A DNA stretch of 64,000 nt from Spirochaetia bacterium. GTDB lineage: Bacteria > Spirochaetota > Spirochaetia > SZUA-6 > Bin103. Position numbers and translations under genes: made by a program. Of this stretch, positions 1 through 64,000 are shown one piece after another. The notes beneath the pieces were generated by a model, which was given only the letters and a program-made list of their open reading frames with translations, was not told where the DNA came from and did not search any database. Positions within the stretch are counted from its first letter, which is position 1, and each line of letters opens with the position of its first letter. The stretch lies in the NCBI GenBank assembly GCA_965198005.1, contig CBDAOI010000004.1, forward strand, positions 2,336,001 through 2,400,000. The letters run 5' to 3'.

Positions 1-127
1 GAGGCCCACGGCGGTGTCGGCGATGGTCACCGCCAGCCGGTCACTGCGCTGGCTGTCATCATGGCGCTTCATCGGCATCCGTCGAACCGTGAGCTGGTAG
101 TATGGGGCCCGGCCCAAGAAACGTCAA
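1..127 (-). promoter_or_regulatory. SBP-leader element, promoter-proximal part (runs off the window start)
   Basis: TTGACG(122-127)-17-CATACT(99-104) on the minus strand, then MKRHDDSQRSDRLAVT; closely similar to 14905-15035. Confidence 0.6.
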
Positions 128-190
128 CAGCGATTTTGGCCTCGTGCACCTTGCCACGCCCGGCTGTGCAAACGGTTGATGTTGCGCGCG

Positions 191-1948
191 TCACCGCCGC
201 ACGGCATCGCAGAACACCATCTCCCAGCCGTGAAACACCACGATCAGGCCGATGAAACGTACCCCCGGAAACTGCCGCGCCAGCCGCTCCTCCGCCAGAT
301 ACCGCTCGAGCTGCGCCGCCGCCTCTCCGGCCGCCGCCGCCACGGCGGCCTCGTCCGCCGACTCGCTGCGCTTCAGGTACTTGAGCTCGATCAGATAGCC
401 GCGCTGCAGGTTCGGGTAGCGCGCCACCAGCGGTTCCAGGCAGATGTCCGCGTGGCCCTTCCCCAGCTCCGCCTCCGAGCGGAACACGTAATGATCGGCC
501 ACGCTCAGATAGGCGGCGAGGAACCCCTGAATGACTTTCTCCCCGCTGATGTAGTCGCGGATCCCCGTCTGCCGCGCGATCGCCTCGCTCAGAAACTCGA
601 ACGCCGGCCGCCACTCGCCTTCGGTGGCCATCCGCAGCATCAGTTGCTCGAACCGGAACAGGTTTACTGAAAACACCTCCACGTCGCGGTAGCCATCGCG
701 CAGGAAGCCGTACATCAGCCGCTTCACGGTCTGGTTCGGAATCGCCAGCCGGGGCACCCGCTCCACCACGTCGCGGATGCTCAGTAACCCAAAAAAGTGC
801 AGCAGCGAGAGAAAGTTCTCCGGCTTGGTGAGGTCCTTCAGCGGAAAGCCGGGCTGGATGCGGGTGTCCACCTGCTCCTCGCCAATCACGTCCCGCAGCA
901 GGTCGAAGTTGCCGTTGAGCTGCCGGCCGGTCACCAGCAGGTGGCGCAGCTTGCCGTAGTCGATGCGCACGTTGGTGTCGATCAGGTAGGTCGGCACGTC
1001 TCGATTCGGAATGGAATGCTTCAGGTAGTAGAGCACCATGTCGGTGTTGTACAGATCGGTCTCGGCTTCCTCGGAGAAGCGGTAGCCGTTGTACCACTGG
1101 CCCATGATGCCCATGGCGGTCCCGACCTCCTGATTGAACACGCCCAGGCCGCGGTAGGTCTCGACCAGGTGCCGGACCTCCGACTCGGTGAAGCCGACCA
1201 TCTCGTTGAAGTCCTGCTCCAGGCTGATGTTGGTGCCGATGTTGAAGCCGCTGGTCACGTCGTCCATGGTGACCGGCGACACGCCGGTGATGAACAGCCG
1301 CTCAAGACCGCCGCCGCTGCGGTCCGCGCCGCCCTTGAGGGTGGCGAAGAAGTTGCGATAGAAGCCGCCGCCATGGGTGAAGGAGTGGTAGGCCTCCGCG
1401 CCGTCGTACGCCAACACCGTGTTGGCGAAGTTGTCGTACTCGTCGATCAGCACGTACAGCGGGATGTCGTGGTCGCCGGCGTACACGAACAGCTCGGACA
1501 GCTTCCCGGCGATCGAGGGCGGCGCCAGGATGTCGCGCACCGCCGCTGCGGGAAACAGGTCGGGATGGCGCCGCAGCCTACCCCGCAGCTCGGTGAGGCA
1601 GTAGGTCTCGAACTCCCGCTCCAGGGTCTCCAGCTTGTCGTTGACCATCGAGAAGTTGAAGCGCAGGGTGACGTAGCGGCTTTGGTCCCCGGTCGGGTCC
1701 TGCCCGATGTCGGTGCCGGCGAAGGTGGCCTCGAAGCCGTCGGCCCAGAAGCGGTCGTAGTAGTTTTCGAGCAGGGAGATCCACAGCGACTTGCCGAAGC
1801 GGCGCGGGCGGATCAGAAAGGCGTAGCGCTCCTCCCCCAGCCGCCGCAGGAAGCGGGTCTTGTCGACGTACAGCCACCGGTTCAAGCGGATGCGCCTGAA
1901 GTCGGCCTCGCCGTAGGGAATGCGCGGGTGGGCGGGTGGCGTGCTCAC
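191..1948 (-). CDS. AAA-ATPase-like protein with C-terminal PD-(D/E)XK nuclease domain
   Basis: IPYG.ADF..IR, YVDKT, RPRRFGKS, LIDEYD, FITGV, C-terminal G.ADI...LIELK; 585 aa, intact. Confidence 0.9.
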   Translation of the reverse strand: MSTPPAHPRIPYGEADFRRIRLNRWLYVDKTRFLRRLGEERYAFLIRPRRFGKSLWISLLENYYDRFWADGFEATFAGTDIGQDPTGDQSRYVTLRFNFSMVNDKLETLEREFETYCLTELRGRLRRHPDLFPAAAVRDILAPPSIAGKLSELFVYAGDHDIPLYVLIDEYDNFANTVLAYDGAEAYHSFTHGGGFYRNFFATLKGGADRSGGGLERLFITGVSPVTMDDVTSGFNIGTNISLEQDFNEMVGFTESEVRHLVETYRGLGVFNQEVGTAMGIMGQWYNGYRFSEEAETDLYNTDMVLYYLKHSIPNRDVPTYLIDTNVRIDYGKLRHLLVTGRQLNGNFDLLRDVIGEEQVDTRIQPGFPLKDLTKPENFLSLLHFFGLLSIRDVVERVPRLAIPNQTVKRLMYGFLRDGYRDVEVFSVNLFRFEQLMLRMATEGEWRPAFEFLSEAIARQTGIRDYISGEKVIQGFLAAYLSVADHYVFRSEAELGKGHADICLEPLVARYPNLQRGYLIELKYLKRSESADEAAVAAAAGEAAAQLERYLAEERLARQFPGVRFIGLIVVFHGWEMVFCDAVRR

Positions 1949-2369
1949 GACCGTAGCCTGACTCTATCGCTTCCGAGACGCGCGAGGCAATCGACTGACG
2001 ATCGGGATCCGCTTCCCGTTCTCGTCGGTGACGAACACCGGCTGGACGCGTCTTGCACGGCTTCCACCTTGAGAGGCGGTGGGAGTGCTGGGACGTGTCG
2101 TCTCGCATCACCGTGCCCATGAGAATGTTCAACAGGTGGGGACGCGAACCTGACGCGAACCTCAAGCTGACGCGCGCGAGGTTGCCCGGCTGGAGGGGGT
2201 GGGAGCGACAAGGCGCTGCTCCAGGGCCGTCATTCGCCGGTAATTGGCGCTCCAGTCTGCCGCGGCGCGTCCCCTCTGTGTTGAACGTGCGCACGGTCAC
2301 CATGGGCGCATTGTCGCAGAACAATAGACGCGGCTGTCATCCGCGGGTCAACACCCGATTACGCTACGC

Positions 2370-2807
2370 TCACTTCTTCGGCGCTCCGTAGCGCCCGCCA
2401 CCGCCGCGCAGCCGGGGGTCGAGCAGATCGGCATCGACAAACCGCTGCACCGCCAGGTCCACTTTGCCCCCCAGGAATCCGGAGGTGCCGCCAATCAGGA
2501 CGGCGACGATCACATTGAGTGCAGTTGCTGCCAGACCGACGGTCAGGGAGATCTGGGCTCCATAGAGAATGCGGCTCAACAGGTCTCGCCCCAGGTGGTC
2601 GGTCCCCAGGAGATACCGGGCAGACGGGGCCTGCATGATGTGTGCCAGGTGTATTTCCGAATAGGGATAAGGAGTCAGACGGTCGGCAAAGATCGCGACG
2701 AGAATCAAGATCAGGACGAGAATCCCGCAGCCCGTGCCCAAGGGCTTCTCCTGCCACAGCCGGATGAAGAAATCAGCCAGCCAGCCCCGTCGCCTGGGTT
2801 CACCCAT
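2370..2807 (-). pseudogene. OppC/DppC-like permease with a large in-frame internal deletion
   Basis: LGTDHLGRD...QRFVDA joined directly to DLLDPRLRG; about 150 codons present in paralog 6412-7302 are missing. Confidence 0.85.
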
Positions 2808-3756
2808 ACCTAACCCTCGGGTCCAAATAGGGATAGATCAGGTCGATGAGGAGATTGAGCAGCACCACCCCGGTGGCAAAGAACAGGTTGGCTCCCTGGA
2901 CCACCGGGTAGTCACGGCTCTGCAGGGCATCGAGCATGAGACGGCCGAGTCCCGGCAGGGCAAAGATGTTCTCCATGATCACGGCGCCCCCGACCAGGAT
3001 CGGCAACTGCAGGCCAATCAGGGTCACCACCGGGATGAGGGCATTCTTGAGGGTATGCCGGACAATCACGACCCGCTCTTTGAGCCCCTTGGACCAGGCG
3101 GTGCGGATGTAGTCCTGCCGCAGCACCTCCAGCGTCATGGTGCGCATCATCCGCATGGTGGCAGCCGCGGAAGCCGTCCCCAGAATCAGGCTGGGGATCA
3201 AGAACCCGCCGAGATTTCCCAGCGGGTCTTCGGTGAAAGGAATGTATTCCAGCGGTGGGGTCCAGCCCCACCAGATGGTCGGATAGATCAATACCATGAT
3301 GGCCAGCCAGAAGTTCGGCGTGGCCAGGCCGATGATGGCGACCGAGCGTCCCAGGTAGTCGGCGGCGGTATCCTGGCGCATCGCCGAGTAGATGCCCACC
3401 GGCAGCGCGATCACGAGCCCGATGAGGATGGCCAGCAGGCCAAGCTCAATGGTGACTGGCAATCTGGAGAGTATCTCCTCCTCTACCGTCCAGTCGCGCC
3501 ACAGGGACTGGCCCAGGGTGCCGTGTAGGAAGATCTCCCCGATCCAGCGTCCATACTGCACGTACACAGGCACGTCCAATCCCAGCCGATGCTCGAGCGT
3601 TTCACGGTCTATCTCGACCCCGAAAGATCGCAGCTGAGCCGACATGGCGTCTATGACGTCGCCGGGGATGAAGCGGACCGTGAGAAAGACCAGGAGGCTC
3701 AGGAGAAACAGGGTGGGGATGACCAGCAACAAACGCCTGATGATATACGGTCTCAC
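2800..3756 (-). CDS. OppB/DppB-like ABC permease
   Basis: PGD, QDYIRTAWSKGL, ENIFALPGLG, RDYPVVQG, LDPRVRY motifs. Confidence 0.92.
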   Translation of the reverse strand: MRPYIIRRLLLVIPTLFLLSLLVFLTVRFIPGDVIDAMSAQLRSFGVEIDRETLEHRLGLDVPVYVQYGRWIGEIFLHGTLGQSLWRDWTVEEEILSRLPVTIELGLLAILIGLVIALPVGIYSAMRQDTAADYLGRSVAIIGLATPNFWLAIMVLIYPTIWWGWTPPLEYIPFTEDPLGNLGGFLIPSLILGTASAAATMRMMRTMTLEVLRQDYIRTAWSKGLKERVVIVRHTLKNALIPVVTLIGLQLPILVGGAVIMENIFALPGLGRLMLDALQSRDYPVVQGANLFFATGVVLLNLLIDLIYPYLDPRVRYG

Positions 3757-3780
3757 TGGAACACCTTATTCAATGAGTGA

Positions 3781-3817
3781 GAGCTGGGAGCGCGCTCGGA
3801 AGCCGCGCTCCCAGCCC
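3781..3817 (-). repeat. REP-like hairpin between SBP and oppB (copy 1 of 5)
   Basis: GCTGGGAGCGCG..GCTTCCGAGCGCGCTCCCAGC; also about 8336-8375, 43569-43603, 51773-51808 and 59828-59869. Confidence 0.7.
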
Positions 3818-3823
3818 GTTTTT

Positions 3824-5345
3824 TCAGCCTCCCATCTCTTGCTTCAGATCACTATCAATCCAGATGCGGGCGAAGATGGCCGCTGCGCGAGCCAGTCCCA
3901 GTTCGACTTCGCCGTTATAACCTTTGATCCATGGCTGGGCTGCATTAAACAATGGAACTTTAGGACCCCATATGTACCACTGCTGCTCGATCATGTACAT
4001 ATCTGCCTCTCTAACCAGCCTCTTCTGCTCCTCAGGGGTAGTCGCGGTTTCGGCGGCTTCTACCTTGGCGTCCATCACAGGGTCCTGATGTCCATTGCGG
4101 TTCGCAGCATCTCTCGAGTGAATATGGACCAATAGGGGGAGGGGCGACGAGTCATATCCGAGATCCATAGAAATCATCCCTTCATAAGTACCTTCCGTCA
4201 TTAGCCCCGCCCACGGAGTTTCATCATGTACCTGAATCTCCACATCTACACCAATCGCTTTCCAGTATTCGACGGCTATTTCCTGATAGCCTACGTCGAA
4301 TCGCTGCAAGTGGTTCAGGACGGTCTTGAATCGAATGCCATCCGCGCCGCGCGGATACCCCGCCTCATCCAGCAGCTTCTCCGCCCCTTGCGGGTCATAC
4401 CGATAGCCTTGCTTGACCGCCTCGGGCCATTCTTCAAAGGGGACATAAAACCCCGTCAGACTATCCCCGATTCTCCCCTGGGGTTGCCACTTGGCAAAAC
4501 CCTTATAGTAGGTATTGTTGATGGTCTCCAGGTCAATGGCCATCTGCATGGCTTTGCGCACCCGGATGTCGTTGAAGAGCGACTGGTTGCGCAGGTTGAA
4601 ACCAACAGAGGTCTCCGAGCGGAAGTACCACGGGTACAACGTGATCTCGGGGTTGCTCCGTTGGAGGCTCTCTACCTGGCCGATATCCCCCAATTGAGTG
4701 TCGCCGGCTAAACCTGTGATATCATGCTTACCTGAGCGAAACGCCGCCAGCCATGTCGCTTGTTCGGGCATGATCACTCGCCTCAGCTGGTCAATATAGG
4801 GCAAGCGGTTCTGTGGGTATTTTTCGTCGGTGCCCCAGTAGTCCGGATTCTTGGTATAGGTCAGAGAGCTGCCCTTGACCCAGTCCGTCAGCATATAGGG
4901 CCCGGTGCCGACCAGGTTCCTCCAATCGTGCACGTTGCCATGCTGCTCGATCACCTCGGGGGGCATAATGAAATGAAACCAGTGGGAGACGATCGTCTCA
5001 AGCGCGTCGTTGCGTGGCGCCTTCAGCTTGAAAACAACCGTGGAATCGTCGATGGCCGTAATCGATTCCCAGGTCGCGGCATTCATCGGGTCGAAGGGGC
5101 TAGGTTCGGTGAAGCCGCTGCCCAGACCCGTATAGCGGTTAAAGTTATATTCTACATCCTGGGCGGTCAGCTCCCGACCGTTCATCGGCGGCTTATTATG
5201 CCAGCGAACGCCCGGGCGGATGTTGATAACGATCGTAGTGGCGTCAGGCGTTTCCCAGCTTTCCGCCAGATTCGGTCTCATGGCAGAAAACGGGACGTAC
5301 CTGCTTCCGAAGCCAAATTCATCCCTGTCTATTCCCCAGTTGCCG
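3824..5345 (-). pseudogene. Family-5 ABC substrate-binding protein, 5'-truncated (signal peptide lost)
   Basis: Frame starts at GNWGIDRD, directly abutting leader sequence; remainder intact (WHNKPPMNGRELTA, VGTGPY, DIRVRKA). Confidence 0.85.
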
Positions 5346-5579
5346 ACTTTCTAATCTCTAAAGGGTACAGGAGGGGGTAGCAGGGCGCACCGGCTGCGTC
5401 ACCGCTCGGGGCTTGACGGCATCACCGGCGAGGTTCGAGCCTATCGGTGGGATGGGCCACCCGCTGCACGACCCTGCGGGGCGGCGCCTCGGGCGTCGGT
5501 CTTGGCCCAACCGGTGGCAGCGCTGGGTAGTGTCGTCACGCACCATCCGCAGGGTAACACCCGCGTGGCATACAGTCAA
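5346..5579 (-). promoter_or_regulatory. SBP-leader remnant: promoter, uORF1 and poly-C motif
   Basis: TTGACT-17-TACCCT; MVRDDTTQRCHRL...TQPVRPATPSCTL*; homologous to 10600-10863. Confidence 0.65.
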
Positions 5580-5662
5580 ATGGCTGGAATTCCCCATTCG
5601 TCCGAGTCTCAAGTCGTCACTACACCACAGCGCTCGACACCGGTCAAGGACGCCATACGGCG

Positions 5663-6316
5663 TTAACCCGCCGCCACAGTTCGACGCCCAAACGTGCGCG
5701 GCCGGAAGTCCTTCCGGTTGGTGATGCTGGCGCTGCTACCGGTGGCCCGGATTACGTACAGCCCCTGCCCCTCCGCATAGCTAGCCGACGATTCGTCCGC
5801 TTTCAGATACGCTACCGCTCCGTAGATCCGCTGGCTGCCATATTCCGGCGCCAGCTCCGGGAAGTCCCGTAACAGTTCCAGCAGGTGGTCGACGTGCCGC
5901 ACCTTCAGCGTGGTCTTTACTTCCACCACCACCACCTCGGCACCGTTGACGGCGAGAATGTCGATCTCCCACTGGCGCGCGCCCCCGCGCTGCTTCAGGT
6001 TGGTAACCGTGCGCTCGACTTCGATGCCGCGCCGTTTGAGCAGTTCGATGAGATCGCCCTCCACCAAGGCTTCCATCAGTTTGCCCCACTGACCGGTGAA
6101 CAGGTCATCGAGCTTGCGTATGCGGCGGTCGGTCTCCCGCGCTTGTCGCTTCAGCAGTTGATCAGTCTCCTGCATGCGGCGGTCAGTGTCCTGCATGCGG
6201 CGGTCGGTCTCCTGCATGCGGCGGTCAGTCTCTGTCTGGCTCTCGGACAGCTCGCGCAGGATATTCCATACTTCCTGTGGGGTTGCCGATTCTCGGTTCC
6301 CATCGTGATCAGCCAT
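5663..6316 (-). CDS. Coiled-coil heptad-repeat protein with PD-(D/E)XK-like C-terminus (DUF3782-like)
   Basis: ETDRRMQ repeats, WGKLMEALVE, EIDILA...VEVKT. Confidence 0.8.
   Translation of the reverse strand: MADHDGNRESATPQEVWNILRELSESQTETDRRMQETDRRMQDTDRRMQETDQLLKRQARETDRRIRKLDDLFTGQWGKLMEALVEGDLIELLKRRGIEVERTVTNLKQRGGARQWEIDILAVNGAEVVVVEVKTTLKVRHVDHLLELLRDFPELAPEYGSQRIYGAVAYLKADESSASYAEGQGLYVIRATGSSASITNRKDFRPRTFGRRTVAAG
6162..6232. repeat. 21-bp coding tandem repeat (about 3.4 units)
   Basis: TC[AG]GT[CG]TCCTGCATGCGGCGG units. Confidence 0.9.
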
Positions 6317-6411
6317 GGCTACGCTTCCGCGATCAACTTAGCAGTTCCGGTGCAGACCGGCAATTGCCCGCAGGGAGCACCCGGGTGCCGCCGCACTGCC
6401 GGGCTCGACCC

Positions 6412-7302
6412 TTACGCGGCGTCGCCGGCGCCGAGACGGCCGCCGCTGCCGCGCAGGCGCGGGTCGAGCAAATCGCGCATCGCATCGCCCAACATGTTGA
6501 AACTGTACACCACGATCGTCAGACACAGCCCGGGCCACAGCGCCAGCCACGGCGCCTGCTCCATGAACCGCCGCCCCTCCCGGCTCAGCATGCCGCCCCA
6601 GCTCGGAACCTTGATCGGCAGCCCGAAGCCCAGGAAGCTCAACGACGCCTCGGCCAGAATGACGCCGCCGACGTTGATGCTGAAGACGATGATCAGCGGC
6701 GCCACGATATTGGGCAGGACATGGCGCACCAGGACCTGTCGCGTCGGCGCGCCCACCGCCCGGGCGGCCAGAAAAAAATCGTTCCCCTTGGTGGCCACCA
6801 CCGCGCCTCTGACCACGCGCGAGCCGCCCACCCCGCCGGCGATCCCCAGCACCACGATGATCTGCGGCAGACCCTGCCCTGCGACCGACATGATCGTGAG
6901 CAGCAGCAGCAGACCCGGGAACGCCATCCAGGCATCGACGAAGCGCTGCACCGCCAGGTCCAGCTTGCCCCCGAGGAATCCGGACGTGCCGCCGATCAGG
7001 GTAGCGACCACCACGTTCAGCGTCGTCGCCGCCAGGCCAACGACCAACGAAATGCGCGCCCCGAACAGCAGCCGGCTCAACAGGTCGCGGCCCAACTGGT
7101 CGGTCCCCAGCAGATGGCGGGCCGACGGGCCCTGCAGCCGGTCCGCCAGGTTCAGCTGATCGAACGGATAGGGGGCCAAAGCATCGGCAAAGATCGCCAA
7201 CAGAATCAGGATCAAGATGACGATCCCGCTGGCGATGCCCAGCGGCTTCTGCCGCCACAACCTGCCGAAGAAATCGGCAAACGGCCCGCGCGCGTCAGTC
7301 AT
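6412..7302 (-). CDS. OppC/DppC-like ABC permease
   Basis: LGTDQLGRD, HVLPN, EASLSFLG, PSWG, GDAMRDLLDP. Confidence 0.92.
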   Translation of the reverse strand: MTDARGPFADFFGRLWRQKPLGIASGIVILILILLAIFADALAPYPFDQLNLADRLQGPSARHLLGTDQLGRDLLSRLLFGARISLVVGLAATTLNVVVATLIGGTSGFLGGKLDLAVQRFVDAWMAFPGLLLLLTIMSVAGQGLPQIIVVLGIAGGVGGSRVVRGAVVATKGNDFFLAARAVGAPTRQVLVRHVLPNIVAPLIIVFSINVGGVILAEASLSFLGFGLPIKVPSWGGMLSREGRRFMEQAPWLALWPGLCLTIVVYSFNMLGDAMRDLLDPRLRGSGGRLGAGDAA

Positions 7303-8254
7303 ACCGCACCCTCGGATCCAGCCAGGAATAGAGCAGGTCGATCAGGAGATTGAACAGCACCACCGCCGCCGCGAAGGACAGGTTGACCCCGGAGACCACC
7401 GGGTAGTCTCGATCCTCCAGCGCAGTCAGCATGAGACGACCCAATCCCGGCAGGTTGAAGATGTTCTCCATGATGACCGAGCCACCTATCAGAATCGGCA
7501 ACTGCAGACCGATCAGGGTCACCACCGGGATCAGGGCATTCTTGACAGCATGCCGCAGCACCACGACCCGCTCCCGGAGCCCCTTGGCCCAGGCCGTCCT
7601 GATAAAATCCTGGCGCAGCACCTCCAGCATCATGGTGCGCGTCATGCGCATGGTGGCGGCGGCCAGAGCCGTGCCCAGAATCAGGCTGGGGAGGATGAAC
7701 ACCCCCAGATTCCCGAGCGGGTCTTCGCTGAAAGGAACCCAATTCATCGGCGGCGACCACGCCCACCAGAGTGACGGGTACAGCACGACCATGGTTGCCA
7801 GCCAGAAGTTGGGCGTGGCCAGACCGAGGATGGCGACCGACCGCCCCACGTAGTCGGCGGCCGTATCCTGGCGCATCGCCGAGTAGATGCCGACCGGCAG
7901 CGCTATCACCAGCCCGATGAGAATTGCCAGCACACCGAGCTCGATGGTTACCGGCAGCCGGTCGATTATCTTCTCCTCCACCGCTCCACGGCTGCCAAAC
8001 AGTGAGTGGCCGAGGCTGCCGTGCTGGAGGATACCTCCGATCCAGCGTCCATACTGCACGTGGCCGGGCACGTCCAGACCGAGCATATGCTCAAGCGCTT
8101 CACGATCTATGTTCCCACTAATGAACTCCTGCTTACCCAACATCGCGTCGATGGCATCGCCGGGAAGGAAGCGCACCGAGAGAAAGACCAGGATGCTCAA
8201 GATGAACAGGGTCGGAACGATCAGCAGTAACCGCCGGATGACGTAGGCTTTCAT
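7295..8254 (-). CDS. OppB/DppB-like ABC permease
   Basis: Paralog of 2800-3756, intact. Confidence 0.92.
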   Translation of the reverse strand: MKAYVIRRLLLIVPTLFILSILVFLSVRFLPGDAIDAMLGKQEFISGNIDREALEHMLGLDVPGHVQYGRWIGGILQHGSLGHSLFGSRGAVEEKIIDRLPVTIELGVLAILIGLVIALPVGIYSAMRQDTAADYVGRSVAILGLATPNFWLATMVVLYPSLWWAWSPPMNWVPFSEDPLGNLGVFILPSLILGTALAAATMRMTRTMMLEVLRQDFIRTAWAKGLRERVVVLRHAVKNALIPVVTLIGLQLPILIGGSVIMENIFNLPGLGRLMLTALEDRDYPVVSGVNLSFAAAVVLFNLLIDLLYSWLDPRVRYD

Positions 8255-8383
8255 GACAGACTCGCAGTGGTTGCCTGGTCGCTGCCGCTCCCTGGCAACG
8301 GCGGCCTGGGGTGGTGGACGTGCTTGGCAGTCGAGTGCTGGGGAGCGCGCTCGGAAGCGACAGCCTCCCCAGCTCGAAACCCG

Positions 8384-10173
8384 CTAGTACCCCATTTCTT
8401 TCTTCAGCGCACTATCGATCCAGAGGCGGGCAAACAGGGTATTCGATTCCACCCTGGACAAGGCCCCGTCCAGTTCACCGTTATAGCCGACGAGCCATGG
8501 CTGGGCCAAATAGAATGAAGGGGATTTTGGACCATATATCAGCCAGTGCCGCGACATCGCGTACCTATCTGCCTCGGCAATCAGCCGCTGCTGCTCCTCA
8601 GTCGTACGGGCTCCATTGACGGCGTCAACCCTGACATCCAGCTCAGGCCACTGGGATCCGCCGCGGTTCCACTGGTGATCCGTGTGATAATTGTTTGCCA
8701 TATAGACAGGGTTGAATTGGTTGGCCGCAATACCGCTGTACATGCCTTCCCCAGTACGCGAGAACATCCTCTCGTGATATTCGGCGTAGGTAAGAGCATC
8801 AATCTCGACCTCGACGCCAATTTCCCCCCAGTAGGCGACAGCTATTTCCGAATAGTCCAGGCTTGCCCAAGACCCGTAGTTCAGGGTGGTCTTGAATCTC
8901 GCACCGTCGGCGCCGCGCGGATAGCCAGCCTCGTCGAGCAGCTTTTCGGCAGCTTCCGGGTCATACCGGTAGTATTGCTTGACCTCTTCGTCCCACTCCT
9001 CGAAGGGGACGAAGAACCCGTTCACCCCTACCAGCCCGTGAGGTGTCGGATCTGCAAGTCCCTTCCAGTACGTGGCCGCGACGTTCTCGTTGTCCAGCCC
9101 CATCTGCATGGCGCGGCGCACGTTGATGTCGTTAAAGGGCGGCCTGCGATGGTCAGGAACAAAAGAAGACACCGACCGAAAAAAGACAGTGTGCGCCGTG
9201 ATCTCGGGGTTTGTCTTCCGGAGGCTGTCTATCGAGTCCAGAGAACTGGCCCCCGATCTGAAATCAAGCGTGCCTGAGCGCAGTGCTGCCAGAATCGATC
9301 CTTCCTCGGTCATAATCGCAATCTTCACCTCGTCGACGTAGGGCAGGCGGTTCTCGGGGTACTTTTCGTCATGGCCCCAGTAGTCGGGATTCTTGATATA
9401 GGTCACGCTGCTGTCCTCGACCACGTCCGTCAGCATGAAGGGGCCGGTGCCGACCAGGTTCCTCCAGTCCTGAAGGTCGCCATGCTGCTCGATGACCTCG
9501 GGCGGCAATATGAAAGCAGAGATCTCGACGAGCACAATCCGCATCGTATCGAGGTATGGCTCCTTCAGCTTCATTACAACCGTCGCATCGTCGGTGGCCG
9601 TTATCGATTCCCATGGCACGGCGATGAGATCGGCGGCGTTGGGTGCGGCGCTCGGGCCGGCGTCGGCGAAGCCGCCCATACCCAGCATGCGGTGGAAGTT
9701 GAATACTATGTCGTGGGCAGTGAGCTCCCGACCGTTCATCGGCGCCTTATCATGCCAGTGAACGCCCTTGCGAATGTGGAAGATATAGGTCGTGGTGTCA
9801 GGCTGTTCCCAGCTCTCCGCCAGCCGCCCTATCATGAGAGACGTGGGGAAGTAGAGCGTTTTCAGCTCCGATACGTCTCTATCTACTCCCCAGTTCACGA
9901 TACCGAGCTTCTCGGTGACTCCGCCTCCTGGGTTGGCCACATAGTTGAAATAGGGGTCATGCGTATTGGCTGCGGAACCGGGGCCCCCCAAAACGGTTAG
10001 TGTCCCGCGTACTCCGGCGCGGTCACCATCTTGCCGGTGGCCGGGTCGCGCACCATCTCTTTCTCCATCGCCGCGGCCGGCTCCTCTTCGGCGGCCGGGC
10101 TTGCCCACAGGCCGGTTGCGGTCAGTGCGAGACCACACAGGACGGCGAGTGAGGTGCGAACTACGAAATACAT
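8384..10173 (-). pseudogene. Family-5 SBP with a single frameshift near 10010 (could be a read error)
   Basis: ATG at 10173 with GGAG SD gives MYFVVRTSLAVLCGLALTATGLWA...APEY; one G missing from the YGG codons; rest full length. Confidence 0.8.
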
Positions 10174-10863
10174 CAGATAACTCCTGTTGCTCGAGAGTAC
10201 TGATAATCGACTGCCGGCCCCTCGCCTACTCTCAAGCTATGCCCGCTTCAACGCCGGCGAGCACAAGCGAGGGCGACACCGTGGGTACCCAGGCGGCACG
10301 GCCGCTTGGGGACGAGTCCGTGAGCTAGCCATGGCTAGTCGTAGCCGGTCTTGGGTGCCATCCCATCCTCCTTTGACGTGCGCGCACCACCGGCCTCGGG
10401 ATCGCGCCGGGACCTGCGTCCCAGCGTCCACGCGGCTGGCGAGGCGAGTTGGATTGCCCGGCAACGCCGGGAGCGGAGTTGATGAACGGGTTGATGAGGC
10501 CTGGTGCGCCGGTCTCGGCGCTGAACGGACGCCCTGTAGGCGCCGGGTCGGTTAGCTGTGTTGGTGTTTCTCGGAGGTCCCGTGTACCAACGGTCCCGTG
10601 GGGGGGGGTACAGGGGGGGTAGGACGCGCCGGTTGCGTTGCCGCTAGGAGCTTGTCGGCTTCGCCGACGAGGTCCGAGCGTACCGGTGGGATGGGCCACC
10701 CGCTTCGCGGCCCTTCGGGGCGGCGCCTCGGGCGTCGGTCTGAGGCCACCAAGCGACGATGGGGCGCCAACCGGTGGCAGCGCTGAGTAGTGTCACTACG
10801 TGTCAGTTGCATCCTTTCAAACCCGTCGCGCTTACCATGGCACACCTGTGGCAAATACGTCAA
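10174..10863 (-). promoter_or_regulatory. Complete SBP leader (divergent micro-ORF variant)
   Basis: TTGACG-18-CATGGT, uORF1, C-rich CTACCCCCCCTGTACCCC, CAGCTAACCG, GGAGG + micro-ORF, GCTTGAGAGTA/TACTCTCGAGC stem. Confidence 0.7.
10335..10361 (-). CDS. Putative leader micro-peptide MAPKTGYD
   Basis: AAAGGAGG SD; same position as uORF2 in other leaders; stop lies inside the palindrome CTAGCCATGGCTAG. Confidence 0.45.
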   Translation of the reverse strand: MAPKTGYD

Positions 10864-11291
10864 TAGGGCGTGTAGGGCGTGGTGCCGTTTTGGTGCCGTG
10901 CCGGCGCGGCCGGCCCAGATCCGCGCCCCCCTTTCAGCAGTATCGCCGGCAGCCGCTGCAGTTGTTGCGAGCGAGGGTCCACCTCGAAACCGCCGGACTC
11001 CAGGGCGGTCACCCCAAGGAGCGGTTCCGCCTCCGCGTCTCCAAAGATGACCGTGCCGCCCACGGTCTTTCCCTCGAACTCGATCTGCGCAACCGTGGTG
11101 TCCATCGTGAGCGCCGTGCCGTCCGCGAGCACGTACTCATCATGAGACTTGGGCTCAAGACCAATCGCTTGCAGATGCCGGCGCGGCGCCAGCGAGTTGA
11201 AAGCGCCCGTATCCACCAGGAACCGTCCGGTCCAACTCTTCGCCGGTGCCGCGGGATTGCGGATCGTCACGTCCACGTACGTCGCTCCCAT
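10860..11291 (-). CDS. Clan AA (retropepsin-like) aspartic protease
   Basis: [29 protein letters not shown]. Confidence 0.85.
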
Positions 11292-11409
11292 GGTTGTGCG
11301 ATTACCATAGTAGCGTAGGCGTGGCTGGTCAACCTGCACGTACGGCCGGCGCGATGCCGGTCGACGTGTGGGGCATGTGATTGCCGCGACCACCCTGCCG
11401 GTAAAGTCC

Positions 11410-11920
11410 TCAAGCGACGAGCCCGTGGGTGTCGAGGCTCTCGCACAGAGCACACGCGCGGTCCTTGTGCGCCGCCACCACGCCCGGGCGGTGATGCTCC
11501 GGGCGTCGCTCGATCCAGCCGAGCAACGCGAGAGCGCGCACGACGACCAACATCGGCACCAACGCCGCATCCTCGTCCGGCAAGGCTCGCACCCGCCGGT
11601 AGCCGCGCAGCAGCGACGCGAAGTTCAGGTCGAAGCGCTCGGCCGGATGCCCAGTGAGCACCACCGCCAGGTCGTACTGGTGCCAGCCGAAGCCGGAGTC
11701 GTCGAAGTCGATCACCGCGAGCCGATCGCCGTCGACCAGGACGTTGTCGAAGTGCAGGTCGGCGTGGATCAGGCTGTAGGTCCGCGCGTCGACGCCGTAG
11801 CGGTCGAGCACCGCGCGGATCGCGTCGCGGGTGCGCACGACCAGCCGGCGCTCCGCGCGCGACAGCAGCGGTGAGTCCCAGAACCGACCCCAGAACGGCG
11901 TCTCGCCGAAAAAGCCTGCG
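11410..11920 (-). pseudogene. 3' half of an APH-family phosphotransferase (duplicate of 15396-15910)
   Basis: Near-identical nucleotide copy; [13 protein letters not shown]. Confidence 0.85.
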
Positions 11921-12286
11921 ACGCTGGCGCGCCGCGGCTTTGTCGCCCATCGCCCGCATCGCCGCCGGCGGCGGGCCGACGAACACGATGCCGGCGGCCG
12001 CGCACGCCTCGGCGAAGTCGGCATTCTCGGACAGAAAGCCGTACCCTGGGTGGATGGCGTCGGCCGCGGTTGCTCGCGCCGCCGCGATGATCGCCGGCAT
12101 GGAGAGGTAGCTCTCGGTCGCACGGGCCGGCCCGATGCGCACGCGCTCGTCGGCGCTGCGGGTGTGCAGCGCATCGCGGTCGGCGTCTGAATAGACCGCG
12201 ACCGTGCGCACGCCCAACTGCCGGCAGGTGCGAAAGATGCGCAGCGCGATCTCGCCGCGGTTGGCGACTAGGACCTTGCCGAACAT
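11921..12286 (-). pseudogene. Biotin carboxylase N-terminal fragment
   Basis: [26 protein letters not shown], then abrupt fusion to APH. Confidence 0.85.
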
Positions 12287-12323
12287 CGGCTCTCGGCGAT
12301 GCCCGCAGCGGCTGCAGGCCTAC

Positions 12324-12371
12324 GCATCCGGCGCGGCATCGGGCGCGGCATCGGGCGCGGCATCGGGCGCG
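12324..12371. repeat. 12-bp tandem repeat x4
   Basis: GCATCGGGCGCG units. Confidence 0.85.
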
Positions 12372-12478
12372 GCGGTCGCGGGGCATCACTGTTGCCCATG
12401 AGATTGCGACGCGGGACGCCCGCAGCGGGTGGACGCTACTGGTGCATGTGGCTAATGTACCACTTGGAGTTGACGGTG

Positions 12479-12718
12479 ATGAGAACCCAGATCTACCTGA
12501 CCGACGAGCAGAGAGACATCCTCGGGAACCAGGCTGCAAGAACCGGCCGACCGATGAGTGAACTGATTCGCGAAGCACTCGACGAATACCTTCGACGCCA
12601 CGCGCAGGAGCGGCGACAAGAAGTACTTCGCAACGCAGCGGGTCTCTGGGCCGATCGGCTAGACCGCGCGCAATTCGACGACGCGCGCGCTACGCTGGAC
12701 AGAGATCTGTCGCCATGA
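12479..12718 (+). CDS. CopG/RHH antitoxin (VapB-like)
   Basis: MRTQIYLT...MSELIREALDEY...AAGLWADR; ATGA overlap with the PIN gene. Confidence 0.85.
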   Translation: MRTQIYLTDEQRDILGNQAARTGRPMSELIREALDEYLRRHAQERRQEVLRNAAGLWADRLDRAQFDDARATLDRDLSP

Positions 12719-12885
12719 GAGGCATTCTCCTGGACACCGACATCGCCATCGACTACCTGCGTGGAGTCCAGGCAGCGGTCGATTTCGTCAAGCAGCATGA
12801 GAGGGAGATTTCGCTGTCGGCCGTGACGGTTGCCGAGCTCTTCGCAGGTGTGAGGGACGGCGACGAGACGGTCAAGCTGGAGGAC
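12715..12885 (+). pseudogene. VapC/PIN toxin, 3'-truncated
   Basis: LLDTDIAIDYLRG, SAVTVAELFAG, then fused head-on to SBP antisense. Confidence 0.8.
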
Positions 12886-14318
12886 TCTGATCCTTTACCT
12901 GAGTGTTCCACGTCGGCCCGTCAGTAATCACCAACTCAACATCAACGCCAATCGCATCCCAGTAGGCGATAGATATTTCTCCATAGTCAGAAAACTGTGG
13001 AAAACTGTGAGACAATATGGTCTTAAATCTGATGCCGTCCGCGCCGCGCCTGTATCCGGCCTCATCAAGCAACGCTTCTGCCCCCTCCGGGTCATACCTG
13101 TAGTATTGCTTGATTTCTTCGGGCCAGGTTTCAAATGGCGTGCTCCACCCAATTTGATGTTCAGCTATTAACCCTTGAGGTTGCCAGGAAGCAAAACCCT
13201 TAAAGAAAGTTTCGCTAATTGTCTCAAGGTCCAGTGCCATCTGCATTGCTCGGCGCACTCTTATGTCGCTAAAGGGCGGCTCGGTTACGTTAAGGCTGAA
13301 GGCATAATTCGACCGTTGATAAAACGGCCACAACTCGAGGTCGGTTGTCTTCTGGAGGCTCTCAAAGTCGTCGAGAGAATTCATCGACCAATGGGTGCCC
13401 ATACCTCCAAAACCAACCTTGCCCGTGCGCAGCGCCGACAGACGTGTTGCTTCGTCTAATATAAAGAGGCCCTTTAACTCGTCAATATAGGGCAAGCGGT
13501 TCTCCGGGTATTTTTCGTCGTAGCCCCAGTAGTCAGGATTCTTTTTCCAGGTCATAGAGCTGCCGTCGATCCACTCAGTCAGCATATAGGGCCCGGTGCC
13601 GACCACGTTTCTCCAATCCGCAACGTCGCCGTGTTCCTTGATTACCTCGGGGGGGTAATATCCACGTCCAGGCGTCGTCGAGTATGATTTTCAGCGCACT
13701 GAGCATTGGCTGCTTCAGCTTAAAGACAACCGTCCAATCGTCGGTGGCTGTTATCGATTCGAATGTCACGTTGGGGATACTTCCAAAACGGGCGGGACGT
13801 TCGGTGAAGCCGCTGCCCAGAGTTGCGAGACGGTGCCAGTTATACTCTATGTCCTTGGCAGTTAGCTCCCGGCCGTTCATCGGTGCCTTATCATGCCAGT
13901 GAACGCCCTTGCGGATCTTGAACACATAAGTTGTGGCGTCGGGTTGCGACCAGCTTTCCGCCAGCTGCCCTATGAAGAAAGATTCAGGCACAACACCGCC
14001 GGATTTAATGTCATATACGTCCCGATCTATTCCCCAGTCCGCTTGGGCTAGCCTCTCATAAACGCCACTGACGAGGAACCCCGCGTGGTGACCAGTAATC
14101 GACGGGTCCGGTCCCTCGGACTCGGGGCCCCAGAGCAACATGAGTGTCCCGCCGTACTGCGGCGCGGTCACCATCTTGCCCGTGGTGGGGTCGAGCACCA
14201 TTTCCCTCTCGGCGGCGGCTGCCGACTCCTCTTCTGCGCCAGCGGCCCACAGGCCGGTGGCGGTCGGGGCCAGGACCAACGCAACCGCGAAGGTCATTCT
14301 AATGATTGCAATATTCAT
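12886..14318 (-). pseudogene. Family-5 SBP, frameshift in a G7 run (about 13650) and 3'-truncated
   Basis: MNIAIIRMTFAVALVLAPTATGLWA start with GGAG SD; conserved SBP blocks in two frames; ends at WNTQVKDQ. Confidence 0.85.
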
Positions 14319-15010
14319 ACGCTTCTCCGTATGTAGATTTTTTGAGAGTATTGCGGAGCGACTTGGCGCAGCTCCCTGGCTCCTCTCGCGCCTGCCACGC
14401 AGGCGGCCAGTCAGAGTCGAGTGGGTGACACGCGCGGCGTGCGACTCATCGGGCTCACGCCGCGCGCGCGTAGGGTTCTTTGAGCAACATTTGCACCTCC
14501 TTTTTCTGTAGGTTGCGGCAATTGACAGTGAGGGAGCTGCGTCACAACGCCACCCGCGGCGGCGGTCGGCGCAGCAGCAAGTCTGATTGACCGGCGACGC
14601 CGGCGGTGGGTCTTGCCGGCAGTGAGTCGCGGCGCGGATCCGGCTCGGTCGCGGTCGACGATAACGGCGCGGGCGGTCCGCATGCCGGTTCGCCGATGGA
14701 CCGAGCCGGTGAGGAGCAACGCAGCCAGGCGGGATGCATTCGCCGCTCGAATGCAGGCGGAGTTTCGCCACGGGCTGCGAGCTACGGCGGTAGTGAAGGC
14801 GACGGTGGTGTGCGCGGGGTCGCGTACGCGGCGATCAGCCGGAGCGGTTAGTTGTTCGTCGGTTCGAAAAGTGTGTGTGTGGGGGGGGGGGTAGAATGCA
14901 CCGGTTGCGTCACCGCCAGCCGGCCACTGCGCTCACTGTCATCATGGCGTTTCATCATCGATCCGTTGAATCGTGGGTTCAAAGTATAGGGCCCGGCGCA
15001 AGAACGTCAA
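14319..15010 (-). promoter_or_regulatory. Complete SBP leader
   Basis: TTGACG-16-TATACT, MKRHDDSERSGRLAVTQPVHSTPP, poly-C, ACTTTTCGAACCGA..AACAACTAACCGCTCCGGC, uORF2, stems; aligns with 57490-57986. Confidence 0.75.
14455..14490 (-). CDS. Leader micro-peptide MLLKEPYARAA
   Basis: AAGGAGGTGCAA-ATG; homologous to 50381 and 57807. Confidence 0.65.
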   Translation of the reverse strand: MLLKEPYARAA

Positions 15011-15193
15011 CCGCGATTCTGGCCTCGTGCACCTGCGTGGCTGCCGCCTAGCCCGCTGCGCGACCGCCAGCCGGTGGCTGGGGTGGAGCGCGTCCGTACC
15101 CGTGAGTGCAAGCGGCGACCTAACCCGGTGCGCCAGCGCTAGCCGGCGGCTGGGCTGGCTAGTGTCAGTCGCCATACGCGCACGAGTGTAGCC

Positions 15194-15325
15194 GGCCGCC
15201 CACGGTCTTTCCCTGGAACTCGATCTGCGCAACCGTGGTGTCCATCGTGAGCGCCGTGCCGTCCGCGAGCACGTACTCATCATGCGACTTGGGCTCAAGA
15301 CCAATCGCTTGCAATGCCGGCGCGG
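15194..15325 (-). pseudogene. Internal fragment of the aspartic protease (copy of about 11055-11186)
   Basis: [19 protein letters not shown]..., near-identical DNA. Confidence 0.85.
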
Positions 15326-15395
15326 CACCGGCCGGCGCGATGCCGGTCGACGTGTGGGGCATGTGATTGCCGCGACCACCCTGCCGGTAAAGTCG

Positions 15396-16394
15396 TCAAG
15401 CGACGAGCCCGTGGGTGTCGAGGCTCTCGCACAGAGCGCACGCGCGGTCCTTGTGCGCCGCCACCACGCCCGGGCGGTGATGCTCCGGGCGTCGCTCGAT
15501 CCAGCCGAGCAATGCGAGAGCGCGCACGACGACCAACATCGGCACCAACGCCGCATCCTCGTCCGGCAAGGCTCGCAGCCGCCGGTAGCCGCGCAGCAGC
15601 GACGCGAAGTTCAGGTCGAAGCGCTCGGCCGGATGCCCGGCGAGCACCACCGCCAGTTCGTACTGGTGCCAGCCGAAGCCGGAGTCGTCGAAGTCGATCA
15701 CCGCGAGCCGATCGCCGTCGACCAGGACGTTGTCGAAGTGCAGGTCGGCGTGGATCAGGCTGTAGGTCCGCGCGTCGACGCCGTAGCGGTCGAGCACCGC
15801 GCGGATCGCGTCGCGGGTGCGCACGACCAGCCGGCGCTCCGCGCGCGACAGCAGCGGTGAGTCCCAGAACCGACCCCAGAACGGCGTCTCGCCGAAGAAG
15901 CCTGCGACGTCGAATGCGTGTCGGGTGAAACCCGCGGGCGCCGCCCACCCGCTCGACTGATTGTGGACCGTCGCCGCTATGGCCCCGATCTCATCGAACT
16001 GCGGCAGGTAGGCGTCCGCATCGGCATCTGCCAGCACGCGACGGATCGGCGTGCCTTCGATCCAGCGCGTCACGCCGGCGTAGCGTCGCTCGCCGTCGGC
16101 GGCGACCACCTCGACGTAGTTGCGGCCGCCGTTCGTGGTCACGCCGCGGGGCACGTCCATCCCCGCACCTGCCAGTGCGGCGGTCCATGCGCGCTCCGAG
16201 TCGAGCTCGGCGAGCGTGTGATAACCCGGCCGGTGCAGGCGCAGCACGTAGGCGTCGCCATCGGTCCCGTCCACCCGGAACGTGACGTTCTCGGAGACGG
16301 TGACCAGCGACAGCGCCCCGCCGGTGAGCCCGAACGCAGCCATCGCGGCTTGAGCCGCGCCGCCGTAGCGCTGTTCGATCGCTGCGCTACCCAC
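15396..16394 (-). CDS. APH/homoserine-kinase-II family phosphotransferase
   Basis: [26 protein letters not shown]. Confidence 0.88.
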   Translation of the reverse strand: MGSAAIEQRYGGAAQAAMAAFGLTGGALSLVTVSENVTFRVDGTDGDAYVLRLHRPGYHTLAELDSERAWTAALAGAGMDVPRGVTTNGGRNYVEVVAADGERRYAGVTRWIEGTPIRRVLADADADAYLPQFDEIGAIAATVHNQSSGWAAPAGFTRHAFDVAGFFGETPFWGRFWDSPLLSRAERRLVVRTRDAIRAVLDRYGVDARTYSLIHADLHFDNVLVDGDRLAVIDFDDSGFGWHQYELAVVLAGHPAERFDLNFASLLRGYRRLRALPDEDAALVPMLVVVRALALLGWIERRPEHHRPGVVAAHKDRACALCESLDTHGLVA

Positions 16395-16418
16395 CGGAGA
16401 AATCGGCCATCACCTCGC
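16386..16418. repeat. 33-bp direct repeat (2 mismatches), partner at 17923-17955
   Basis: GCTA[C/G]CCACCGGAGA[A/G]ATCGGCCATCACCTCGC. Confidence 0.9.
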
Positions 16419-17792
16419 CAGGTCCTCGATGCTGAAGCCCAGGGCTCCGGCGCGGCGCACCTCCGGGGCGACTCCGCCGCGGCCCCAGAGCACGAGGGTC
16501 GGTTCGTCTACGGGACTGGGAACGAAGGGTAGCTTCCTGCGTAGTGCTTCGAGTTCCCGCCTACCAAGCGGCGCCGACTGCCAGCGAGCCTCGCCCAGGA
16601 GCGCGGTATGGCTGCCGCGAAGGCCGAGCACGTCGACCTCCAAGCTCGCGCCGCGCCCGGACCACCACCGTCCGATGACCAGGTCGGCGCGAAGCTCACC
16701 CCGCTGCACGAGCCGCCGGGCGTGGGCGCGTGCCTGCTGCTCGAACACGAAGCCGACGTGCGTCTGCCACCGCGGCAGCACCCGTTCCAGCACCGCGTCA
16801 CCCTGGCCGCCTTCGATGAGCGCCACCTCCGTGTAGAGCACCTGGAACCAGAAGCGCAAGTAGGGATCCGGTATCTCGTACGAGCCGCGCGCACCGCGCG
16901 GTGCGCCCACAGGCAGGTCCTTGGCCACGAAGCCGGTTCTGATCAATACGTCCAAAGCATGGTCGATACGTTGGCCGACTTCGCCGGCAATGTGGGAAAA
17001 ACGGGTCCGTCCGCGCCCGATGGCTGCCAGGATCTGGGCGTAGCCGCCGGTCGGGGAGAGTTCCTCCCGGAGCATGCCGGCGGCGTCCTCGAGCAGTACG
17101 CCACCCGGCGTGAACGCGAGTCGGCGCAAGTTCTCGGGTGTCGATCTTCCCGCTTCCCACTTCCGGAGATGCAGTGGATATCCGCCGCAAGCCGCGTACG
17201 CTTGCAGCAGGTCCTCGGCCGGCAGATCGGGAAGAAACGTGCGAGCCGCGATCAGGTCCACGGGCGCCAGCGGCAGCGACAGCGTCGCGCGCCCCCGCAG
17301 GGCTCCGCCGGCACCCAGAATCTCCTCCATCACCCCCACGGCCGAGCCGGTCAGCACCAGTGCCAGTCTGGTCCCAGGCCGCAGGTGGTCCCACACCACC
17401 TGCACGATACTGGCAAACCCGGGGGTCGAATGCGCCAGATAGGGAACCTCGTCCAGTATCACGAGGAGAGGCCGTTCCGTGGCCGCAGCAGCGCAGAACT
17501 GCAGGGCCGCCTCCCAGGTCGGGAATGTACCACCGGCCAGGTGTGCCGCCCGCTCACCGAGATCTCGGTGGATCACCTCGGTAAGCCGCCGCAGCTCGAC
17601 CGCCTCCGCCTGCTGCGTGGCGCCGAAGAACACGGCTCTCTTGCCTTTCGCGAAGTGGGACAGCAGGAACGTCTTGCCGACCCGCCGGCGCCCCCATACG
17701 ACGAGCAGTTGAGGATTTCCCTCCTCGGCGCTCTGCCAAGCCGCATTCAGCCGGCTAAGCTCCGCGGTCCGATTCACAAGTGGTTCGAGCAT
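16410..17792 (-). CDS. Archaeal-type ATPase + wHTH + PD-(D/E)XK-like (DUF234-like) protein
   Basis: VNRTAEL, GRRRVGKT, ILDE, LTGS, DPYLRFWF, GRWW..EVD..EAR; GGAGG upstream. Confidence 0.85.
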   Translation of the reverse strand: MLEPLVNRTAELSRLNAAWQSAEEGNPQLLVVWGRRRVGKTFLLSHFAKGKRAVFFGATQQAEAVELRRLTEVIHRDLGERAAHLAGGTFPTWEAALQFCAAAATERPLLVILDEVPYLAHSTPGFASIVQVVWDHLRPGTRLALVLTGSAVGVMEEILGAGGALRGRATLSLPLAPVDLIAARTFLPDLPAEDLLQAYAACGGYPLHLRKWEAGRSTPENLRRLAFTPGGVLLEDAAGMLREELSPTGGYAQILAAIGRGRTRFSHIAGEVGQRIDHALDVLIRTGFVAKDLPVGAPRGARGSYEIPDPYLRFWFQVLYTEVALIEGGQGDAVLERVLPRWQTHVGFVFEQQARAHARRLVQRGELRADLVIGRWWSGRGASLEVDVLGLRGSHTALLGEARWQSAPLGRRELEALRRKLPFVPSPVDEPTLVLWGRGGVAPEVRRAGALGFSIEDLAR

Positions 17793-17836
17793 GTTGCGAC
17801 TCCAACCTCCCCTTTTTCGGAGTTTAGTCACAATGC

Positions 17837-17884
17837 TTCGTAGTTGCAACCGTTCGTAGTTCTAACGGTTCGTAGTTGTAACGG
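17837..17884. repeat. 16-bp tandem repeat x3 upstream of the ATPase gene
   Basis: TTCGTAGTT[G/C][C/T]AAC[C/G]G. Confidence 0.85.
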
Positions 17885-17923
17885 TTGTTGCGGCGAGCGG
17901 CAGAAGGGTTTCGCCACGGGCTG

Positions 17924-19204
17924 CTAGCCACCGGAGAGATCGGCCATCACCTCGCGGAAGGCGGCCAGGAACGCATCGGCATCGGCGGCGCTCAAGACGA
18001 GCGGCGGACGCAGCTTGAGCACGTTGCCGTGCGCGCCGGCGCTCCCGGTCAGGAAGCCCCTGTCCTTGAGCGCGTTGACGATATTGGCGGCCGCTTCCCG
18101 ATCGGGCGCCTTCGTCGCCGGATCCTCGACCAGGTCGACCCCGACGAACAGGCCGTGGCCGCGCACGTCACCCATCACCGGATAGTGGGGCTGTATCTCC
18201 TTCAGCCCCTCGATCAGGTGCGCGCCAACGGTCGCGACGTTCTGCCGCAGACCCTCCTGTTCGATGATGTCGATGACCGCCTTGCCGACGGCGCCCTGCA
18301 GCGGGCTCGACGCGAAGGTGTTGAAGTAGCCCGTCCTGCGGAACGTCTCCACGAGATCGCGGCTGGCGGTCGTTGCGGCCAGGGGCAGCCCGGCCCCCAT
18401 CGGCTTGCCCGTCACCACGATGTCGGGCTCGAATCCCGCAACCTCGTAGCCCCACCACCGACCGGTGCGGCAATAGCCGGCCTGGACCTCGTCGGCGATG
18501 ACGACTCCGCCCGCCGCGCGTGCGATCTCCGCTGCCCGCGGCATGAAACCGGCGGGCACCGTGGGCAGCCCCTCGTTCGCGAAAATCGGGCAAACCAGGA
18601 GTCCGGCAAACCCGACGCCGTCGTTGGTGAGGTTGTCGATGGCCGCCTGCAGGCGATCGAGGTAGCGATCCCGGAGTTGGTCGAGGGGTCCGTCGGCGAG
18701 CGGTCGATAGGTTTGCGGAAACGGAAAGCCACGCACCTCGGCGCCCCGCTCGGGATTGCGCCGGCCCACGTGGGTGAGCTTGCCGACCGCCTCGCTGGTG
18801 CCGTGATAGGCGGCGTCCGAGCAGACGATCCCGCGCCGACCGGTCGCCGCCCGCGCCATGCGCAGCGCCACCTCGTTCGCCTCGGTCCCGGTGCACGAGA
18901 ACACGACGCTCTCCAGGCGCTCCCCGTGGAGCCCGGTGATCCGTTCGGCCAGCTCGAGAATGGCTTCGTGCAGATACCGGCTGTGCACGTTGAGGGTCGC
19001 CTGCTGGGTCGCCATCGCCTCGACTATCCGGGGATGGGCATGGCCGACGCAGGGAACGTTGTTGTACAGGTCAAGGTAGCGGCGGCCGGCGGCATCGAAC
19101 AGATAGGCGCCCTCCCCGCGCACGAGGTGCAACGGCTCGCGATAGAACAGCGGGGCGCCGGCCCCGAGGGCCCGGTTGCGCCGTTGGATGAGGTCAGTGG
19201 TCAT
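17924..19204 (-). CDS. Class III PLP aminotransferase / phospho-lyase-like
   Basis: YLDLYNNVPCVGH, TGTEANE, YHG, DEVQAG, GKPMG, YFNTF, KLRPPL. Confidence 0.9.
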   Translation of the reverse strand: MTTDLIQRRNRALGAGAPLFYREPLHLVRGEGAYLFDAAGRRYLDLYNNVPCVGHAHPRIVEAMATQQATLNVHSRYLHEAILELAERITGLHGERLESVVFSCTGTEANEVALRMARAATGRRGIVCSDAAYHGTSEAVGKLTHVGRRNPERGAEVRGFPFPQTYRPLADGPLDQLRDRYLDRLQAAIDNLTNDGVGFAGLLVCPIFANEGLPTVPAGFMPRAAEIARAAGGVVIADEVQAGYCRTGRWWGYEVAGFEPDIVVTGKPMGAGLPLAATTASRDLVETFRRTGYFNTFASSPLQGAVGKAVIDIIEQEGLRQNVATVGAHLIEGLKEIQPHYPVMGDVRGHGLFVGVDLVEDPATKAPDREAAANIVNALKDRGFLTGSAGAHGNVLKLRPPLVLSAADADAFLAAFREVMADLSGG

Positions 19205-19333
19205 GTGCGATTGTAACCGACCGACCACTGTCCGCGCAGGATCAATCGCCTTCGCGCGTCTTCCGCCCGCCAGCTTCTCACAGCACTTACCCAGAGGTAA
19301 AGCGGCTATAAGAATCGTCCCGAGGGGATCCGA

Positions 19334-19570
19334 GTGAAACACCGGATGGGGGCGAACTCCATCAAGATGTACGACAAGCACGGCCGCAGCTTGCGGGTAG
19401 AGACCACGATCAACGACCCGAGCCCCTTCACGATCGTGCGCGCCGCAGAGGGTAACCCCGACGGTGTCCGCAGCCGGCGCCCGATGCGGCGCGGCATCAG
19501 CGACCTGGCGAGCCGGGCGCAGCTGTCGCAGGCTGCCAACGAACGCTACTTGGAGGCCCTCGCCAGCCTT
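19334..19570 (+). mobile_element. Internal fragment of a putative transposase (IKMYDK...LRVETTIN family)
   Basis: KHRMGANSIKMYDK, LRVETTINDP, MRRGISDL..RA.LSQAANERYLEAL. Confidence 0.6.
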
Positions 19571-19655
19571 AATGGCATAGGGAGCCAGCACGTCGGCGAA
19601 CATTTCCCTGCCAGGCGTATGAATCCTCCCGTTACGCGCTCGTCCGCCGCGGCCG

Positions 19656-20000
19656 TCACGCCGTCAGCGTGCGTATCTTGGCCAGGGCGTCGACCGTTGT
19701 TTCCGCCGGCAGCCGGCAAATGTGCTCGGCCTTCCTGGCTCGCCAGTCGAGGCTCTTGAGTTGATCGGCCAGGATCACGCCTGTGATCCCGAGGTGCCGC
19801 GGAATCTTCACCTCGTATGGATAGCCCTTGCGCTTGCCGGTTACCGGGCAGAACAGAGCCAGCCCGACCTTCTCATTGTACGCGCGCGGCGACACCACGA
19901 CTGCCGGCCGACGCCCTGCCTGCTCATGACCGGCCTGCGGATCGAACGTCAGCCAAACGAGGTCCCCACGCTCGGGAGCCGAGGCGGCTCCCACTACCAA
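19656..20000 (-). CDS. mazF: MazF endoribonuclease toxin
   Basis: PERGDLVWLTFDPQAGHEQAGRRPAVVVSP..YN, ILADQLKSLDWRAR. Confidence 0.93.
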   Translation of the reverse strand: MVVGAASAPERGDLVWLTFDPQAGHEQAGRRPAVVVSPRAYNEKVGLALFCPVTGKRKGYPYEVKIPRHLGITGVILADQLKSLDWRARKAEHICRLPAETTVDALAKIRTLTA

Positions 20001-20236
20001 GTCTCACGTCCGACGTTTGGGCCGGTCCGGGTCTCCTGATGCAGATTAGCCGTGTCGATGCCGGCAAGCAGGTTATCGAGGTCATAGTGTGGGACCCGGA
20101 TCGGCTCAACAGTTATCGTGCCCTCATGTGCCACCAGGTTCACGGTCGTCCCGGCGGCAACGTTTGCTTCCGCACAGAGCGCCTTCGGAATTCGTAGCGC
20201 CAGGCTGTTGCCCCACTTCTGCACCTTGGTCTTCAT
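19994..20236 (-). CDS. mazE: MazE (AbrB-fold) antitoxin
   Basis: KVQKWGNSLALRIPK...VGRETW; TTGACC-18-TATACT upstream. Confidence 0.92.
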   Translation of the reverse strand: MKTKVQKWGNSLALRIPKALCAEANVAAGTTVNLVAHEGTITVEPIRVPHYDLDNLLAGIDTANLHQETRTGPNVGRETW

Positions 20237-20449
20237 CGCGATCCCTCACTTAGAATCTACATTGAGTATACGCGCCTGCCATCCTCGCGGTCAACTCGCC
20301 GCGGCCGTGCCGACGCTGCTGCGAACGCGGCTCATGCGCGAAGTGCTTTGGTCGATGTCCTGTCGTCGTCGCCGCCCGGGCTAGCGAAGCTGCTGCCCCG
20401 GAAAGTGGGCGTCGCGGCTGTCGGCTCGGTCGAAGGGGCGCCCCGAACC

Positions 20450-20790
20450 CGGGGCATGAGGAACCTGCAGGCGGAACTGGCCGCCCGGTGCGGCAAGCGA
20501 CCGCTTGCGGTCCTACTCGACGAGGCGCACACGCTCGATCTCGAAGTGGGCAGAACGCTGCTCAACGCCAGTCAACAGGTGCGCGCCGCTGCGCCGTTTC
20601 CTTTTGGTGCTGGCCGGCACGCCGGGCTTGGCGGCGCATCTCGGCGCCATGAATGCGTCCTTCCGGAGCCGCTTGGGCGTGGGCCGCCTGGGCATCGGCC
20701 TGCTGAGCGACGCGGCCACCCGCGCCGCCCTGGTCGAGCCGCTGGCCGCCCATGGCGTGGAGATCGACGCCGGCCCAGCCGGCCCAACTG
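20450..20790 (+). pseudogene. AAA ATPase internal remnant (frameshifted)
   Basis: VLLDEAHTL (Walker B), LVLAGTPGL in the adjacent frame. Confidence 0.65.
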
Positions 20791-20902
20791 CCGAGGTCCT
20801 CTCGAGGCGGCGCCGACGCTTGGCCGAGCACCGCACGCAGAGCGGCCTCAAGATCGTCGACCATGGCGAGTTCCGCTCCCGCGCGCGCAGGCGCGTGATT
20901 TC

Positions 20903-21700
20903 CTAAACCGACCTGGCGCCATGGGCACCCATGCGCCCGCCGGCACCCCTCTGCCTCGGGTCTAGCAGGTCCCTTACCGCGTCGCCGAACATGTTGAGAC
21001 TGTAGACGACGATAGTCAGGCAGAGACCGGGCCAGAAAGCCAGCCGCGGGGCTATCTCCATGTATTGACGCCCTTCTCGGCTGAGCATACCTCCCCAGCT
21101 AAGTCAACAACGCAGCAGCGTCGGAAAAGACATCCAGGCATCGACCGAATCCAAGGAAACTCAAGGATGCCTCCGCTACCCTGGTTGACGTTCGGCGACC
21201 GGTCGTTATACATTGCCTTGATCCCAGTGGCGCTCTTTGACCATTCTGACGAGAAGATCAGCCACAAAGCTACGTCTTTTTGGCTCGTCTACTTTCGATC
21301 TTGTCCCTGTGCCGGACTCAAGATCGTCACTCTCTCTTTACCGATAACGGACCCTGGGATCCAATAAAGCATAGGTCAGATCTATCATGAGATTTATCCC
21401 CATGACCGCGGCGCAAAAAACCAGGTTTATCCCGGACACCACTGGGTAGTCTCGAGCATCTAGGGCATTCAGCATAAGACGACCTAATCCGGGCAGGTTG
21501 AATATGTTCTCGATGATAACGGAGCAGAATAGGCAACTGCATGCCTATCGGGGTAACAACCGGGGAGGGCTTGATGGCGTGGATGACGCTACTCGTTCGA
21601 GACCCTTGGCCAGGCTCCTGATTAGTCCTGCCTGAGCACCTCCAGCATCATGGTGCGGGTCATCCGCATGGTGCATCGGGGCTCTGGCCATGCGACTCAT
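20903..21700 (-). pseudogene. Heavily degraded oppB/oppC remnants
   Basis: Pieces MMLEVLRQD, ENIFNLPGLG, LDPRVRYR, EASLSFLG, VDAWMSFP, SWGGMLSREG...DLLDPR with many indels. Confidence 0.8.
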
Positions 21701-21959
21701 GTTCGTCATATTAGCAGCGAGATCGGCCGCTCGCGGGATACTGTGCACGGCAACTCGGCATCCCGGCGAGCACCTTCAACGAGAACCGGCGCGCCAGCGT
21801 CATCGCCGTGCTCCTGCATTCGCCGCCGTAGCGGACGCTCCGCAACGAGCACCCCGCCAATCCGCAGACAGACCCGGCGGCGGCCACCGACCGCGCCACC
21901 CGCGACGCCCGCGACAAGCACCGTCGCCGTCATGCTCGCCAGCGCCGGCTTGCTGACCG

Positions 21960-22250
21960 ATGAGCCAACCGCCGTCGCCTACGGCGGCGTCCTCACAGCA
22001 CTGCCGATGCTGCTCCGCGATCGCAGTCGTAGAACGACACCGTGCCACACCCCACCTCCCGGTATGGTCGGCCGCCCCTCAGCCCGTGCCGCGGCGCGCT
22101 TGGCTTGCCGCTTCCCATCCTTCATCGGTGCCATCACCCCGTCCAGGGACTCATGCTCCAGCGTAGCCCGCTCAGCGGCGACGAAGCGCTGGTGCAGTTC
22201 GCCCTCCAAGCGCTCAGAACCCAACGCACCCATGATAGCCGACCCCGCAA
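21960..22250. mobile_element. Mixed transposase remnants
   Basis: AVAYGGVLTALPMLLR (+, also at about 56300 on -); LHQRFVAAER..SLDGVMAPMKDG (-), ISKra4-like from recall. Confidence 0.45.
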
Positions 22251-22280
22251 CCCCACCCCCCCGCCCCACCGGACCGGGGC

Positions 22281-22400
22281 ACCCTGGTTGACGTTCGGCG
22301 ACCGGTCGTTATACATTGCCTTGATCGCCACTGTGGCGATCGGCTTTTTTGATAGCTCCTCGATGGGGAGCCGGGGCCTCTTCGGAGGCCCTTTTTTTGG
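22281..22400 (+). promoter_or_regulatory. Promoter plus three-hairpin leader/terminator before the NYN gene
   Basis: TTGACG-18-TACATT; hairpins GATCGCCAC/GTGGCGATC, GCTCCTC/GGGGAGC, GGGCCTC-TTCG-GAGGCCC followed by T7; first 46 bp identical to 21178-21223. Confidence 0.6.
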
Positions 22401-22408
22401 AGGTCTTG

Positions 22409-22670
22409 GTGCATCGCTTTGCGCTGTTCGTAGATGCCGGCTACTTGTACGCTGAGGGTGGAAAGCTCTGTTGCAGAACGGCATCCCGTCGCCGATTCAC
22501 GGTCAATGAAAGTGATCTGAATGCGATGCTTACGAAGATGGCGCGAGTACGATGTGGGCTCAACCTTCTCCGCACTTATTGGTACGACGGAGCGCGTAAC
22601 GGTGTCAGATCCGTAAGCCAGCAGGCCATTGCTTCGCTACCCAACGTGAAGCTTCGCTTGGGTCGCGTTG
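22409..22670 (+). pseudogene. NYN-domain (LabA/DUF88) protein, 3'-truncated
   Basis: LFVDAGYL, LLRTYWYDG, VKLRLG; the QKGVD motif is lost. Confidence 0.75.
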
Positions 22671-22899
22671 TCACAGGAATTGATTTACGAATCCGACGAA
22701 GTGATGGTTCCGAACTGATTCACAGCGGAGAGCAAGCTCTCGGGGATTCTCTTCGGGGCAACCAGGAAGCCAGACATCAACTCAGAAGTTCCTTCTGGAA
22801 CACCGTTTCGGAATACATGCAGAACGAGTAGCACTTACCATCACACGGCAGCGAGTTACAACAAGCTGCCGCTTCGCTTACCCGCTTGGGCGCCTTCAC

Positions 22900-23085
22900 C
22901 GCCGCCCGCCTGTCGCCAGTAGGCGCCGAGACGACCCCACCACCTCTGAGCCGCGGATTCCAGCAGTCCCGCACCGCGTCGCCGAACACCCCAAAAAACG
23001 CCGGGCCAGATCGCCAGCCACGGCGCAATCTCCATGTACTTGCGGCCTTCCCTGCTGAGCATGCCGCCCCAGCTCGGGACACTCG
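22900..23085 (-). pseudogene. oppC 3' remnant
   Basis: VPSWGGMLSREGRKYMEIAPWLAIWPG, FGDAVRD. Confidence 0.75.
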
Positions 23086-23214
23086 CGATGCCGTGCGGAG
23101 CGAGTCCCCTGTCACGCAACACCAAGCCGACCGCAAGCATCGCCGCCAGAGCAAGAGCGACCGGCACGATCCGGGTGCGATTGCCGTAGCGAGGTTTCGA
23201 GACTAGAATGGGAC

Positions 23215-24174
23215 ATGGCCCACCATCACTTCGAGCCAAACTCGTACCACGTGACAATCGCGACCCGGGAGCCGGTGTTGACCGTCGAGCCGGGAGACAC
23301 GATCACCACGACGACCCTCGACGCCCTCGGCTTCGACGTGGCTGGCACACAGGTCGGTCCTCGCGGCAACCCGCAGACCGGCCCCTTCGCGGTACGCGGC
23401 GCCACGCCGGGAGACACGCTGGCGGTGACCATCGACTCCATGATTCCCAACCGGGCGACAGGCTTCACGTCCGACTTGGTGGCGCCCAACGTGCTCGAGC
23501 CAGGCTATCGAGGGAGTCAGGCCGGCGGCCTGCGCGACCGCGGCATCGTCACTTGGGAGATCGACCGCGAGGCTGGTACCGTGCGACCTGCTGGCGCCCC
23601 GGAGTTGCGCGGCCTGGAGGTGCCGTTGGCGCCCATGGTTGGCTGCTTCGGTGTGGCCCCGGCGGGCGGCGAGGCTATCTCCACGGCAACCTCGGCGCAG
23701 CACGGCGGCAACATGGACTATCGCGGCTTTGGCCCCGGGGCCAGCATCTTCCTGCCGGTCGCGGTCCCGGGCGCACTGTTCCACGTCGGCGACGGCCACG
23801 CCGCTCAGGGTGACGGCGAGATCGTCGGCACCGGCATTGAGACCACGTTCGAGGTGACCTTCACTCTGGACGTCATACGTGGCTGGTCAACCGTATGGCC
23901 GCGGGCCTACGTCGGCGACGACATCGCCACGGTCGGTAATGCCCGACCGTTGGACCAGTGCGTCGAGCACGCCACGACCGAGATGCTGCGCTGGCTGATT
24001 AATGACCTGGGCATCGATGAACGCGCCGCGCACGTGGCACTGGGACAACTGGTACGCTACGACGTCGGCAACGTCTTCGACCCAGCCTACACCATGGTCT
24101 GCCGTCTCCCCCGGCAGGTGGTCGAGCGCCTGGGCGGTGTGCGCTCAACCGACCGCGGCGCACTCACGCCGTGA
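23215..24174 (+). CDS. Acetamidase/formamidase family protein
   Basis: NPQTGP, HGGNMD, GDGHAAQGDGE. Confidence 0.9.
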   Translation: MAHHHFEPNSYHVTIATREPVLTVEPGDTITTTTLDALGFDVAGTQVGPRGNPQTGPFAVRGATPGDTLAVTIDSMIPNRATGFTSDLVAPNVLEPGYRGSQAGGLRDRGIVTWEIDREAGTVRPAGAPELRGLEVPLAPMVGCFGVAPAGGEAISTATSAQHGGNMDYRGFGPGASIFLPVAVPGALFHVGDGHAAQGDGEIVGTGIETTFEVTFTLDVIRGWSTVWPRAYVGDDIATVGNARPLDQCVEHATTEMLRWLINDLGIDERAAHVALGQLVRYDVGNVFDPAYTMVCRLPRQVVERLGGVRSTDRGALTP

Positions 24175-24229
24175 GCGCTAAGGTGCGGCACCCGCCCCAT
24201 CGCCTTGGCGCTATATCCCCCAGACTGAG

Positions 24230-24529
24230 CGCGAACTGGGACAGTACGGTGCGCATGCCTTCCGCCACGTTCTCGCGCATCGCCTGGCCCGCCTCGACGT
24301 TGGCGTACACGCAACGGAAGTCGCCCTGCCCGCCGTCGTTCAGCAGATCTCGCAGCGCCAGCAGCGCCGAGGTCTTGCCGGTCTGCCGCGGGGCGTGCAG
24401 CACGAAGTACTTCTTGTCCCGGATCAAGCCGAGCACCGCGTCGAGATCGATTCGTTCCAGCGGCGGGATGCAGTAGTGGTCCGCGGCCACTACCGGACCT
24501 GCGGTGTTGAACGTGCGCACGATCGCCAT
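24230..24529 (-). pseudogene. AAA-like ATP-binding protein N-terminal fragment
   Basis: RTFNTAGP..DHY, HAPRQTGKTS; an 11-codon stub of the same family lies at about 2270-2303. Confidence 0.8.
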
Positions 24530-24616
24530 CGTCGCAGAGTATGGCGCGGCTGTCATCCTCGCCGTGCCGCGCTGGCCGGGTGGCCCGGGTGGCCGGGTGG
24601 AATCACGCGCGTCAGA

Positions 24617-27223
24617 TCAGGTGGCGCGCCGGCCGGCGGCCAGCGCGAGGACCGCGGCGCCGGCGTAACCGACTGCGGCCACGATTCCGAGCGCGGCGAT
24701 GCCCTGGGCCACCGCCAGCAACGTGCTGGCCACGGCGCCGATCACCGAGGCGCAGCCGTTGGCGGCCCACGCCAGCGAACGGGTGGCGGCGGTCGGCGCC
24801 AGCAGCCGCATCCCGAGCGGGAACGCCATCCCCAGCACCGTGCCCAGCGGAGCCAGCACCAGCGCCACCGCCGCAATCCGCGCCGGCCGCACCAGACCGA
24901 GCAGCCACGGCAGCGCGACCGTGCCGGCGACCGCGTATACGAGGCAGAGGCCCACGATCGTCAGCGCCACCAGCCACGCCCGCCGCGGCCGGATCCGCTC
25001 CGACAGCAGACCGCCCGCCGCCGACCACACCAGCAGCGCCGCCAGCACCACCTTGAGACTGACCACGGGGTCCCCGAACGCGATCGTCAGGCGCTGGATC
25101 AGCATCAGCTCGATCAGGATGAACCCCAGGCCGAGCGCCAGATTGTAGCCTGCGATCACCAGGCGCCCGCCACCCACACCCACGGTGCCGGCCGCGCCCG
25201 CGCTCCCGCCGCCGCGCATCCTGACAACGGGAATGGCGAGCAGCACCACCACCAGCACCAGCGCCTCGGCCAGCACCGCCACCGCCACCACGTCGCCGGA
25301 CAGCAGCAGTCCGTACAGGCGGTCGCCGGTGGCGCGCTGGTAGTCCGGCAGCCGCGACCAGCGCACGAACCGGTTGAAGAACGGACGGTCGTCGGTGGCG
25401 GGGCGCAGATCGACCACGGGATCGGTTTGCCCGCGGCCGAACGCGCCGGTACCCAGCACCGCCGCCACCGCCGCGGCGTGAAACGGCTCGGCCAGGCGAT
25501 TGAAGCGGTTGGTTTCGGCCGGGTCGAGTCCCGGCAGCGCCACCAAGTCGAAGCCGTGGCGGGTGGCGAACGCCCGCAGGCCGCCGAGCTGCTGCGCGGT
25601 CAGCGGTCGGGCGCCCACCAGCAGCGTGAACGAGCCCCAGTTGCGGATCATCGCCACGTGCGCGGCCGGGTCGGGGTGGCCGGCCGCGGCCAGCGCGCGC
25701 ACCGCCACCGCCGCCAGCCGCGGCGCGTTGGCCGGCGGCAGCAGCAGGCGGCGCGATACCGACACCAGCCCGGCCGGCTGCACCAGCGCCAGGTAGTCGG
25801 CGAACGCCTCGACGGTGAGCAGCGGCTCCTGGGTGTGGCTTTGCGCGCCCGGGAAGGACGCGCCCCAGTCCTCGATCAGGACCAGGTCCACGGCGTCGCC
25901 GGCGCGGACCATGCGGCGCGCCACCGCGCGCGGCTCTTCCTCCACCACGCGCAGCTCCGCCGGCGGCCCGGACGCGGTCGGGCCGGCCGCCCCGGCCAGC
26001 CGCCGCAGGCGATCGGCGACCACGCCGCTCGGCTCGGCCACCAGCAGCCGGCGGCTGTGACGCAGCGCCGCCGCCAGCAGCAGGCCGCCGCCCTCCTGCA
26101 ACAGCAGCGCCGCGCGTGGCGGCGGCCCCAGGTGGAACACCGCCGCCGGGTGCACCGCGTCCAGCCAGGCGCCGCCGTCGTCCGGGCCCTGCGCGCCGTT
26201 CCCGGACGCCTGCTCCGCCGCCGGCAGGAATAGCGCCGCATCGCCGTCGCGCACCACCGCCCGCTGCGGCGGCACCCCGCCGGCGACGCCGAGACTGAGG
26301 CCGGGCGCGAACCGGATGGTCGGCCCGGTCACCTCGTCGATCCGGCCGCGCACCGTGTCGCGCCGCGCCTCCAGCCGCGTGTCCGGGAAGCGCAGCACCT
26401 GCGCCAGGTACTTGAACGGCGCCGGGCGCGGCGCGACCGCCGGCAGCGCGGCCAGCAGGCCGATGCTGGCGGCAATCGCGGCAACCGCGGCCGCCGCCGG
26501 CCGCCATCCGCCATGCCCGGCGCTGTCCGCGCGCCCCAGGCTGCCGGCCCGCCCCCCGCCGTCCGCACGCTGCTCGCGGCCGGCGCGCCCCTCGCGGGCG
26601 GCACGGACGGCACGGCGGGTGCGGGCCCCCGTCCCCTGCCTCGGCCCCTGCCTCGGCCCCTGCCCGGGCCACAGCAGCGGCAGCGCGACCAGCACCGCGG
26701 GCACCAGCACCGCCGCCCGCAGCCCCAGCGCCGGCAGCACCGCGATCGGGACCATCACCCCGACCGCCGAACCGCCCATGCTGGCGCCGTACACCGCGCC
26801 CGGACGGTGACCGCCGGCGGCGAACGCCACCGCCATCACTACCCCGGCGAAGAAGAACGGCACCGTGCACGCGAGGTAGCTGAGCCCGAGGTAGGCGAGC
26901 TGGATCGGCTCGCTGGCGATGCGGAAGAAATCGAGCGGCAGGAGCAGCAGCACCGCGAACATGACCAGCGAGCTGATCGCCAGCCCCGCGCCGGCCGCCC
27001 GCAGCCGCCGGTCGGGCTCCCCACCGAGCCCCCGGCCCCCGCCACCACCACGCCCGGTGGCGAGCAGGTTGACGTACACGCCGCTGGCGGAAAACCCGAG
27101 CAGGGCGACGCTGATCACCATGAACGACAGGTGGTGCCACTGCGTCAGCGCGAAATAGCGCGCCAGCAGCGCCTCCAGCGCCAGCGCCGCGGCCGAGGCG
27201 AAGAATACCAGGACCAGGGCCAT
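24617..27223 (-). CDS. Polytopic membrane protein with a central spermidine-synthase-like domain
   Basis: N- and C-terminal TM blocks, E.LLTVEAF.DYL, PATDDRPFF, GLGFILIE, GMAFPLG, WAANG..SV. Confidence 0.8.
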   Translation of the reverse strand: MALVLVFFASAAALALEALLARYFALTQWHHLSFMVISVALLGFSASGVYVNLLATGRGGGGGRGLGGEPDRRLRAAGAGLAISSLVMFAVLLLLPLDFFRIASEPIQLAYLGLSYLACTVPFFFAGVVMAVAFAAGGHRPGAVYGASMGGSAVGVMVPIAVLPALGLRAAVLVPAVLVALPLLWPGQGPRQGPRQGTGARTRRAVRAAREGRAGREQRADGGGRAGSLGRADSAGHGGWRPAAAAVAAIAASIGLLAALPAVAPRPAPFKYLAQVLRFPDTRLEARRDTVRGRIDEVTGPTIRFAPGLSLGVAGGVPPQRAVVRDGDAALFLPAAEQASGNGAQGPDDGGAWLDAVHPAAVFHLGPPPRAALLLQEGGGLLLAAALRHSRRLLVAEPSGVVADRLRRLAGAAGPTASGPPAELRVVEEEPRAVARRMVRAGDAVDLVLIEDWGASFPGAQSHTQEPLLTVEAFADYLALVQPAGLVSVSRRLLLPPANAPRLAAVAVRALAAAGHPDPAAHVAMIRNWGSFTLLVGARPLTAQQLGGLRAFATRHGFDLVALPGLDPAETNRFNRLAEPFHAAAVAAVLGTGAFGRGQTDPVVDLRPATDDRPFFNRFVRWSRLPDYQRATGDRLYGLLLSGDVVAVAVLAEALVLVVVLLAIPVVRMRGGGSAGAAGTVGVGGGRLVIAGYNLALGLGFILIELMLIQRLTIAFGDPVVSLKVVLAALLVWSAAGGLLSERIRPRRAWLVALTIVGLCLVYAVAGTVALPWLLGLVRPARIAAVALVLAPLGTVLGMAFPLGMRLLAPTAATRSLAWAANGCASVIGAVASTLLAVAQGIAALGIVAAVGYAGAAVLALAAGRRAT

Positions 27224-27232
27224 GCCCCGCTC

Positions 27233-28000
27233 TCAGCCTTCCAGGGCGCGCCCCGTCATCGGCACGAACAAGACCCCCAGGATCAACTCGACCGCGTAGT
27301 CCGCGCCGCTGCCCGCGTCCGCGGTGCGCGTGACCAGCACCAGATTCTGGAACTGGAACGGGTTGCCCAGCGGCAGGATCATGGTGCCGCCCACGCGGAG
27401 CTGCACCAGCAGCGGCGGCGGGATATGATCCACCGCCGCCGTGATCATGATGCGGTCGAACGGCGCGTGCTGCTCCAGCCCGAAGTAGCCGTCTCCCTCG
27501 TGAGCGCTCACGTTGTCATAGCCCAGCGCGCGCAGCCGGGCCCGCGACGGGCCGTGCAGCAACGGACGAATCTCGATGGTGTGCACCTCCCGCACCAGCT
27601 CCGCCAGCACCGCCGCCTGGTAGCCGGAGCCGGTTCCCACCTCCAGCACCCGGTCGCCCGGTTCCAACCCCAGGGTCTGGGTCATGAGCGCCACGACGTA
27701 GGGCTGGGAGATGGTCTGGCCGTCGTCGATCGGCAGCGCGGAGTCGCGGTAGGCGACGTTGGTCAGCCGTTCGGGCACGAACAGATGGCGCCGTACCTGC
27801 CCCATCACCTCCAGCACGCGCGGGTCGGAGATGTCGCGCGCGGCGAGTTGGTGCTCCACCATGTCGGCGCGCGCCCGGCGCAGTTCCGCCGGTTCGGAGG
27901 CATCCTGGGCGGCGAGGCCAGCCGCCCCCAACAGTAACGCCACGGCAGCGCCTGCACCGGGTAGCGAAGGTAGCGCCCGCGGCAATGACACGATCCCCAT
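27233..28000 (-). CDS. pcm: Protein-L-isoaspartate O-methyltransferase with a signal-peptide-like N-terminus
   Basis: RHLFVP, GQTISQPYVVA, VLEVGTGSGYQAA, APFDRI. Confidence 0.9.
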   Translation of the reverse strand: MGIVSLPRALPSLPGAGAAVALLLGAAGLAAQDASEPAELRRARADMVEHQLAARDISDPRVLEVMGQVRRHLFVPERLTNVAYRDSALPIDDGQTISQPYVVALMTQTLGLEPGDRVLEVGTGSGYQAAVLAELVREVHTIEIRPLLHGPSRARLRALGYDNVSAHEGDGYFGLEQHAPFDRIMITAAVDHIPPPLLVQLRVGGTMILPLGNPFQFQNLVLVTRTADAGSGADYAVELILGVLFVPMTGRALEG

Positions 28001-28072
28001 AGTGGCTCCAGTATAGAGCAGTATGAAGCGGCGCGACCGCCGGCCCGCCGGCCTCATCCAAGGAGGTACGGA

Positions 28073-28180
28073 ATGACACACGCGGAACGTCTCGCGGCGT
28101 ACAAGCGGGACGGCTTCACCATCTTCGAGCAGGTGTTCAGCGAGCGCCTGATGGAGGCGTGGAAGCCCGGCCGGCGATGA
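28073..28180 (+). pseudogene. Possible PhyH dioxygenase N-terminal stub
   Basis: AAGGAGG SD, YKRDGFTIFEQVFS, 35 aa only. Confidence 0.4.
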
Positions 28181-29631
28181 CTGCGGACGCGGGCCACGGC
28201 CGCGGCCAGCTCGCCGCCCTGTACGCGGCGGCGGTGGCGCGCGTCGAGCCGGCCGCGCTGGTGCGGGAGCGGCTGCGCCTGGACGGCGACACCCTGAGCG
28301 TCACCACCGGCGGCGAGCCGGTGCGTGTGGACCTGCGGCCGTTTCGCGCGGTGCGCCTGCTGGGCGTGGGCAAGGCGGCCGCAGCGATGGCGCACGGCGT
28401 CGAGGCGGTGCTCGGCGCGCGGCTCGACGCGGGGCTGATCGTGGTCCCGCGACGGCCCGCCCCGTCCGCTTTGTCGGCCCTGCCCACCGCGCAGGCGCCG
28501 GCCGCACCGCGCCTGCGGCGGACGCGCGTGCTGGAGGCGGCGCACCCGGTACCCGACGCCGCCAGCGCCGCGGCCGGCCGGGCGTTCGCCGCGGAGTGCC
28601 GGCGCGCGACCGCGGACACGCTGCTGATCACGGTGGTGTCCGGCGGCGGCTCGGCGCTGCTGGCGGCGCCCTGGGCGGCCGGCGCCGGCACCGGGCCCGG
28701 CGTGACCCTGGCCCACAAACAGGAGACCACGCGCCTGCTGCTGGCCGGCGGTGCCACCATCGGCGAGCTCAACTGCGTCCGCAAGCACCTGTCCGCGCTC
28801 AAGGGAGGACGCGCCGCCGCGCTGATGTACCCCGCCGCCTCGCTCAACCTGATCCTGTCGGACGTGGTCGGCGACCGGCTCGACACCATCGCCTCCGGGA
28901 TCACCGCGCCCGACTCGACCACCTTCGCCGACGCCGCCGCGATCCTGCGCCGGCGCGGCCTGATCGACCAGGTACCGGCCGCCGTGCGCGCCCTGCTCGC
29001 AGCCGGCGCCGCCGGCGACGTGGAAGACACGCCCGGACCGGCGCACGCGGCGTTCCGGCGCACCCGCAACCTGCTGCTCGGCTCGGGCCGGGTGGCGGTC
29101 GAGGCGGCCGCGGCAGCCGCGCGCGCCGCCGGGTACGCCACCCGCCTGCTGTCGACCGGGCTCACCGGCGAGGCGCGCGCGGTGGCCAAGGTGTTCGCCG
29201 CCGTCGCCCGCGACCTGCGCGCGGGGCGGCTCGATCTCACCCTGCCCGCCTGCGTCCTCGCCGGCGGCGAGACCACGGTCTCCGTAACCGGCCCCGGCCG
29301 CGGCGGCCGCTGCCAGGAACTGGCGCTCGCGTTCCTCGACGAGCTGGCGCGCGACGCCGGCCTGCGCGGCGTCACCTTCCTGGCCGCCGGCACCGACGGC
29401 ATCGACGGCCCCACCGACGCCGCCGGCGCCTTCGCCGACGACCGCGCCCGGCGCACCGCCGCCGACCGCCGCCTCGACCCCCGGACCTTCCTGGCCCGCA
29501 ACGACTCGCACGCCTTCTTCGCGGGCTGCGACGCCCTGTTCAAGCCCGGCCCCACCGGCACCAACGTCGCCGACCTCTACCTGCTCGCGGTCCACGACGG
29601 CCGCGACGAACGCAGCGAGCGGGGCGGCTGA
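28177..29631 (+). CDS. Glycerate 2-kinase (DUF4147/MOFRL)
   Basis: GKAAAAMA, HPVPD, SGGGSAL, SDVVGD, GGETTV, TDGIDGPT, TGTNVAD. Confidence 0.92.
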   Translation: MTADAGHGRGQLAALYAAAVARVEPAALVRERLRLDGDTLSVTTGGEPVRVDLRPFRAVRLLGVGKAAAAMAHGVEAVLGARLDAGLIVVPRRPAPSALSALPTAQAPAAPRLRRTRVLEAAHPVPDAASAAAGRAFAAECRRATADTLLITVVSGGGSALLAAPWAAGAGTGPGVTLAHKQETTRLLLAGGATIGELNCVRKHLSALKGGRAAALMYPAASLNLILSDVVGDRLDTIASGITAPDSTTFADAAAILRRRGLIDQVPAAVRALLAAGAAGDVEDTPGPAHAAFRRTRNLLLGSGRVAVEAAAAAARAAGYATRLLSTGLTGEARAVAKVFAAVARDLRAGRLDLTLPACVLAGGETTVSVTGPGRGGRCQELALAFLDELARDAGLRGVTFLAAGTDGIDGPTDAAGAFADDRARRTAADRRLDPRTFLARNDSHAFFAGCDALFKPGPTGTNVADLYLLAVHDGRDERSERGG

Positions 29632-29666
29632 AGCGGCTTGATCCGGCGAGCCGCCGGTACGATGCT

Positions 29667-29909
29667 ATGCAGCAAGCTATGGGAATCGTACTGCTGAATC
29701 TCCTCTACGCGCTGCTGGGCGGCGTCTGGGCGAACGGGGCCGCGATCGCGTTCATGTTCTTCGGCTACCGGGTGATCGACCACGTGACCCCGTTCGACAC
29801 CGCGCACCAGCTCCAGGAAGGGAACGTCGCGGTCGGGATCATGGTGGGCGGCATGTTCGTCGGCATCGGCATCGCGGTCGGGCTGGTGATCGGCATGGGA
29901 TTGAATTGA
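29667..29909 (+). CDS. DUF350-like small membrane protein
   Basis: D..TPFD...L.EGNVAVGI, two hydrophobic segments. Confidence 0.8.
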   Translation: MQQAMGIVLLNLLYALLGGVWANGAAIAFMFFGYRVIDHVTPFDTAHQLQEGNVAVGIMVGGMFVGIGIAVGLVIGMGLN

Positions 29910-30694
29910 CCGGCCACCGCGGCTGCTGCACCGGCCGGCCGTGCGGCCGCGCCGTGCTGGCAGCGATCGCGCTGCCGGCGGCCGGCTTTGCCCTCCGGCC
30001 CGGTGGCCGCGCCGTGCTGGCCGCGGTGGTCCTGCTGGCGGCCGGGTGCGCTCCCGGGCCGCGAGACGGCACGCCGGGCACGGACTCGGCGGTACTCGAG
30101 GCCGGCAGTGCCGCGGCAACCGCCTCCGCTACGGCGGCCGGCGGCAGCATGCCGGACGCCGCCGCCGCGGCCGGCGCCGACCTGCTCGGCCGGCCGCCGG
30201 TGGAGCACCGGCAGTGGACGAAGCGGTTCGATCCGCACTTCCGCAAGTACGCCAAGCGGTTCTTCGGGGTCGGCCTCGACTGGCGCTGGTTCAAGGCGCA
30301 GGGGATTGCCGAGTCCGGCCTGCGGGAGAACGCCGAGAGCTGGGTCGGCGCCAAGGGAATCATGCAGATCATGCCGGCCACCCTGCAGGAGATCGCCGCC
30401 AAGTCCTCCCTGCAGGTGCTCGACGGCTCCGATCCGGGGCAGAACATCGCCGCCGGCGTGTTCTACGACCGCCATCTGTACGACCTGTGGGACGACGTCC
30501 CCGATGCCGGCGAGCGGCTGGCGTTCACCTTCGCCAGCTACAACGGCGGGCGCAGCCGGATGCTGCGCGCGCAGGAACGCTGCACTGCCGACTGCGCCAC
30601 CTGGGGCCGGGTCGCCCCCTACGCGCCCGCCGAGACCAGCGGCTACGTGGCCCGGATCCTGACCCTCATGGGCCTCGCGCCGGCTGACGGCTGA
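29906..30694 (+). CDS. SLT-domain lytic transglycosylase (probable lipoprotein)
   Basis: LAAGC lipobox, AES, GAKGIMQIMP, ASYNGG, ET..YV. Confidence 0.88.
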   Translation: MTGHRGCCTGRPCGRAVLAAIALPAAGFALRPGGRAVLAAVVLLAAGCAPGPRDGTPGTDSAVLEAGSAAATASATAAGGSMPDAAAAAGADLLGRPPVEHRQWTKRFDPHFRKYAKRFFGVGLDWRWFKAQGIAESGLRENAESWVGAKGIMQIMPATLQEIAAKSSLQVLDGSDPGQNIAAGVFYDRHLYDLWDDVPDAGERLAFTFASYNGGRSRMLRAQERCTADCATWGRVAPYAPAETSGYVARILTLMGLAPADG

Positions 30695-30699
30695 CGGCC

Positions 30700-31935
30700 T
30701 CAGTCCACCAGCGCCTGGTACACGAGCTGCTTCAAGAGCCGCCGCAGCACCCGCGGCGGGCTGTGCGGCACCGCGTCAGAAGACCGCACTTGCACCATGA
30801 AGGTCAGGCTCAGCTCCTCGAGCGGATCCACCCAGAAACAGGTGCCGGCCATGCCGCCCCAGGCGAACTCGCCGGGCGAGTCGATCACGTTGGCCGTGGC
30901 CGGATCGAGCACCACCGAGAAGCCCAGGCCGAAACCGACGCCCGCGAACGGCGTCTCGCTGAACACGGCCTGTCCCATCGCGGCCAGATCGCGGTTTTCC
31001 GGCAGGTGGTTGCGGGTCATGTACTCGACCGTCTTGCGCCCGAGCAGCCGCACGCCGTCGAGCTCGCCCTTGCCGAGCAGCAGGTCGGCGAAGCGCCGGT
31101 AGTCGTCGATGGTGGAGACCATGCCGCCGCCGCCGGAGAGCATCGCGGGCGGCCGCAGGAAGGTGCTGGTGGCCGGGTCGTCCGTGAGGCGGAAGGCCGG
31201 CGTGCCCGAAGCTCCCGGCACCGACTCGTAGCACGCGGCGAAGCGGTGGGCCTGGTCCGCCGGCACCATGAAGCCGCTGTCGTCCATCCCCAGCGGCCCG
31301 GTGATGCGTTCGGCAATGTAGTCGTCGAGCGGCCGGCCGGAGAGCACCTGCACCAGATAGCCGACCGCGTCGGTGGACATGCCGTACTGCCAGCGCGTGC
31401 CCGGCGAGAACTGCAGCGGCAGCTCGCCGAGCGTGGCGATCACTTCCTCCAGCGACTCGGTCCCGGCCGCGCCGCCGATGCCACCGCGCGCCCGATACAG
31501 CGCGTCCACGGGGTGGCTGCGCATGAAGTCGTAGGTCAGGCCGGAGGTATGGGTGAGCAGATCCTTGATGATCATCGGCCGGTCGGGCGCCCGTGTCCGG
31601 TAGTCGTGCTCGTCGCCGTCCGCGAACACCTTGAGGCCCGCCCAACCGGGAACGTAGCGGCTCACCGGATCGTCCAACTGGAACGCCCCGCGCTCGTAGA
31701 GCTGCATCAGCGCCACGCTCGTGATCGGCTTGGTCATCGAGTAGATGCGTACGATGGTGTCGCGCGCGAACTGGCGCCGGCGTTCGACGTCCATCAGTCC
31801 GTGCGCCAGAAACAGCTGATCCCGGCCGTGCCGGGATACCAGCAGCAGGTATCCCGGAAGCTGACCTTGGTCGACGTAGCTGTGCAGAAAGGGCTCGATC
31901 CGGCCGAGTCGTTGGTCCGAGAATTCGCCTGCCAT
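30700..31935 (-). CDS. Serine hydrolase (beta-lactamase-like family)
   Basis: SMTK, LLTHTSG, PGTRWQY, WGG.AGT. Confidence 0.9.
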   Translation of the reverse strand: MAGEFSDQRLGRIEPFLHSYVDQGQLPGYLLLVSRHGRDQLFLAHGLMDVERRRQFARDTIVRIYSMTKPITSVALMQLYERGAFQLDDPVSRYVPGWAGLKVFADGDEHDYRTRAPDRPMIIKDLLTHTSGLTYDFMRSHPVDALYRARGGIGGAAGTESLEEVIATLGELPLQFSPGTRWQYGMSTDAVGYLVQVLSGRPLDDYIAERITGPLGMDDSGFMVPADQAHRFAACYESVPGASGTPAFRLTDDPATSTFLRPPAMLSGGGGMVSTIDDYRRFADLLLGKGELDGVRLLGRKTVEYMTRNHLPENRDLAAMGQAVFSETPFAGVGFGLGFSVVLDPATANVIDSPGEFAWGGMAGTCFWVDPLEELSLTFMVQVRSSDAVPHSPPRVLRRLLKQLVYQALVD

Positions 31936-32008
31936 GCCAGCAGCGTACCACACACCGCAGCCCGCGCACGCGTTCGTTCGCCCGGACTGCCGCGACTACC
32001 CGTACTGC

Positions 32009-32743
32009 CTACCAGTGCTTGATCATCTCGAGCTCCGGATTGGTCGAGGTGTACAGCGACATCACCGGGGTGAACACCTTCGGCGACTGGGTGACGGCCA
32101 GCATGATCAGGTCGGCTACGTCATCCGGCTGCCCCAGCTTGGCCAGGTCGTCGCGGTGACGGTCCCGGCGCATCCGGGAATCCACCGGCCCCGGCTCGAT
32201 CAGGGTGGCCTTCACGCCGTGCCGGCCCCCCTCCGCGCGGGTGACGCCGGTGAACCCGCCCACCCCGAACTTGGCCGCGCAGTAGGCGCCGTAGTTGGCG
32301 CCCGGGTGCCTGCCCGCCAGCGAGGAGACGTTGAGAATGTGGCCGCTTCCCTGCGCGCACATGTGGCTGAACACCGCCTGCGTGCACAGAAACACCCCCT
32401 TGAGATTGACCGCCAGATTCAGGTCCCACAGCTCCTCGGTAATCGCCGGGATCGGTGAGGTGCCCCCCACTCCCGCGTTGTTCACCAGGATGTCGACCCG
32501 CCCGAACCGGTCCAGCGTCTGCCGCACCAGCTCTTCGACCTCCGCCTTGCACGCGACGTCGGTCGGCACCGCCAGCGCTACCCCGTCGAGCGTGCGAATC
32601 TCCTCGGCGACCGCGTCGATCTCCGCCGCGGTACGCGCCGCGAGCACCACGTTCGCCCCGGCGCGGGCAAACGCCAACGCCGTCGCGCGTCCTATGCCGC
32701 GCCCGGCGCCGGTTACGATCGCCGTCTGTCCTTTCAAATCCAT
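32009..32743 (-). CDS. SDR oxidoreductase
   Basis: TGAGRGIG, NNAG, YCAAK. Confidence 0.92.
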   Translation of the reverse strand: MDLKGQTAIVTGAGRGIGRATALAFARAGANVVLAARTAAEIDAVAEEIRTLDGVALAVPTDVACKAEVEELVRQTLDRFGRVDILVNNAGVGGTSPIPAITEELWDLNLAVNLKGVFLCTQAVFSHMCAQGSGHILNVSSLAGRHPGANYGAYCAAKFGVGGFTGVTRAEGGRHGVKATLIEPGPVDSRMRRDRHRDDLAKLGQPDDVADLIMLAVTQSPKVFTPVMSLYTSTNPELEMIKHW

Positions 32744-32889
32744 GTGTCGTCCTCCATTGTCATTGTGAATCTCGTGAATCTCATGTATCTCATACCTTTA
32801 TCGACACCTTCGGCCCGACGGATCAGTACCGCAATGAACCTACTGCGCCGACGCGGGTCACTTCAGCGGCGGCGGCCACACCGCCCCTC

Positions 32890-33640
32890 GGCAGCAGTGC
32901 TGCATCAGCGGCTGCAGCGCTATCTGGCCGCAGGGGGCTTTCCCGAAGCGCAGGGGGCGGAGCCGAGAGACCGCGCGGCTTTGCTGACCGGTTATGTCGA
33001 CCTGGGCGTGCTGCGCGACGTCATCGAGCGGTACGAGGTGACCAATCCGCTCGCATTGCGTTGGTTGCAGCGGCAGTTGCTGGCCAATCCCGGAGGGGCG
33101 TTCTCGGTGAAGAAGCAGTACGACACCCTGCGCTCGCAGGGCGTGCGCGTGGGCAAGGACACCCTGCACGACTACCTTGGCTACCTGGAGGATGCCTTCC
33201 TGGTGCGGACGGTCTCCCTGCATGCCGCCTCCGAGCGGCGGCGCATGGTCAATCCCCGCAAGGCGTATCCGGTGGACCCCGGGTTGATCGCCCTGTTTGC
33301 GCGCAGCGGTCGCAGCCACCGCGGCCGTGCCCTGGAAACCGCCGTCCTGCTGGAGTTGGAACGACGCGGCTGGGAAGCCTCCTACGTGCGCACCAGCGAA
33401 GGCTGGGAGGTCGACTTCTTGGCTCACCGCGCCGGAGACCCTCCGATGCTGGTCCAGGTATGTCTCGAAACCGCTCAGGACGCGACCTGGGAGCGCGAAC
33501 TGCGTGCCCTCCAGGCGGCCGGTGAGGCGTACCCGGATGCGACCCGCTGGCTCGTCACTCTCGACCCGTCTCCTCCGCGAGGCCTGCCGGATAGCGTCAA
33601 CTGGGCGTCCGCCGCCAGTTGGCTGTTGGGAGACTGGTGA
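32890..33640 (+). pseudogene. AAA_14/DUF4143 ATP-binding protein, N-terminal ATPase part deleted
   Basis: YLAAGGFPE, RDVIER, NPRKAYPVDPG, LET, EVDF, VQV; no Walker A. Confidence 0.8.
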
Positions 33641-33788
33641 TCGCTCGGCGCGCTCGCTCCGGAACGCGCCAGCTCGTAGCCCCCTCCGTCGGTGGCCGCG
33701 CCGCCGTCATGACGCCCGGGTGCGCGGCGTGGACGATGCGCCGCCGGCGGCAATACACTTAGACGTAGAGACTGGAAAAAGGGACCGC

Positions 33789-35791
<2,003 letters not shown>

Positions 35792-35795
<4 letters not shown>

Positions 35796-37531
35796 GCGCC
35801 CACTGGAGCGGCGTCGAGGGCAACCTTACCGCCTACGGCGATCCCCGCTTCAGTTCCTTCCTGCGGCGCGCGTTCCTGGCTTCCGCCGGCTACGACCACA
35901 CCGACCTGGAGCGCCCGATCGTGGCGATCGTCGACACCGGCTCCGACTACACCACCTGCCACCGGGACCTGCCGGCGCTGGTCGCCGCGGTGCGCCGCGG
36001 TGTGCTCCAGGGCGGCGCCCTGCCGCTCACGCTGCCGACGCTGTCGCTGGGAGAGATCCTGATCTCGCCCACGTCGATGCTGTACCGCAACCTGCTGGCG
36101 ATGGAGACCGAGGAGGCGCTCACCGCCTACCCCATGGACGCGGCGGTGCTGGTCGGGGGCTGCGACAAGACCGTCCCGGCGCAACTGATGGCGGCGGCGT
36201 CGGCCGACGTGCCGGCGCTGGCGCTGGTCACCGGGCCGATGCGCACCGGCCGCTGGCGCGGCACGCGGCTGGGCGCCTGCACCGACTGCCGGGACCACTG
36301 GCTGCAGTACCGCGCCGGCACGCTGGCCGACGAGGAGCTGGCGCAGGTGCAGCAGGAGCTGTGCCCCACCGGCGGCACCTGCATGGTGATGGGCACCGCC
36401 TCGACCATGGCCTGCCTCACGGAGGCGCTGGGGCTGATGCTGCCGGGCGGCGCCACCCCGCCGTCCGGCTCGGCCGCGCGCCTGCGCCATGCGGTGGCCA
36501 CCGGCCGCCGCGCCGCCGTCCTGGCGCGGGCGCCGCTGCGCCCGCGCCAGGTGCTCACCGCCGCCGCCTTCGGCAACGCGGTGTGCGCGCTGATGGCGCT
36601 GGGCGGATCGACCAACGCGATCATTCACCTGCTGGCGATCGCCCGCCGGGCCGGGGTGCCGCTGAGCCTGGACAGCTTCGCCGAGGCGGCCGGGCGGGTC
36701 CCGCTGCTGGTCAACTGCAAGCCCAGCGGCGAGCTGTGGCTGGAGGATCTGGACCACGCCGGCGGCATGCCGGCCGTGCTGCGCGAGCTGCGCCCGCTGC
36801 TGGAGCTGGACGTGCGCGGGGTGGCCGGCACCACCCTGGCCGAGCAGCTCGCGGGCGTGCCGCCGGCCGCCACCGACCCGGCCAACACGCCGGCGGCCGG
36901 CAGGCCGGTGATTTCGCCGCTGGCGGAGCCGCTGGGGCCGCCGGGGGCGCTGACCATCCTGCGCGGCTCGCTCGCCCCGGACGGCGCCGTGCTCAAGACC
37001 GCGGCCGCCACCCCCGCCCTGCTGCGCCACCGCGGGCCGGCGCTGGTGTTCGACTCCTCCGAAGACCTGGCCGCGCGCATCGACGATCCCGCGCTCCCGG
37101 TCACCCCGCAGCACGTGCTGGTGCTGCGCAACTGCGGACCCGCCGCCGCCGGCATGCCGGAATCGGGCTCGGTGCCGATCCCGCGCAAGCTGGCCGGGGC
37201 CGGCGTGCGCGACCTGGTGCGCGTGTCCGACGCCCGCATGAGCGGCACCGCCGCCGGCACCTGCGTGCTGCACTGCTCGCCCGAGGCGGCGCGCGGCGGT
37301 CCCCTGGCGCTGGTGCAGGACGGCGATGCGATCGAGTTGGACGCGCCGGCCGGCCGCATCGACCTGCTGGTGCCGGCGGCCGAGCTGGAGCGCCGCCGCC
37401 GCGCGGGCGCCGCCGCCGCCCCGCCGCCGCTGCCCGCGCGCGGCTGGAAGCGGCTGCACGCCGAGCACGTGCTGCCCGCCCACCTCGGCGCCGACCTCGA
37501 CTTCCTCGCCCCCGATCCGGCGGACGCATAG
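35792..37531 (+). CDS. IlvD/Edd-family dehydratase
   Basis: CH, GGCDKT, GTC.VMGTASTM, GGSTN, GMPE, DARMSGT. Confidence 0.9.
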
Positions 37532-37639
37532 CGGATCCGGCTTCATGACGAAGCGACGATCGCGCAGGACCTGCGAGCGCCAGTTTCCTATCATGGTCCT
37601 ACCATCGCCGCCCGAACGCATCCTGGAACCGTTCGATGC

Positions 37640-37820
37640 GCGCGCCAACCAGTGCACGCCCATTCTCAGAGTTCTTCTCGACGAACAGATCCGCATCCTG
37701 GGTCGTGTCCGGGAACCCGAGCAGTATGGCACCGGATTTGTCAATGAAGAGGTAGCGAACGCCGTGGCGCCGGAGAGCGTCGCGTATCTCCTCAGCTTGC
37801 CGATACTCGAACGCGGCCAT
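37640..37820 (-). pseudogene. Nucleotidyltransferase-like protein, truncated
   Basis: VRYLFI.KSGAILLGFPDTTQDADLF. Confidence 0.6.
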
Positions 37821-38010
37821 AGCCCAGCCAGTCCGGCAGCACCCGCTCGCACCACTGACGATACTCCTCCATCGTGTCGAACGAGCGGTACGGCGCGTCG
37901 TCGAGCACCGGTTTGTAGGTGCTGATGAACGCATAGCGCCAGCGCAACTCCAGGGGGCGGCGCGCGGCGGCCTCGAATTCGGCGCGGAGCGCTTGGTCAA
38001 TGCGAGTCAC
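37792..38010 (-). CDS. Small hypothetical protein (partner of the nucleotidyltransferase)
   Basis: YRSFDTMEEYRQW; overlaps the downstream gene start. Confidence 0.6.
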   Translation of the reverse strand: MTRIDQALRAEFEAAARRPLELRWRYAFISTYKPVLDDAPYRSFDTMEEYRQWCERVLPDWLGYGRVRVSAS

Positions 38011-38127
38011 GCCGCCATTGCAGGACGGGTGCGGCCCGTGTACAACCTCCGCGGGCTACTCTGGAACCGCCAATGGCTTACCATTATGATTGCCAGATAC
38101 CATTAGTTGTGGTAGGATCAGGGTCCT

Positions 38128-38394
38128 ATGAAGACCCGAATCGATAGCTCCGGCCGACTCGTGATACCGAAGCCACTGCGCGAGCGATACCGGTTTGACG
38201 CGGGTGCCGAGATCGAGATCGTCACGATTCCCGATGGCATCACCCTGGTGGCCGCCGCGAGCGAACGCCGAATCGTCCGTCGCGGCCGGGTCGTGGCGGT
38301 CGCTACCGGCGGGGGCGCAGCCTCAGCGGAGATTTTCGCCGTCGACCGCGTCCGCACTGGCCACCTGGACGGGAAAGGCGGCTTGTTGACGTGA
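38128..38394 (+). CDS. AbrB/MazE-fold antitoxin
   Basis: IDSSGRLVIPKPLRE. Confidence 0.85.
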   Translation: MKTRIDSSGRLVIPKPLRERYRFDAGAEIEIVTIPDGITLVAAASERRIVRRGRVVAVATGGGAASAEIFAVDRVRTGHLDGKGGLLT

Positions 38395-38730
38395 CGGTCG
38401 GGGTGGACACATCGGTGATCGTGGCGGCAGTTCACGCGAATCATCCGGTGCATCTCCCGTCGGCACGGTGGCTTGACACCGCGTTCGACGTGCATGAGGT
38501 GGTCGTCGCGCACCACTCCATCCTCGAGGCATACGCCGTGCTCACGCGACTCCCTGCCCAATACCGGGTATCCCCGTCCGAGGCCGAGATCGTCCTCCGC
38601 GAAACGTTGGAGAAAAACGCGCGCGTCGACACCGCGATTCTGGAACATAGTAAGGACACAAGTACCCACCATGCACAGAGCGCGCGGCTGGCTAAGGGAG
38701 CACGGGCAGATCCTCGAGGAAGAGGTTTAG
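38391..38730 (+). pseudogene. PIN toxin truncated and fused to a possible HepT/DUF86 C-terminal remnant
   Basis: VDTSVIVAA..H.H, E.YAVLTRLP; then WNIVRTQVP in another frame. Confidence 0.65.
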
Positions 38731-39158
38731 GCAGCGGGTTAGTGCACGGTTTCGATGTGGGAGTCATGCGCCAACAAGCGGCGGGCGCCCGGGCGGCCAA
38801 GCTCCATTGCCCTATCAACGTCATCTTCCAGAGTGACGTTCCAGTGCTATGGTTGGTGGCGTGTTCCTTGATGACATGACTTGGCCAAACAGAACTCCGT
38901 CTATCGATGGGTTGACCACGAGGGGTTGCCGGCTCACTTCTTCGGAGGTAGATGACTGGGTGGAGGTAACCACCCGTCTACTAGGGCTTCGGCAGCTTTC
39001 CATCCCTGCGCAGGCGCCAGATTGTCATGTTCGAGCAGCTGTAGGTGACGGTCAAAAACTGCGCTTATTTGCTGAAACGAGATGTGGCACTTGACAAGGG
39101 ATATCGCTGAGGTGGCAAGGTAGTGCGCAGTGTATCGATGGATAATAGCAGACGATCT

Positions 39159-39419
39159 TCAGGAGTACGTAGACTCCGAACGGCGGACGACCTTGAGGAT
39201 GACGATCAGCGATGTGACGGTGTGGATATCGTATACGACCCGGTAGGGACCGACCCTGATCCGCCACGTCTGCCGGGATCCTCGCAACTTGCGACATCCG
39301 ACCGGGCGAGGATTCCGGGCCAACTCGGTTATGGGGCCGGCAAGCCTGCGTCGCGCTGCAGCTGGTAAGCGCCGAAGCTCCCGCTGCGCGGCAGGAGCCA
39401 ACTCCACGCGATAGAGCAT
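39159..39419 (-). CDS. RelE/ParE toxin
   Basis: YRVEL..AAQRELRRL, NPRP.G.KL, WRIRVGPYRVVY. Confidence 0.9.
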   Translation of the reverse strand: MLYRVELAPAAQRELRRLPAAARRRLAGPITELARNPRPVGCRKLRGSRQTWRIRVGPYRVVYDIHTVTSLIVILKVVRRSESTYS

Positions 39420-39422
39420 CCG

Positions 39423-39668
39423 TTATCCCGGCGGATCGGCGTCCAGTTCAGCAAAGAACTCACCGGCTTCCCGACCGCCGTCCCGTTCCCACTCGCGGCG
39501 CGACTCTGCCAAGGCGGCTTGCAACTCCTCGTCCTCTTGGGCCTGCAGCCAGTCACGAACAGCCTGGGCAACGATATCCTTGGCATGTTGCCCACTCCGA
39601 ACCGCAGCTACCTTGAGTGCGGTGTAAAGCCCTTCGTCGTCGAAAACAACGGTCATACGCTTGGACAT
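39423..39668 (-). CDS. RHH antitoxin
   Basis: Directly upstream of relE, GGAGG SD, acidic C-terminus. Confidence 0.75.
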   Translation of the reverse strand: MSKRMTVVFDDEGLYTALKVAAVRSGQHAKDIVAQAVRDWLQAQEDEELQAALAESRREWERDGGREAGEFFAELDADPPG

Positions 39669-39744
39669 ACTGCCTCCTGAACGTCTGCACGTGTAAGCAT
39701 ACAGCCACTTGGCCCGGGCCGTATAGGCGCGGCGTTCCAGGGCA

Positions 39745-40270
39745 TCAGCGGATCAGGGCGAGCGCCTGCTGCAGCGAGACCTCGCTGAACGACTGCTTCG
39801 GAATCGAGCCGCCCGCGACGACGCGGAGCCAGTGGCTGCGCACGGCGCTATCGTCGGGTGGCACGGAGTCGATTACGGCGCGCGCCCACTCGGCCGGCTC
39901 GGCGCGGCCGCAGGCCACCGCCAGCGTAGGCTGCTCGGTCGACCCGGTTGCCGAGTAGGTGTAGCAGCGCCGGATGGTGCGACGGGCGCTGGCCATCTGC
40001 ACCGCTGTGAATTCGACGCGCTGCCGGGTCCGGCCGGGACCAGGAGCACGTTGATCGCCCGGTCCAGGATCGCGTCGAGCGTCTGGCCGGCATCCCCCGC
40101 GACCGCCACGTCCTTGTGCCCGGGCCAGACGTCGAGCATGCCGTAGGAAGCAGGCGGCGTGCGCCGCTGAAACGTATAGTGGTCGGGATAGGCGAAGAAC
40201 TCGTCGCCGGTCGCGCGATAGCGGTCGTAGAACGCGCTGGTGTAGGCCAGCAGCAGCAGACACGCGCCCA
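39745..40270 (-). pseudogene. Hypothetical protein remnant (5'-truncated, frameshifted)
   Basis: Protein-like sequence split over two frames (FFAYPDHYTF, LDVWP). Confidence 0.45.
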
Positions 40271-40284
40271 GGCCGTCGATGCCC

Positions 40285-40794
40285 CCCCGGGCTCGTTGTA
40301 CAGGTCCCACACCAGCACCCGGCGGTCGTTGCCGAAGCTCCCCACCAGGTCGCTGACGTACGCCTCGAGCTGCGGCCAGCGCGCCGGGTCGTCGGCGGTG
40401 GCGTAGCCGGGGCTCGGCGTCCAGCGGCTGTTGTGCACCCCCGGCTTGGGCTCGTCCTGGCGCCCCGGATAGGGGTCGCGGTCGTCAAAGCGGCAGTCGT
40501 CGAACAGGATCGGCATCATCGATGCGCCTGCGCCGTCAGCCAGCCTCAAAAAAATCTCCAGGCGCTCCTTGTGGCCCTCCGGGTCGGCCTCCCACACCAT
40601 GAACTGCAGGAACACGCGCACCGTGTTGTAGCCGAGCCCGGCCGCCAACTGCAGCTCGCGCTCGATGGTGGCGGGATCGAAGGTCTGCCACATCTCGGTG
40701 CTGTTCACCGCCGTGTTCGGAGGAAGTTGCAGCCGAACGCCCAGGGGATCGACGCGAACCACTCGTTGGCCCGCTCCGCGCTCCACTGTTCCAT
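40285..40794 (-). pseudogene. GH5-like glycoside hydrolase N-terminal half
   Basis: MEQWS..RANEW, GCNF, EMWQ, NTVRVFL, WDLYNEP then stops; frameshift near 40720. Confidence 0.75.
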
Positions 40795-40904
40795 CACTTA
40801 CCCTCAGCCTCCGCGTCCGTCTCCGAGAACACGATCGGGTTCATGACGCTGGTGGCGAGCTGGCCGGGCAGCAGGCCGCCCACGAAGCGCAGCCCATCCG
40901 GCGA

Positions 40905-41692
40905 GCGCGACATCCACCGGTTAGGGGCAACGCAACCGGCGTGTCCTACCATTGCCCCCCCCGGAATCCTTTCGCGGCGGGGGTTGACAAATGGTGGGCC
41001 CCCCAGACTGTCTCTTCAGGCCATCGACTGCCGTTCACCGAGGATTGCTGGGGCGATTCGTGGTTGACGTCCTCGGGAGTGGAGGTTATTATAGGGTGGG
41101 ATGCAGTCAATCGCGACTACATCTGGGTCTGGGTATAGCTGTGCCTCACCTGCGGAGGGCTTGAGTGACCTATAACACGTCAACCCTTATGACACTCTGT
41201 TCCCCTGACAGCCGCTCGCCGAGATTTGCTGAAAATCAGCTCGCGGCGCGCTTGCTTAATGGTGAGGAGTGCCCCCCCCCCGGCGCCGGGCAACACACCT
41301 AACTTTTCATTCACCCCAGAAACAGCTAACCGCTCCGGCCGACCGGGCGGAGCACGCGCACCTGCGTGTGCTCCTGCGCACACCCGCGCCTTCGGCATCA
41401 CTCCGTCAACTACCGGGCCAGGCGATCCAGGCGACACCCTGCGCCTGCCGCGTGGCCGTGTGGATGGCGTCGAAATCCGGAACTCTGCGGAACAAGGAGG
41501 TGCAAGCTGATACTCAAAGAACCACACCAGGCGCGCGGCCTGAGCCCCTGAGTTCATGAGGCACACGCCGCGCGCTCCACGATTGGAGATTGCCGTTGCT
41601 GTCTGGCCGCCCGCGTTGCGGGCGCGAGAGTGGCAGCGAAAGGCAACTCGCCGGCAGAACTCTCAAAATCAGAGTATGGAGGAGAGATCATT
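40905..41692 (+). promoter_or_regulatory. SBP leader interrupted by an IS-end-like piece
   Basis: IHRLGATQPACPT..PP (about 40910), C11 (41271-41281), GAAACAGCTAACCGCTCCGGC, GGAGG-CTGATACTCAAAGAACCACAC, GAGAGT/ACTCTC. Confidence 0.7.
41168..41228. repeat. About 60-bp repeat shared with 56361-56421 (probable IS end)
   Basis: ACCTATAACACGTCAAC.CTTATGACACTCTGTTCCCCTGACAGCCGCTCGCCGAGA. Confidence 0.7.
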
Positions 41693-43474
41693 ATGAATCT
41701 TCCAAGAATTGCACACCCCTTCGTGGTTGTGCTCGTGTTCGCCCTGGTCGCGACCGGCATCTGGGCCAGCGGCGAGAGCGACCAGCCGGCCGCGGCGGTG
41801 GAGAAGGAGATGGTGCTCGACCCGTCCACCGGCGAGATGGTGGAGGCGCCGCAGTATGGCGGGAGCGTCACCTATGCCCGGCCCAACCTGGGTGAGCATA
41901 CGGATGTATGGTACATCAGCGGCTGGGCCACCCACTGGATCAGCGAGGTGGTCGAGAAGCTCGTCATCGTAGATTGGGCGCTGGACAGGAAGATAAACAA
42001 CTTGCGGACCTATGACGTGCCCTGGTCTATCTTCCGCGGGGCGTTGGCGGAGAGCTGGGAAACGCCCGACGCTACCACGATCGTCGCCCACATCCGTCAG
42101 GGCGTTCGCTGGCACGACAAGGCACCGATGAACGGTCGGGAGCTGACCGCCAGCGATGTCGAGTTCAACTTTCATCGTCTCTGGGGGCTGGGCAGCGGCT
42201 TCAGCGAAGTCAGCCCAATGTCTGGTGGGGTACACGAAATCGTGGAATCGGTAACGGCCACCGACGCCAGCACGGTTGTCTTCAAGCTGACGAGGCCAGA
42301 CCTCAACGCCCTGCCCAAGATCTTCGACCAGTGGGTTTCGCAGATCTACCCTCCGGAGGTCATCCGGGAACACGGCGACATCAAGGACTGGAGGAACCTG
42401 GTCGGCACGGGCCCCATGGAGCTGACGGACGTGGTCGAAGACGCCTCTCTGAAGTGGACCAGGGTTCCCGACTACTGGGGGTTCGACGAGAAGTTTCCGC
42501 AGAACCGTTTGCCCTACGTCGACGAGATAAACGCCCTCAAAATGCCGGATGAAGCAGCACGTCTGGCGGCCCTGCGCTCGGGCAGGGTTGATCTGCTGGG
42601 GACCGCCGGCGACTCTCAACTGAGGTCAATCGATCAGCTAAAGAGCCTGCGCGAGATCAATCCCGAGATCAATATGTGGGAGTTCGAGTTTCGCTCCGAA
42701 AACGCAACTGCCTTCAACAATGTGAACAAACCGCCCTTTGATGATATCCGGGTGCGTCGGGCCATGCAGATGGCGGTGGATGGCGAGACGATCGCGGAGA
42801 CCTTCTTCAGCGGTATTGGCGATGCGACGCCGCAGGGAACGTTTGCCAATTCCAAGATGGGGGTTGGCACGCCATTCGAGGAGTGGCCCGAAGAGATCAA
42901 ACAGTACTACCGGTACGACCCGCAACGCGCGAAGCAGCTGATGGCTGAGGCGGGCTATCCCGATGGCTTCAAGACCACTCTGTATGCCGGGCAGCGGCGC
43001 GGTTCGAGCTACGAAGAGCTACTCGCCAACTACTGGCGTGAGATTGGCGTGGAAGTCGAGATACGGACGTTCGACTCTACGCAAGGCGTTGCGCTCCGTA
43101 GAGATAATCCAGGAGGATTGATCGCCAATATCGCGGCTATCACATATGACGCAGTCTCTACCCTTAATTGGCACACGTGTGCGAATACCGGGAACCCATT
43201 CGCAGGGTGCGACCCGGAAATTGACGCTCTCTATGAGGCCGCTAACACAGCTTCCACCGTCGAGGAGGCGAATCGGTTGGCCAAAGAAGCGAATCTGCGC
43301 CTCATAGAACTGCACTGGAAGGTCGTTGGTCCAGTTACCCCACAGTTCAACGTCGCCCAGCCGTGGGTCAAGGGCTATAACGGCGAGGTCAGTCTCTCCA
43401 TATCCGGTCATTATTCTACGGTCTTGACCCGTGTCTGGATCGACCAGGATCTGAAGCGGGAGATGGGCTTCTGA
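41693..43474 (+). CDS. Family-5 ABC substrate-binding protein, intact
   Basis: GGAGG SD, signal peptide VATGIWA, conserved SBP blocks. Confidence 0.92.
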   Translation: MNLPRIAHPFVVVLVFALVATGIWASGESDQPAAAVEKEMVLDPSTGEMVEAPQYGGSVTYARPNLGEHTDVWYISGWATHWISEVVEKLVIVDWALDRKINNLRTYDVPWSIFRGALAESWETPDATTIVAHIRQGVRWHDKAPMNGRELTASDVEFNFHRLWGLGSGFSEVSPMSGGVHEIVESVTATDASTVVFKLTRPDLNALPKIFDQWVSQIYPPEVIREHGDIKDWRNLVGTGPMELTDVVEDASLKWTRVPDYWGFDEKFPQNRLPYVDEINALKMPDEAARLAALRSGRVDLLGTAGDSQLRSIDQLKSLREINPEINMWEFEFRSENATAFNNVNKPPFDDIRVRRAMQMAVDGETIAETFFSGIGDATPQGTFANSKMGVGTPFEEWPEEIKQYYRYDPQRAKQLMAEAGYPDGFKTTLYAGQRRGSSYEELLANYWREIGVEVEIRTFDSTQGVALRRDNPGGLIANIAAITYDAVSTLNWHTCANTGNPFAGCDPEIDALYEAANTASTVEEANRLAKEANLRLIELHWKVVGPVTPQFNVAQPWVKGYNGEVSLSISGHYSTVLTRVWIDQDLKREMGF

Positions 43475-43621
43475 GCCAACCGCTTCGCCGTTTGCTTAAG
43501 GAGTCGCTGCGCGACTCCACGAGCTAAGGACCCCGCCTAAAGGCGGGAGTCCTGCCTGCAGAGAGGGGCGCCGGGAGCCGCGCTCGGAAGCGTCTTCCCG
43601 GCGCCCATTTACCACGAAGAT

Positions 43622-44578
43622 ATGAGAGCGTACATCATCCGCCGAGTTCTGCTCCTCATACCCACCTTCTTGCTCCTCACGATTCTGGTATTCCTGTCGG
43701 TGCGCTTCCTTCCGGGGGATGCAGTAGATGCGCTGATCAGTGATATGCAATATGTCGTAGGTGATATAGACCGTGAAGCGCTCGAGCGGATGATGGGACT
43801 GGACCAGCCGATCTACGTGCAGTATGGACGCTGGCTGGCGGGCATCTTCCTGCACGGCACGCTGGGCAATTCCCTCCTGAGCGACTGGCGGGTCGAGGAG
43901 AAGATACTCGGCAGGTTGCCGACGACCGTCGAGCTGGGAGTGATGGCGATCGTAATAGGTCTGCTGATCGGGCTGCCGGTCGGCATCTACTCGGCGATGC
44001 GCCGCAATACAGCCGCCGACTACGTCGGGCGGTCGGTCGCCATCATCGGCCTGGCAACGCCCAACTTCTGGCTGGCAACCTTGATATTGACCTTTCCTGC
44101 CATCTGGTGGGCCTGGTCGCCACCGTTGACGCTCGTTCCGTTCCGCACAGACCCGTGGGACAATCTGGCTGTCTTCATCGTGCCCAGCCTGATTCTGGGC
44201 ACCTATCTGGCGGCAGCCACCATGCGGATGACGCGCACCATGATGCTGGAGGTGCTCAGGCAGGACTACGTCAGGACCGCCTGGTCCAAGGGTCTCAAGG
44301 AGCGGGTCGTCATCGTCAGACACGCCATCAAGAACGCCCTGATCCCGGTGGTCACCCTGATCGGTCTGCAGATGCCGATCCTGATCGGCGGCTCGGTGAT
44401 CATGGAGAACATCTTCGGCCTGCCGGGGCTCGGTCGCCTGATGCTCGATGCCCTAACTGACAGAGACTACCCGGTGGTCGCCGGCATAAACTTGACGTTC
44501 GCGGCCGCGGTCATGGGAATCAACCTGATGGTCGACCTGATCTACGCTGTTCTGGATCCGCGGGTCCGGTACCGCTGA
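43622..44578 (+). CDS. OppB/DppB-like permease
   Basis: Intact paralog. Confidence 0.92.
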   Translation: MRAYIIRRVLLLIPTFLLLTILVFLSVRFLPGDAVDALISDMQYVVGDIDREALERMMGLDQPIYVQYGRWLAGIFLHGTLGNSLLSDWRVEEKILGRLPTTVELGVMAIVIGLLIGLPVGIYSAMRRNTAADYVGRSVAIIGLATPNFWLATLILTFPAIWWAWSPPLTLVPFRTDPWDNLAVFIVPSLILGTYLAAATMRMTRTMMLEVLRQDYVRTAWSKGLKERVVIVRHAIKNALIPVVTLIGLQMPILIGGSVIMENIFGLPGLGRLMLDALTDRDYPVVAGINLTFAAAVMGINLMVDLIYAVLDPRVRYR

Positions 44579-45510
44579 TGGCCGAACGAGTGCCGGACGA
44601 ACGAGCCGCCGAACGGGCAGCCGCCGCCGCGACCAGGCGACCGGAGCGCCGGTTTTTTTTGGGTAAGTGGCTGAGACGACTGGTCAAGGAGCAGCCCCTG
44701 GGTGCGTTCGGGGGCGTGGTGCTGCTGGCGCTGGTCCTGGTCAGCATCTTTGCCGGTTTCCTGGCGGGGCACGATCCCAACCAGATGACGCTGGCCGACC
44801 GGCTGCAGGGCCCGTCGGGCGAGTATCCGCTGGGCACCGACCAGCTCGGGCGCGACTTCCTGAGCCGCCTGATCTACGGGGCGCGCATCTCGCTGTTCGT
44901 CGGTCTGGCGGCAACCACGCTGCACGTGGTGGTTGCGATGCTGATAGGCGGCACCGCGGGATTCATCGGCGGCAAACTGGACCTGTTGGTGCAGCGGTTC
45001 GTCGATGCCTGGATGTCGTTCCCGGGCCTGCTGCTGTTGCTCACGATCATGTCAATCGCCGGGCAGGGGCTGCTGCAGATAATCGTGATTCTGGGGGTAT
45101 CCTCGGGCATCAGCAATTCGCGGGTGGTGCGCGGCGCGGTGATCGGGATCAAGGAGAACGACTACTTCCAGGCCGCGCAGGCGATTGGCGAGGGCATCTC
45201 CGGGACCCTGCGGCGGCACGTGCTGCCCAACATCATGGCGCCGATCATCGTGATCTTCTCGATCACCATCGGCGGCATCATCGTGGCGGAGGCGTCGTTG
45301 AGCTTCTTAGGGTTTGGCCTGCCGCCCGGGGTGCCGAGCTGGGGCGGAATGCTGAGCCGGGAAGGGCGCCAGTACATGGAGATGGCGCCGCGGCTGGCGA
45401 TCTGGCCGGGCCTGTGCCTGACCATCGTGGTGTACAGCATCAACATGTTCGGCGACGCGCTGCGCGACCTGCTCGACCCCCGGCTGCGCGGCAGCGTCGG
45501 CAGCGTCTGA
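44578..45510 (+). CDS. OppC/DppC-like permease
   Basis: Intact paralog. Confidence 0.92.
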   Translation: MAERVPDERAAERAAAAATRRPERRFFLGKWLRRLVKEQPLGAFGGVVLLALVLVSIFAGFLAGHDPNQMTLADRLQGPSGEYPLGTDQLGRDFLSRLIYGARISLFVGLAATTLHVVVAMLIGGTAGFIGGKLDLLVQRFVDAWMSFPGLLLLLTIMSIAGQGLLQIIVILGVSSGISNSRVVRGAVIGIKENDYFQAAQAIGEGISGTLRRHVLPNIMAPIIVIFSITIGGIIVAEASLSFLGFGLPPGVPSWGGMLSREGRQYMEMAPRLAIWPGLCLTIVVYSINMFGDALRDLLDPRLRGSVGSV

Positions 45511-45532
45511 CCGCCACTGTCGGCAGCCATGC

Positions 45533-45811
45533 CTATTCGTCCACTCGCCGTAGAGCTTCGTCCATCACCTGTCGCGAGAGATGAAGACCAGCGATCATCA
45601 TTTCCTTGATGACGGGCCGAGCTTTCGGGATGAGCCCTCGTCCCTTAACTGCCTTCCCGTCCCTGGCAGACACCTCTGCTGTCGCTGGGACGGCCGTCGG
45701 GTGGATGCATGGTTGGTGTACGGAGAAGCAGACTGGCGCCCTCGGTGATCGGACGCCGCCGCTCCAGCTCGTGGGCCTGCTGTTCAGTATCTTTATGCCG
45801 ACCGACCTCAT
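45533..45811 (-). pseudogene. Chimeric remnant: Phd-like N-terminus plus DUF3368-like C-terminus
   Basis: MRSVGIKILNSR...; KGRGLIPKARPVIKEM..AGLHLS....EALRRVDE. Confidence 0.5.
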
Positions 45812-45916
45812 GGGACGTGGGGTAGCTCCTAGTAGCTACTTCGTCAAGGTGTTTCGGCATCAAGGAGCACGGCTCCTTCGGTTGATCAGCGCGCCGTCTC
45901 GGGTTATACTGCTGGT

Positions 45917-46156
45917 ATGAAAACGGCTGTGTCCCTTCCTGATGAGCTCTTTCATGCCGCGGAACGGCACGCACGAAGGTCGAACAAGTCCCGCAGTCGG
46001 CTCTACACCGAGGCGATCGCCGAGTACCTCGACCGACATACCCCTGATGAGGTCACCAAAGCTATGGACCGGGTGGTCGACCGTCTCGGCGAAACGGAAA
46101 GCGACGATTTCGTATCGCGTGCAGCGCAGCACACACTGGAACGTGTCGAATGGTAG
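45917..46156 (+). CDS. RHH antitoxin (MazE-like partner)
   Basis: MKTAVSLPDELF..AE..SRSRLY.EAI...EW; TATACT upstream. Confidence 0.87.
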   Translation: MKTAVSLPDELFHAAERHARRSNKSRSRLYTEAIAEYLDRHTPDEVTKAMDRVVDRLGETESDDFVSRAAQHTLERVEW

Positions 46157-46497
46157 ACCTTGCTCAAGGAGAGGTGTGGTGGGCCGAGTTGCCGGAGCCG
46201 GTAGGTTCCGGCCCTGGTCTGAGGCGACCGATCGTGGTGGTTCAGGGGAACTCCTTGAACCGGAGCCGGATCTCGACGGTAGTGTGCGTTCCGCTGACGA
46301 GCAACCTGGCCTGGGCGGATGCGCCCGGCAACACGGTGCTGCCGGCGACAGTCACCGGCTTGCCGAAAGACTCGGTCGCGAACTCATCGCAGATCGTCGC
46401 GCTTGATCGGCGCGCTCTGGTAGAGCGCGTACGCCGGCTCGAGGATAGGCAGTTGGCGCTCATTATCCGCGGCATCGACATCGTCCTGGGTCGCTAA
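46150..46497 (+). CDS. PemK/MazF toxin
   Basis: QGEVWWAEL..P.GS.PG.RRP.VVVQ, VPLTSN, GLPKDS. Confidence 0.9.
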   Translation: MVDLAQGEVWWAELPEPVGSGPGLRRPIVVVQGNSLNRSRISTVVCVPLTSNLAWADAPGNTVLPATVTGLPKDSVANSSQIVALDRRALVERVRRLEDRQLALIIRGIDIVLGR

Positions 46498-46519
46498 GCC
46501 CAGGCGCTGCATAAAGGAA

Positions 46520-47395
46520 ATGCAAGAATTCAAAGACAAAGTGGCGGTGGTCACGGGAGCCGCCAGCGGTATGGGGCGTGCATTAGTGGAACGTTTTGCG
46601 CTCGAAGGCATGAAAGTGGTGCTGGCTGATGTCGAGGAAAGGGCGCTGGACACCGCAGTGGAGGAACTGCAAGGGCGGGGGTTCGAGGTAATCGGTCAAT
46701 TGGCTGACGTCTCGCAGTTGGCACAGGTTGAAGCGGTGCGCGATCTGACCCTTGAGCAATACGGTAAGGTCCATATCCTCTGCAACAATGCCGGTGTTAC
46801 CTGTGCCTGGGGAGAGACCCCAACTTGGGAAGCCACTATCCATGATTGGGAATGGGTGCTGGGTGTCAACCTTTGGGGTGTCATCCATGGCGTGCGTACC
46901 TTTCTACCGGTCATGATCGAACAGGATGAGGAAGGGCATGTGGTTAACAATTCCTCCGTGGCCGGCCTCGTAACTGGCCCCGGCGCGACCTACGAAGTGA
47001 GTAAGGTTGGCGTGACCAGGATCACGGAGGCTTTGTACTATGAACTGGCGATGTGTGAAAGCAAAGTGAAGTGCACGTTGCTGTGCCCCGGCGAAGTTGC
47101 GACCAATCTGGACCTGGCAGGACGGAACCGTCCCCCAGCCCTGAGAGATGAACATGAGGCTGGGCGTCAAGCAGCACTCGCAGCGCAAAGCCAAGGGCGC
47201 CACGAGCGCCACCAAAGGGATGGGATGGCTCCATCAGAAGTGGCCGACCGCGTGTTGAATGCCATCAAGGAGGAAAAGTTCTACCTCATCACAGAGCCTA
47301 ATCCAGCCTCGCTGGTAAGAATCAAGGATAACGTACGCGTTCGCATGGAATCCATCATCGCTGAACGCAACCTCCCTCTACCCCGTCATCGTTGA
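46520..47395 (+). CDS. SDR oxidoreductase
   Basis: TGAASGMG, NNAG, YEVSK. Confidence 0.9.
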   Translation: MQEFKDKVAVVTGAASGMGRALVERFALEGMKVVLADVEERALDTAVEELQGRGFEVIGQLADVSQLAQVEAVRDLTLEQYGKVHILCNNAGVTCAWGETPTWEATIHDWEWVLGVNLWGVIHGVRTFLPVMIEQDEEGHVVNNSSVAGLVTGPGATYEVSKVGVTRITEALYYELAMCESKVKCTLLCPGEVATNLDLAGRNRPPALRDEHEAGRQAALAAQSQGRHERHQRDGMAPSEVADRVLNAIKEEKFYLITEPNPASLVRIKDNVRVRMESIIAERNLPLPRHR

Positions 47396-47621
47396 TGCGG
47401 GAATAGAACGACAGGCATCGCCGCAGGGTCGCCTCTCGGGCAGCGCGTCCCGAATAGCGAGCGTCACGATTTTAAGTGTTGCGCCTTCAGGCCCGTCGAA
47501 ACGGGCTACTGTTGCGGTGCCACCATCTGGTAGGCCGGTCGGCGCCGCATCCCACGGCCGGCCATTCCGACCTTTGAATCGTTGGCGCCGCCACGGCGCT
47601 CACAGCCGCCGTGATTGCCTA

Positions 47622-47762
47622 TTGACGTGTTTGCCACAGGTGTGCCATGGTAAGCGCCACGGGTTTTGAACGGATGCAAATGACACGTGGTTACACCACT
47701 CAGCACTGCCACCGGTTAGCGCCCCAAGACCGACGCCCGAGGCGCCGCCCCGCAGGACCGTA
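47622..47762 (+). promoter_or_regulatory. SBP-leader remnant (promoter plus start of uORF1)
   Basis: Close homolog of 10710-10863; MQMTRGYTTQHCHRLAPQDRRPRRRP. Confidence 0.7.
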
Positions 47763-47765
47763 GCC

Positions 47766-49245
47766 ACATCAAGGATTGGCGGAACCTGGTCGGCACGGGG
47801 CCGATGGAGCTCACTGACGTGGTCGAAGGCGCCTCTCTGAAGTGGACCCGGGTGCCCGACTACTGGGGGTTCGACGAGAAGTTCCCCCAGAACCGCTTGC
47901 CCTACGTCGACGAGATAAGCGCCCTCGACATGTCGGATCCTGCGGCGCGTCTGGCGGCACTGCGCTCGGGCAAGGTGGATATGCTGGGGACTGTCGGCGA
48001 CTCTCAAGTGAGGTCAATCGATCAGATGAAAAGCCTGGACCAGACCAATCCCGAGATCAATACGTGGGGCTACCAGTTTCGGTCTGAACACGCATTTGCG
48101 CCCAACAACATCAGCACACCGCCATTCAATGACATCCGCGTGCGGCGGGCCATGCAGATGGCGCTGGATCTGGAGACGATCAGTGAGACCTACTTCAGCG
48201 GTTTGGCCGATCCGACTCCGCAGGGGTTCTTGAACAATGCCAAGCAGGGGATTGGCACGCCATTCGAAGAGTGGCATCAACCTGACGTTCGCGGCCGCGG
48301 TGATGGCAATCAACCTGATGGTCGACCTGATCTACGCCGTTCTGGATCCGCGGGTCCGGTACCGCTGATGGCACTGATGGGTGAACGAGTGACGGCCGAA
48401 CGGGCAGCCGCCGCGGCGCCGAAGCGACCGGAGCGCCGGTTTTTTTGGGTAAGTGGCTGAGACGACTGGTCAAGGAGCAGCCCCTGGGTGCGTTCGGGGG
48501 CGTGGTGCTGCTGGCGCTGGTCCTGGTCAGCATCTTTGCCGGTTTCCTGGCGGGGCACGATCCCAACCAGATGACACTGGCCGACCGGCTGCAGGGCCCG
48601 TCGGGCGAGTACCCGCTGGGCACCGACCAGCTCGGGCGCGACTTCCTGAGCCGGCTGATCTACGGGGCGCGCATCTCGCTGTTCGTCGGTCTGGCAGCGA
48701 CCACGCTGCACGTGGTGGTTGCGATGCTGATAGGCGGCACCGCGGGGTTCATCGGCGGCAAACTGGACCTGTTGGTGCAGCGGTTCGTCGATGCCTGGAT
48801 GTCGTTCCCGGGCCTGCTGCTGTTGCTCACGATCATGTCGATCGCCGGGCAGGGGCTGCTGCAGATAATCGTGATTCTGGGGGTATCCTCCGGTATCAGC
48901 AATTCGCGGGTGGTGCGCGGCGCGGTGATCGGGATCAAGGAGAACGACTACTTCCAGGCCGCGCAGGCGATCGGCGAGCGCACCTCCGGGACCCTGCGGC
49001 GGCACGTGCTGCCCAACATCATGGCGCCGATCATCGTGATCTTCTCGATCACCATCGGCGGCATCATTGTGGCGGAGGCGTCGTTGAGCTTCTTAGGGTT
49101 TGGCCTGCCGCCCGGGGTGCCGAGCTGGGGCGGGATGCTGAGCCGGGAAGGGCGCCAGTACATGGAGATGGCGCCGCGCTTGGCGATCTGGCCGGGCCTG
49201 TGCCTGACCATCGTGGTCTACAGCATCAACATGTTCGGCGACGCC
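47766..49245 (+). pseudogene. Deleted paralog of the 41693-45510 cassette: SBP middle, oppB tail, nearly complete oppC
   Basis: SBP piece 47766-48273 fused via GGC to the oppB 3' end; oppC near-identical to 44578-45460, T7 vs T8 frameshift, cut at FGDA. Confidence 0.88.
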
Positions 49246-49592
49246 CATCCTTCGAGTTGAGCGTGTGCGCCGATGAAGAAATCTGGCAGCGGGACCAGGG
49301 GCGCCACCGTTCCTTGCTGCTTTCGGCGCCGCTCGCGGTACCGGCGATAGGCGGCCGCACATCCGGCTGATGCGGCCGCCGGAAGGTCGAGGGTCTGCAC
49401 GCCCCACGACCGCAGGCGACCGGCTGCCAACTCCGGCTGCCGGTCACCGACACCGACCTCGGCAATGCTGACCGCATTCGCGCCGGCGCCATCACCGACA
49501 ACACCTTCGGCGATCGTCGAAATCGCCCACTCGTGGAACGGTGAGCGCGGCTGAGACGCGTAGATCAGAACGTTGGTGTCGAGCAGGATCAC
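49246..49592 (-). pseudogene. VapC/PIN toxin, 3' end lost
   Basis: ILLDTNVLI, LPDFFIGAHA; the TRD motif is replaced by oppC antisense. Confidence 0.8.
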
Positions 49593-49822
49593 GGCTCGCG
49601 GGTCACCTCACGCAGTTCGTCCCAGGCGAGGGTGGGGCGAAGCGGAGCGGCCTCGATCGCGGCTCGACACTCATCGAAGCTCATTTGTCGCGTGGAGCCA
49701 ACCGGTTCAAGGCGGGTCAAGACGATCCGGCTATCGGACTCCTCCGCGACGCTGAACACCTCCCCGGGACGAGTAGCTCCGAGCACGATCCGTTTCTTCG
49801 AATCGATCACGCGCACCCTCAT
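49589..49822 (-). CDS. AbrB-like antitoxin
   Basis: IDSKKRIVL...PGEVF; GTGA overlap with PIN. Confidence 0.7.
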   Translation of the reverse strand: MRVRVIDSKKRIVLGATRPGEVFSVAEESDSRIVLTRLEPVGSTRQMSFDECRAAIEAAPLRPTLAWDELREVTREP

Positions 49823-50319
49823 AATGGGAATTTTCCACCCTTCGCCGCATCTGTCAAGCTGACCCGGGTGCGGCGTGCCAAGCAGCCGTTCCGTCCGACC
49901 GGGCGGCGCACGCCGTACCTGCGTGTGCTGTTCCAACAGGTCGACGAGGAACTCTGGCGCTGATGCGCATCTGTCCGGACATCTCCGGGTACAGCCACTT
50001 CAGGCGAGGGATGCCGGAGGCGGTGCGAACCGTGACCCGGGCCCGGTCGGTGTTGGTGGCGGCCATCCTCCTGGGCGAGTGGGTGCCGGGTTGGCGGCCA
50101 TCCGCCGTCGGCGCCGGTCGGGAGCGGCACACCACCCCGCATCGCGTTGGCACGCAGGTGCGGACGCCCGTCGAGCGGTCGGTGTTGGCCTGATGGGACG
50201 CACCCGCGCCACGCGCTGGGCACGCCACAACACCGCCGGCACCCAGACCAGACCCTATTCTGGTCCGAAAAAGCGGACCAGCGGGCGATGCCTGTGCATC
50301 GCTTTTCATGGTCTTCCGT

Positions 50320-50563
50320 ATCACGCAGTGACCGTGCCGACTCTATCAATTGCCGAAACCTACAGAAAATGGAGGTGCAAATGATACTCAAAGAACCGCA
50401 CGCGCGCGCGGCGTGAGCCCGGGTGAACCCGGTGAGTCACACGCCGCGCGCTTCAGGAAGTTGACTCTATCTGGCTGGTCGCCTGCGTTGCGGGCGCGAG
50501 AGTAGCCAGGAAGCGGCAATCCGCTTCGCAATACTCTCGAAAAATCCACATACGGAGAAACGT
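50320..50563 (+). promoter_or_regulatory. SBP leader, 3' part
   Basis: TCAATTGCCG.AACCTACAGAAAA.GGAGGTGCAA shared with 14491-14525; hairpins; CGAGAGTA/TACTCTCG. Confidence 0.75.
50381..50416 (+). CDS. Leader micro-peptide MILKEPHARAA
   Basis: GGAGGTGCAA-ATG. Confidence 0.65.
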   Translation: MILKEPHARAA

Positions 50564-51737
50564 ATGAACATTGTAAAAATCAGAATGACCTTCGCGATTG
50601 CGTTGGTCCTCGCCCTGACCGCAACCGGCCTCTGGGCCGCCGGCGCAGATGAGGAGCCGGCAGCCGCCGCCGACAAGAAGTATGTAACCGACCCCACAAC
50701 CGGCAAGGTGGTGACTGCGCCAGAGTATGGCGGGACAATAACCTTCGCCCGAAAAGAAGAGCCGGCGGGTCCTGACGCCGTGCTCAGTGGTTTATGGGTG
50801 CTAGACTACGTCGGTGGCGTTCTAGAGAAGCTGGCCATGGCGGACTGGGCAACGCCCAGAGACAAATTTGACTTCGTAGGTTATGCAGTGCCTCTATTCG
50901 CCTTAAAAGGGGCCCTGGCGGAAAGCTGGTCGCAGCCCGACCCACTGACGTATGTCGTCAAAGTCCGCCAGGGCGTTCACTGGCACGATAAGGCACCGAT
51001 GAACGGTCGGGAGCTGACTGCCGATGATATCGTATATAACTATCACCGAATCTTGGGACTCGGCAGCGGGTTCACCGAACCTAGCGAATTTGCCACCACT
51101 AGCTGGGCCGGTGTGCAAGTGGAATCGATAACGGCCACCGACAAATGGACGGTTGTTTTTAAGCTGAAGGAGCTAAACCTCCGTGCGCTGGCTGCTATCC
51201 TCGACGGCCACATCGTCTGGATATACCCCCCCGAGGTAATCAAGGAACACGGGGACGTTACGGATTGGAGGAACCTGGTCGGCACCGGACCCTTTATGCT
51301 GACTGACTGGACCGAGGGCAGCTCTGTCACCTGGGACAAGAACCCTGACTACTGGGGCTACGACGAAAAATACCCGGAGAACCGCCTGCCCTATGTCGAC
51401 CAATTAAGGGCTCTGCTTATGCCCGAGGTGGCAACAATGTTGGCGGCACTGCGCACAGGTAGGGTTGATCGTGGATACGAATTAAGGAGTCTCGACCAGG
51501 TAGAGAGCCTCCAGCGCACTAACCCCGAAATCGTGATATGGCCATTTTCCAATCGGTCGGATAATGCTTTCGGTATGAACGTTCAGTTGCCGCCCTTTGA
51601 CGACATCAGGGTGCGCAAGGCACTGCAGATGGCAATAAACCTCGAGGAAATTAACAATGCCTTCTACAAGGGTTATGCAGATGTGACACCCCCGCCTCTG
51701 GGTTGATAGTGAGCTGAAGGAGGCAATGGGTCGATAG
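50564..51737 (+). pseudogene. Family-5 SBP with an internal deletion near 51692
   Basis: GYADVTP fused out of frame to the terminal RLWVDSELKEAMGR*. Confidence 0.88.
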
Positions 51738-51833
51738 AGGGAGCGAATCCCTACTGACCACGCAAAAAAGGGGGCTGGGGGGTTGCGCTTCCGAGCGCGT
51801 CCCAGCCCCTCACTCCTCATTGATAGGTGTTTC

Positions 51834-52636
51834 GTGAGAGCCTATATTATCAGGCGATTATTGCTCATCATCCCCACCATGTTCATATTGAGCATCCTGG
51901 TCTTTCTCTCGGTCCGCTTCATCCCCGGAGATGTAGTAGACGTAATGATGGGTAGGATGGAATACCAAACGATGGGGGCGCAACCATTGAGCTTGGTTTG
52001 ATGGCAATCCTCATCGGGCTGGTGATCGCGTTGCCGGTCGGCATCTACTCGGCGATTCGCCAGGATACCGTCGCCGACTTCCTGGGGCGCTCGGTCGCCA
52101 TCGTCGGCCTGGCCACGCCGAACTTCTGGCTCGGCATAATGGTCATGATCTACCCAGCCATCTGGTGGGGCTGGGCGCCGCCGCTGGAGCTGGTTTCTTT
52201 CACAGAGGACCCGCTGGGGAATCTGGCGGTGTTCGTCATTCCCAGCCTGATTCTGGGAACGGCCGCTGCTGCCGCCACCATGCGGATGACGCGCGCCATG
52301 ATGCTGGAGGTGCTCCGGCAGGATTTTATCAGGACGGCCTGGGCGAAGGGCTTGCGGGAGCGGGCCGTGGTGATCCGACACGCGGTCAAGAATGCCCTGA
52401 TCCCGGTGGTGTCCCTGATCGGCCTGCAGTTGCCGATTCTGGTGGGGGGCGCCGTGATCATGGAGAACATCTTCAACCTGCCGGGCCTCGGCCGCCTCCT
52501 GCTGAATGCCCTCAATGAGAGAGATTACCCGATGGTCTCCGGCATCAACCTGTTCTTCGCCACCGGGGTGGTGCTGATCAACCTGCTCATCGACTTGGTC
52601 TACGCCGTCTTGGACCCCAGGGTCCGCTATGACTGA
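51834..52636 (+). pseudogene. oppB with an internal out-of-frame deletion (about 51985); oppC lost after MTD
   Basis: N-terminus jumps to TIELGLMAILIG. Confidence 0.85.
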
Positions 52637-52870
52637 CACGGCGGTGCTGCGCCGGGTGGAGCGGGCGCCGGGTGGAGCGGGCGCCCGGTGCGGCGGAGGC
52701 AACGAAGCCGGCGGCGTGGCCAAAGCCGGGTCGCAGTCGGTCGTCCGGGTAAGGAAGCCGCGGCGGGAATTGACATTTACGGCACTTGTTGCATTCGTGA
52801 CGTTTGTTGGTTACCGTTGGAAAGCAAGTACGGGAGGATGTTGATGGATGATCACGGGCCGGTCAGTTTC

Positions 52871-53305
52871 ATGGAAACGACGTTGCCAGATGATCGGGAC
52901 GTGGCGCTCGCTGCGCGCTCGAGCCGGAAGCTGGCGGCGCTGAACGACAGCTCCGAGCCGGTGCCGGCACGGTTCGGGATGGTCGAGACGGAAACCGTAC
53001 AGCTTCCCGCTCCGGCGATGCGGCTTCTCCGCGAGATCCTGGACCAGATGGCACGCGGCCATGCGGTAACGCTGGCGCCCGTCCATGCCGAGTTGACCAC
53101 GCGGCAGGCTGCCGATCTCCTGCAAGTGTCCCGGACTCATCTGGTGCAACTGCTCAAGGACGGAAAAATCCCCTGCCGCAAGGTCGGGTCGCACCGGCGC
53201 GTGCGAACGGAGGATATCATCGCCTATCGTCGTGCCACCCAGTCTCGCCGGCGGGACGCGCTGAACGAGTTGACTGCCTACGATCAAGAGCTTGGGCTGC
53301 AGTAG
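52871..53305 (+). CDS. Excisionase-family HTH protein (antitoxin-like)
   Basis: ELTTRQAADLLQVSRTHLV.LL..G.IP..KVGSHRRV. Confidence 0.87.
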   Translation: METTLPDDRDVALAARSSRKLAALNDSSEPVPARFGMVETETVQLPAPAMRLLREILDQMARGHAVTLAPVHAELTTRQAADLLQVSRTHLVQLLKDGKIPCRKVGSHRRVRTEDIIAYRRATQSRRRDALNELTAYDQELGLQ

Positions 53306-53308
53306 CGA

Positions 53309-53878
53309 ATGCAGCACCGGGCGGCGCTGCTCGACGCCAATGTATTGTATCCGGCGGGCGTCCGGGACATCTTGTTGCGTCTGGCGGATCGGGGCCTGTT
53401 CAGACCGTTGTGGACGGCACAGATCCATGACGAGTGGATCCAAAACCTTCTCTCTGACCGCCCTGAACTGACGGCCGACAAGCTGCAGCGGACAAGGTCG
53501 ACGATGGACGAACACTTTCCCGAGGCCATGGTCATCAGCTACGAAAGCCTCATACCAGGGCTTGATCTCCCCGACCCGAGAGACCGCCACGTCCTGGCGG
53601 CAGCGATCTGCGCCCGAGCGGATGTGATTGTAACCCGGAACCTGCGTGACTTTCCGGCGGACAGATTGACGCCGCACGGGCTGGCGGCGCAGCATCCCGA
53701 TGAGTTCATATTGGGTCTCCTTGATGCACACCATGGAGACGTGCTCGCAGCGGTTCGCGATCATCGCACCGCGTTGAGGAATCCACCACGATCGCCTGAG
53801 GAGCATTTGGCGGCCCTCGAGAGCGGCGGCTTGGTGCAATCCGCCTCCATACTCCGCGATTACATGGACACAATATAG
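53309..53878 (+). CDS. PIN-domain protein (PIN_3-like)
   Basis: LDANVLYP..RD, LPDP.DRHVLAAA, IVT.NLRDFP, PDEF. Confidence 0.88.
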   Translation: MQHRAALLDANVLYPAGVRDILLRLADRGLFRPLWTAQIHDEWIQNLLSDRPELTADKLQRTRSTMDEHFPEAMVISYESLIPGLDLPDPRDRHVLAAAICARADVIVTRNLRDFPADRLTPHGLAAQHPDEFILGLLDAHHGDVLAAVRDHRTALRNPPRSPEEHLAALESGGLVQSASILRDYMDTI

Positions 53879-53940
53879 CTCGACATGCGCCGAGGTCGAG
53901 TGGATCAGCGCCAGCGCCAAGCACCAACTCGACGACGCCG

Positions 53941-54297
53941 TTGACAGTTTGCCGCGGGCGTGCGACCGTCCACCGCTCGCACGGCCCACGGTCAGCGCAG
54001 TGACCGGTTGCCGGTGACGCCGGTGACGTCCGAGCGCTTGACCGCTGTTGCAGCGTCGGCTAGGGTGACCACCGTGGGAGCCTCACCGATGCGGCTGATG
54101 CCTGACGTGCCTGACGACACGCGCTTGACGGCTGTCGCAGCGTCGGCTATGGTGCCTGCCTTGGGGATTGTGAGCGATGCGCATGATGCATGACGATACC
54201 TACCCGCACAGCCACTGGTTAGCCTCGAAGCGGCCGGTGATACGTCTGTCTACCCCCCCCGTACCCCCCTGTACCCTTTAGAGATTAGAAAGTTCGT
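53941..54297 (+). promoter_or_regulatory. SBP-leader remnant with two uORF1-type motifs and the poly-C motif
   Basis: TTGACA; QRSDRLPVT; MMHDDTYPHSHWLA...TPPVPPCTL*; 26-nt match to 5346-5371; internal direct repeat of about 34 bp (54034/54121). Confidence 0.6.
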
Positions 54298-54303
54298 CAG
54301 GGA

Positions 54304-55280
54304 CTGCTAGAATCCCAGGCGGGCAAGGCAGCCTACCGGGAGCAACCTTGAGCCCCCCGCGCCGTAGAGCGCCCGGGGGGGACGTGTGCCCCGGTAGGAG
54401 TGCCGCGATGGATACCCAGTGAGGAGCTTCCCACCGGGCGGGGCCCGGCGTGGTCATGTAAGAAACTGTTGTTTCTTAGGAGTAGTGCCAGGTGGGAAGG
54501 TGCCAGGAGCACCGGAGCACCGGAGCACCAGTACAGGGGTGGAACGACATCGTGGCAGCCGAGCTCCACAATCTCTGGAGGTGACAGGATGTCAACCGAA
54601 CAGACCGAACAGACCGAACAGTGGTTCGTGGGTATCGATTGGGCGACCCAGCAACATCAGATTTGTGTGCTTGAGGATGACGGCGCGGTGGTCGCGGAAC
54701 GGCAGGTGGCCCATAGCGGCGCCGGCATCGCCGACTTGTGCGCATGGTTGCACGAGCTATCCGGCGGGCACCCGGAGCGCGTGCACGCGGGGATCGAGGT
54801 GCCGCATGGCGCGGTGGTCGAGATGCTGCTGGAGCGGGAGGTGCAGGTGTACGCGATCAATCCCAAGCAGCTGGATCGATTTCGTGACCGGTTTACGGTG
54901 GCCGGCGCCAAGGATGACCGGCGCGACGCGCGGGTGTTGGCAGACTCGCTGCGCACCGACCGACGCAGCTTTCGTCAGTTGCAGGTGCAGGCACCGCCGG
55001 TGATCGAGTTGCGGGAATGGTCGCGCCTGACTGCCGAGTTGCAGGAGGAACGCAACGGGCTGATCAATCGCATGCGCGAGCAACTGCGCCGCTACTACCC
55101 GCAGCTGATCGAGCTGGGCGGTGACCTCGGCGCGGGCTGGGTTCTGGAGTTGTGGGAGAAGGCTTCGACGCCGGCGGAGGCAGCGCGGGTCCGGAAGGCG
55201 TCGGTCGCGGCCATCCTGAAGCGCAACCGCATCCGGCGCCATGATGCTGTCAGTGTGCTGCGCATCCTGCGGCTACCGGC
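54304..55280 (+). mobile_element. IS110-family element: left non-coding end plus truncated recombinase (ATG 54589)
   Basis: FVGIDWA, GIE, KDDRRDA (DEDD RuvC-like); C-terminal domain missing; TG.TAGAAT at the left edge. Confidence 0.88.
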
Positions 55281-55712
55281 GGCATCGGCGGCTCGCGCAT
55301 CGCGCGCAGTGCCGTCATCGGCATCAGGGAGAACATGTATCTGCAGGCGGCGGAGGCGTTTGGCGCGAGCGCGACCAGGACCATCTTCCGTCACGTACTG
55401 CCCAACATCATGGCGCCCATGATCATCACCTTCACCGTGACCATTGGCGGCGTCATCATGGCCGAGGCTTCGCTGAGCTTCCTCGGTTTCGGCCTTCCCC
55501 CGAATGTCGCCACCTGGGGAGGCATGCTCAGCAACGACGGGCGCCGCTTCATGGAGTTGGCGCCATGGCTGGCCATCTGGCCGGGCCTCTCCCTGACCAT
55601 CGTGGTTTACAGTCTGAATATGCTCGGTGATGCGCTGCGAGACCTGCTCGATCCCCGGCTGAAGGGCGGTGTGGGTCGTCTGGGTGCCAATAGTCGCGCC
55701 AAGTCGGGCTAG
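55278..55712 (+). pseudogene. oppC 3' half
   Basis: GGIGGSRIARSAVIGIRE...DALRDLLDP. Confidence 0.85.
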
Positions 55713-55799
55713 TAGCTAGCTAGTAGTCGCCAGGTAACGTCGCTGTGGTACGGCTTGGGCGCTGTTGGCGGGGCATGCTCCCACGCGTATCATGGTGGC

Positions 55800-56186
55800 A
55801 TGGGTGCGTTCATGGTCGAGTGTAAGCTGTGGGATGTCGCCAAGAGCGGTCCTGAGAAGACGATCGCCGCGGTGCTGGTGGACACCGATTCGGAGTACAC
55901 CTGGCTTCCGGAGGACGTTCTCCTGGCGGCGGGCGTCACAGTCGCAAAGAAGGACCTCGCGTTCGTGATGGCCAACGGCATGACCATCACGCGAGATGTT
56001 GGCTATGCCTTCCTTTCCAGTGGGGAGTTCGAGACGGTGGACGAGGTTGTGTTCGCCCGCTCGGAAGATCTGAGTTTGCTCGGCGCCAGAACGCTGGAGG
56101 GATTCGCCGCGCGGGTGGATTCGCGCGAGAAGCGTTTGGTCGCCGCAGGGCCGATTCCTGTCGCAGGTACTGTCGCGGTCCACTGA
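55800..56186 (+). CDS. Clan AA aspartic protease-like protein (DTD in place of DTG)
   Basis: VLVDTDSEYTWLP, LLGARTLEGF. Confidence 0.75.
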   Translation: MGAFMVECKLWDVAKSGPEKTIAAVLVDTDSEYTWLPEDVLLAAGVTVAKKDLAFVMANGMTITRDVGYAFLSSGEFETVDEVVFARSEDLSLLGARTLEGFAARVDSREKRLVAAGPIPVAGTVAVH

Positions 56187-56234
56187 CTCCACCGTGGGGC
56201 GACACAAGTGTCGCGGGGGCGTGGTTTGCCGCCG

Positions 56235-56421
56235 CCGTCAGGATGGTGGTCAGGCCATGGAATCCGGCGGGCAGGCGGAACAGGCGGTTGGCGGCGCCGA
56301 ACAGGCCCTCGCGGAGCAGCATCGGCAGTGCCGCAAGGACGCCGCCGTAGGCGACCGCGGACCTATAACACGTCAACGCTTATGACACTCTGTTCCCCTG
56401 ACAGCCGCTCGCCGAGAATTG
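56235..56421 (-). mobile_element. Transposase remnant joined to the probable IS end
   Basis: GGVLAALPMLLREGL...LPAGFHGLTTIL. Confidence 0.5.
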
Positions 56422-56480
56422 CCGCGGACTGAACCGATTGTACGGGGCGTGGTATGCTGTGGTGGAATGGAGGATAGCCC

Positions 56481-57287
56481 ATGGCCAGTTCGCTGCTCGC
56501 TCCCGCCAAGGTCCACTACCCCTCATCCGACGGCCGGCCGATGGCGGAAAGCGACTTTCAGCGCACGCCGCTGACCTACGCCGTCGACCGGCTGCGATAC
56601 CACTTTCGCAACCGCCGGGACGTGTACGTCTCCGGCAACCTGTTGCTCTACTACCAGGAGGGGAATCCGCGGGCGGTAGTGGCGCCCGACGTGTTCGTGG
56701 TGCGAGGCGTGGCCAACGCCGACCGCTCCAGCTATCGGCTGTGGGAGGAGCGCAAGGTGCCTGACTTCGTGCTGGAGATTACCTCGCGCACGACGCACCG
56801 CGAGGACCAGGGACGCAAGCGCGAGTTGTACCGTGCGCTTGGGGTGCGGGAGTACTGGCAGTACGACCCGACGGGCGACTATCTGGAGCCTCCGCTGCAG
56901 GGATTGGAGTTGCGCGCGGGGGAGTACCGGCGGCTGCCGGGGCGGGAGTTGGCGGACGGCACGCTGGCGCTGGCGAGCGGCGTGCTGGGGCTGGAGTTGC
57001 GGCTGACGGAGCGGGGGCTGCGGTTCCACGATCCGGACACCGGGCAGGACCTGCCGAACCTTGGGGAGACCGACGAGGCGCGGGAGCGCGAGCGGCAGGC
57101 GCGGGAGCGCGAGCAGCAGGCGCGGGAGCGCGAGCAGCAGGCGCGGCAAGCGGCGGAGACGCGCCTCGCGCAGGAAGCGGCAGCCCGCGCAGCCGCGGAA
57201 GCACGGGTAGCGGAGCTGGAGGCGGTGTTGCGCCGGGAGCGCGGTAGCGATTCCGGTCAGGACGGCAATCCAGCGGCACCTCGGTAG
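56481..57287 (+). CDS. Uma2-family endonuclease with a coiled-coil tail
   Basis: YPSSDGRPMAES, VAPDVFV, PDFVLEITS, GVREYW.YDP. Confidence 0.9.
   Translation: MASSLLAPAKVHYPSSDGRPMAESDFQRTPLTYAVDRLRYHFRNRRDVYVSGNLLLYYQEGNPRAVVAPDVFVVRGVANADRSSYRLWEERKVPDFVLEITSRTTHREDQGRKRELYRALGVREYWQYDPTGDYLEPPLQGLELRAGEYRRLPGRELADGTLALASGVLGLELRLTERGLRFHDPDTGQDLPNLGETDEARERERQAREREQQAREREQQARQAAETRLAQEAAARAAAEARVAELEAVLRRERGSDSGQDGNPAAPR
57076..57146. repeat. 21-bp coding tandem repeat (AREREQQ)
   Basis: AGGCGCGGGAGCGCGAGC[G/A]GC x3 plus a partial unit. Confidence 0.88.
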
Positions 57288-57321
57288 GTGGTAGGGTGTG
57301 GTCGGGTAAGCACCGTTCTGG

Positions 57322-57986
57322 TTGACCCGTGTCACGGGTCCGTGCTACGGTCACACTGTAGAGCCATGAGCTGTCAGATTTCTTCGACTTCTTCGACGCA
57401 GGTGATTGCCCCGAGTCGCGGGTCCGTGCTACAGTCGCACGGTAGAGCCATGGACGGTCCCTGTAGCGCCCACAACAAGTTAGCGCTTATGCCTGTACCC
57501 CCCCCCCCCCCCGACTTTTCGAACCGAGAAACAACTAACCGCTCCGGCTGATCGCCCTGTACGCGACCGCGCGCGCGCCGTCGCCTTCACCACCGCCGTA
57601 GCTATCGGTGGCGCCGGCTCGGTCCATCGCCGAACCGGCATGCGGGCCGCTCGCGCCGTTCCCAGCGGCCGCAACGGTCCCGGATCCCCGCCCGCGACCG
57701 ACTGCCAGCAAAACCCACCGCCGACGTTGCCGGTCATTCGGACTCGCTGCTTCGCCGACTACGACCCCGCGTGGCGTTGTGACGTGAGGAAGAAGAGGAG
57801 GTGAAGATGATACTGAAAGAACCGCACCCGCGCGCGGCGTGAGCCCGGGTGAATCCGTTGAGTCACACGCCGCGCGCTTTTAGTGAATTTGACTCAGACT
57901 GGCCGTCCGCGTTGCGGGCGTGAGAGTAGCCAGGGAGCGGCAAGTCGCTCCGCAATACTCTCAAAATCCAAGCAAGGATACTAACG
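57322..57986 (+). promoter_or_regulatory. Complete SBP leader with a duplicated promoter-like unit
   Basis: 47-bp repeats 57322-57368 and 57406-57452; CTGTA-C15; AACAACTAACCGCTCCGGC; uORF2; TGAGAGTA/TACTCTCA. Confidence 0.75.
57807..57842 (+). CDS. Leader micro-peptide MILKEPHPRAA
   Basis: GGAGGTGAAG-ATG. Confidence 0.65.
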   Translation: MILKEPHPRAA

Positions 57987-59795
57987 ATGACGAAAATCCT
58001 ATTTCGAATGACCTTCGCGATTGCGTTGGTCCTGGTCATGGCCGCAACCGGCCTGTGGGCCGGCGGCGCAGAAGAGGCACCGGCAGCCGCTGCCGACAAG
58101 GAGATGGTGACCGATCCCACCACCGGAAAGGTGGTGGTGGCACCACGGTACGGCGGGACAATAACCTACGCCCTATCAACAGACCTTCCGGGACCTGACA
58201 CCGTGCTCACTGGTGGAGCGGCGGCTCACTCCGCCGGTCCCGTTGTAGAGAAGCTGGGCGCCGCGGACTGGGCAGCTCCCAGGGACAAGTTTTCCTTCAA
58301 CATCTATGAACTCAATATTCCTGCTAACACGAAAGGGGTGCTGGCGGAAAGCTGGTCGCAACCCGACCCACTGACGTATATCATCAAAGTCCGCCAGGGC
58401 GTCCATTGGCATGATAAGGCACCGATGAACGGCCGGGAGCTGACTGCCCAGGATGTCGAGTACAACTTTCACCGTATGGTGGGTATAGGTAGCGGTTTCA
58501 CCGAAAAAAGCCCTATGGCTTATAGCTTCCAAGCTGGGGAATTCGAATCGATAACGGCCACCGACCAGTCGACGGTTGTTTTTAAGATGAACAAGCCCCG
58601 CCTCAGTGCGCTGGCTTCTATCCTCGACGACTGGTCTGCCTGGATATATCCCCCCGAGGTGATCAAGGAACACGGGGATGTTTCGGATTGGAGAAACCTG
58701 GTCGGAACCGGACCCATGATGATGACTGACTGGACCAAAGGCAGCTCTCGCACCTATGAGAGGAATCCTGACTACTGGGGATACGACGAGAAATACCCGG
58801 AGAACCGTCTGCCCTATATTGACCGGCTGAGGGGCCTGGTTATGCCCGAAGTCGCGACACGCACGGCTGCACTGCGCACGGGTCAGGTTGATTATGTAGG
58901 TGCGCTCGGCCTAACTTCATTGAGGAATCTCGACCAGGTAGAGAGCCTCCAGCGCACCAACCCCGAAATCGTGATATCGTCGTATACTTTTCGGAATGAT
59001 GGTGCTGTTAGCTTGAACGTTCAGATAGAGTCCTTTGACGACATCAGAGTGCGCAAGGCCATGCAGATGGCAATAAACATCGAAGAAATTAACAATTCCT
59101 ACTTTGGAGGTTTGGGAGATACGACACCTCAGGGGAAGATAAGCAGGTCTTATGCAGGGGTTGTCACCCAATTCGAAGATTGGCCCGAAGATGTCAAGAA
59201 GGTCTTTGATTACGACCCGGAAGGTGCCGAAGCGTTGCTTGATGAGGCCGGATATCCTCGCGGCGCCGACGGTATCAGATTCAAGACCAAGTTCTTGCAT
59301 CTCGAGCGGTACGATTTGAACTATACACAATTGATCACTTCATACTGGAACGAGATTGGCATCGATGTAGTAGACATTGAAGTATTGCCATTTGCTGGCT
59401 TTGCCGCGAAAAGAACTGACAAGGATCACGAAATGATCAGTAGCGAGTTGGCCAACTATGGGGATCCCATAAGCTACATGAGGTCCTATTCGAATCACCC
59501 GAGCAACCCATATGGGGCGGATTCCAATGTCAACGACCCTGTTTATGACGCCATGCTTGAGGCTGCCGAAGCCGCTACCACTATTGAGGAGCAGCACAGG
59601 TTAGTTCGAGAGTTGAATCAATATGGGATTGAGAAGTTCTGGATGATATGGACTCCTAATGGTCCACAATTCAACGCGATCAAACCGTGGATCATGGGTT
59701 TCAACAACGAAAACTGGATGGGTAACGGTCAAGTCCTGGTAGTGTTCACCCGCCTGTGGATTGACCAGGATCTGAAGACGGAAATGGGCTATTAG
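57987..59795 (+). CDS. Family-5 ABC substrate-binding protein, intact
   Basis: Signal peptide AATGLWA, conserved SBP blocks, 602 aa. Confidence 0.92.
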   Translation: MTKILFRMTFAIALVLVMAATGLWAGGAEEAPAAAADKEMVTDPTTGKVVVAPRYGGTITYALSTDLPGPDTVLTGGAAAHSAGPVVEKLGAADWAAPRDKFSFNIYELNIPANTKGVLAESWSQPDPLTYIIKVRQGVHWHDKAPMNGRELTAQDVEYNFHRMVGIGSGFTEKSPMAYSFQAGEFESITATDQSTVVFKMNKPRLSALASILDDWSAWIYPPEVIKEHGDVSDWRNLVGTGPMMMTDWTKGSSRTYERNPDYWGYDEKYPENRLPYIDRLRGLVMPEVATRTAALRTGQVDYVGALGLTSLRNLDQVESLQRTNPEIVISSYTFRNDGAVSLNVQIESFDDIRVRKAMQMAINIEEINNSYFGGLGDTTPQGKISRSYAGVVTQFEDWPEDVKKVFDYDPEGAEALLDEAGYPRGADGIRFKTKFLHLERYDLNYTQLITSYWNEIGIDVVDIEVLPFAGFAAKRTDKDHEMISSELANYGDPISYMRSYSNHPSNPYGADSNVNDPVYDAMLEAAEAATTIEEQHRLVRELNQYGIEKFWMIWTPNGPQFNAIKPWIMGFNNENWMGNGQVLVVFTRLWIDQDLKTEMGY

Positions 59796-59893
59796 GGAAT
59801 TCTTCCCTTCTGATCTCAGATTGAGTGGAGCTGGGATGGTTTGCGCTTCCGAGCGCGCTTCCCGGCTCCCATTTCATTGCGTAAGGTGTCCGC

Positions 59894-60853
59894 ATGAAAG
59901 CCTATATCATTAGGCGGTTGTTGCTGATCGTGCCGACACTGTTCATTTTGAGCATCCTGGTCTTTCTCTCGGTACGCTTCATCCCCGGCGATGTCATCGA
60001 CGTCATGATCGGCAGGATGGCATTCTATGTGCAATTTGATGTAGACCGTGAAGCTCTCGAGCGTACGCTGGGGTTGGACGTGCCTGTCTACGTGCAGTAT
60101 GGACGCTGGATAGGAGATATCTTCAGGCACGGTACGCTTGGCGAATCCCTGTTTACCAGAGAATTGGTGGAACAGGCGATATTAGAGAGACTGCCGGTCA
60201 CCCTTGAGCTCGGTTTCATGGCAATCTTCATCGGGCTGGTGATCGCGTTGCCGGTGGGCATCTACTCGGCGATGCGCCAGGATACGGTCGCCGACTTCCT
60301 GGGGCGCTCTGTTGCCATCATCGGCCTGGCCACGCCCAACTTCTGGCTGGGCATCATGGTCATGATCTACCCGGCCATCTGGTGGGGCTGGGCGCCGCCG
60401 CTGGAGCTGGTTGCTTTTCCGGAAGACCCGCTGGGCAATCTGGCGGTGTTCATCATTCCCAGCCTGATTCTGGGCACCGCCTCGGCTGCCGCCACCATGC
60501 GGATGACGCGCACCATGATGCTGGAGGTGCTGAGGCAGGACTATATCCGCACCGCCTGGGCCAAGGGTCTCAAGGAGCGGGCCGTGGTAATCCGACACGC
60601 CGTCAAGAACGCACTCATCCCGGTGGTGACCCTGATCGGCCTGCAGTTGCCGATTCTGGTGGGGGGCGCCGTGATCATGGAGAACATCTTCAACCTGCCG
60701 GGCCTCGGCCGTCTCTTGCTGACTGCCCTCAATGAGAGAGACTACCCGATGGTCTCCGGCATCAACCTGTTCTTCGCCACTGGGGTAGTGGGGATCAATC
60801 TGCTCATCGACCTGGTCTACGCTGTCCTGGACCCCAGGGTCCGCTATGACTGA
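59894..60853 (+). CDS. OppB/DppB-like permease
   Basis: Intact paralog. Confidence 0.92.
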   Translation: MKAYIIRRLLLIVPTLFILSILVFLSVRFIPGDVIDVMIGRMAFYVQFDVDREALERTLGLDVPVYVQYGRWIGDIFRHGTLGESLFTRELVEQAILERLPVTLELGFMAIFIGLVIALPVGIYSAMRQDTVADFLGRSVAIIGLATPNFWLGIMVMIYPAIWWGWAPPLELVAFPEDPLGNLAVFIIPSLILGTASAAATMRMTRTMMLEVLRQDYIRTAWAKGLKERAVVIRHAVKNALIPVVTLIGLQLPILVGGAVIMENIFNLPGLGRLLLTALNERDYPMVSGINLFFATGVVGINLLIDLVYAVLDPRVRYD

Positions 60854-60914
60854 TTTCTTTCGCAGGCTGGTGAAAGAGAAGCCACTGAGCATCATCGCCG
60901 GGGTCGGCGGCAGC
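60846..60914 (+). pseudogene. oppC stub
   Basis: MTDFFRRLVKEKPL then IIAGVGGS (mid-gene), then PIN antisense. Confidence 0.7.
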
Positions 60915-61190
60915 GACATGGAGAATGTCCAGCGACCGGCAGCCAGTGGTCGGCGTGCGCAAGGTCAGCTCGATCGCACGCTCGTGCAGTGCAACCGGGT
61001 CGAGAAAGGGCACGTGATACTGGCCGGCGCGCTTGCGTGTGCGATAGGTGGACAGGAGACCGTCCACCTCCTGCTCGGTCAGCTCATCGATGAACACCTT
61101 GAACCGCAACGCGTTGTACAGTTCCAACTCGAGCACACTCCAGACCGGCAGCGGCTCCCGCTGGGAGACCACCGCTTCTACCCGTCGGTG
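60906..61190 (-). pseudogene. PIN toxin internal fragment
   Basis: LELELYNALR...GCRSLDILHVAAA. Confidence 0.75.
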
Positions 61191-61333
61191 GCCAAGGCCG
61201 CGGGGGTGAGCCGGCCAGCGAATTGGTCCATCAGGTTGTCGGTTGTCGATTCGCGGTGGCATCTTCAGGTCGGGTGCGGTCACCGCAATAATGCGCGGCG
61301 CGTGGCGGCGTGCTACCCTTGGAGCAGACGCCG

Positions 61334-62920
61334 ATGGCAGTGCGCTTCTCCCTCGAACAGTACGGCATCCACGTCGCCCGGATCGTCCGCAACCCGGCGC
61401 CGGCGCTGCTCTACGAGTCCGCGTTGCAGAACGAGCACGGCACCGCGATCGCGGCCAGCGGCGCGCTGGTGGCGATGAGCGGCGCGCGCACCGGCCGCAG
61501 CCCCGCGGACAAGCGGATCGTGGCCGAACCCGCCACCGAGCGCGACATCTGGTGGGGCGACGTCAACATCAAGCTGGACGAGCATACGTTCGAGATCAAT
61601 CGCGAACGCGCCATCGACTATCTGAACACGCGCGAACTGGTGTACGTGATCGACGGCTTCGCCGGCTGGGACCCGGCCCACCGGATCAAGGTGCGGGTGG
61701 TGTGCGCGCGCGCCTATCACGCGCTGTTCATGCACAACATGCTGATCCGGCCGCGGCCGCACCAGTTGGCGCGGTTCGGCGAGCCCGATCTGCTGATCAT
61801 CAACGCCGGCGCGTTTCCCGCCAACCGCTACACCACCGGCATGACCTCCACCACCTCGATCGACGTCAACCTGGCGCGAGGCGAGCTGGTCATTCTCGGC
61901 ACCGAATACGCCGGCGAGATGAAGAAGGGGCTGTTCACGATCATGAACTACCTGATGCCCAAGGCGGGCATCCTCTCCATGCACTGCTCGGCCACCTGCG
62001 ACAGCCGCGGCGGGTCGGCGATCCTGTTCGGGCTGTCGGGCACCGGCAAGACCACTCTCAGCCACGACCCCAAGCGCCGCCTGGTCGGCGACGACGAGCA
62101 CTGCTGGAGCGACCGCGGCATCTTCAATCTCGAGGGCGGCTGCTACGCCAAGGTGATCCAGCTCGACGAGGAAGCCGAACCGGTCATCTACCGCGCGCTG
62201 CGGTTCGGGGCGGTCCTGGAGAACGTGGCCTACGACCCGCGCACGCGGGAGGTGGCGTTCGGCGACGGCAGCCTGACCGAGAACACGCGCGGCGCCTATC
62301 CGATCGAGTACATCCCGCAGGCCAGCGTGCCGTGCGTGGCGGGCCACCCGCGCCACGTGGTGTTTCTGGCCTGTGACGCGTTCGGGGTGCTGCCGCCGGT
62401 GGCGCGCCTGACCCCGGCGCAGGCGGAGTACCACTTCCTCAGCGGCTACAGCGCCAAGGTGGCGGGTACCGAGGTGGGGGTCACCGAGCCGCAGGCCACC
62501 TTCTCCCCCTGCTTCGGCGGCCCGTTCCTGGTCTGGCATCCCACCGTGTACAGCCGCCTGCTGAGCGACCGGCTGCGCCGCCACGGCAGCCAGGCGTGGC
62601 TGGTCAACACCGGCTGGGCCGGCGGCCCCGCAGGCCGCACCGACCGGATTCCGCTGGCCTGGACGCGGGCCATCCTGGACGCGATCTACGCCGGGTCCCT
62701 GACCGGCGTGGCGGCCGAACGCGACCCGGTCTTCGGGCTGGACGTGCCCCGCGCCTGTCCCGGCGTGCCGGCGCGCGTACTGCTGCCGCGCGCGGCGTGG
62801 AGCAACCCGGCGGCGTACGACACCGCCGCGGCGCGGTTGGCGCGGCTGTTCCGGGACAATTTCACGCGCTACGCGGCGGCCGGCACGGGGCACGCGGCGA
62901 CCGCGGCGGCGCGCGCCTGA
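61334..62920 (+). CDS. pckA: Phosphoenolpyruvate carboxykinase (ATP)
   Basis: TGRSP.DK, YAGEMKK, MHCS, GLSGTGKTTLS, GDDEH, EGGCYAK, ENTR. Confidence 0.95.
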   Translation: MAVRFSLEQYGIHVARIVRNPAPALLYESALQNEHGTAIAASGALVAMSGARTGRSPADKRIVAEPATERDIWWGDVNIKLDEHTFEINRERAIDYLNTRELVYVIDGFAGWDPAHRIKVRVVCARAYHALFMHNMLIRPRPHQLARFGEPDLLIINAGAFPANRYTTGMTSTTSIDVNLARGELVILGTEYAGEMKKGLFTIMNYLMPKAGILSMHCSATCDSRGGSAILFGLSGTGKTTLSHDPKRRLVGDDEHCWSDRGIFNLEGGCYAKVIQLDEEAEPVIYRALRFGAVLENVAYDPRTREVAFGDGSLTENTRGAYPIEYIPQASVPCVAGHPRHVVFLACDAFGVLPPVARLTPAQAEYHFLSGYSAKVAGTEVGVTEPQATFSPCFGGPFLVWHPTVYSRLLSDRLRRHGSQAWLVNTGWAGGPAGRTDRIPLAWTRAILDAIYAGSLTGVAAERDPVFGLDVPRACPGVPARVLLPRAAWSNPAAYDTAAARLARLFRDNFTRYAAAGTGHAATAAARA

Positions 62921-62964
62921 CCGCGAGCTGCCGCGGCCTGACCTGACCGGGCCTGACCGCGGCC

Positions 62965-63744
62965 TTACCCGCGGCCGACGTAGGGCATCTGGTTGGCCAT
63001 CACGGTCACGAACAGGACGTTGGTGTCCAGCGGCAGATTGGCCATGTACAGCACCGTGTCCGCGACGTTCCGCACGTCCATGGTGGGTTCCACCATGCGC
63101 GTGCCGTTGGGCTGCGCCGGCCCTTCGGCGGCGCGCGCCGTCATCGGCGTCAGCGCGTTGCCGACGTCGATCTGGCCGCAGCAGATGTCGTAGGCGCGCC
63201 CGTCCAGCGAGGCGGCCCGGGTCAGCCCGGTAACCGCGTGCTTGGTCGCCGTGTAGGGCGCCGACGACGGGCGCGGCACGTGCGCGGAAATCGATCCGTT
63301 GTTGATGATGCGGCCGCCGCGCGGTTGCTGCGCCTTCATGATCGCGAACGCCTGCTGCGTGCACAGGAACGGGCCGGTGAGGTTGGTGTCGACCACCCGC
63401 TGCCAATTCTCCAGGCTGAGCTCCTCCAGCGGGACGCCGGGGGCGCCGATGCCGGCATTGTTGAACAGCACGTCCACCCGGCCGAAGGCGTCGGTCGCGG
63501 CCGTGAACAGGGCGCGCACCGACTCGGCGTCGCAGACGTCGGTGGGCACCGCCAGCGCGCGCCGGGCCGTGTCCGCGGACCCGCCGGCCTCGTGCGCGGC
63601 CATGATCGCAACCGTCTCCTGCAGGGCGTCGGCCCGCCGTCCGGCGAGCACCACGCAGTATCCGTTGGCGTGCAGGGTAACCGCCGCCGCCCGGCCGATG
63701 CCGCTGCCGGCGCCGGTCACTACCGCCACTTTGTCGTGTTCCAT
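62965..63744 (-). CDS. SDR oxidoreductase
   Basis: [17 protein letters not shown]. Confidence 0.92.
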
Positions 63745-63778
63745 CGTTGTACAGGCTCCCTGATCTCAGTATCTGGTG

Positions 63779-64000
63779 TCAGTTGTCGAGCGGGTCCGCC
63801 GGTTCCTCTACCCGAATGAAGCGGGCCAGCTCCTGCGAGATCAGCACGGGGCCGTGTCCCCCCTCACGTTCGAGCTCGATTTCCGTGTCGCTCACCCGCA
63901 GCAGCTTGATCGCCGCGCCCGGCATCAGGCGATGACCGAGCAGCAGGTTCATCAGATCGGTGTTCTCTTCGGCCTCTTCGGTTACCCGCAGGATCGTGGT
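63779..64000 (-). CDS. Partial: probable DtxR/MntR regulator C-terminal FeoA/SH3-like domain
   Basis: ILRVTEEAEENTDLM..L....LMPG; open to the window end. Confidence 0.55.
   Translation of the reverse strand, partial: TTILRVTEEAEENTDLMNLLLGHRLMPGAAIKLLRVSDTEIELEREGGHGPVLISQELARFIRVEEPADPLDN

Follow-up and report, generated by a model that had tools for sequence, protein, structure and literature searches.

The question raised by this locus is what an ORF of 11 codons, led by a perfect Shine-Dalgarno (SD) sequence and ending inside a hairpin, does in the leader of an ABC substrate-binding protein (SBP) gene. The window analysed here is a stretch of 64,000 nt from a Spirochaetia bacterium (contig CBDAOI010000004.1, positions 2,336,001 to 2,400,000 of the forward strand), in which a first-pass annotation had located the micro-ORF in four leaders and a different one in a fifth; the coordinates of all five sites held on re-reading. 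In one genus of uncultured Spirochaetia, upstream ORFs (uORFs) of 1–15 codons, each with an SD that matches the 16S tail, were found at the head of the long 5' leaders of SBP_bac_5 (ABC substrate-binding protein) genes; they fall into six or more sequence classes, and the MILKEP class, to which the four belong, is the most frequent. The best overall explanation, with a probability of roughly one half, would be a translated, cis-acting leader ORF that serves to park a ribosome, the ribosome mattering and not the peptide.

Anatomy and distribution of the leader family

The alignment of the four core copies of the window begins at GGAGGTG, covers about 200 nt and ends where the gene for a family-5 substrate-binding protein starts, with GGAGGTG placed 3–6 nt ahead of the micro-ORF start. 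In copy B (forward strand), the SD GGAGGTG (50371..50377), a perfect complement of the 16S 3' tail, is followed by the micro-ORF, ATG to TGA (50381..50416), encoding MILKEPHARAA*; codons 1–6 form its constrained head and codons 7–11 lie within or adjoin the arm of a hairpin, P1. The 5' arm of P1, GCGCGCGGCGTG (50404..50415), takes in the final four codons and the UG of UGA, and the 3' arm, CACGCCGCGCGC (50440..50451), is its partner. A conserved GAGTCA box in the P1 loop (50434..50439) is complementary to a conserved TGACTC box in the linker downstream (50462..50467). Domain 2 (50471..50538 as a whole), 3' of P1, is an H-type pseudoknot made up, in order, of P2 5' (CTGGC/CTGGT, 50471–50479), the P3 hairpin (50480–50496), P4 5' (GAGAGTA, in RNA GAGAGUA, 50498–50504), P2 3' (GCCAG, 50505–50509), the P5 hairpin (50510–50527) and P4 3' (TACTCTC, in RNA UACUCUC, 50532–50538). 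The SBP gene's own, weaker SD (GGAG) and ATG follow at 50554..50566, and the SBP_bac_5 ORF extends over 50564–51706.

Copy C, on the same strand, has its SD at 57797–57803, the micro-ORF MILKEPHPRAA* at 57807–57842, the P1 arms at 57830–57841 and 57866–57877 and the SBP gene at 57987–59795. Copy A lies on the reverse strand (SD at 14500–14494; MLLKEPYARAA* at 14490–14455). Copy D, on the forward strand (SD at 41496–41502), has a CTG-start ORF, LILKEPHQARGLSP* (41507–41551), in which the usual TGA is out of frame owing to an inserted base; it is a member of a CTG subfamily present in four sister genomes. The fifth leader, of another class and on the reverse strand, combines the SD AAAGGAGG (10374–10367) with the micro-ORF MAPKTGYD* (10361–10335), whose TAG is inside the palindrome CTAGCCATGGCTAG, and with a domain 2 recognised by a covariance model (about 10192–10268, 34.9 bits). 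By Pfam, the genes behind the window leaders encode SBP_bac_5 proteins (E values of 1e-49 to 5e-67), and BPD_transp_1 permeases come after them.

Searched with a pattern, the genome to which the window belongs (4.89 Mb, 4 contigs) yielded 79 matches, four of which were discarded as unrelated sequence without the hairpin, leaving 75 copies of the core leader; the recurrence of MILKEP-type micro-ORFs pointed out in the first-pass annotation is far beyond chance, the four window copies being part of this family. Blastn of the leader against the same genome returned 86 HSPs. SBP_bac_5 N-termini numbered 149 by tblastn, and the core leader was found on 74 of these. A covariance model of the downstream domain (R1) located 85 sites in the genome and no site in 150 further genomes drawn from across the phylum; four weak matches in sister-genus genomes lay in apparent coding sequence and were taken as noise. 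By blastn, 7 of 10 further genomes of the genus carried the core leader, with 70–100 first-look candidates in the larger ones, and none of 17 genomes from other families of the order did; a single match among 13 sister-genus genomes lay in coding sequence and was likewise noise. SBP homologs of 40–60% identity occur in two other MAG lineages (14 and 9 loci) and in Dehalococcoidia (3 loci), and upstream of these 26 loci the pseudoknot was found in none and a chance uORF in one. A metagenome scan with an 18-nt P1 word yielded 32 stretches, of which one (L190) was a leader and 31 were chance GC-rich matches, and two further matches (L180 and L126), on short contigs binned to other phyla, are probably mis-binned. 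Rfam 15 gave no match at the gathering score in the 64-kb window, and in 50300–50600, at E values up to 10, four matches at chance level (E ≥ 1.7) and no family. The peptide word 'MILKEP' was absent from the literature searched, a body of text that left most subscription journals outside its coverage.

The leader is more conserved than the gene that it precedes. Median identities were 83% for the leader, 62.6% for the SBP DNA, 57.6% for its third positions and 49.5% for the SBP protein, and the leader was more alike than the gene in 2076 of 2080 pairs. This greater constraint on the leader counts in favour of the translated, cis-acting leader ORF.

Ribosome-binding site, start codon and coding-like constraint

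The 16S rRNA of the same genome ends in GGATCACCTCCTTT, of which AAGGAGGTG is the perfect complement; against the tail ..CACCTCCTTT, the AAGGAGGTG of the micro-ORF SD is complementary over 8–9 nt. GGAGG stands before the own start of just 2 of 67 core SBP genes, which agrees with the earlier statement that the SD of the micro-ORF is, in most copies, stronger than that of the SBP. The start codon in the own genome was always NTG, that is, variable at its first base only (69 ATG, 3 GTG, 2 CTG and 1 TTG; n = 75). In five sister genomes, the core word was found at 109 sites, with 73 ATG, 18 GTG/TTG and 8 CTG starts and 10 startless copies; the CTG starts form a conserved subfamily with the full GGAGGTG. 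The first-pass annotation had named loss of the start, stop or frame in a larger alignment as evidence against its reading, and this applies in part: the start (CTG included) was retained at 99 of these 109 sites, and the stop and the frame past codon 6 were not kept.

In the startless sister copies (about 9%), the SD was decayed as well, and ATACTCAAAGAACC, P1 and an intact SBP gene were still held. These lineages are common to up to four species, and one such copy is the ortholog (91% identity) of the window gene at 57987. Since ATACTCAAAGAACC, P1 and the gene persist without a start, the uORF is dispensable, and part of its sequence may be constrained as RNA.

The variation within the micro-ORF separates a head from a tail. 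The entropy profile of the 75 own copies was three-periodic, and at codons 3, 5 and 6 variation was found at third bases alone (CTC/CTG, GAA/GAG and CCN), with bases 1 and 2 invariant. Parsimony on two trees, one of SBP proteins and one of leaders, for the 65 own copies (of 74) with an intact SBP gene gave about 37 synonymous against 6–7 non-synonymous events in codons 2–6 (dN/dS near 0.05), counts that are upper bounds, as the 5' leader module seems to recombine separately and the paralogs are non-independent. The synonymous substitutions remarked on in the earlier reading thus turned out to dominate. In 109 distinct contexts from 8 genomes (66 own and 43 from other genomes, with one probable false match retained), synonymous variants occurred 67 times and non-synonymous variants 23 times, and 8 of the 10 possible synonymous single-base variants were observed, compared with 9 of the 35 non-synonymous ones (Fisher p = 0.003). 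One sister copy combines CTA, AAG and CCC and still encodes MILKEP, and in-frame indels were seen in two others (a 15-nt duplication and a 6-nt deletion). Judged by these substitutions, the MILKEP head behaves like coding sequence. At the nucleotide level, ATA and AAA were near-invariant (74/75 each), although each accounts for 24% of the Ile or Lys codons in the SBP genes; this constraint fits an A/U-rich unstructured initiation region.

Codon 7 was the most labile position (CAC, TAC, TAG and others; 16–17 events by parsimony). The stop has no fixed position: 11 of the 75 own copies end at a TAG in codon 7 (MILKEP* or MTLKEP*), and past it there are frame-shifting 2-nt deletions, losses of the TGA and extensions of the ORF. 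An Ala-to-Val variant coincides with a stem lengthened to 17 bp. Since codon 7 is labile, frame and TGA are lost behind it and the Ala-to-Val change extends the stem, HARAA* is a reading of the hairpin arm, not a conserved peptide. Purifying selection at the amino-acid level was accordingly present for codons 2–6, as it was for the ..TGYD of another class, and absent for codons 7–11.

The same observations bear on an RNA-only element, in which the frame would be incidental, GGAGGTG would bind a 30S subunit or some other factor but lead to no productive translation, as in STAB-SD elements, and ATACTCAAAGAACC and P1 would be an RNA structure or a protein-binding site. Such an element would account for the persistence of ATACTCAAAGAACC and P1 in SD- and start-less copies of several species, for the almost invariant third positions of ATA and AAA, for nucleotide-level constraint across the whole leader and for the hairpin shape of the HARAA tail, with its 17-bp variant; an SD alone can, in addition, stabilise a transcript, according to the available part of PMC7509114. 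It fits poorly with the synonymous excess centred on third positions, with an own-genome start codon that varies at its first base alone, with the joint disappearance of SD and start and with the in-frame duplication and deletion in sister copies, and it is considered unlikely.

The stop hairpin, domain 2 and the other leader classes

The leader of copy B had a predicted folding energy of −90.9 kcal/mol (z = −4.8 against 200 shuffles). Its dominant feature is P1, a 12-bp GC stem in which GCGCGCGGCGTG, holding the U and G of UGA, pairs with CACGCCGCGCGC across a loop that ranged from 12 to 57 nt in 104 distinct copies; the burial of the stop codon in a hairpin with a variable loop, claimed from the window alone, was thereby confirmed for most copies of the core class. 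The stem was almost invariant (3 compensatory double changes and about 30 one-sided mismatches in the 104 copies), so that, covariation being sparse, the case for P1 is one of stability and conservation. Only the core class has a hairpin at the stop, the other leader classes lacking one: the palindrome described around the stop of the fifth leader is present there and is not retained in the paralogs of that class.

A ribosome with UGA in its A site covers, in the modelled geometry, the entire 5' arm of P1, so that translation would open the hairpin; the proposal that a ribosome at the stop melts this arm was borne out by geometry and folding. The further proposal, that this switches downstream folding as in leader-peptide attenuators, was not sustained. 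When the ribosome footprint was masked, domain 2 and the SBP start site were unchanged in all four window leaders that were refolded, and the sole new helix was GAGUCA:UGACUC, in copies B and C. An attenuator or switch, in which a ribosome stalling or terminating in P1 would alter downstream folding and gate SBP transcription or translation, could draw on this helix, on the at least 90% conservation of each of its boxes and on a stop that in most copies falls inside the very stable P1 hairpin, on its 5' side. The helix was fully paired in 63 of 79 copies, and its variable pair showed two compensatory changes against eight A-G or A-C mismatches, a weak covariation. There was also no conserved U tail behind P1, the segment there being the most variable of the leader; the stop position is variable; P1 is retained where the uORF is lost; and no stop hairpin exists in the other leader classes. 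This reading is regarded as quite improbable. P1 as an intrinsic terminator was ruled out by the variable tail and by a terminator scan, in which P1 was not called on the forward strand.

Two other roles for the micro-ORF were tried and rejected. The idea that 'AUACUC' in the uORF might act as a decoy for 'AUACUCUC', the 3' strand of P4, was dismissed by eye, as no covariation with P4 is seen in the CTG variants and the likeness is absent in other classes. A programmed frameshift at AAA-G before the hairpin was similarly discarded by eye, in the lack of a canonical slippery site and a meaningful alternative frame.

Domain 2 was found to be an RNA motif without an Rfam family. P4 covaries across 84 leaders: pair 2 is AU in 77, GC in 4 and GU in 3; pair 6 is UA in 67, CG in 9, UG in 4 and mismatched in 4; and pair 7 is AU in 63, GC in 9, GU or UG in 5 and mismatched in 7. 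Similarly, the P2 arms differ by class and stay complementary (CTGGC/GCCAG, CCCTCGCT/GGCGAGGG, CCTTCGCT/GGCGAAGG, CCCTCGTC/GACGAGGG and CTCTGTC/GGCAGGG). In the folding model, the pseudoknot behaves as a separate module just ahead of the SBP start that would not be refolded by the ribosome.

The other leader classes that share the pseudoknot carry their micro-ORFs behind an AAGGAGG SD, 135–225 nt before the SBP start. Those outside the core class comprise MxPKTGYD*, MKHPTGYD*, MKSPYD*, MxN* (including MQN), VKP*/VKL*, MKP* and start-stops (ATG-TAG or ATG-TAA), the last in five non-core leaders. The MxPKTGYD* class uses all four GGN codons, exchanges ACC with ACG and TAA with TAG, and shows a change from AAG to CGC; in the non-core classes, sequence conservation ceases at the stop. 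Unrelated uORFs at the same place, the exchange of TAA and TAG and the end of conservation at the stop are further points against the RNA-only element described above.

Of the regions upstream of SBP genes, 60 of the 74 core ones and 29 of the 75 non-core ones contained a strict uORF, defined as GGAGG, a spacer of 4–8 nt, ATG or GTG and at most 16 codons; none was found in either set of reverse complements, and shuffles gave means of 1.1 (core) and 0.9 (non-core) and never more than 3. In the 75 non-core regions, uORF and pseudoknot go together: 25 had both, 4 the uORF only, 14 the pseudoknot only and 32 neither. The micro-ORF had been predicted to be a real, cis-acting leader ORF, and the perfect SD, the NTG start and the predominance of synonymous variation in codons 2–6 uphold this. 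The coding-like MILKEP, the NTG start, the strong SD and the generality of the arrangement over the controls favour a uORF that is probably translated and acts in cis. The roughly 9% of sister sites without SD and start, the ATA/AAA invariance and the failure to find RNase J or RNase E/G (see below) count against it.

The class structure also bears on two readings in which the peptide matters. In the first, class-specific nascent peptides (MILKEP, ..TGYD) would stall the ribosome according to the status of a metabolite, a release factor or EF-P, in the manner of TnaC, SpeFL and the cat/cmlA leaders, and Rho could be blocked by the stall in those classes whose spacer is rich in C and poor in G. 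Within-class peptide conservation, including a three-base Lys-to-Arg change and a C-terminal YD or EP before the stop, is in keeping with this, as are the presence of Rho and the A/C-rich repeats in the spacer behind the MxPKTGYD uORFs. The start-stop and 3-codon classes, however, cannot sense through a nascent chain, and six residues are too short to go far into the exit tunnel, a nascent chain of this length having little reach into it; the elements are, moreover, common to some 100 transporter genes of presumably different specificity. An arrest peptide that senses is thus held to be improbable, more so than the attenuator. In the second, the peptide would be a product, secreted or signalling, perhaps taken up by Opp-like transporters. 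Proteins of the SBP_bac_5 family bind peptides, and 75 near-identical coding copies would supply a high dose. Against this, no export signal is present, 11 of the 75 copies end after six residues, the tail is dictated by RNA pairing and sister classes encode M*, MKP and MQN. The start-stop and 3-codon ORFs of the sister classes thus strengthen the initial judgement that a signalling role is unlikely, and a peptide product appears very improbable indeed.

A proposed parked ribosome and the known systems

Sequences from this region occur in RNA data. Between 57300 and 59300, 23–28% of sampled words were found in six metatranscriptome runs, and in all four RNA libraries examined (three studies), contigs span the SD, uORF, P1 and domain 2 of copy C; these are assembled contigs, not reads, which may include DNA and show no strand, level or 5' end. 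SD and uORF sit inside the contigs, since these run on upstream of the SD: contigs whose fitted part starts at 57796 or 57797 carry beyond it at least 27–29 nt of the upstream modules of other paralogs. Depth in these libraries is a sum over paralogs and relatives, and the low-depth bins that lie upstream of the SD do not indicate a start. A sigma-70 promoter scan found no site in either of the two leaders scanned. Among the decay and termination factors, the own genome encodes RNase Y (658 bits) and Rho (698 bits), and RNase J and RNase E/G were not found in this 90%-complete assembly.

The favoured reading, the ribosome-parking leader ORF, would work as follows. A 70S ribosome would be loaded at a very strong site on the leader and slowed by Pro6, by the GC hairpin that it has to unwind or by a poor termination context, the candidate ends being Glu-Pro-stop, Lys-Pro-stop, Tyr-Asp-stop and the start-stop. 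Glu-Pro-stop, Lys-Pro-stop and Asp-stop are poor contexts for termination. Once seated, the ribosome would keep P1 open and might shield the long structured leader from 5'-end-dependent decay (RNase Y being present) and/or from Rho, and the yield of SBP mRNA would thereby follow translational capacity. Because start-stop and 3-codon classes exist, the common denominator would be a ribosome at a very strong site on a structured leader. The anatomy, the copy number, the coding-like constraint and the association of uORFs with the pseudoknot are shown by the sequences; translation itself, pausing and the direction of the effect are what we infer from this arrangement, and the specific effect of the parked ribosome as an obstacle or stabiliser is put forward tentatively, as a possibility less secure than the uORF itself. 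Direct occlusion or coupling is excluded by the distance of 135–225 nt between the uORF and the main start.

This course of events has parallels in other bacteria. In Bacillus and E. coli, according to the available portions of PMC7509114 and PMC5737220, mRNA is stabilised by ribosomes that stall at, or bind to, strong SDs close to the 5' end; the former gives ermC, gsiB, aprE and ompA transcripts as examples of stabilisation by a ribosome in such a place, in some cases with no start codon. Start-stops of E. coli bind ribosomes and modulate the host gene (10.1101/520783, accessible part), and very short uORFs of S. meliloti affect downstream genes (PMC13285730, accessible part).

A bolder version would have class-specific parking or arrest peptides and the new pseudoknot act together as a protein-free regulon switch, the dwell time of the ribosome depending on translation status or on a small molecule to which the MILKEP or ..TGYD chains respond, and gating some 100 transporter mRNAs at once. 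This is a speculative and rather improbable extension; if it were true, the shuffling of modules between leaders would tune each transporter separately. Bacterial uORFs are usually single-locus, whereas here a single genome holds about 100 natural replicates of a leader that combines a tiny ORF with a hairpin and a pseudoknot. The SD- and start-less sister copies as natural knock-outs, the start-stop forms and the several peptide classes make this a rich comparative system for very short uORFs, and it bears on the control of the largest gene family, that of the ABC substrate-binding proteins, in an uncultured symbiont-type spirochaete.

Among the known systems, trp, his and pyrBI are the classical leader-peptide transcription attenuators, and they share with the present leaders an SD-led leader ORF that overlaps the first arm of a hairpin. 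They differ in that no regulatory-codon run or U-tailed terminator was found here and, of alternative pairings, only the GAGUCA:UGACUC helix with its weak covariation; a run of codons for a pathway amino acid is lacking in MILKEPHARAA, MxPKTGYD, MxN, MKP and M*. The tna operon leader, in which TnaC, arrested at Pro-stop, hides a rut site from Rho, is alike in its short leader ORF with important last residues and stop context, in the presence of Rho and in the Glu-Pro-stop end of some copies. In contrast to tna, the core-class spacer is structured and G-rich, and so a poor Rho substrate, and the peptide has 6–11 residues compared with 24 in TnaC. The geometry of arrest leaders (TnaC, ErmCL, SecM and SpeFL), in which the stalled ribosome frees a sequestered main ribosome-binding site or covers a rut site beside the stall, was not found in the core class, where the SBP ribosome-binding site lies about 150 nt downstream, unpaired with P1, behind this same spacer. 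The mgtA leader, a Mg2+ riboswitch with the Pro-rich uORF mgtL, likewise joins a structured RNA and a short Pro-containing uORF in one leader; its RNA is a sensor, whereas domain 2 matches no Rfam family.

The 5' stabilisers in which a ribosome is the obstacle (ermC/ermA with a stalled ribosome, the cryIIIA STAB-SD, gsiB, aprE and hbs) are alike in a long 5' UTR that carries a very strong SD, with or without a short ORF, a long way ahead of the main start, and in occupancy in cis. With the cryIIIA STAB-SD, reportedly described by Agaisse and Lereclus in 1996, the requirement for extended 16S complementarity in the 5' UTR is shared, here at 135–225 nt from the main start. The spirochaete element differs from these stabilisers in its roughly 100 copies per genome and several peptide classes, in an ORF head under amino-acid constraint, in a stop placed in a GC hairpin and in the conserved pseudoknot that follows. 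The enzymes at work in the best-studied cases, RNase J (and RNase E/G), were not found in the 90%-complete genome, in which RNase Y is present.

A further comparison is with start-stops and very short uORFs. The yecJ and hslR start-stops of E. coli, as given in the accessible part of 10.1101/520783, are ORFs with their own SD that are too short for a protein and yet modulate the host gene, as proposed here. Similarly, uORF3, uORF4 and uORF13 and the hfq leader uORF of S. meliloti, in the accessible part of PMC13285730, modulate the downstream gene; in the two sets together, the ORFs have 1–5 codons and their own SD. Those examples are, in the parts of the two sources available, single loci with small effects, whereas the present arrangement is a gene-family-wide architecture. 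The element is of a known kind, a bacterial regulatory uORF or ribosome-binding leader element, and its architecture, copy number and class diversity are new.

A pseudoknotted RNA domain before SBP start sites

The start sites of the genes for SBP_bac_5 ABC substrate-binding proteins (SBPs) that follow the five leaders of the window were found to be immediately preceded by a conserved pseudoknot RNA domain (domain 2) composed of the helices P2, P3, P4 and P5. This domain lies at 50471–50538 (+) in copy B, 57899–57962 (+) in copy C, 14343–14422 (−) in copy A, 41588–41665 (+) in copy D and 10192–10268 (−) in the fifth leader. A model search retrieved 85 matches in the own genome, and covariation was observed in helices P4 and P2. 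No Rfam family was found for the pseudoknot domain, which may by itself represent a novel cis-regulatory RNA motif. The P3 hairpin is present as a tandem duplicate in about 20 own-genome copies, such as those of the leader loci L013, L019, L021, L024, L026, L027 and L030.

Sequences upstream of the domain

Tracts of 8–23 C, such as those at 41270–41285 (+) and 10590–10610 (−), and recurring modules (e.g., GCGTGGCGTTGTGACGCAGGTCCCGACGT) occur 100–300 nt 5′ of the Shine–Dalgarno sequence in the window and in other upstream regions of this genome. Since the same upstream modules appear in shuffled combinations among leaders, the sequences suggest that leader parts were exchanged by modular recombination. 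On the minus strand, a terminator scan predicted a terminator-like site at 50399–50415, where a portion of the 5′ arm of P1, the hairpin at the micro-ORF stop, was scored as a short self-complementary hairpin with a T-rich run behind it (CGGTTCTTTG). The A-rich head of the micro-ORF might also supply the tail for a terminator that is antisense or bidirectional.

The SBP family and its distribution

The 4.9-Mb genome (G000) holds 149 SBP_bac_5 paralog N-termini, about 38 of which form a further subfamily with the signal peptide ..LALAFALVA.. and yet another leader type, displaying the hairpins CCGGAGTATCCGG and CCGGGTACCGGG and neither micro-ORF nor pseudoknot. Two core-leader SBP genes of the window, at 50564–51706 (+) and 13575–14318 (−), are apparently truncated or split, encoding 380 and about 248 aa, respectively, compared with about 600 aa in paralogs, and may be frameshifted pseudogenes. 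Near-identical leaders were also found on contigs of 6.5 kb (L180) and 4.5 kb (L126), binned to Tectimicrobiota and another bin; mis-binned spirochaete contigs are considered likelier than horizontal transfer. SBP homologs of 40–60% identity (L107–L182) occur in several unrelated MAG lineages, namely Dehalococcoidia and two further bacterial lineages, and were without the leader. Genes of this SBP family may have passed from one co-occurring lineage to another, and the leader may have originated inside the spirochaete genus.

Follow-up and report, generated by a model that had tools for sequence, protein, structure and literature searches.

The 64-kb window (the whole stretch of DNA analysed here) comes from an assembly of 4.89 Mb with 66% GC. 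At 50.5 kb it holds a truncated SBP_bac_5 gene (50564..51706, + strand) preceded by a leader of about 200 nt. The gene encodes 380 amino acids, against about 600 in its paralogues, and its match to Pfam PF00496 (E 1.1e-49) covers only profile positions 2-246 of 368. The leader comprises, in order, a strong Shine-Dalgarno (SD) sequence, a mini-ORF (MILKEP...), a 12-bp GC hairpin, the module flagged in the initial annotation, which forms the 3' half of the leader, and finally the SD and ATG of the SBP gene. In alignments of the window copies and of 72 genome copies, conservation set in abruptly at AAGGAGGTG (50371), and the steep rise among the 72 copies places the 5' limit of the conserved block at the mini-ORF SD, GGAGG (50371..50375, +). 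From there the block spans the mini-ORF, the GC hairpin and the flagged module, and then continues through the ribosome-binding site (RBS) and the signal-peptide codons. The mini-ORF (50381..50416, +) has 12 codons, ATG ATA CTC AAA GAA CCG CAC GCG CGC GCG GCG TGA (MILKEPHARAA-stop). Codons 8-12 provide the 5' arm of the GC hairpin (GCGCGCGGCGTG...CACGCCGCGCGC; 50404..50451, +), which was predicted by MFE folding and whose pairs are almost invariant across 68 class-A copies of the leader, the class to which the 50.5-kb copy belongs.

The flagged module (50471-50563) reads CTGGC-TGGT-CGCCTGC-GTT-GCGGGCG-CGAGAGTA-GCCAG-GAAGCGG-CAAT-CCGCTTC-GCAA-TACTCTCG, followed by an A-rich spacer and CATACGGAGAAACGTATG; the ATG that closes the module sequence (50564) is the start codon of SBP_bac_5. 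Its position directly 5' of the SBP ribosome-binding site on the mRNA strand was as originally annotated. Helix S1 is made from S1a (CTGGC, 50471..50475, +) and S1b (GCCAG, 50505..50509, +), with each of its five pairs retained in 64-68 of the 68 class-A copies. Helix S2 is made from S2a (CGAGAGTA, 50497..50504, +), which directly abuts S1b with no spacer, and S2b (TACTCTCG, 50532..50539, +). Loop 1 contains the P2 hairpin CGCCTGC-GTT-GCGGGCG (50480..50496, +), taken from the MFE fold. In loop 3 a hairpin specific to class A, P3 (GAAGCGG-CAAT-CCGCTTC, 50510..50527, +), is weakly suggested, with a G.A mismatch at one pair in 18 of the 68 copies (GC 40, GA 18). MFE folding also predicted a 6-bp RBS hairpin, CATACG-GAGAAA-CGTATG (50549..50566, +), whose loop and loop edge hold the SD GGAG (50554-50557) and whose 3' arm holds the start codon (50564-50566). 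Hairpins of this type were present in 31 of 68 class-A copies, the compensated variant CATAGG/CCTATG included.

The order of strands, S1a, loop 1 (usually with P2), S2a, S1b, loop 3 and S2b, was the same in every class of the module. Because S1 and S2 interleave and share no nucleotide (50471-75/50497-504/50505-09/50532-39), their topology is that of an H-type pseudoknot. The two helices probably form simultaneously. By rule of thumb, the loop lengths observed (L1 at least 3 nt, L2 0-1 nt and L3 7-25 nt) look compatible with both helices being formed together. The folding tools used return nested structures only; with these, S2 appeared in the MFE fold of class A, and S1 was chosen in the non-A classes, leaving S2b free. 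A stable knot is predicted. The initial annotation had described CTGGC/GCCAG as an overlapping pairing in competition with the outer stem (S2). It is in fact the class-A form of S1, and competition is not required of two helices that have no base in common and that both covary.

S1 is CUGGC/GCCAG at 50.5 kb and GUCGCCCUCGC/GCGAGGGGCCGGC in other classes, where the helix has 12 bp and a bulge of 2 nt (TGTCGCCCTCGC / GGCGAGGG-GC-CGGCA). The class-A helix is homologous to this longer S1, and the 50.5-kb copy is aligned by R1, a covariance model built from divergent copies only and describing S1 and P2 only. P2 is dispensable, being missing in a minimal class, placed after S2a in another and doubled in some class-A copies. 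Loop 1 is either 3-4 nt long or hairpin-bearing, and loop 3 is class-dependent, with P3 added in class A. Both loops vary in length and sequence, with fair constancy only where loop 3 begins (UG...) and ends (...AG), whereas sequence conservation in the helices is high. In all classes the SD begins 8-20 nt 3' of S2b and lies outside the knot.

All of the outer-stem, hairpin and CTGGC/GCCAG sequences quoted in the initial annotation were found at the four places named there; a fifth copy in the window, on the - strand at about 14309..14507, had been missed. This last is a class-A leader (BLAST 79%, query positions 1-210) with the mini-ORF MLLKEPYARAA, and it stands ahead of an SBP gene recognised as split from the Pfam matches of its fragments. 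A further class-A copy (57807..57963, +) consists of a mini-ORF at 57807-57842 (MILKEPHPRAA-stop) and a pseudoknot at 57899-57963, in which S2 is formed by TGAGAGTA (57921-57928) and TACTCTCA (57956-57963); the SBP gene follows at 57987-59795. The SBP genes at 50 and 58 kb share about 80-86% DNA identity, and the class-A genes are recent paralogues. The copy at 41585..41672 (+) is divergent (R1, 24.9 bits), with S1 as CTGTC/GGCAG, S2 as GAGAGT/ACTCTC (41626-41664), a mini-ORF starting with CTG at 41507 and an SBP gene at 41693-43474. On the - strand at 10185..10284, R1 matched a class-B pseudoknot (73.1 bits, E 3.2e-20) with S1 as TGTCGCCCTCGC/GGCGAGGGGCCGGCA and S2 as TGAGAGTA/TACTCTCG; the outer-stem sequences GCTTGAGAGTA/TACTCTCGAGC lie at 10193-10233 (-) and the mini-ORF, MAPKTGYD-stop, at 10335-10361 (-). 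The arrangement GAGAGT-N20-50-ACTCTC occurs four times in the window, compared with 0.04 expected, a count reached in none of 100 shuffles.

For the genome as a whole, BLAST with the 212-nt leader located the class-A form at 83 loci, 72 of them nearly full length. Tblastn gave 149 N-termini of family-5 SBP (SBP5) genes, and a class-A leader precedes 76 of these. Reading of the upstream regions of the remaining 73 showed that many carry divergent leaders laid out on the same plan: a strong SD and tiny ORF, at least one hairpin, and then two interleaved helices as in class A. About 44 leaders of this kind were counted beyond class A. R1 returned 70 matches in the genome at E<=0.01, including 45 from divergent classes at E<=1e-9, and it also reached class-A or divergent copies of the window at 50456-50546 and 41585-41672. 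The total is about 115-125 modules, and the leader is shared by most family-5 SBP genes of the genome. Nine R1 matches away from the listed N-termini were checked; two proved to be truncated fragments, and the other seven precede SBP5 sequence or what remains of it. Truncated fragments aside, the module occurs only ahead of SBP5 genes or their remnants.

Distribution beyond this genome was examined with both BLAST and R1. BLAST detected the class-A leader in 7 of the 10 genomes sampled from this genus; the sole other match, in a genome of the sister genus, lies inside a coding region and was discarded. R1 found the knot in 6 of the 10 genus genomes (54, 30, 20, 16, 8 and 5 matches), and two complete genomes of the genus gave none with this model despite 53-59 SBP5 matches. 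Weak R1 matches in 3 of 13 sister-genus genomes all fall at one orthologous SBP5 locus, which carries the S2a-S1b-S2b part of the module. In a class-wide sample of 151 genomes, R1 gave no convincing knot outside the genus, a single match in one genome (G042) being rejected since it appears to be coding. The knot family is limited to a single genus of Spirochaetia, apart from one possible locus in the sister genus. Metagenomes scanned with a degenerate core pattern of 23 nt gave four loci, of which two are full modules, identical to each other. A contig scan with a 17-nt pattern from the mini-ORF gave 99 loci; 13 were leader matches by BLAST and the rest were set aside as chance hits, one of them (L032) being coding sequence.

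Conservation and covariation were compared within class A and between classes. Class A itself bears signs of selection: in 49 copies the mini-ORF, hairpin and knot have a mean column identity of 0.87-0.92, falling to 0.55-0.61 upstream of the SD and to about 0.4-0.84 in the coding sequence. Within the class the helices are nearly invariant and show almost no covariation; where they do vary, pairs are often broken. The outermost S2 pair in 68 distinct class-A copies is UG in 23, CG in 18, CA in 17 and UA in 7, and the next is GC in 45 and CC in 12. The T-A/C-G exchange at the outermost pair that had been offered as an example of covariation did not hold up for this reason. Across divergent classes both helices do covary, and to that extent the initial description of a covarying RNA structure stands. 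S2 occurs as GAGAGTA/TACTCTC, GAGAGCA/TGCTCTC, GAGAGTG/CACTCTC, GGGAGTA/TACTCCC, TAGAGCA/TGCTCTA and GAAAGC/GCTTTC, and S1 as CCCTCGC/GCGAGGG or CCTTCGC/GCGAAGG, with one distal pair either G-C or C-G and the proximal pair either C-G or U-A.

Two alignments were used to quantify these changes. In A2, a structure-blind MAFFT alignment of 26 divergent copies, 89.7% of cells are paired and two-sided changes were seen at 12 of 28 pairs. Shuffles gave 6.6 ± 1.2 (0 of 500 reached 12), a comparison that overstates significance because the copies are kin, and slid controls, which keep the kinship and are hence fairer, gave 1-7. The covariation score was 0.157, compared with 0.031-0.065 in slid controls, and double changes affected 3 of 13 pairs in S1 and 6 of 8 in S2. 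RNAalifold, which had been proposed as a check on more homologs, predicted S1 and P2 from A2 unaided. In A3, made by fitting 85 R1 matches (80 distinct) to S1 and P2, with class-A rows poorly aligned in S1, two-sided changes were seen at 22 of 28 pairs, compared with 13.8 ± 1.4 in shuffles subject to the same overstatement. Double changes were present here at 11 of 13 S1 pairs and, though S2 is absent from R1, at 5 of 8 S2 pairs (AU64/GC9, UA50/CG11, AU28/GC19); P2 likewise covaries across classes, with GC 41 and AU 13 at one pair. The asymmetry between G.U and A.C pairs is modest (71 and 42 in S1 plus P2; 18 and 24 in S2, inflated by class-D misalignment) and is not proof of the strand. S1 and S2 are both maintained by compensatory changes, and we consider the module very probably to be a real, selected RNA structure on the mRNA strand.

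For the mini-ORF, variation was examined by codon position in the 68 class-A copies. In codons 3-6, 43 changes fall at third positions and 4 at positions 1 or 2, those at third positions being in codons 3, 5 and 6 and synonymous (CTC/CTG 20, GAA/GAG 14, CCN 9). In 12 class-A copies the frame stops after MILKEP or MTLKEP. A combination of SD, start and stop within 15 codons was present in 54 of 80 leaders, compared with 1.7 in shuffles, and a strong SD-like hexamer in 68 of 80, compared with 25 expected from shuffles. On the basis of this codon-position pattern and of the excess of SD, start and stop signals over shuffles, the mini-ORF is very probably translated, with a peptide that is specific to each class: xPKTGYD-stop, MQxLTVY[DG]-stop, M[QER]N-stop or M-stop, and VK[PL]-stop are found outside the MILKEP form. 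When the mini-ORF was masked in folding as if occupied by a ribosome, the 3' arm of the GC hairpin was freed and GAGUCA paired with UGACUC, while the P2/S2/P3 fold was unchanged; no coupling between mini-ORF and knot was seen in these masked folds.

Signals for transcription were also considered. A scan of 50000-50700 gave no terminator-like or promoter site on the + strand, and the U-tract behind the GC hairpin is not conserved. About a third of leaders have good sigma-70-like promoters, which lie 340-560 nt ahead of the mini-ORF; the whole leader may therefore be very long. Contigs from RNA libraries (4 runs from 4 studies, one recorded as a sponge metagenome) cover the leader and SBP genes at 41300-61200 with at least 95% identity, in a repeated family where DNA carry-over is possible and in a form that shows neither transcript starts, ends, strand nor level. 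Some of these contigs match from the mini-ORF SD onwards and diverge upstream (50371, 50379, 57796), as paralogous leaders would.

The leader was then compared with known systems. Searches against Rfam 15 (4227 models, including preQ1-II, SAM-II/SAM-V and guanidine-III) gave no match in the whole window at the gathering threshold, and none at E<=1 for 50150-50650 or for eight divergent leaders. Literature searches at the level of titles and abstract openings returned nothing relevant to the leader. Control elements in the form of structured 5' leaders are known, and this one is uncatalogued in Rfam 15. Among characterized systems, the T4 gene 32 leader and E. coli rpsO/S15 are pseudoknot translational operators beside the RBS. 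The present knot resembles both in its H-type topology and in its place within the 5' UTR, at the RBS or immediately before it; the A/U-rich spacer that comes next is unstructured, as it is in gene 32. It differs from them in recurring before more than 100 different genes and in having no sequence relation to either. Gene 32 and rpsO messages bind their own gene product, whereas here the product is an exported binding protein, which makes autoregulation implausible. With preQ1-II, SAM-II/SAM-V and guanidine-III the module shares a size of 70-100 nt, a pseudoknot, an optional loop hairpin and a place ahead of the RBS. In those riboswitches, however, the SD lies in the 3' strand of the knot and loop nucleotides are invariant, unlike the downstream SD and variable loops found here. 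The E. coli tna leader combines tnaC with a rut site, and the Salmonella mgtA leader combines mgtL with a Mg2+ sensor. Like these, the present leader is long and has a short translated ORF, equipped with a strong SD, ahead of structured RNA, and in its short form, MILKEP-stop, proline is the conserved last residue. Unlike them, its peptides differ by class, down to M-stop, and the knot has no counterpart there.

Several explanations of these data were weighed. That the repeats are a DNA operator, or simply a recent duplication with no RNA function, is very improbable and largely refuted by the covariation. The arms are indeed inverted repeats and the class-A genes are paralogues of recent origin, as such a reading would have it, but pairing is kept by compensatory changes while the sequence shifts. 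The initial annotation had named fixed spacing and sequence as the marks of such an operator; the repeats instead interleave, and their arms covary and are spaced variably, about 25 to 31 nt apart or further. At one S1 position, moreover, U.G outnumbers every other pair (43 of 80 rows) and would read as a C.A mismatch on the opposite strand, and the leader is more conserved than either flank. A translational on/off switch had also been proposed, in which S1 and S2 are alternatives and an opened S2 frees ACUCUC, together with loop 3, to pair with the SD and AUG and turn translation off. Nested MFE folds of the non-A classes offer this some encouragement, as S1 wins in them and the RBS of some copies is paired with S2b or loop 3. 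In class C, the one class with a marked anti-RBS complement, the loop 3 motif GCAUC faces the start-codon sequence GAUGC (-11 to -13.7 kcal/mol, z about -1.7 to -2.5). Across 78 leaders, the duplex formed by loop 3 plus S2b with the RBS was compared in energy with shuffles and swapped partners. The mean z was -0.47, p<=0.05 was obtained in 6 of 78, and the native pairing beat swapped partners in 42 of 78. Class-A copies lay at or above shuffled energies, with z=+0.53 for the 50.5-kb copy, for which the switch had been suggested. ACUCUC makes just 4 pairs with GGAG, and mutual exclusion of S1 and S2 is not required. Such a switch is improbable and is not supported by these results. A new class of metabolite riboswitch, sensing a global signal (e.g. 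nitrogen or amino-acid status, or a second messenger) and governing peptide uptake, is to our minds equally unlikely. The fixed position ahead of the RBS, the many copies in one regulon and the likeness of a pseudoknot with optional loop hairpin to small pseudoknot aptamers would suit it. The Rfam search to E<=1, the SD outside the putative aptamer and the variable or dispensable nature of the would-be pocket positions (loops 1 and 3) argue otherwise; conserved helices with variable loops fit helix recognition or alternative pairing better than a ligand pocket. Slimmer still are the prospects of attenuation coupled to the mini-ORF, whereby ribosome position at the conserved Pro codon or the stop would select the GC hairpin or a downstream alternative and hence control transcription (Rho-dependent or intrinsic), the knot being accessory. 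The codon pattern indicative of translation, the overlap of the 3' codons with the hairpin 5' arm, the GAGUCA/UGACUC pairing released on masking and a long untranslated leader behind the distant sigma-70-like promoters are all in keeping with attenuation. It is disfavoured by the unconserved U-tract, by the lack of any called terminator-like site and by peptides that are wholly different between classes, and it leaves the covarying knot unexplained.

The functional reading that we prefer, tentatively and at rather less than an even chance, is that the knot is a shared operator read by a trans-acting factor. The folded knot beside the ribosome landing zone would serve as a common post-transcriptional operator, in which the central purine tract (GAGAGUAGG/CGAGGGG) would be clamped between two pyrimidine, anti-SD-like strands. 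A shared factor, more likely a protein than a metabolite, might recognise the sequence-conserved helices and so govern how readily ribosomes reach more than 100 SBP mRNAs at once, how stable these mRNAs are, or both, and the class-specific parts (mini-ORF peptide, loop 3 and RBS hairpin) could tune individual operons. Several points count against the operator: the SD does not belong to the knot, an expression platform is not apparent, masking of the mini-ORF left the knot fold unchanged, nested folds of the non-A classes leave S2b free, some changes within class A break pairs, and a constitutive structural role would account for the same data. That role is its main rival, although a rather doubtful one. 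The knot would then insulate the A/U-rich RBS from a leader that is long and GC-rich, or would stabilise the SBP mRNA or mark its processing end, so that SBP output would be high compared with that of the permeases and no signal would be sensed. The predicted stability of the knot, with S2 in the class-A MFE fold, the variable loops and the missing + strand terminator-like site are consistent with this. So is the strong SD-like site in 68 of 80 leaders when only 54 have a recognisable start, since an SD site kept without such a start recalls SD-type 5' stabilisers. Against a passive element, the helix sequences are conserved far beyond the needs of pairing, and a peptide-constrained mini-ORF would be needless. 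In Bacillus, RNase J is the nuclease that SD-type stabilisers (STAB-SD) block. RNase J (TIGR00649) was not found in the present 90.4%-complete genome, the control search being positive in 13 of 14 genomes, so that the idea of an SD-type block to a 5' exonuclease has lost support. A broader form of the preferred operator reading, in which the knot is the common receiver of one trans signal (protein, small RNA or metabolite) switching more than 100 peptide- and solute-uptake operons, and the mini-ORF peptides are a second, operon-specific input, is possible but speculative, and we put less trust in it than in the operator itself.

Whatever its mode of action, the module is present in about 115-125 covariation-supported copies in a 4.9-Mb genome with about 149 family-5 binding-protein genes. 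Its minimal and elaborated pseudoknot variants provide a natural series for structural work. If the knot were indeed the common receiver of one trans signal, no larger regulon would be under a single structured cis-regulatory RNA in any one genome. The module also offers a concrete, mutable RNA of 70-110 nt for studying how a very large repertoire for nutrient uptake is coordinated in an uncultured spirochaete of symbiont type.

In the 5' module of class A, the main leader class (68 distinct copies with a MILKEP... mini-ORF), the 12-bp GC hairpin carries GAGTCA in its loop (50433–50438), a sequence complementary to a highly conserved TGACTC downstream of the hairpin (50462–50467). The same complementarity is present in the second class A copy in the window (57871–57876 and 57891–57896). 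Both elements are almost unchanged across the 68 copies, with a single double change seen in two of them; judged from complementarity, GAGTCA and TGACTC would form another pseudoknot-like pairing, this one within the 5' module.

The mini-ORF itself varies at its start. The ATG position reads CTG in the 41.5-kb copy (41507–41509), and AAG, ATA or GTA take its place in other copies, which nevertheless retain a strong SD, so that the SD-like site of the mini-ORF is conserved more than its start codon. Upstream of the mini-ORF, an extra block (CCGCCGGCGTTGCCGG..TTCGCTGCGTCGCCGACCACCGCCCC) is conserved between classes, for example at 50150–50370 and in leaders L135 and L168 of the divergent class C, which follows the same plan. 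Class C leaders also carry repeated ATGTAGG units, resulting in two tiny ORFs, M* and MQN*.

Within the knot (the predicted H-type pseudoknot), the P2 hairpin of loop 1 is tandemly duplicated (GCGTTGGCGGGCGCGCCCGCGGTTGCGGGC) in many class A leaders of the genome holding the window (e.g. C2:13100, C3:218067 and C4:2048605; contig:position), and copies with the duplication have lost the first S2 pair (CAGAGTA or AAGAGTA). A distinct subfamily of the family-5 substrate-binding proteins (SBP5), with proteins starting MTPRLML... or MALRF..., has its own conserved leader, in which a poly-C tract of 12–22 C is combined with two hairpins, GCCGGAGTATCCGGC and CGGGTACCGGGAC..GTCCCG; its SD reads GAGGAGGAG. 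These leaders lie outside the window (C4:340104, C1:227442, C2:75113 and ~15 more), and the knot was absent from the upstream regions of this subfamily read in the same genome.

Among the SBP and permease genes of the window, several are split or truncated (50564–51706; 12872–14771, minus strand; 47804–48460), and the ATG behind the 10.2-kb leader (10171–10173, minus strand) is not in frame with the long ORF at 8384–10138. These defects, the frame mismatch included, stem from decay of the operons or, alternatively, from indel errors in a long-read assembly. Between the SBP operons lie a PemK/MazF-type toxin gene (46150–46497), an HTH and PIN pair (52688–53878), an IS110-family transposase (54400–55422) and a Uma2-family gene (56481–57287).

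SBP5 genes in the window include those at 8384–10138 (minus strand) and at 41693–43474, 50564–51706 and 57987–59795 (plus strand). Genome-wide, ~149 SBP5 N-termini were counted in 4.9 Mb, and Pfam matches in the related genomes numbered at least 105 in G001, 88 in G007, 59 in G009 and 53 in G010. A single transporter component is thus extremely expanded.

What the first reader, a model, noticed from the sequence alone, without database searches (positions are those of the whole stretch)
57322..57986. Conserved multi-part leader in front of the paralogous SBP genes: candidate undescribed regulatory system
Seen: the same ordered modules precede the SBP genes at 10174-10863(-), 14319-15010(-), 40905-41692(+) and 57322-57986(+). 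The 3' modules are at 50320-50563(+), and remnants are at 1-127, 5346-5579, 47622-47762 and 53941-54297. The order is: TTGAC-16/18-(-10) promoter, small ORF1, C-tract, ACTTTTC..GAAACA.CTAACCGCTCCGGC, CCGCGTGG, GGAGG + micro-ORF2, hairpin, GAGAGT stem, RBS, SBP. It is always co-oriented with the cassette. I recognise no T-box, TPP, SAM, cobalamin, lysine or glycine riboswitch consensus in it. Inference: a dedicated translation-coupled attenuator or riboswitch that was co-amplified with the transporter family.
Basis: partly seen in the sequence, partly recalled or inferred. Interest (0 to 1): 0.88.

Follow-up and report, generated by a model that had tools for sequence, protein, structure and literature searches.

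The report
Frame-gated composite leaders of transporter genes
About four in five of this bacterium's roughly 145 copies of one nutrient-binding transporter gene sit behind the same long composite control region (a variable run of C, a translatable spacer, a tiny upstream gene and a knotted RNA fold), which probably lets each transporter be switched separately.

Summary
The leader at 57322-57986 belongs to a superfamily of composite 5' leaders. These lie directly upstream of, and co-oriented with, 118 of 145 SBP_bac_5 loci in this 4.9-Mb genome. I found it only in a subclade of one genus. Rfam has no match.

New here:
- The 3' end is an H-type pseudoknot with compensatory changes.
- The micro-ORF shows codon-periodic variation and an NTG start.
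- After the poly-C tract (7-28 C), a conserved block carries stops in two frames. The third frame has no stop up to the micro-ORF in 30 of 32 copies, yet substitutions show no codon-phase bias.
- Paralogues occupy all three frame states.
- An orthologous gene in a sister species carries a different leader type.

Best reading (inferred, about 0.42): poly-C length sets the frame of a leader ORF. Ribosomes then either cover a C-rich spacer or leave it bare for Rho.

The scan had already noted these leaders on other DNA of this genome (e1-1235108). No transcription, termination or within-population length data were obtained.

The parts
57322..57351 (+). Promoter-like site 1: TTGACC, 18-nt spacer, TACGGT
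   Evidence: Read. The simple sigma-70 scan did not flag it. Leader-less SBP genes of relatives G009 and G010 are preceded by the same TTGACN-17-TAC(G/A)GT pattern about 50-60 nt before the start codon. The function is inferred.
57406..57435 (+). Promoter-like site 2: TTGCCC, 18-nt spacer, TACAGT. It lies in the second copy of a duplicated 50-mer (57319-57368 and 57403-57452).
   Evidence: 86% identity between the two 50-mers. The 50-mer gives about 27-31 blastn hits genome-wide, counting both copies in this locus.
57366..57551 (+). Leader ORF1, 61 codons plus stop, with a second in-frame ATG at 57450. It runs through the poly-C tract as poly-proline codons and ends at the TGA of the stop trap.
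   Evidence: row C4_2393781: the ATG lies 132 nt before the C tract, the end is TGA_block, 61 codons. Sequence.
57498..57512 (+). Poly-C tract, C15 in this copy
   Evidence: Lengths are 7-28 among paralogous leaders. Flanks at least 90% identical carry C7/C10/C18 and C7/C16.
57513..57551 (+). Conserved block after the C tract. It holds TAA (57536-57538) in one frame and TGA (57549-57551) in a second; the third frame has no stop.
   Evidence: This is the most widely shared part of the 5' half, with about 50-64 blastn hits. Alignment; frame analysis.
57552..57796 (+). C-rich spacer, kept free of stops in the third frame. In this copy the open frame ends at TGA 57802-57804, 5 nt before the micro-ORF start.
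   Evidence: Over 41 copies C is 41% and G 29%, mean length 269 nt. The fold of 57495-57800 is no more stable than shuffles, z = +0.76. Zero stops in the third frame in 30 of 32 copies, against 3 and 2 of 32 in the other forward frames.
57797..57842 (+). SD GGAGG (57797-57801) and the micro-ORF MILKEPHPRAA-stop (57807-57842). The stop TGA lies at 57840-57842.
   Evidence: 126 copies and 33 distinct 18-mers. Codons 3-6 show 25 changes at 4 third positions against 11 at 8 first and second positions. The start is NTG with T and G invariant. 17 of 126 copies stop right after Pro. The 16S 3' end reads CCTCC.
57830..57877 (+). P1: a 12-bp G+C hairpin (57830-57841 with 57866-57877) whose 5' arm lies inside the micro-ORF. 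It carries a small inner hairpin that some copies lack.
   Evidence: helix 1: 97% of cells paired; only one-sided changes, no compensatory change.
57859..57896 (+). Long-range pairing TGAGTCA (57859-57865) with TGACTCA (57890-57896). It forms a pseudoknot with P1, or a hairpin when the P1 5' arm is occupied.
   Evidence: helices 3 and 4: 87-94% paired, and 3 of 7 pairs have a change on both sides; it forms in the minimum-energy fold once the P1 5' arm is left out.
57899..57962 (+). H-type pseudoknot domain. S1 is CTGGC (57899-57903) with GCCAG (57929-57933). The P3 hairpin spans 57904-57920. S2/P4 is GAGAGTA (57922-57928) with TACTCTC (57956-57962). The P5 hairpin spans 57934-57951.
   Evidence: The same topology carries compensatory changes in the type-2/3 leaders.
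57963..59795 (+). A-rich linker, RBS (AAGGA, 57974-57978) and the SBP_bac_5 gene (ATG 57987; 602 aa)
   Evidence: PF00496, E = 1.6e-64. The RBS region is unpaired in the minimum-energy fold.
50362..50570 (+). Second type-1 3' module in the window, in front of a truncated SBP gene (50564-51706)
   Evidence: R1 231 bits; Pfam.
41487..41693 (+). Divergent type-1 3' module (CTG start codon, variant S1 and P5) in front of the SBP ORF listed at 41630-43474
   Evidence: R1 124 bits; row shown; Pfam.
14312..14509 (-). Type-1 3' module in front of a frameshifted SBP gene (ORF pieces 13575-14771 and 12872-13606)
   Evidence: R1 178 bits; Pfam. Its 5' part matches 57496-57603 at 85%.
10168..10863 (-). 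Type-2 leader. The 5' modules are the same (promoter-like site, ORF1, two C tracts, a block with TAA), but the micro-ORF differs (MAPKTGYD-stop) and the pseudoknot is the type-2 form. It precedes the SBP gene whose ORF is listed at 8384-10138.
   Evidence: R2 84 bits at G000:C4:2346168-2346280, which is window 10168-10280.

Best explanation
This is a lineage-specific composite 5' leader that controls expression of individual SBP genes in cis through translation of the leader itself.

Proposed sequence of events (inferred):
1. Transcription starts at a TTGACN-17/18-TACNGT promoter.
2. A leader ORF starts almost at once and runs into a hypervariable poly-C tract.
3. The length of the tract sets the reading frame. 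In two frames the ribosome stops at a conserved TAA or TGA just behind the tract. In the third frame it reads on through a C-rich, weakly structured spacer of about 270 nt. It then usually ends at the stop codon of the micro-ORF, inside the 5' arm of a 12-bp GC hairpin.
4. I propose that the bare C-rich spacer loads Rho, so that transcription ends before the SBP gene (OFF or low). A ribosome-covered spacer would let RNA polymerase reach the gene (ON).
5. The internal SD plus NTG start gives a second entry for ribosomes to the same stop codon and hairpin.
6. The conserved H-type pseudoknot just before the RBS would then act as a structured, Rho-resistant and probably stabilising 5' cap of the SBP message.

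Shown by sequence: the modules, their copy number and gene association, the pseudoknot covariation, the codon periodicity of the micro-ORF, the two-frame stop trap, and the open third frame.

Inferred: the promoter and transcript start, Rho action, ON/OFF switching by slippage, and the role of the pseudoknot.
For: 1. Dedicated to one gene family. 118 of 145 SBP loci that keep an N-terminal part carry a leader (76 type 1, 42 type 2/3). 136 of 144 profile hits are co-oriented and directly upstream of an SBP locus (blastn 79 of 83).

2. The micro-ORF is translated. In 126 copies, codons 3-6 vary mainly at third positions (25 changes at 4 positions against 11 at 8). The start is ATG, GTG, CTG or TTG with T and G invariant, and it sits 5-8 nt behind GGAGG. 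The 16S rRNA ends in CCTCC.

3. Stop trap and open frame. In 32 copies with the block, the third frame has no stop between the block and the micro-ORF in 30. The other forward frames are stop-free in 3 and 2 copies, the reverse frames in 1, 4 and 0, and mononucleotide shuffles in 22%. The result held in 7 of 7 loci from other genomes. In all 80 type-1 copies the micro-ORF frame is open for at least 150 nt upstream in 67, against 19 and 30 for the other frames. Spacer lengths differ (139-437 nt) yet are congruent to 1 mod 3 in 22 of 32 copies.

4. It is translatability that is kept, not a protein. Substitutions per codon phase are 0.176, 0.213 and 0.178.

5. All three frame states occur. Of 26 copies with an ATG-ORF crossing the tract, 12 end at the micro-ORF stop, 4 near its start, 6 at the TAA and 4 at the TGA.

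6. The C tract varies. Lengths are 7-28, and flanks at least 90% identical carry C7/C10/C18 and C7/C16.

7. The spacer looks like a Rho loading site. C is 41% against G 29%, and its fold is no better than shuffles, z = +0.76. A rho gene is present.

8. The 3' RNA is structured. Its fold has z = -2.77. In type 2/3, 12 of 23 pairs show compensatory change, 37 cells against 13.4 in shuffles (0 of 500), with slid controls at 4-8 cells. In type 1, 21 cells against 8.1 (0 of 500).

9. uORF-dependent Rho attenuators (tnaC, speFL, cruR) and phase variation acting through selective Rho termination (the fim switch, the C. difficile flgB switch) are established (PMC12360218; passages read).

10. Contigs from 4 of 4 RNA libraries laid (3 studies) include leader sequence over 57505-58009. 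This is consistent with transcription of the leader but does not prove it: the sequence is multi-copy and DNA carry-over is not excluded.
Against: - No transcript start, 3' end, Rho dependence or ribosome occupancy was measured.
- Within-population variation in C-tract length was not tested. Homopolymer lengths in a long-read assembly can be wrong.
- The three frame states among paralogues could be neutral decay rather than switching. The read-through state is the commonest (16 of 26), which also fits 'read-through is the default and the others are broken'.
- The spacer is not G-poor in absolute terms (29% G).
- The internal start lets ribosomes reach the hairpin whatever the poly-C frame, so the hairpin and pseudoknot are not explained by the frame gate.
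- In type-2/3 leaders the micro-ORF frame is open for at least 230 nt upstream in only 16 of 25 copies, against 8 and 9 for the other frames. Some micro-ORFs there are start-stop, or begin with ATA.
- Copies within a genome are related and exchange sequence, so counts of copies overstate independent evidence.
- The SBP RBS is not sequestered in the predicted folds, so no direct translational switch is visible.
Confidence: 0.42

Rival explanations
1. Constitutive expression cassette. On this reading the leader is a strong promoter plus a 5' stabiliser. Ribosomes loaded on the short upstream ORF, together with the stable pseudoknot, would protect the SBP message from 5' decay and keep Rho off. 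The cassette would have spread and been homogenised among paralogues by recombination. The poly-C tract would be a hypermutable by-product or a recombination junction with no regulatory role.
For: - The RBS is not sequestered in the predicted folds.
- Leaders are mosaic and are exchanged as cassettes. The G001 ortholog is 93.8% identical from window 58032 onward, shares nothing upstream, and carries a type-2 leader. RBS and signal-peptide modules are swapped between otherwise similar leaders. Several unrelated sequence families abut the C tract.
- Some micro-ORFs are start-stop or only 3 codons long, which suits ribosome loading better than sensing.
- The 3' module is more conserved (76-94% among copies) than the SBP coding DNA (65-78%).
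Against: - It does not explain the two-frame stop trap directly behind the tract, or why about 270 nt are kept open in exactly the third frame without protein-level constraint.
- It does not explain the amino-acid-level conservation of MILKEP.
Confidence: 0.25
2. Trans-acting sensor. The conserved H-type pseudoknot, with its conserved loop 3, would be the binding site for a small ligand, a global RNA-binding protein or an sRNA. That factor would report a general nutritional state and set expression of the whole SBP family. The poly-C tract could likewise be the target of a G-rich sRNA, as the G repeat of the H. pylori tlpB leader is for RepG.
For: - The pseudoknot has compensatory changes in the stems, while the loop after S1 is conserved (GGCAGTGG-like in type 2/3).
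- The architecture is the one used by several pseudoknot riboswitches (from my own knowledge).
- There is no Rfam match, so it would be a new class.
- A variable homopolymer in an mRNA leader is known to tune sRNA control (PMC8295292; search listing and start of abstract only).
Against: - More than 100 paralogues that presumably bind different substrates share it, which argues against a substrate-specific ligand.
- In type 1, loop 3 is replaced by a hairpin (P5).
- The SD is not part of the fold.
- No candidate ligand, protein or sRNA was identified here.
Confidence: 0.15
3. Physiological ribosome-stalling attenuator. Ribosomes would stall on the poly-proline codons of the C tract (dependent on EF-P or prolyl-tRNA), or on the MILKEP nascent peptide at or next to its stop codon. 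The length of the stall would reshape the hairpin and pseudoknot, or mask the Rho site, as in tnaC, speFL or mgtL/mgtP. Control would be graded and physiological, not stochastic.
For: - Poly-C encodes proline in every frame.
- The micro-ORF peptide is conserved at the amino-acid level, and 17 of 126 copies stop directly after Glu-Pro. From my own knowledge, this is a context of slow termination in E. coli.
- The stop lies inside the hairpin's 5' arm, so a waiting ribosome keeps P1 open. Alternative pairings then form in silico.
Against: - Most copies continue for five more codons after Pro.
- Type-2/3 micro-ORFs have other sequences and may be only 1-3 codons long.
- There are no runs of a regulatory codon apart from proline.
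Confidence: 0.12
4. The long open frame encodes a real secreted or regulatory protein of about 120-240 aa, and the 'leader' is an ordinary upstream gene.
For: The frame is open, and indel lengths are enriched for multiples of three: 803 of 1563 pairwise runs, which are not independent.
Against: - There is no third-position excess of substitutions (0.176, 0.213, 0.178).
- The predicted product is low-complexity and rich in Pro, Ala and Arg.
- Length varies from 64 to 154 codons after the block.
- 10 of 26 copies are cut off by the trap.
Confidence: 0.03

Closest known systems
uORF-dependent Rho attenuators (tnaC-tnaAB, speFL-speF, cruR). Source: review PMC12360218, passages read.
   Same: - A short translated upstream ORF sits in a long leader.
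- A C-rich stretch can be covered or exposed by a ribosome.
- A rho gene is present.
- The downstream gene is a transport or metabolic gene.
   Different: - No ligand-sensing arrest peptide is evident.
- The proposed input is the reading frame set by a hypervariable poly-C tract, with a two-frame stop trap and a spacer of about 270 nt kept open.
- More than 100 copies occur per genome, not one.
- An H-type pseudoknot follows.
- Rho dependence is untested.
Simple-sequence-repeat contingency loci (homopolymeric tracts in Neisseria, Haemophilus, Campylobacter and Bordetella genes or promoters). From my own knowledge.
   Same: - A homopolymer of 7 or more nt whose length differs between closely related copies.
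- A length change alters the reading frame.
   Different: - The tract lies in a non-coding leader ORF, not in the regulated gene or its promoter.
- The product of the frame is irrelevant.
- The proposed output is polarity on a downstream gene.
- Within-population switching is not shown.
Phase variation through selective Rho-dependent termination (E. coli fim switch, C. difficile flgB switch). Source: PMC12360218, passages read.
   Same: A heritable, reversible DNA change that decides whether a Rho site in the leader is usable.
   Different: Those systems use site-specific DNA inversion. Here the proposed change is slippage in a homopolymer acting through translation.
Variable G-repeat in the H. 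pylori tlpB leader, targeted by the sRNA RepG. Source: PMC8295292, search listing and start of abstract only.
   Same: A length-variable homopolymer inside an mRNA leader that tunes post-transcriptional control.
   Different: That repeat is an sRNA target. No sRNA is known here, and the tract lies inside an ORF followed by a stop trap.
Ribosome-mediated transcription attenuation of the ABC transporter genes bmrCD by the leader peptide BmrB in B. subtilis. Source: PMC4191407, search listing and start of abstract only.
   Same: Leader-peptide translation controls an ABC transporter operon.
   Different: That system has a single locus, an intrinsic terminator and antibiotic-induced stalling. Here P1 lacks a U tract in most copies.
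H-type pseudoknot riboswitches (SAM-II, preQ1-II, guanidine-III). From my own knowledge; the Rfam models were searched.
   Same: The same 5'-S1-L1-S2-S1'-L3-S2'-3' topology, with covarying stems and a conserved loop 3, placed just before an RBS.
   Different: - No match to any Rfam model.
- The SD is not included in the fold.
- It is shared by more than 100 paralogous transporter genes.
- The ligand is unknown.

Membership tests
Any Rfam 15 family (riboswitches, leaders, sRNAs) | Score at or above the family's gathering threshold | tested here: not met
   0 matches over the whole window. In 57250-58050, only two chance-level hits at E of 6.7 and 8. In 14 type-2/3 loci, 0 matches at E<=1.
uORF-dependent Rho attenuator (tnaC type) | A translated upstream ORF | tested here: met
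   Sequence evidence only: codon-periodic variation, an NTG start, and an SD complementary to the 16S 3' end. No ribosome profiling was done.
uORF-dependent Rho attenuator (tnaC type) | A Rho loading (rut) site that a ribosome can mask | tested here: inconclusive
   The spacer behind the early stops of ORF1 is C-rich (41% C, 29% G) and unstructured (z = +0.76), and a poly-C tract is present. It lies upstream of the micro-ORF stop, not downstream. No binding data.
uORF-dependent Rho attenuator (tnaC type) | Termination depends on Rho and responds to a signal | not testable with these tools
   Only the presence of a rho gene was shown.
Simple-sequence contingency locus (phase variation) | A homopolymer long enough to slip, placed so that its length changes a reading frame | tested here: met
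   C7-C28 inside a leader ORF. The frame outcomes are 16 read-through, 6 TAA and 4 TGA of 26 copies.
Simple-sequence contingency locus (phase variation) | Length varies between closely related copies or strains | tested here: inconclusive
   Only two clusters with flanks at least 90% identical were found: C7/C10/C18 and C7/C16. These are paralogues, not the same locus in different cells.
Simple-sequence contingency locus (phase variation) | Length heterogeneity at one locus within a population, with an ON/OFF phenotype | not tested
   Reads were laid on RNA-library contigs, and these gave next to no cover over the tract.
Classical amino-acid attenuator (trp, his, leu leaders) | Tandem regulatory codons in the leader peptide, plus a terminator hairpin with a U tract | tested here: not met
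   MILKEPHARAA has no codon run. At least 5 T in the 8 nt after P1 occur in 12 of 70 copies. No terminator-like site was flagged on the + strand.
H-type pseudoknot riboswitch | A pseudoknot supported by covariation | tested here: met
   Type 2/3: 12 of 23 pairs have compensatory change, with 0 of 500 shuffles as high. S2 occurs as GAGAGTA/TACTCTC (49 copies), GAGAGTG/CACTCTC (8), GAGAGCA/TGCTCTC (6) and GGGAGTA/TACTCCC (3).
H-type pseudoknot riboswitch | Ligand binding that changes RBS or terminator accessibility | not testable with these tools
   The RBS is unpaired in the predicted folds. No ligand candidate.
MITE or other mobile repeat | Occurs next to unrelated genes and in either orientation | tested here: not met
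   136 of 144 profile hits are co-oriented and directly upstream of an SBP locus. The remaining 8 are truncated fragments.

The most novel reading that the evidence does not exclude
This would be a genome-wide combinatorial contingency system of a new kind. More than a hundred nutrient-uptake genes would each sit behind their own hypermutable poly-C 'frame gate'. Slippage by one base would decide whether ribosomes stop at a built-in two-frame trap or translate a meaningless but carefully kept open spacer. That in turn would decide whether Rho aborts the transcript. Every cell of this lineage, which is found in sponge and coral-reef metagenomes, would then display a different, heritable but reversible subset of its transporter repertoire. 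The pseudoknot and micro-ORF would form a second, physiological layer on top.
Probability: 0.25. Interest if true: 0.92.

Novelty: new variant of a known kind. Interest (0 to 1): 0.8.

Why it matters
**If the frame-gate reading holds**
- It joins two well-studied principles, repeat-mediated phase variation and uORF-controlled Rho termination, in a way that I did not find described in the searches I ran (review passages).
- It does so at a scale of more than 100 loci in one genome. That would make transporter expression in an uncultured symbiont a population-level bet-hedging trait.

**A built-in natural experiment**
- Dozens of paralogous loci in known frame states can be compared in existing metagenome and metatranscriptome data.

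**Independent of the mechanism**
- The pseudoknot domain is a new, covariation-supported cis-RNA motif that is absent from Rfam.
- Keeping a frame open without protein-level selection is a clear example of selection for translatability alone.

Tried and rejected
**Rfam.** Searches at gathering and permissive thresholds gave nothing usable.

**Promoter and terminator scan.** The simple sigma-70 and terminator scan found no promoter, and only one minus-strand terminator-like site.

**P1 as an intrinsic terminator.** Rejected as a general feature, because the U tract is weak in most copies.

**Search for the leader outside the genus.**
- blastn of both 3' modules against 41 relatives.
- Model R1 against 24 genomes of the family.
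- Model R2 against 92 genomes of the order.
- Matches came only from genus g1, apart from one marginal 29-nt blastn hit in G015 (E = 7.7e-4).
- Only 101 (R1) or 39 (R2) candidates were scored per genome, so this means 'not found in those searched', not 'absent'.

**RNA evidence.**
- One search for sequencing runs and one laying of contigs from four RNA libraries.
- The contigs are short, 95-99% alike, and partly come from paralogous leaders. Loose ends at 57796 carry another leader variant.
- The near absence of cover at 57303-57504, against cover from 57505 onward, is not usable as a transcript start. The upstream part is a low-copy variant and the downstream part is shared by about 60 copies.

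**Taxonomic naming.** A scan with the neighbouring PEPCK gene returned only distant MAGs of many phyla at 67% identity or less. I leave the organism unnamed.

**The middle region as a protein gene.** Rejected on the codon-phase test.

**Anti-SD idea.** I considered that the P5 3' strand or the S2 3' strand could pair with the SBP SD. I dropped it because the RBS sequences differ among copies (AAGGA, GGAG) and the folds leave them free.

**sigma-54 promoter.** A reading of TGGCAGGGCAC upstream of some micro-ORFs as a sigma-54 promoter was rejected by eye, because the spacing does not fit.

**Earlier findings.** A look-up by sequence found nothing.

Full report
**What is there**

The window is G000:C4:2336001-2400000, from a 4.89-Mb genome of 4 contigs and 66% G+C. 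The stretch 57322-57986 precedes a 602-aa SBP_bac_5 gene (PF00496, E = 1.6e-64). An ABC permease gene follows it.

Read, the leader holds these parts in order:
- Two promoter-like sites: TTGACC-18-TACGGT at 57322-57351 and TTGCCC-18-TACAGT at 57406-57435. They lie in a duplicated 50-mer.
- An ATG-ORF from 57366, with a second in-frame ATG at 57450.
- A C15 tract at 57498-57512.
- A conserved block at 57513-57551.
- A C-rich spacer.
- GGAGG at 57797-57801.
- A 12-codon micro-ORF at 57807-57842.
- A 12-bp all-G+C hairpin (P1), 57830-57841 with 57866-57877.
- More helices, an A-rich linker, the RBS, and the start codon at 57987.

The simple sigma-70 scan did not flag the promoters. However, SBP genes of two congeners that lack the leader are preceded by the same TTGACN-17-TAC(G/A)GT pattern at a normal distance.

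**Copies in the window and in the genome**

The window holds four type-1 3' modules, scored by covariance model R1 at 231, 219, 178 and 124 bits. It also holds one leader of a second type at 10168-10863(-). Three of the four claimed remnants are confirmed. The one at 53941-54297 is not.

The window itself is full of decayed cassettes: frameshifted and truncated SBP genes, an IS110 transposase gene and a Uma2-family gene.

Genome-wide counts:
- tblastn with the SBP finds 201 loci, and 145 of them keep an N-terminal part.
- blastn finds 83 copies of the 3' module, and 79 have a co-oriented SBP locus within 600 nt downstream.
- Profile search finds 87 type-1 hits and 57 type-2/3 hits. Of these, 82 and 54 lie directly upstream of a co-oriented SBP locus. 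The other 8 are truncated fragments.
- Of the 145 loci, 76 carry type 1, 42 carry type 2/3 and 27 carry neither.
- About 13 of the 27 appear to share yet another, unrelated leader (by eye).

**Not a known RNA family**

Rfam 15 gave no match at gathering thresholds over the window. At permissive thresholds over the leader it gave only chance-level hits. Over 14 type-2/3 loci it gave nothing at E<=1.

**The 3' RNA domain**

The type-1 3' module folds better than shuffles (z = -2.77). Type-1 copies are so alike that covariation is thin. On 52 sequences from 8 genomes, 93% of cells pair. Nine of 49 pairs show a change on both sides, in 21 cells against 8.1 in shuffles (0 of 500).

The decisive material came from SBP genes that seemed to lack the leader. 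They carry a diverged leader of the same build:
- an SD plus a short ORF;
- a hairpin;
- then 5'-S1-(optional P3 hairpin)-S2-S1'-loop-S2'-3', which is an H-type pseudoknot.

Evidence for this pseudoknot:
- S2 occurs as GAGAGTA/TACTCTC (49 copies), GAGAGTG/CACTCTC (8), GAGAGCA/TGCTCTC (6) and GGGAGTA/TACTCCC (3), with further variants.
- On 27 type-2/3 copies, 12 of 23 pairs have compensatory changes, in 37 cells against 13.4 in shuffles (0 of 500). Slid controls give 4-8 cells.
- S1 also differs between types while staying complementary: CTGGC/GCCAG in type 1, CTGCC/GGCAG in a divergent copy, and CCCTCGC/GCGAGGG in type 2.

The structure was derived from these sequences, and the copies are related. 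The controls are therefore indicative, not probabilities.

In the predicted folds the SBP RBS stays unpaired.

**The micro-ORF is translated**

In 126 copies from G000 and its relatives the peptide is M-I-L-K-E-P followed by H-A-R-A-A-stop, or in 17 copies by a stop directly after Pro.

Among 33 distinct 18-mers:
- Codons 3-6 change 25 times at their 4 third positions and 11 times at their 8 first and second positions.
- All third-position changes that I inspected are synonymous.
- The start codon is ATG (25), GTG (4), CTG (2) or TTG (2), with T and G invariant.
- It lies 5-8 nt behind GGAGG, which matches the CCTCC end of the 16S rRNA.

The stop codon lies in the 5' arm of P1, so a terminating ribosome must hold P1 open. 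If that arm is left out, the minimum-energy fold forms the TGAGTCA/TGACTCA helix. If that helix is left out as well, the P1 3' arm pairs with P3. These alternatives are computed, not shown.

P1 is not a canonical terminator: at least 5 T in the next 8 nt occur in 12 of 70 copies.

**The frame result**

The conserved block behind the poly-C tract holds TAA in one frame and TGA in a second. In the 32 G000 copies that match the block:
- The third frame has no stop between the block and the micro-ORF in 30.
- The other two forward frames are stop-free in 3 and 2 copies, and the reverse frames in 1, 4 and 0.
- 22% of mononucleotide shuffles are open.

All 7 loci from other genomes that matched the same pattern behave alike.

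The spacer varies from 139 to 437 nt, yet its length keeps it in frame with the micro-ORF in 22 of 32 copies. Over all 80 type-1 copies, the micro-ORF frame is open for at least 150 nt upstream in 67, against 19 and 30 for the other frames. The median is 343 nt, against 82 and 18.

Substitutions are not fewer at first and second codon positions (0.176, 0.213 and 0.178 per site), and the predicted product is low-complexity. What is kept is the ability to be translated, not a protein.

An ATG-ORF that crosses the tract exists in 26 of the 28 copies that have both a tract and the block. It ends:
- at the micro-ORF stop in 12;
- near the micro-ORF start in 4;
- at the TAA in 6;
- at the TGA in 4.

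The window's own copy is in the TGA state.

Tract lengths run from 7 to 28. Flanks at least 90% identical carry C7/C10/C18 and C7/C16.

The spacer has 41% C and 29% G on the sense strand. It folds no better than shuffles (z = +0.76). A rho gene is present.

In type-2/3 leaders the same tendency is weaker. The micro-ORF frame is open for at least 230 nt upstream in 16 of 25 copies, against 8 and 9. The micro-ORFs there are M-x-P-K-T-G-Y-D-stop, three-codon ORFs, start-stop pairs, or ORFs that begin with ATA.

**Evolution**

Distribution of the leaders:
- R1 finds them in 8 of the 11 genomes of genus g1: 84 matches in G000, 62 in G005, 43 in G001, 35 in G006, 33 in G003, 5 in G007, 2 in G008 and 1 in G004.
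- R1 finds none in G002, G009 or G010, and none in the 13 genomes of the sister genus.
- R2 finds type 2/3 in 7 of 92 genomes of the order, all in genus g1.
- Only 101 or 39 candidates were scored per genome, and several genomes are incomplete. This is 'not found in those searched'.

SBP copy number follows the leaders: at least 150 in G001, 70 in G007, 39 and 34 in the leader-free G009 and G010, and 9 in G011.

Leaders are exchanged independently of the genes:
- The G001 ortholog of this SBP gene is 93.8% identical from window 58032 onward, which is 45 nt into the coding sequence. It shares nothing upstream.
- It has no R1 match and carries a type-2 leader.
- Otherwise similar leaders join different RBS and signal-peptide modules.
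- Several unrelated sequence families abut the C tract.

**How it most likely works**

I commit, at about 0.42, to a frame gate. Poly-C length sets the frame of the leader ORF. Two frames end at the trap and leave the C-rich spacer bare for Rho. The third frame carries ribosomes across the spacer to the stop inside P1. The internal start gives a second route to that stop. The pseudoknot insulates and probably stabilises the 5' end of the SBP message.

The sequence features are shown. Rho action, switching and the role of the pseudoknot are inferred.

uORF-controlled Rho attenuation and phase variation through selective Rho termination are both established (PMC12360218; passages read). In the passages and listings I saw, neither uses a homopolymer inside a leader ORF.

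Rivals:
- A constitutive stabiliser and expression cassette (0.25).
- A pseudoknot that binds a ligand, protein or sRNA (0.15).
- A physiological stalling attenuator using poly-proline or MILKEP (0.12).
- A real protein gene (0.03).

**Limits**

- No transcript ends, ribosome occupancy or population-level tract lengths were obtained.
- RNA-library contigs from 4 of 4 runs (3 studies) contain leader sequence over 57505-58009. They are multi-copy, partly from paralogues, and may include DNA.
- Homopolymer lengths in assemblies can be wrong.
- Paralogues are not independent observations.
- I did not establish the organism's taxonomy. The runs that hold the stretch include sponge and coral-reef metagenomes.
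- I cannot claim that the system is not in print beyond the three searches named above. Supplementary files were not consulted.

The scan had already flagged such leaders 684 kb upstream in this genome (e1-1235108). That note described about fifty leaders with two tiny upstream genes, an unstable C-rich repeat and an RNA fold, and named tnaC plus a rut site as closest known. It gave me the Rho lead.

I tested and extend it in these ways:
- Copy number and gene association.
- Subtypes.
- Pseudoknot covariation.
- Codon periodicity of the micro-ORF.
- The two-frame trap with the open third frame.
- Cassette exchange.
- Phyletic range.

Noticed in passing
window 1-64000: The window is a graveyard of SBP-permease cassettes. 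It holds a frameshifted SBP gene (12872-13606 plus 13575-14771), a truncated one (50564-51706) and an N-terminally cut one (3824-5281), with paralogous permease genes at 66-96% DNA identity. It also holds an IS110 transposase gene (54400-55422), a Uma2-family gene (56481-57287) and an AAA-ATPase_like/PDDEXK_9 gene (191-1948).
   Followed up: partly
window 11343-11923 and 15329-15909; also 11055-11193 and 15195-15332: A recent local duplication (98.6% and 96.4% identity) lies next to two leaders. It covers parts of ORFs with aspartyl-protease-like and biotin-carboxylase N-terminal matches.
   Followed up: no
G000: leaders near C2:7568 and C3:799094; leaders near C1:4928 and C4:1735340: Two pairs of leader regions on different contigs are identical, with 0 differences over 1169 nt and over 1186 nt. 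They may be very recent segmental duplications or redundancy in the assembly (contamination estimate 3.3%).
   Followed up: no
G000, e.g. C1:225649, C1:229437, C4:183331, C4:2246518 (upstream regions shown): A third leader family, unrelated to the others, precedes about 13 SBP genes. It has two small hairpins, one of them GCCGGAGTATCCGGC-like, then GAGGAGGAG and the start codon. It has no pseudoknot.
   Followed up: no
L085 (G001), upstream of the ortholog of the window's SBP gene: A tandem repeat with the 8-nt unit CCGACTAC, about 4.5 copies, lies in the distal leader. A similar CGACTAC-rich stretch appears in a G000 leader.
   Followed up: no
window 50546-50566 and many type-1 copies: A small palindromic hairpin, CATACG-GAGAAA-CGTATG, puts the SD in its loop and the SBP start codon in its stem.
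   Followed up: no
type-3 leaders of G000, e.g. C2:463451, C3:143561: The stop region of the three-codon micro-ORF (CTGATTC or CTGATGC) is complementary to loop 3 of the pseudoknot (GAATCAG or GCATCAG). One pair shows an apparent compensatory change. A ribosome on the micro-ORF would therefore break a third long-range helix.
   Followed up: partly
window 54034-54195: A tandem of about 75 nt at 79% identity lies just upstream of the IS110 transposase gene.
   Followed up: no
G000:C3:1094673-1094891: The rho gene lies in an open frame of 583 aa. That is longer than the E. coli protein, which has about 419 aa by my own recollection, and suggests an N-terminal extension.
   Followed up: no
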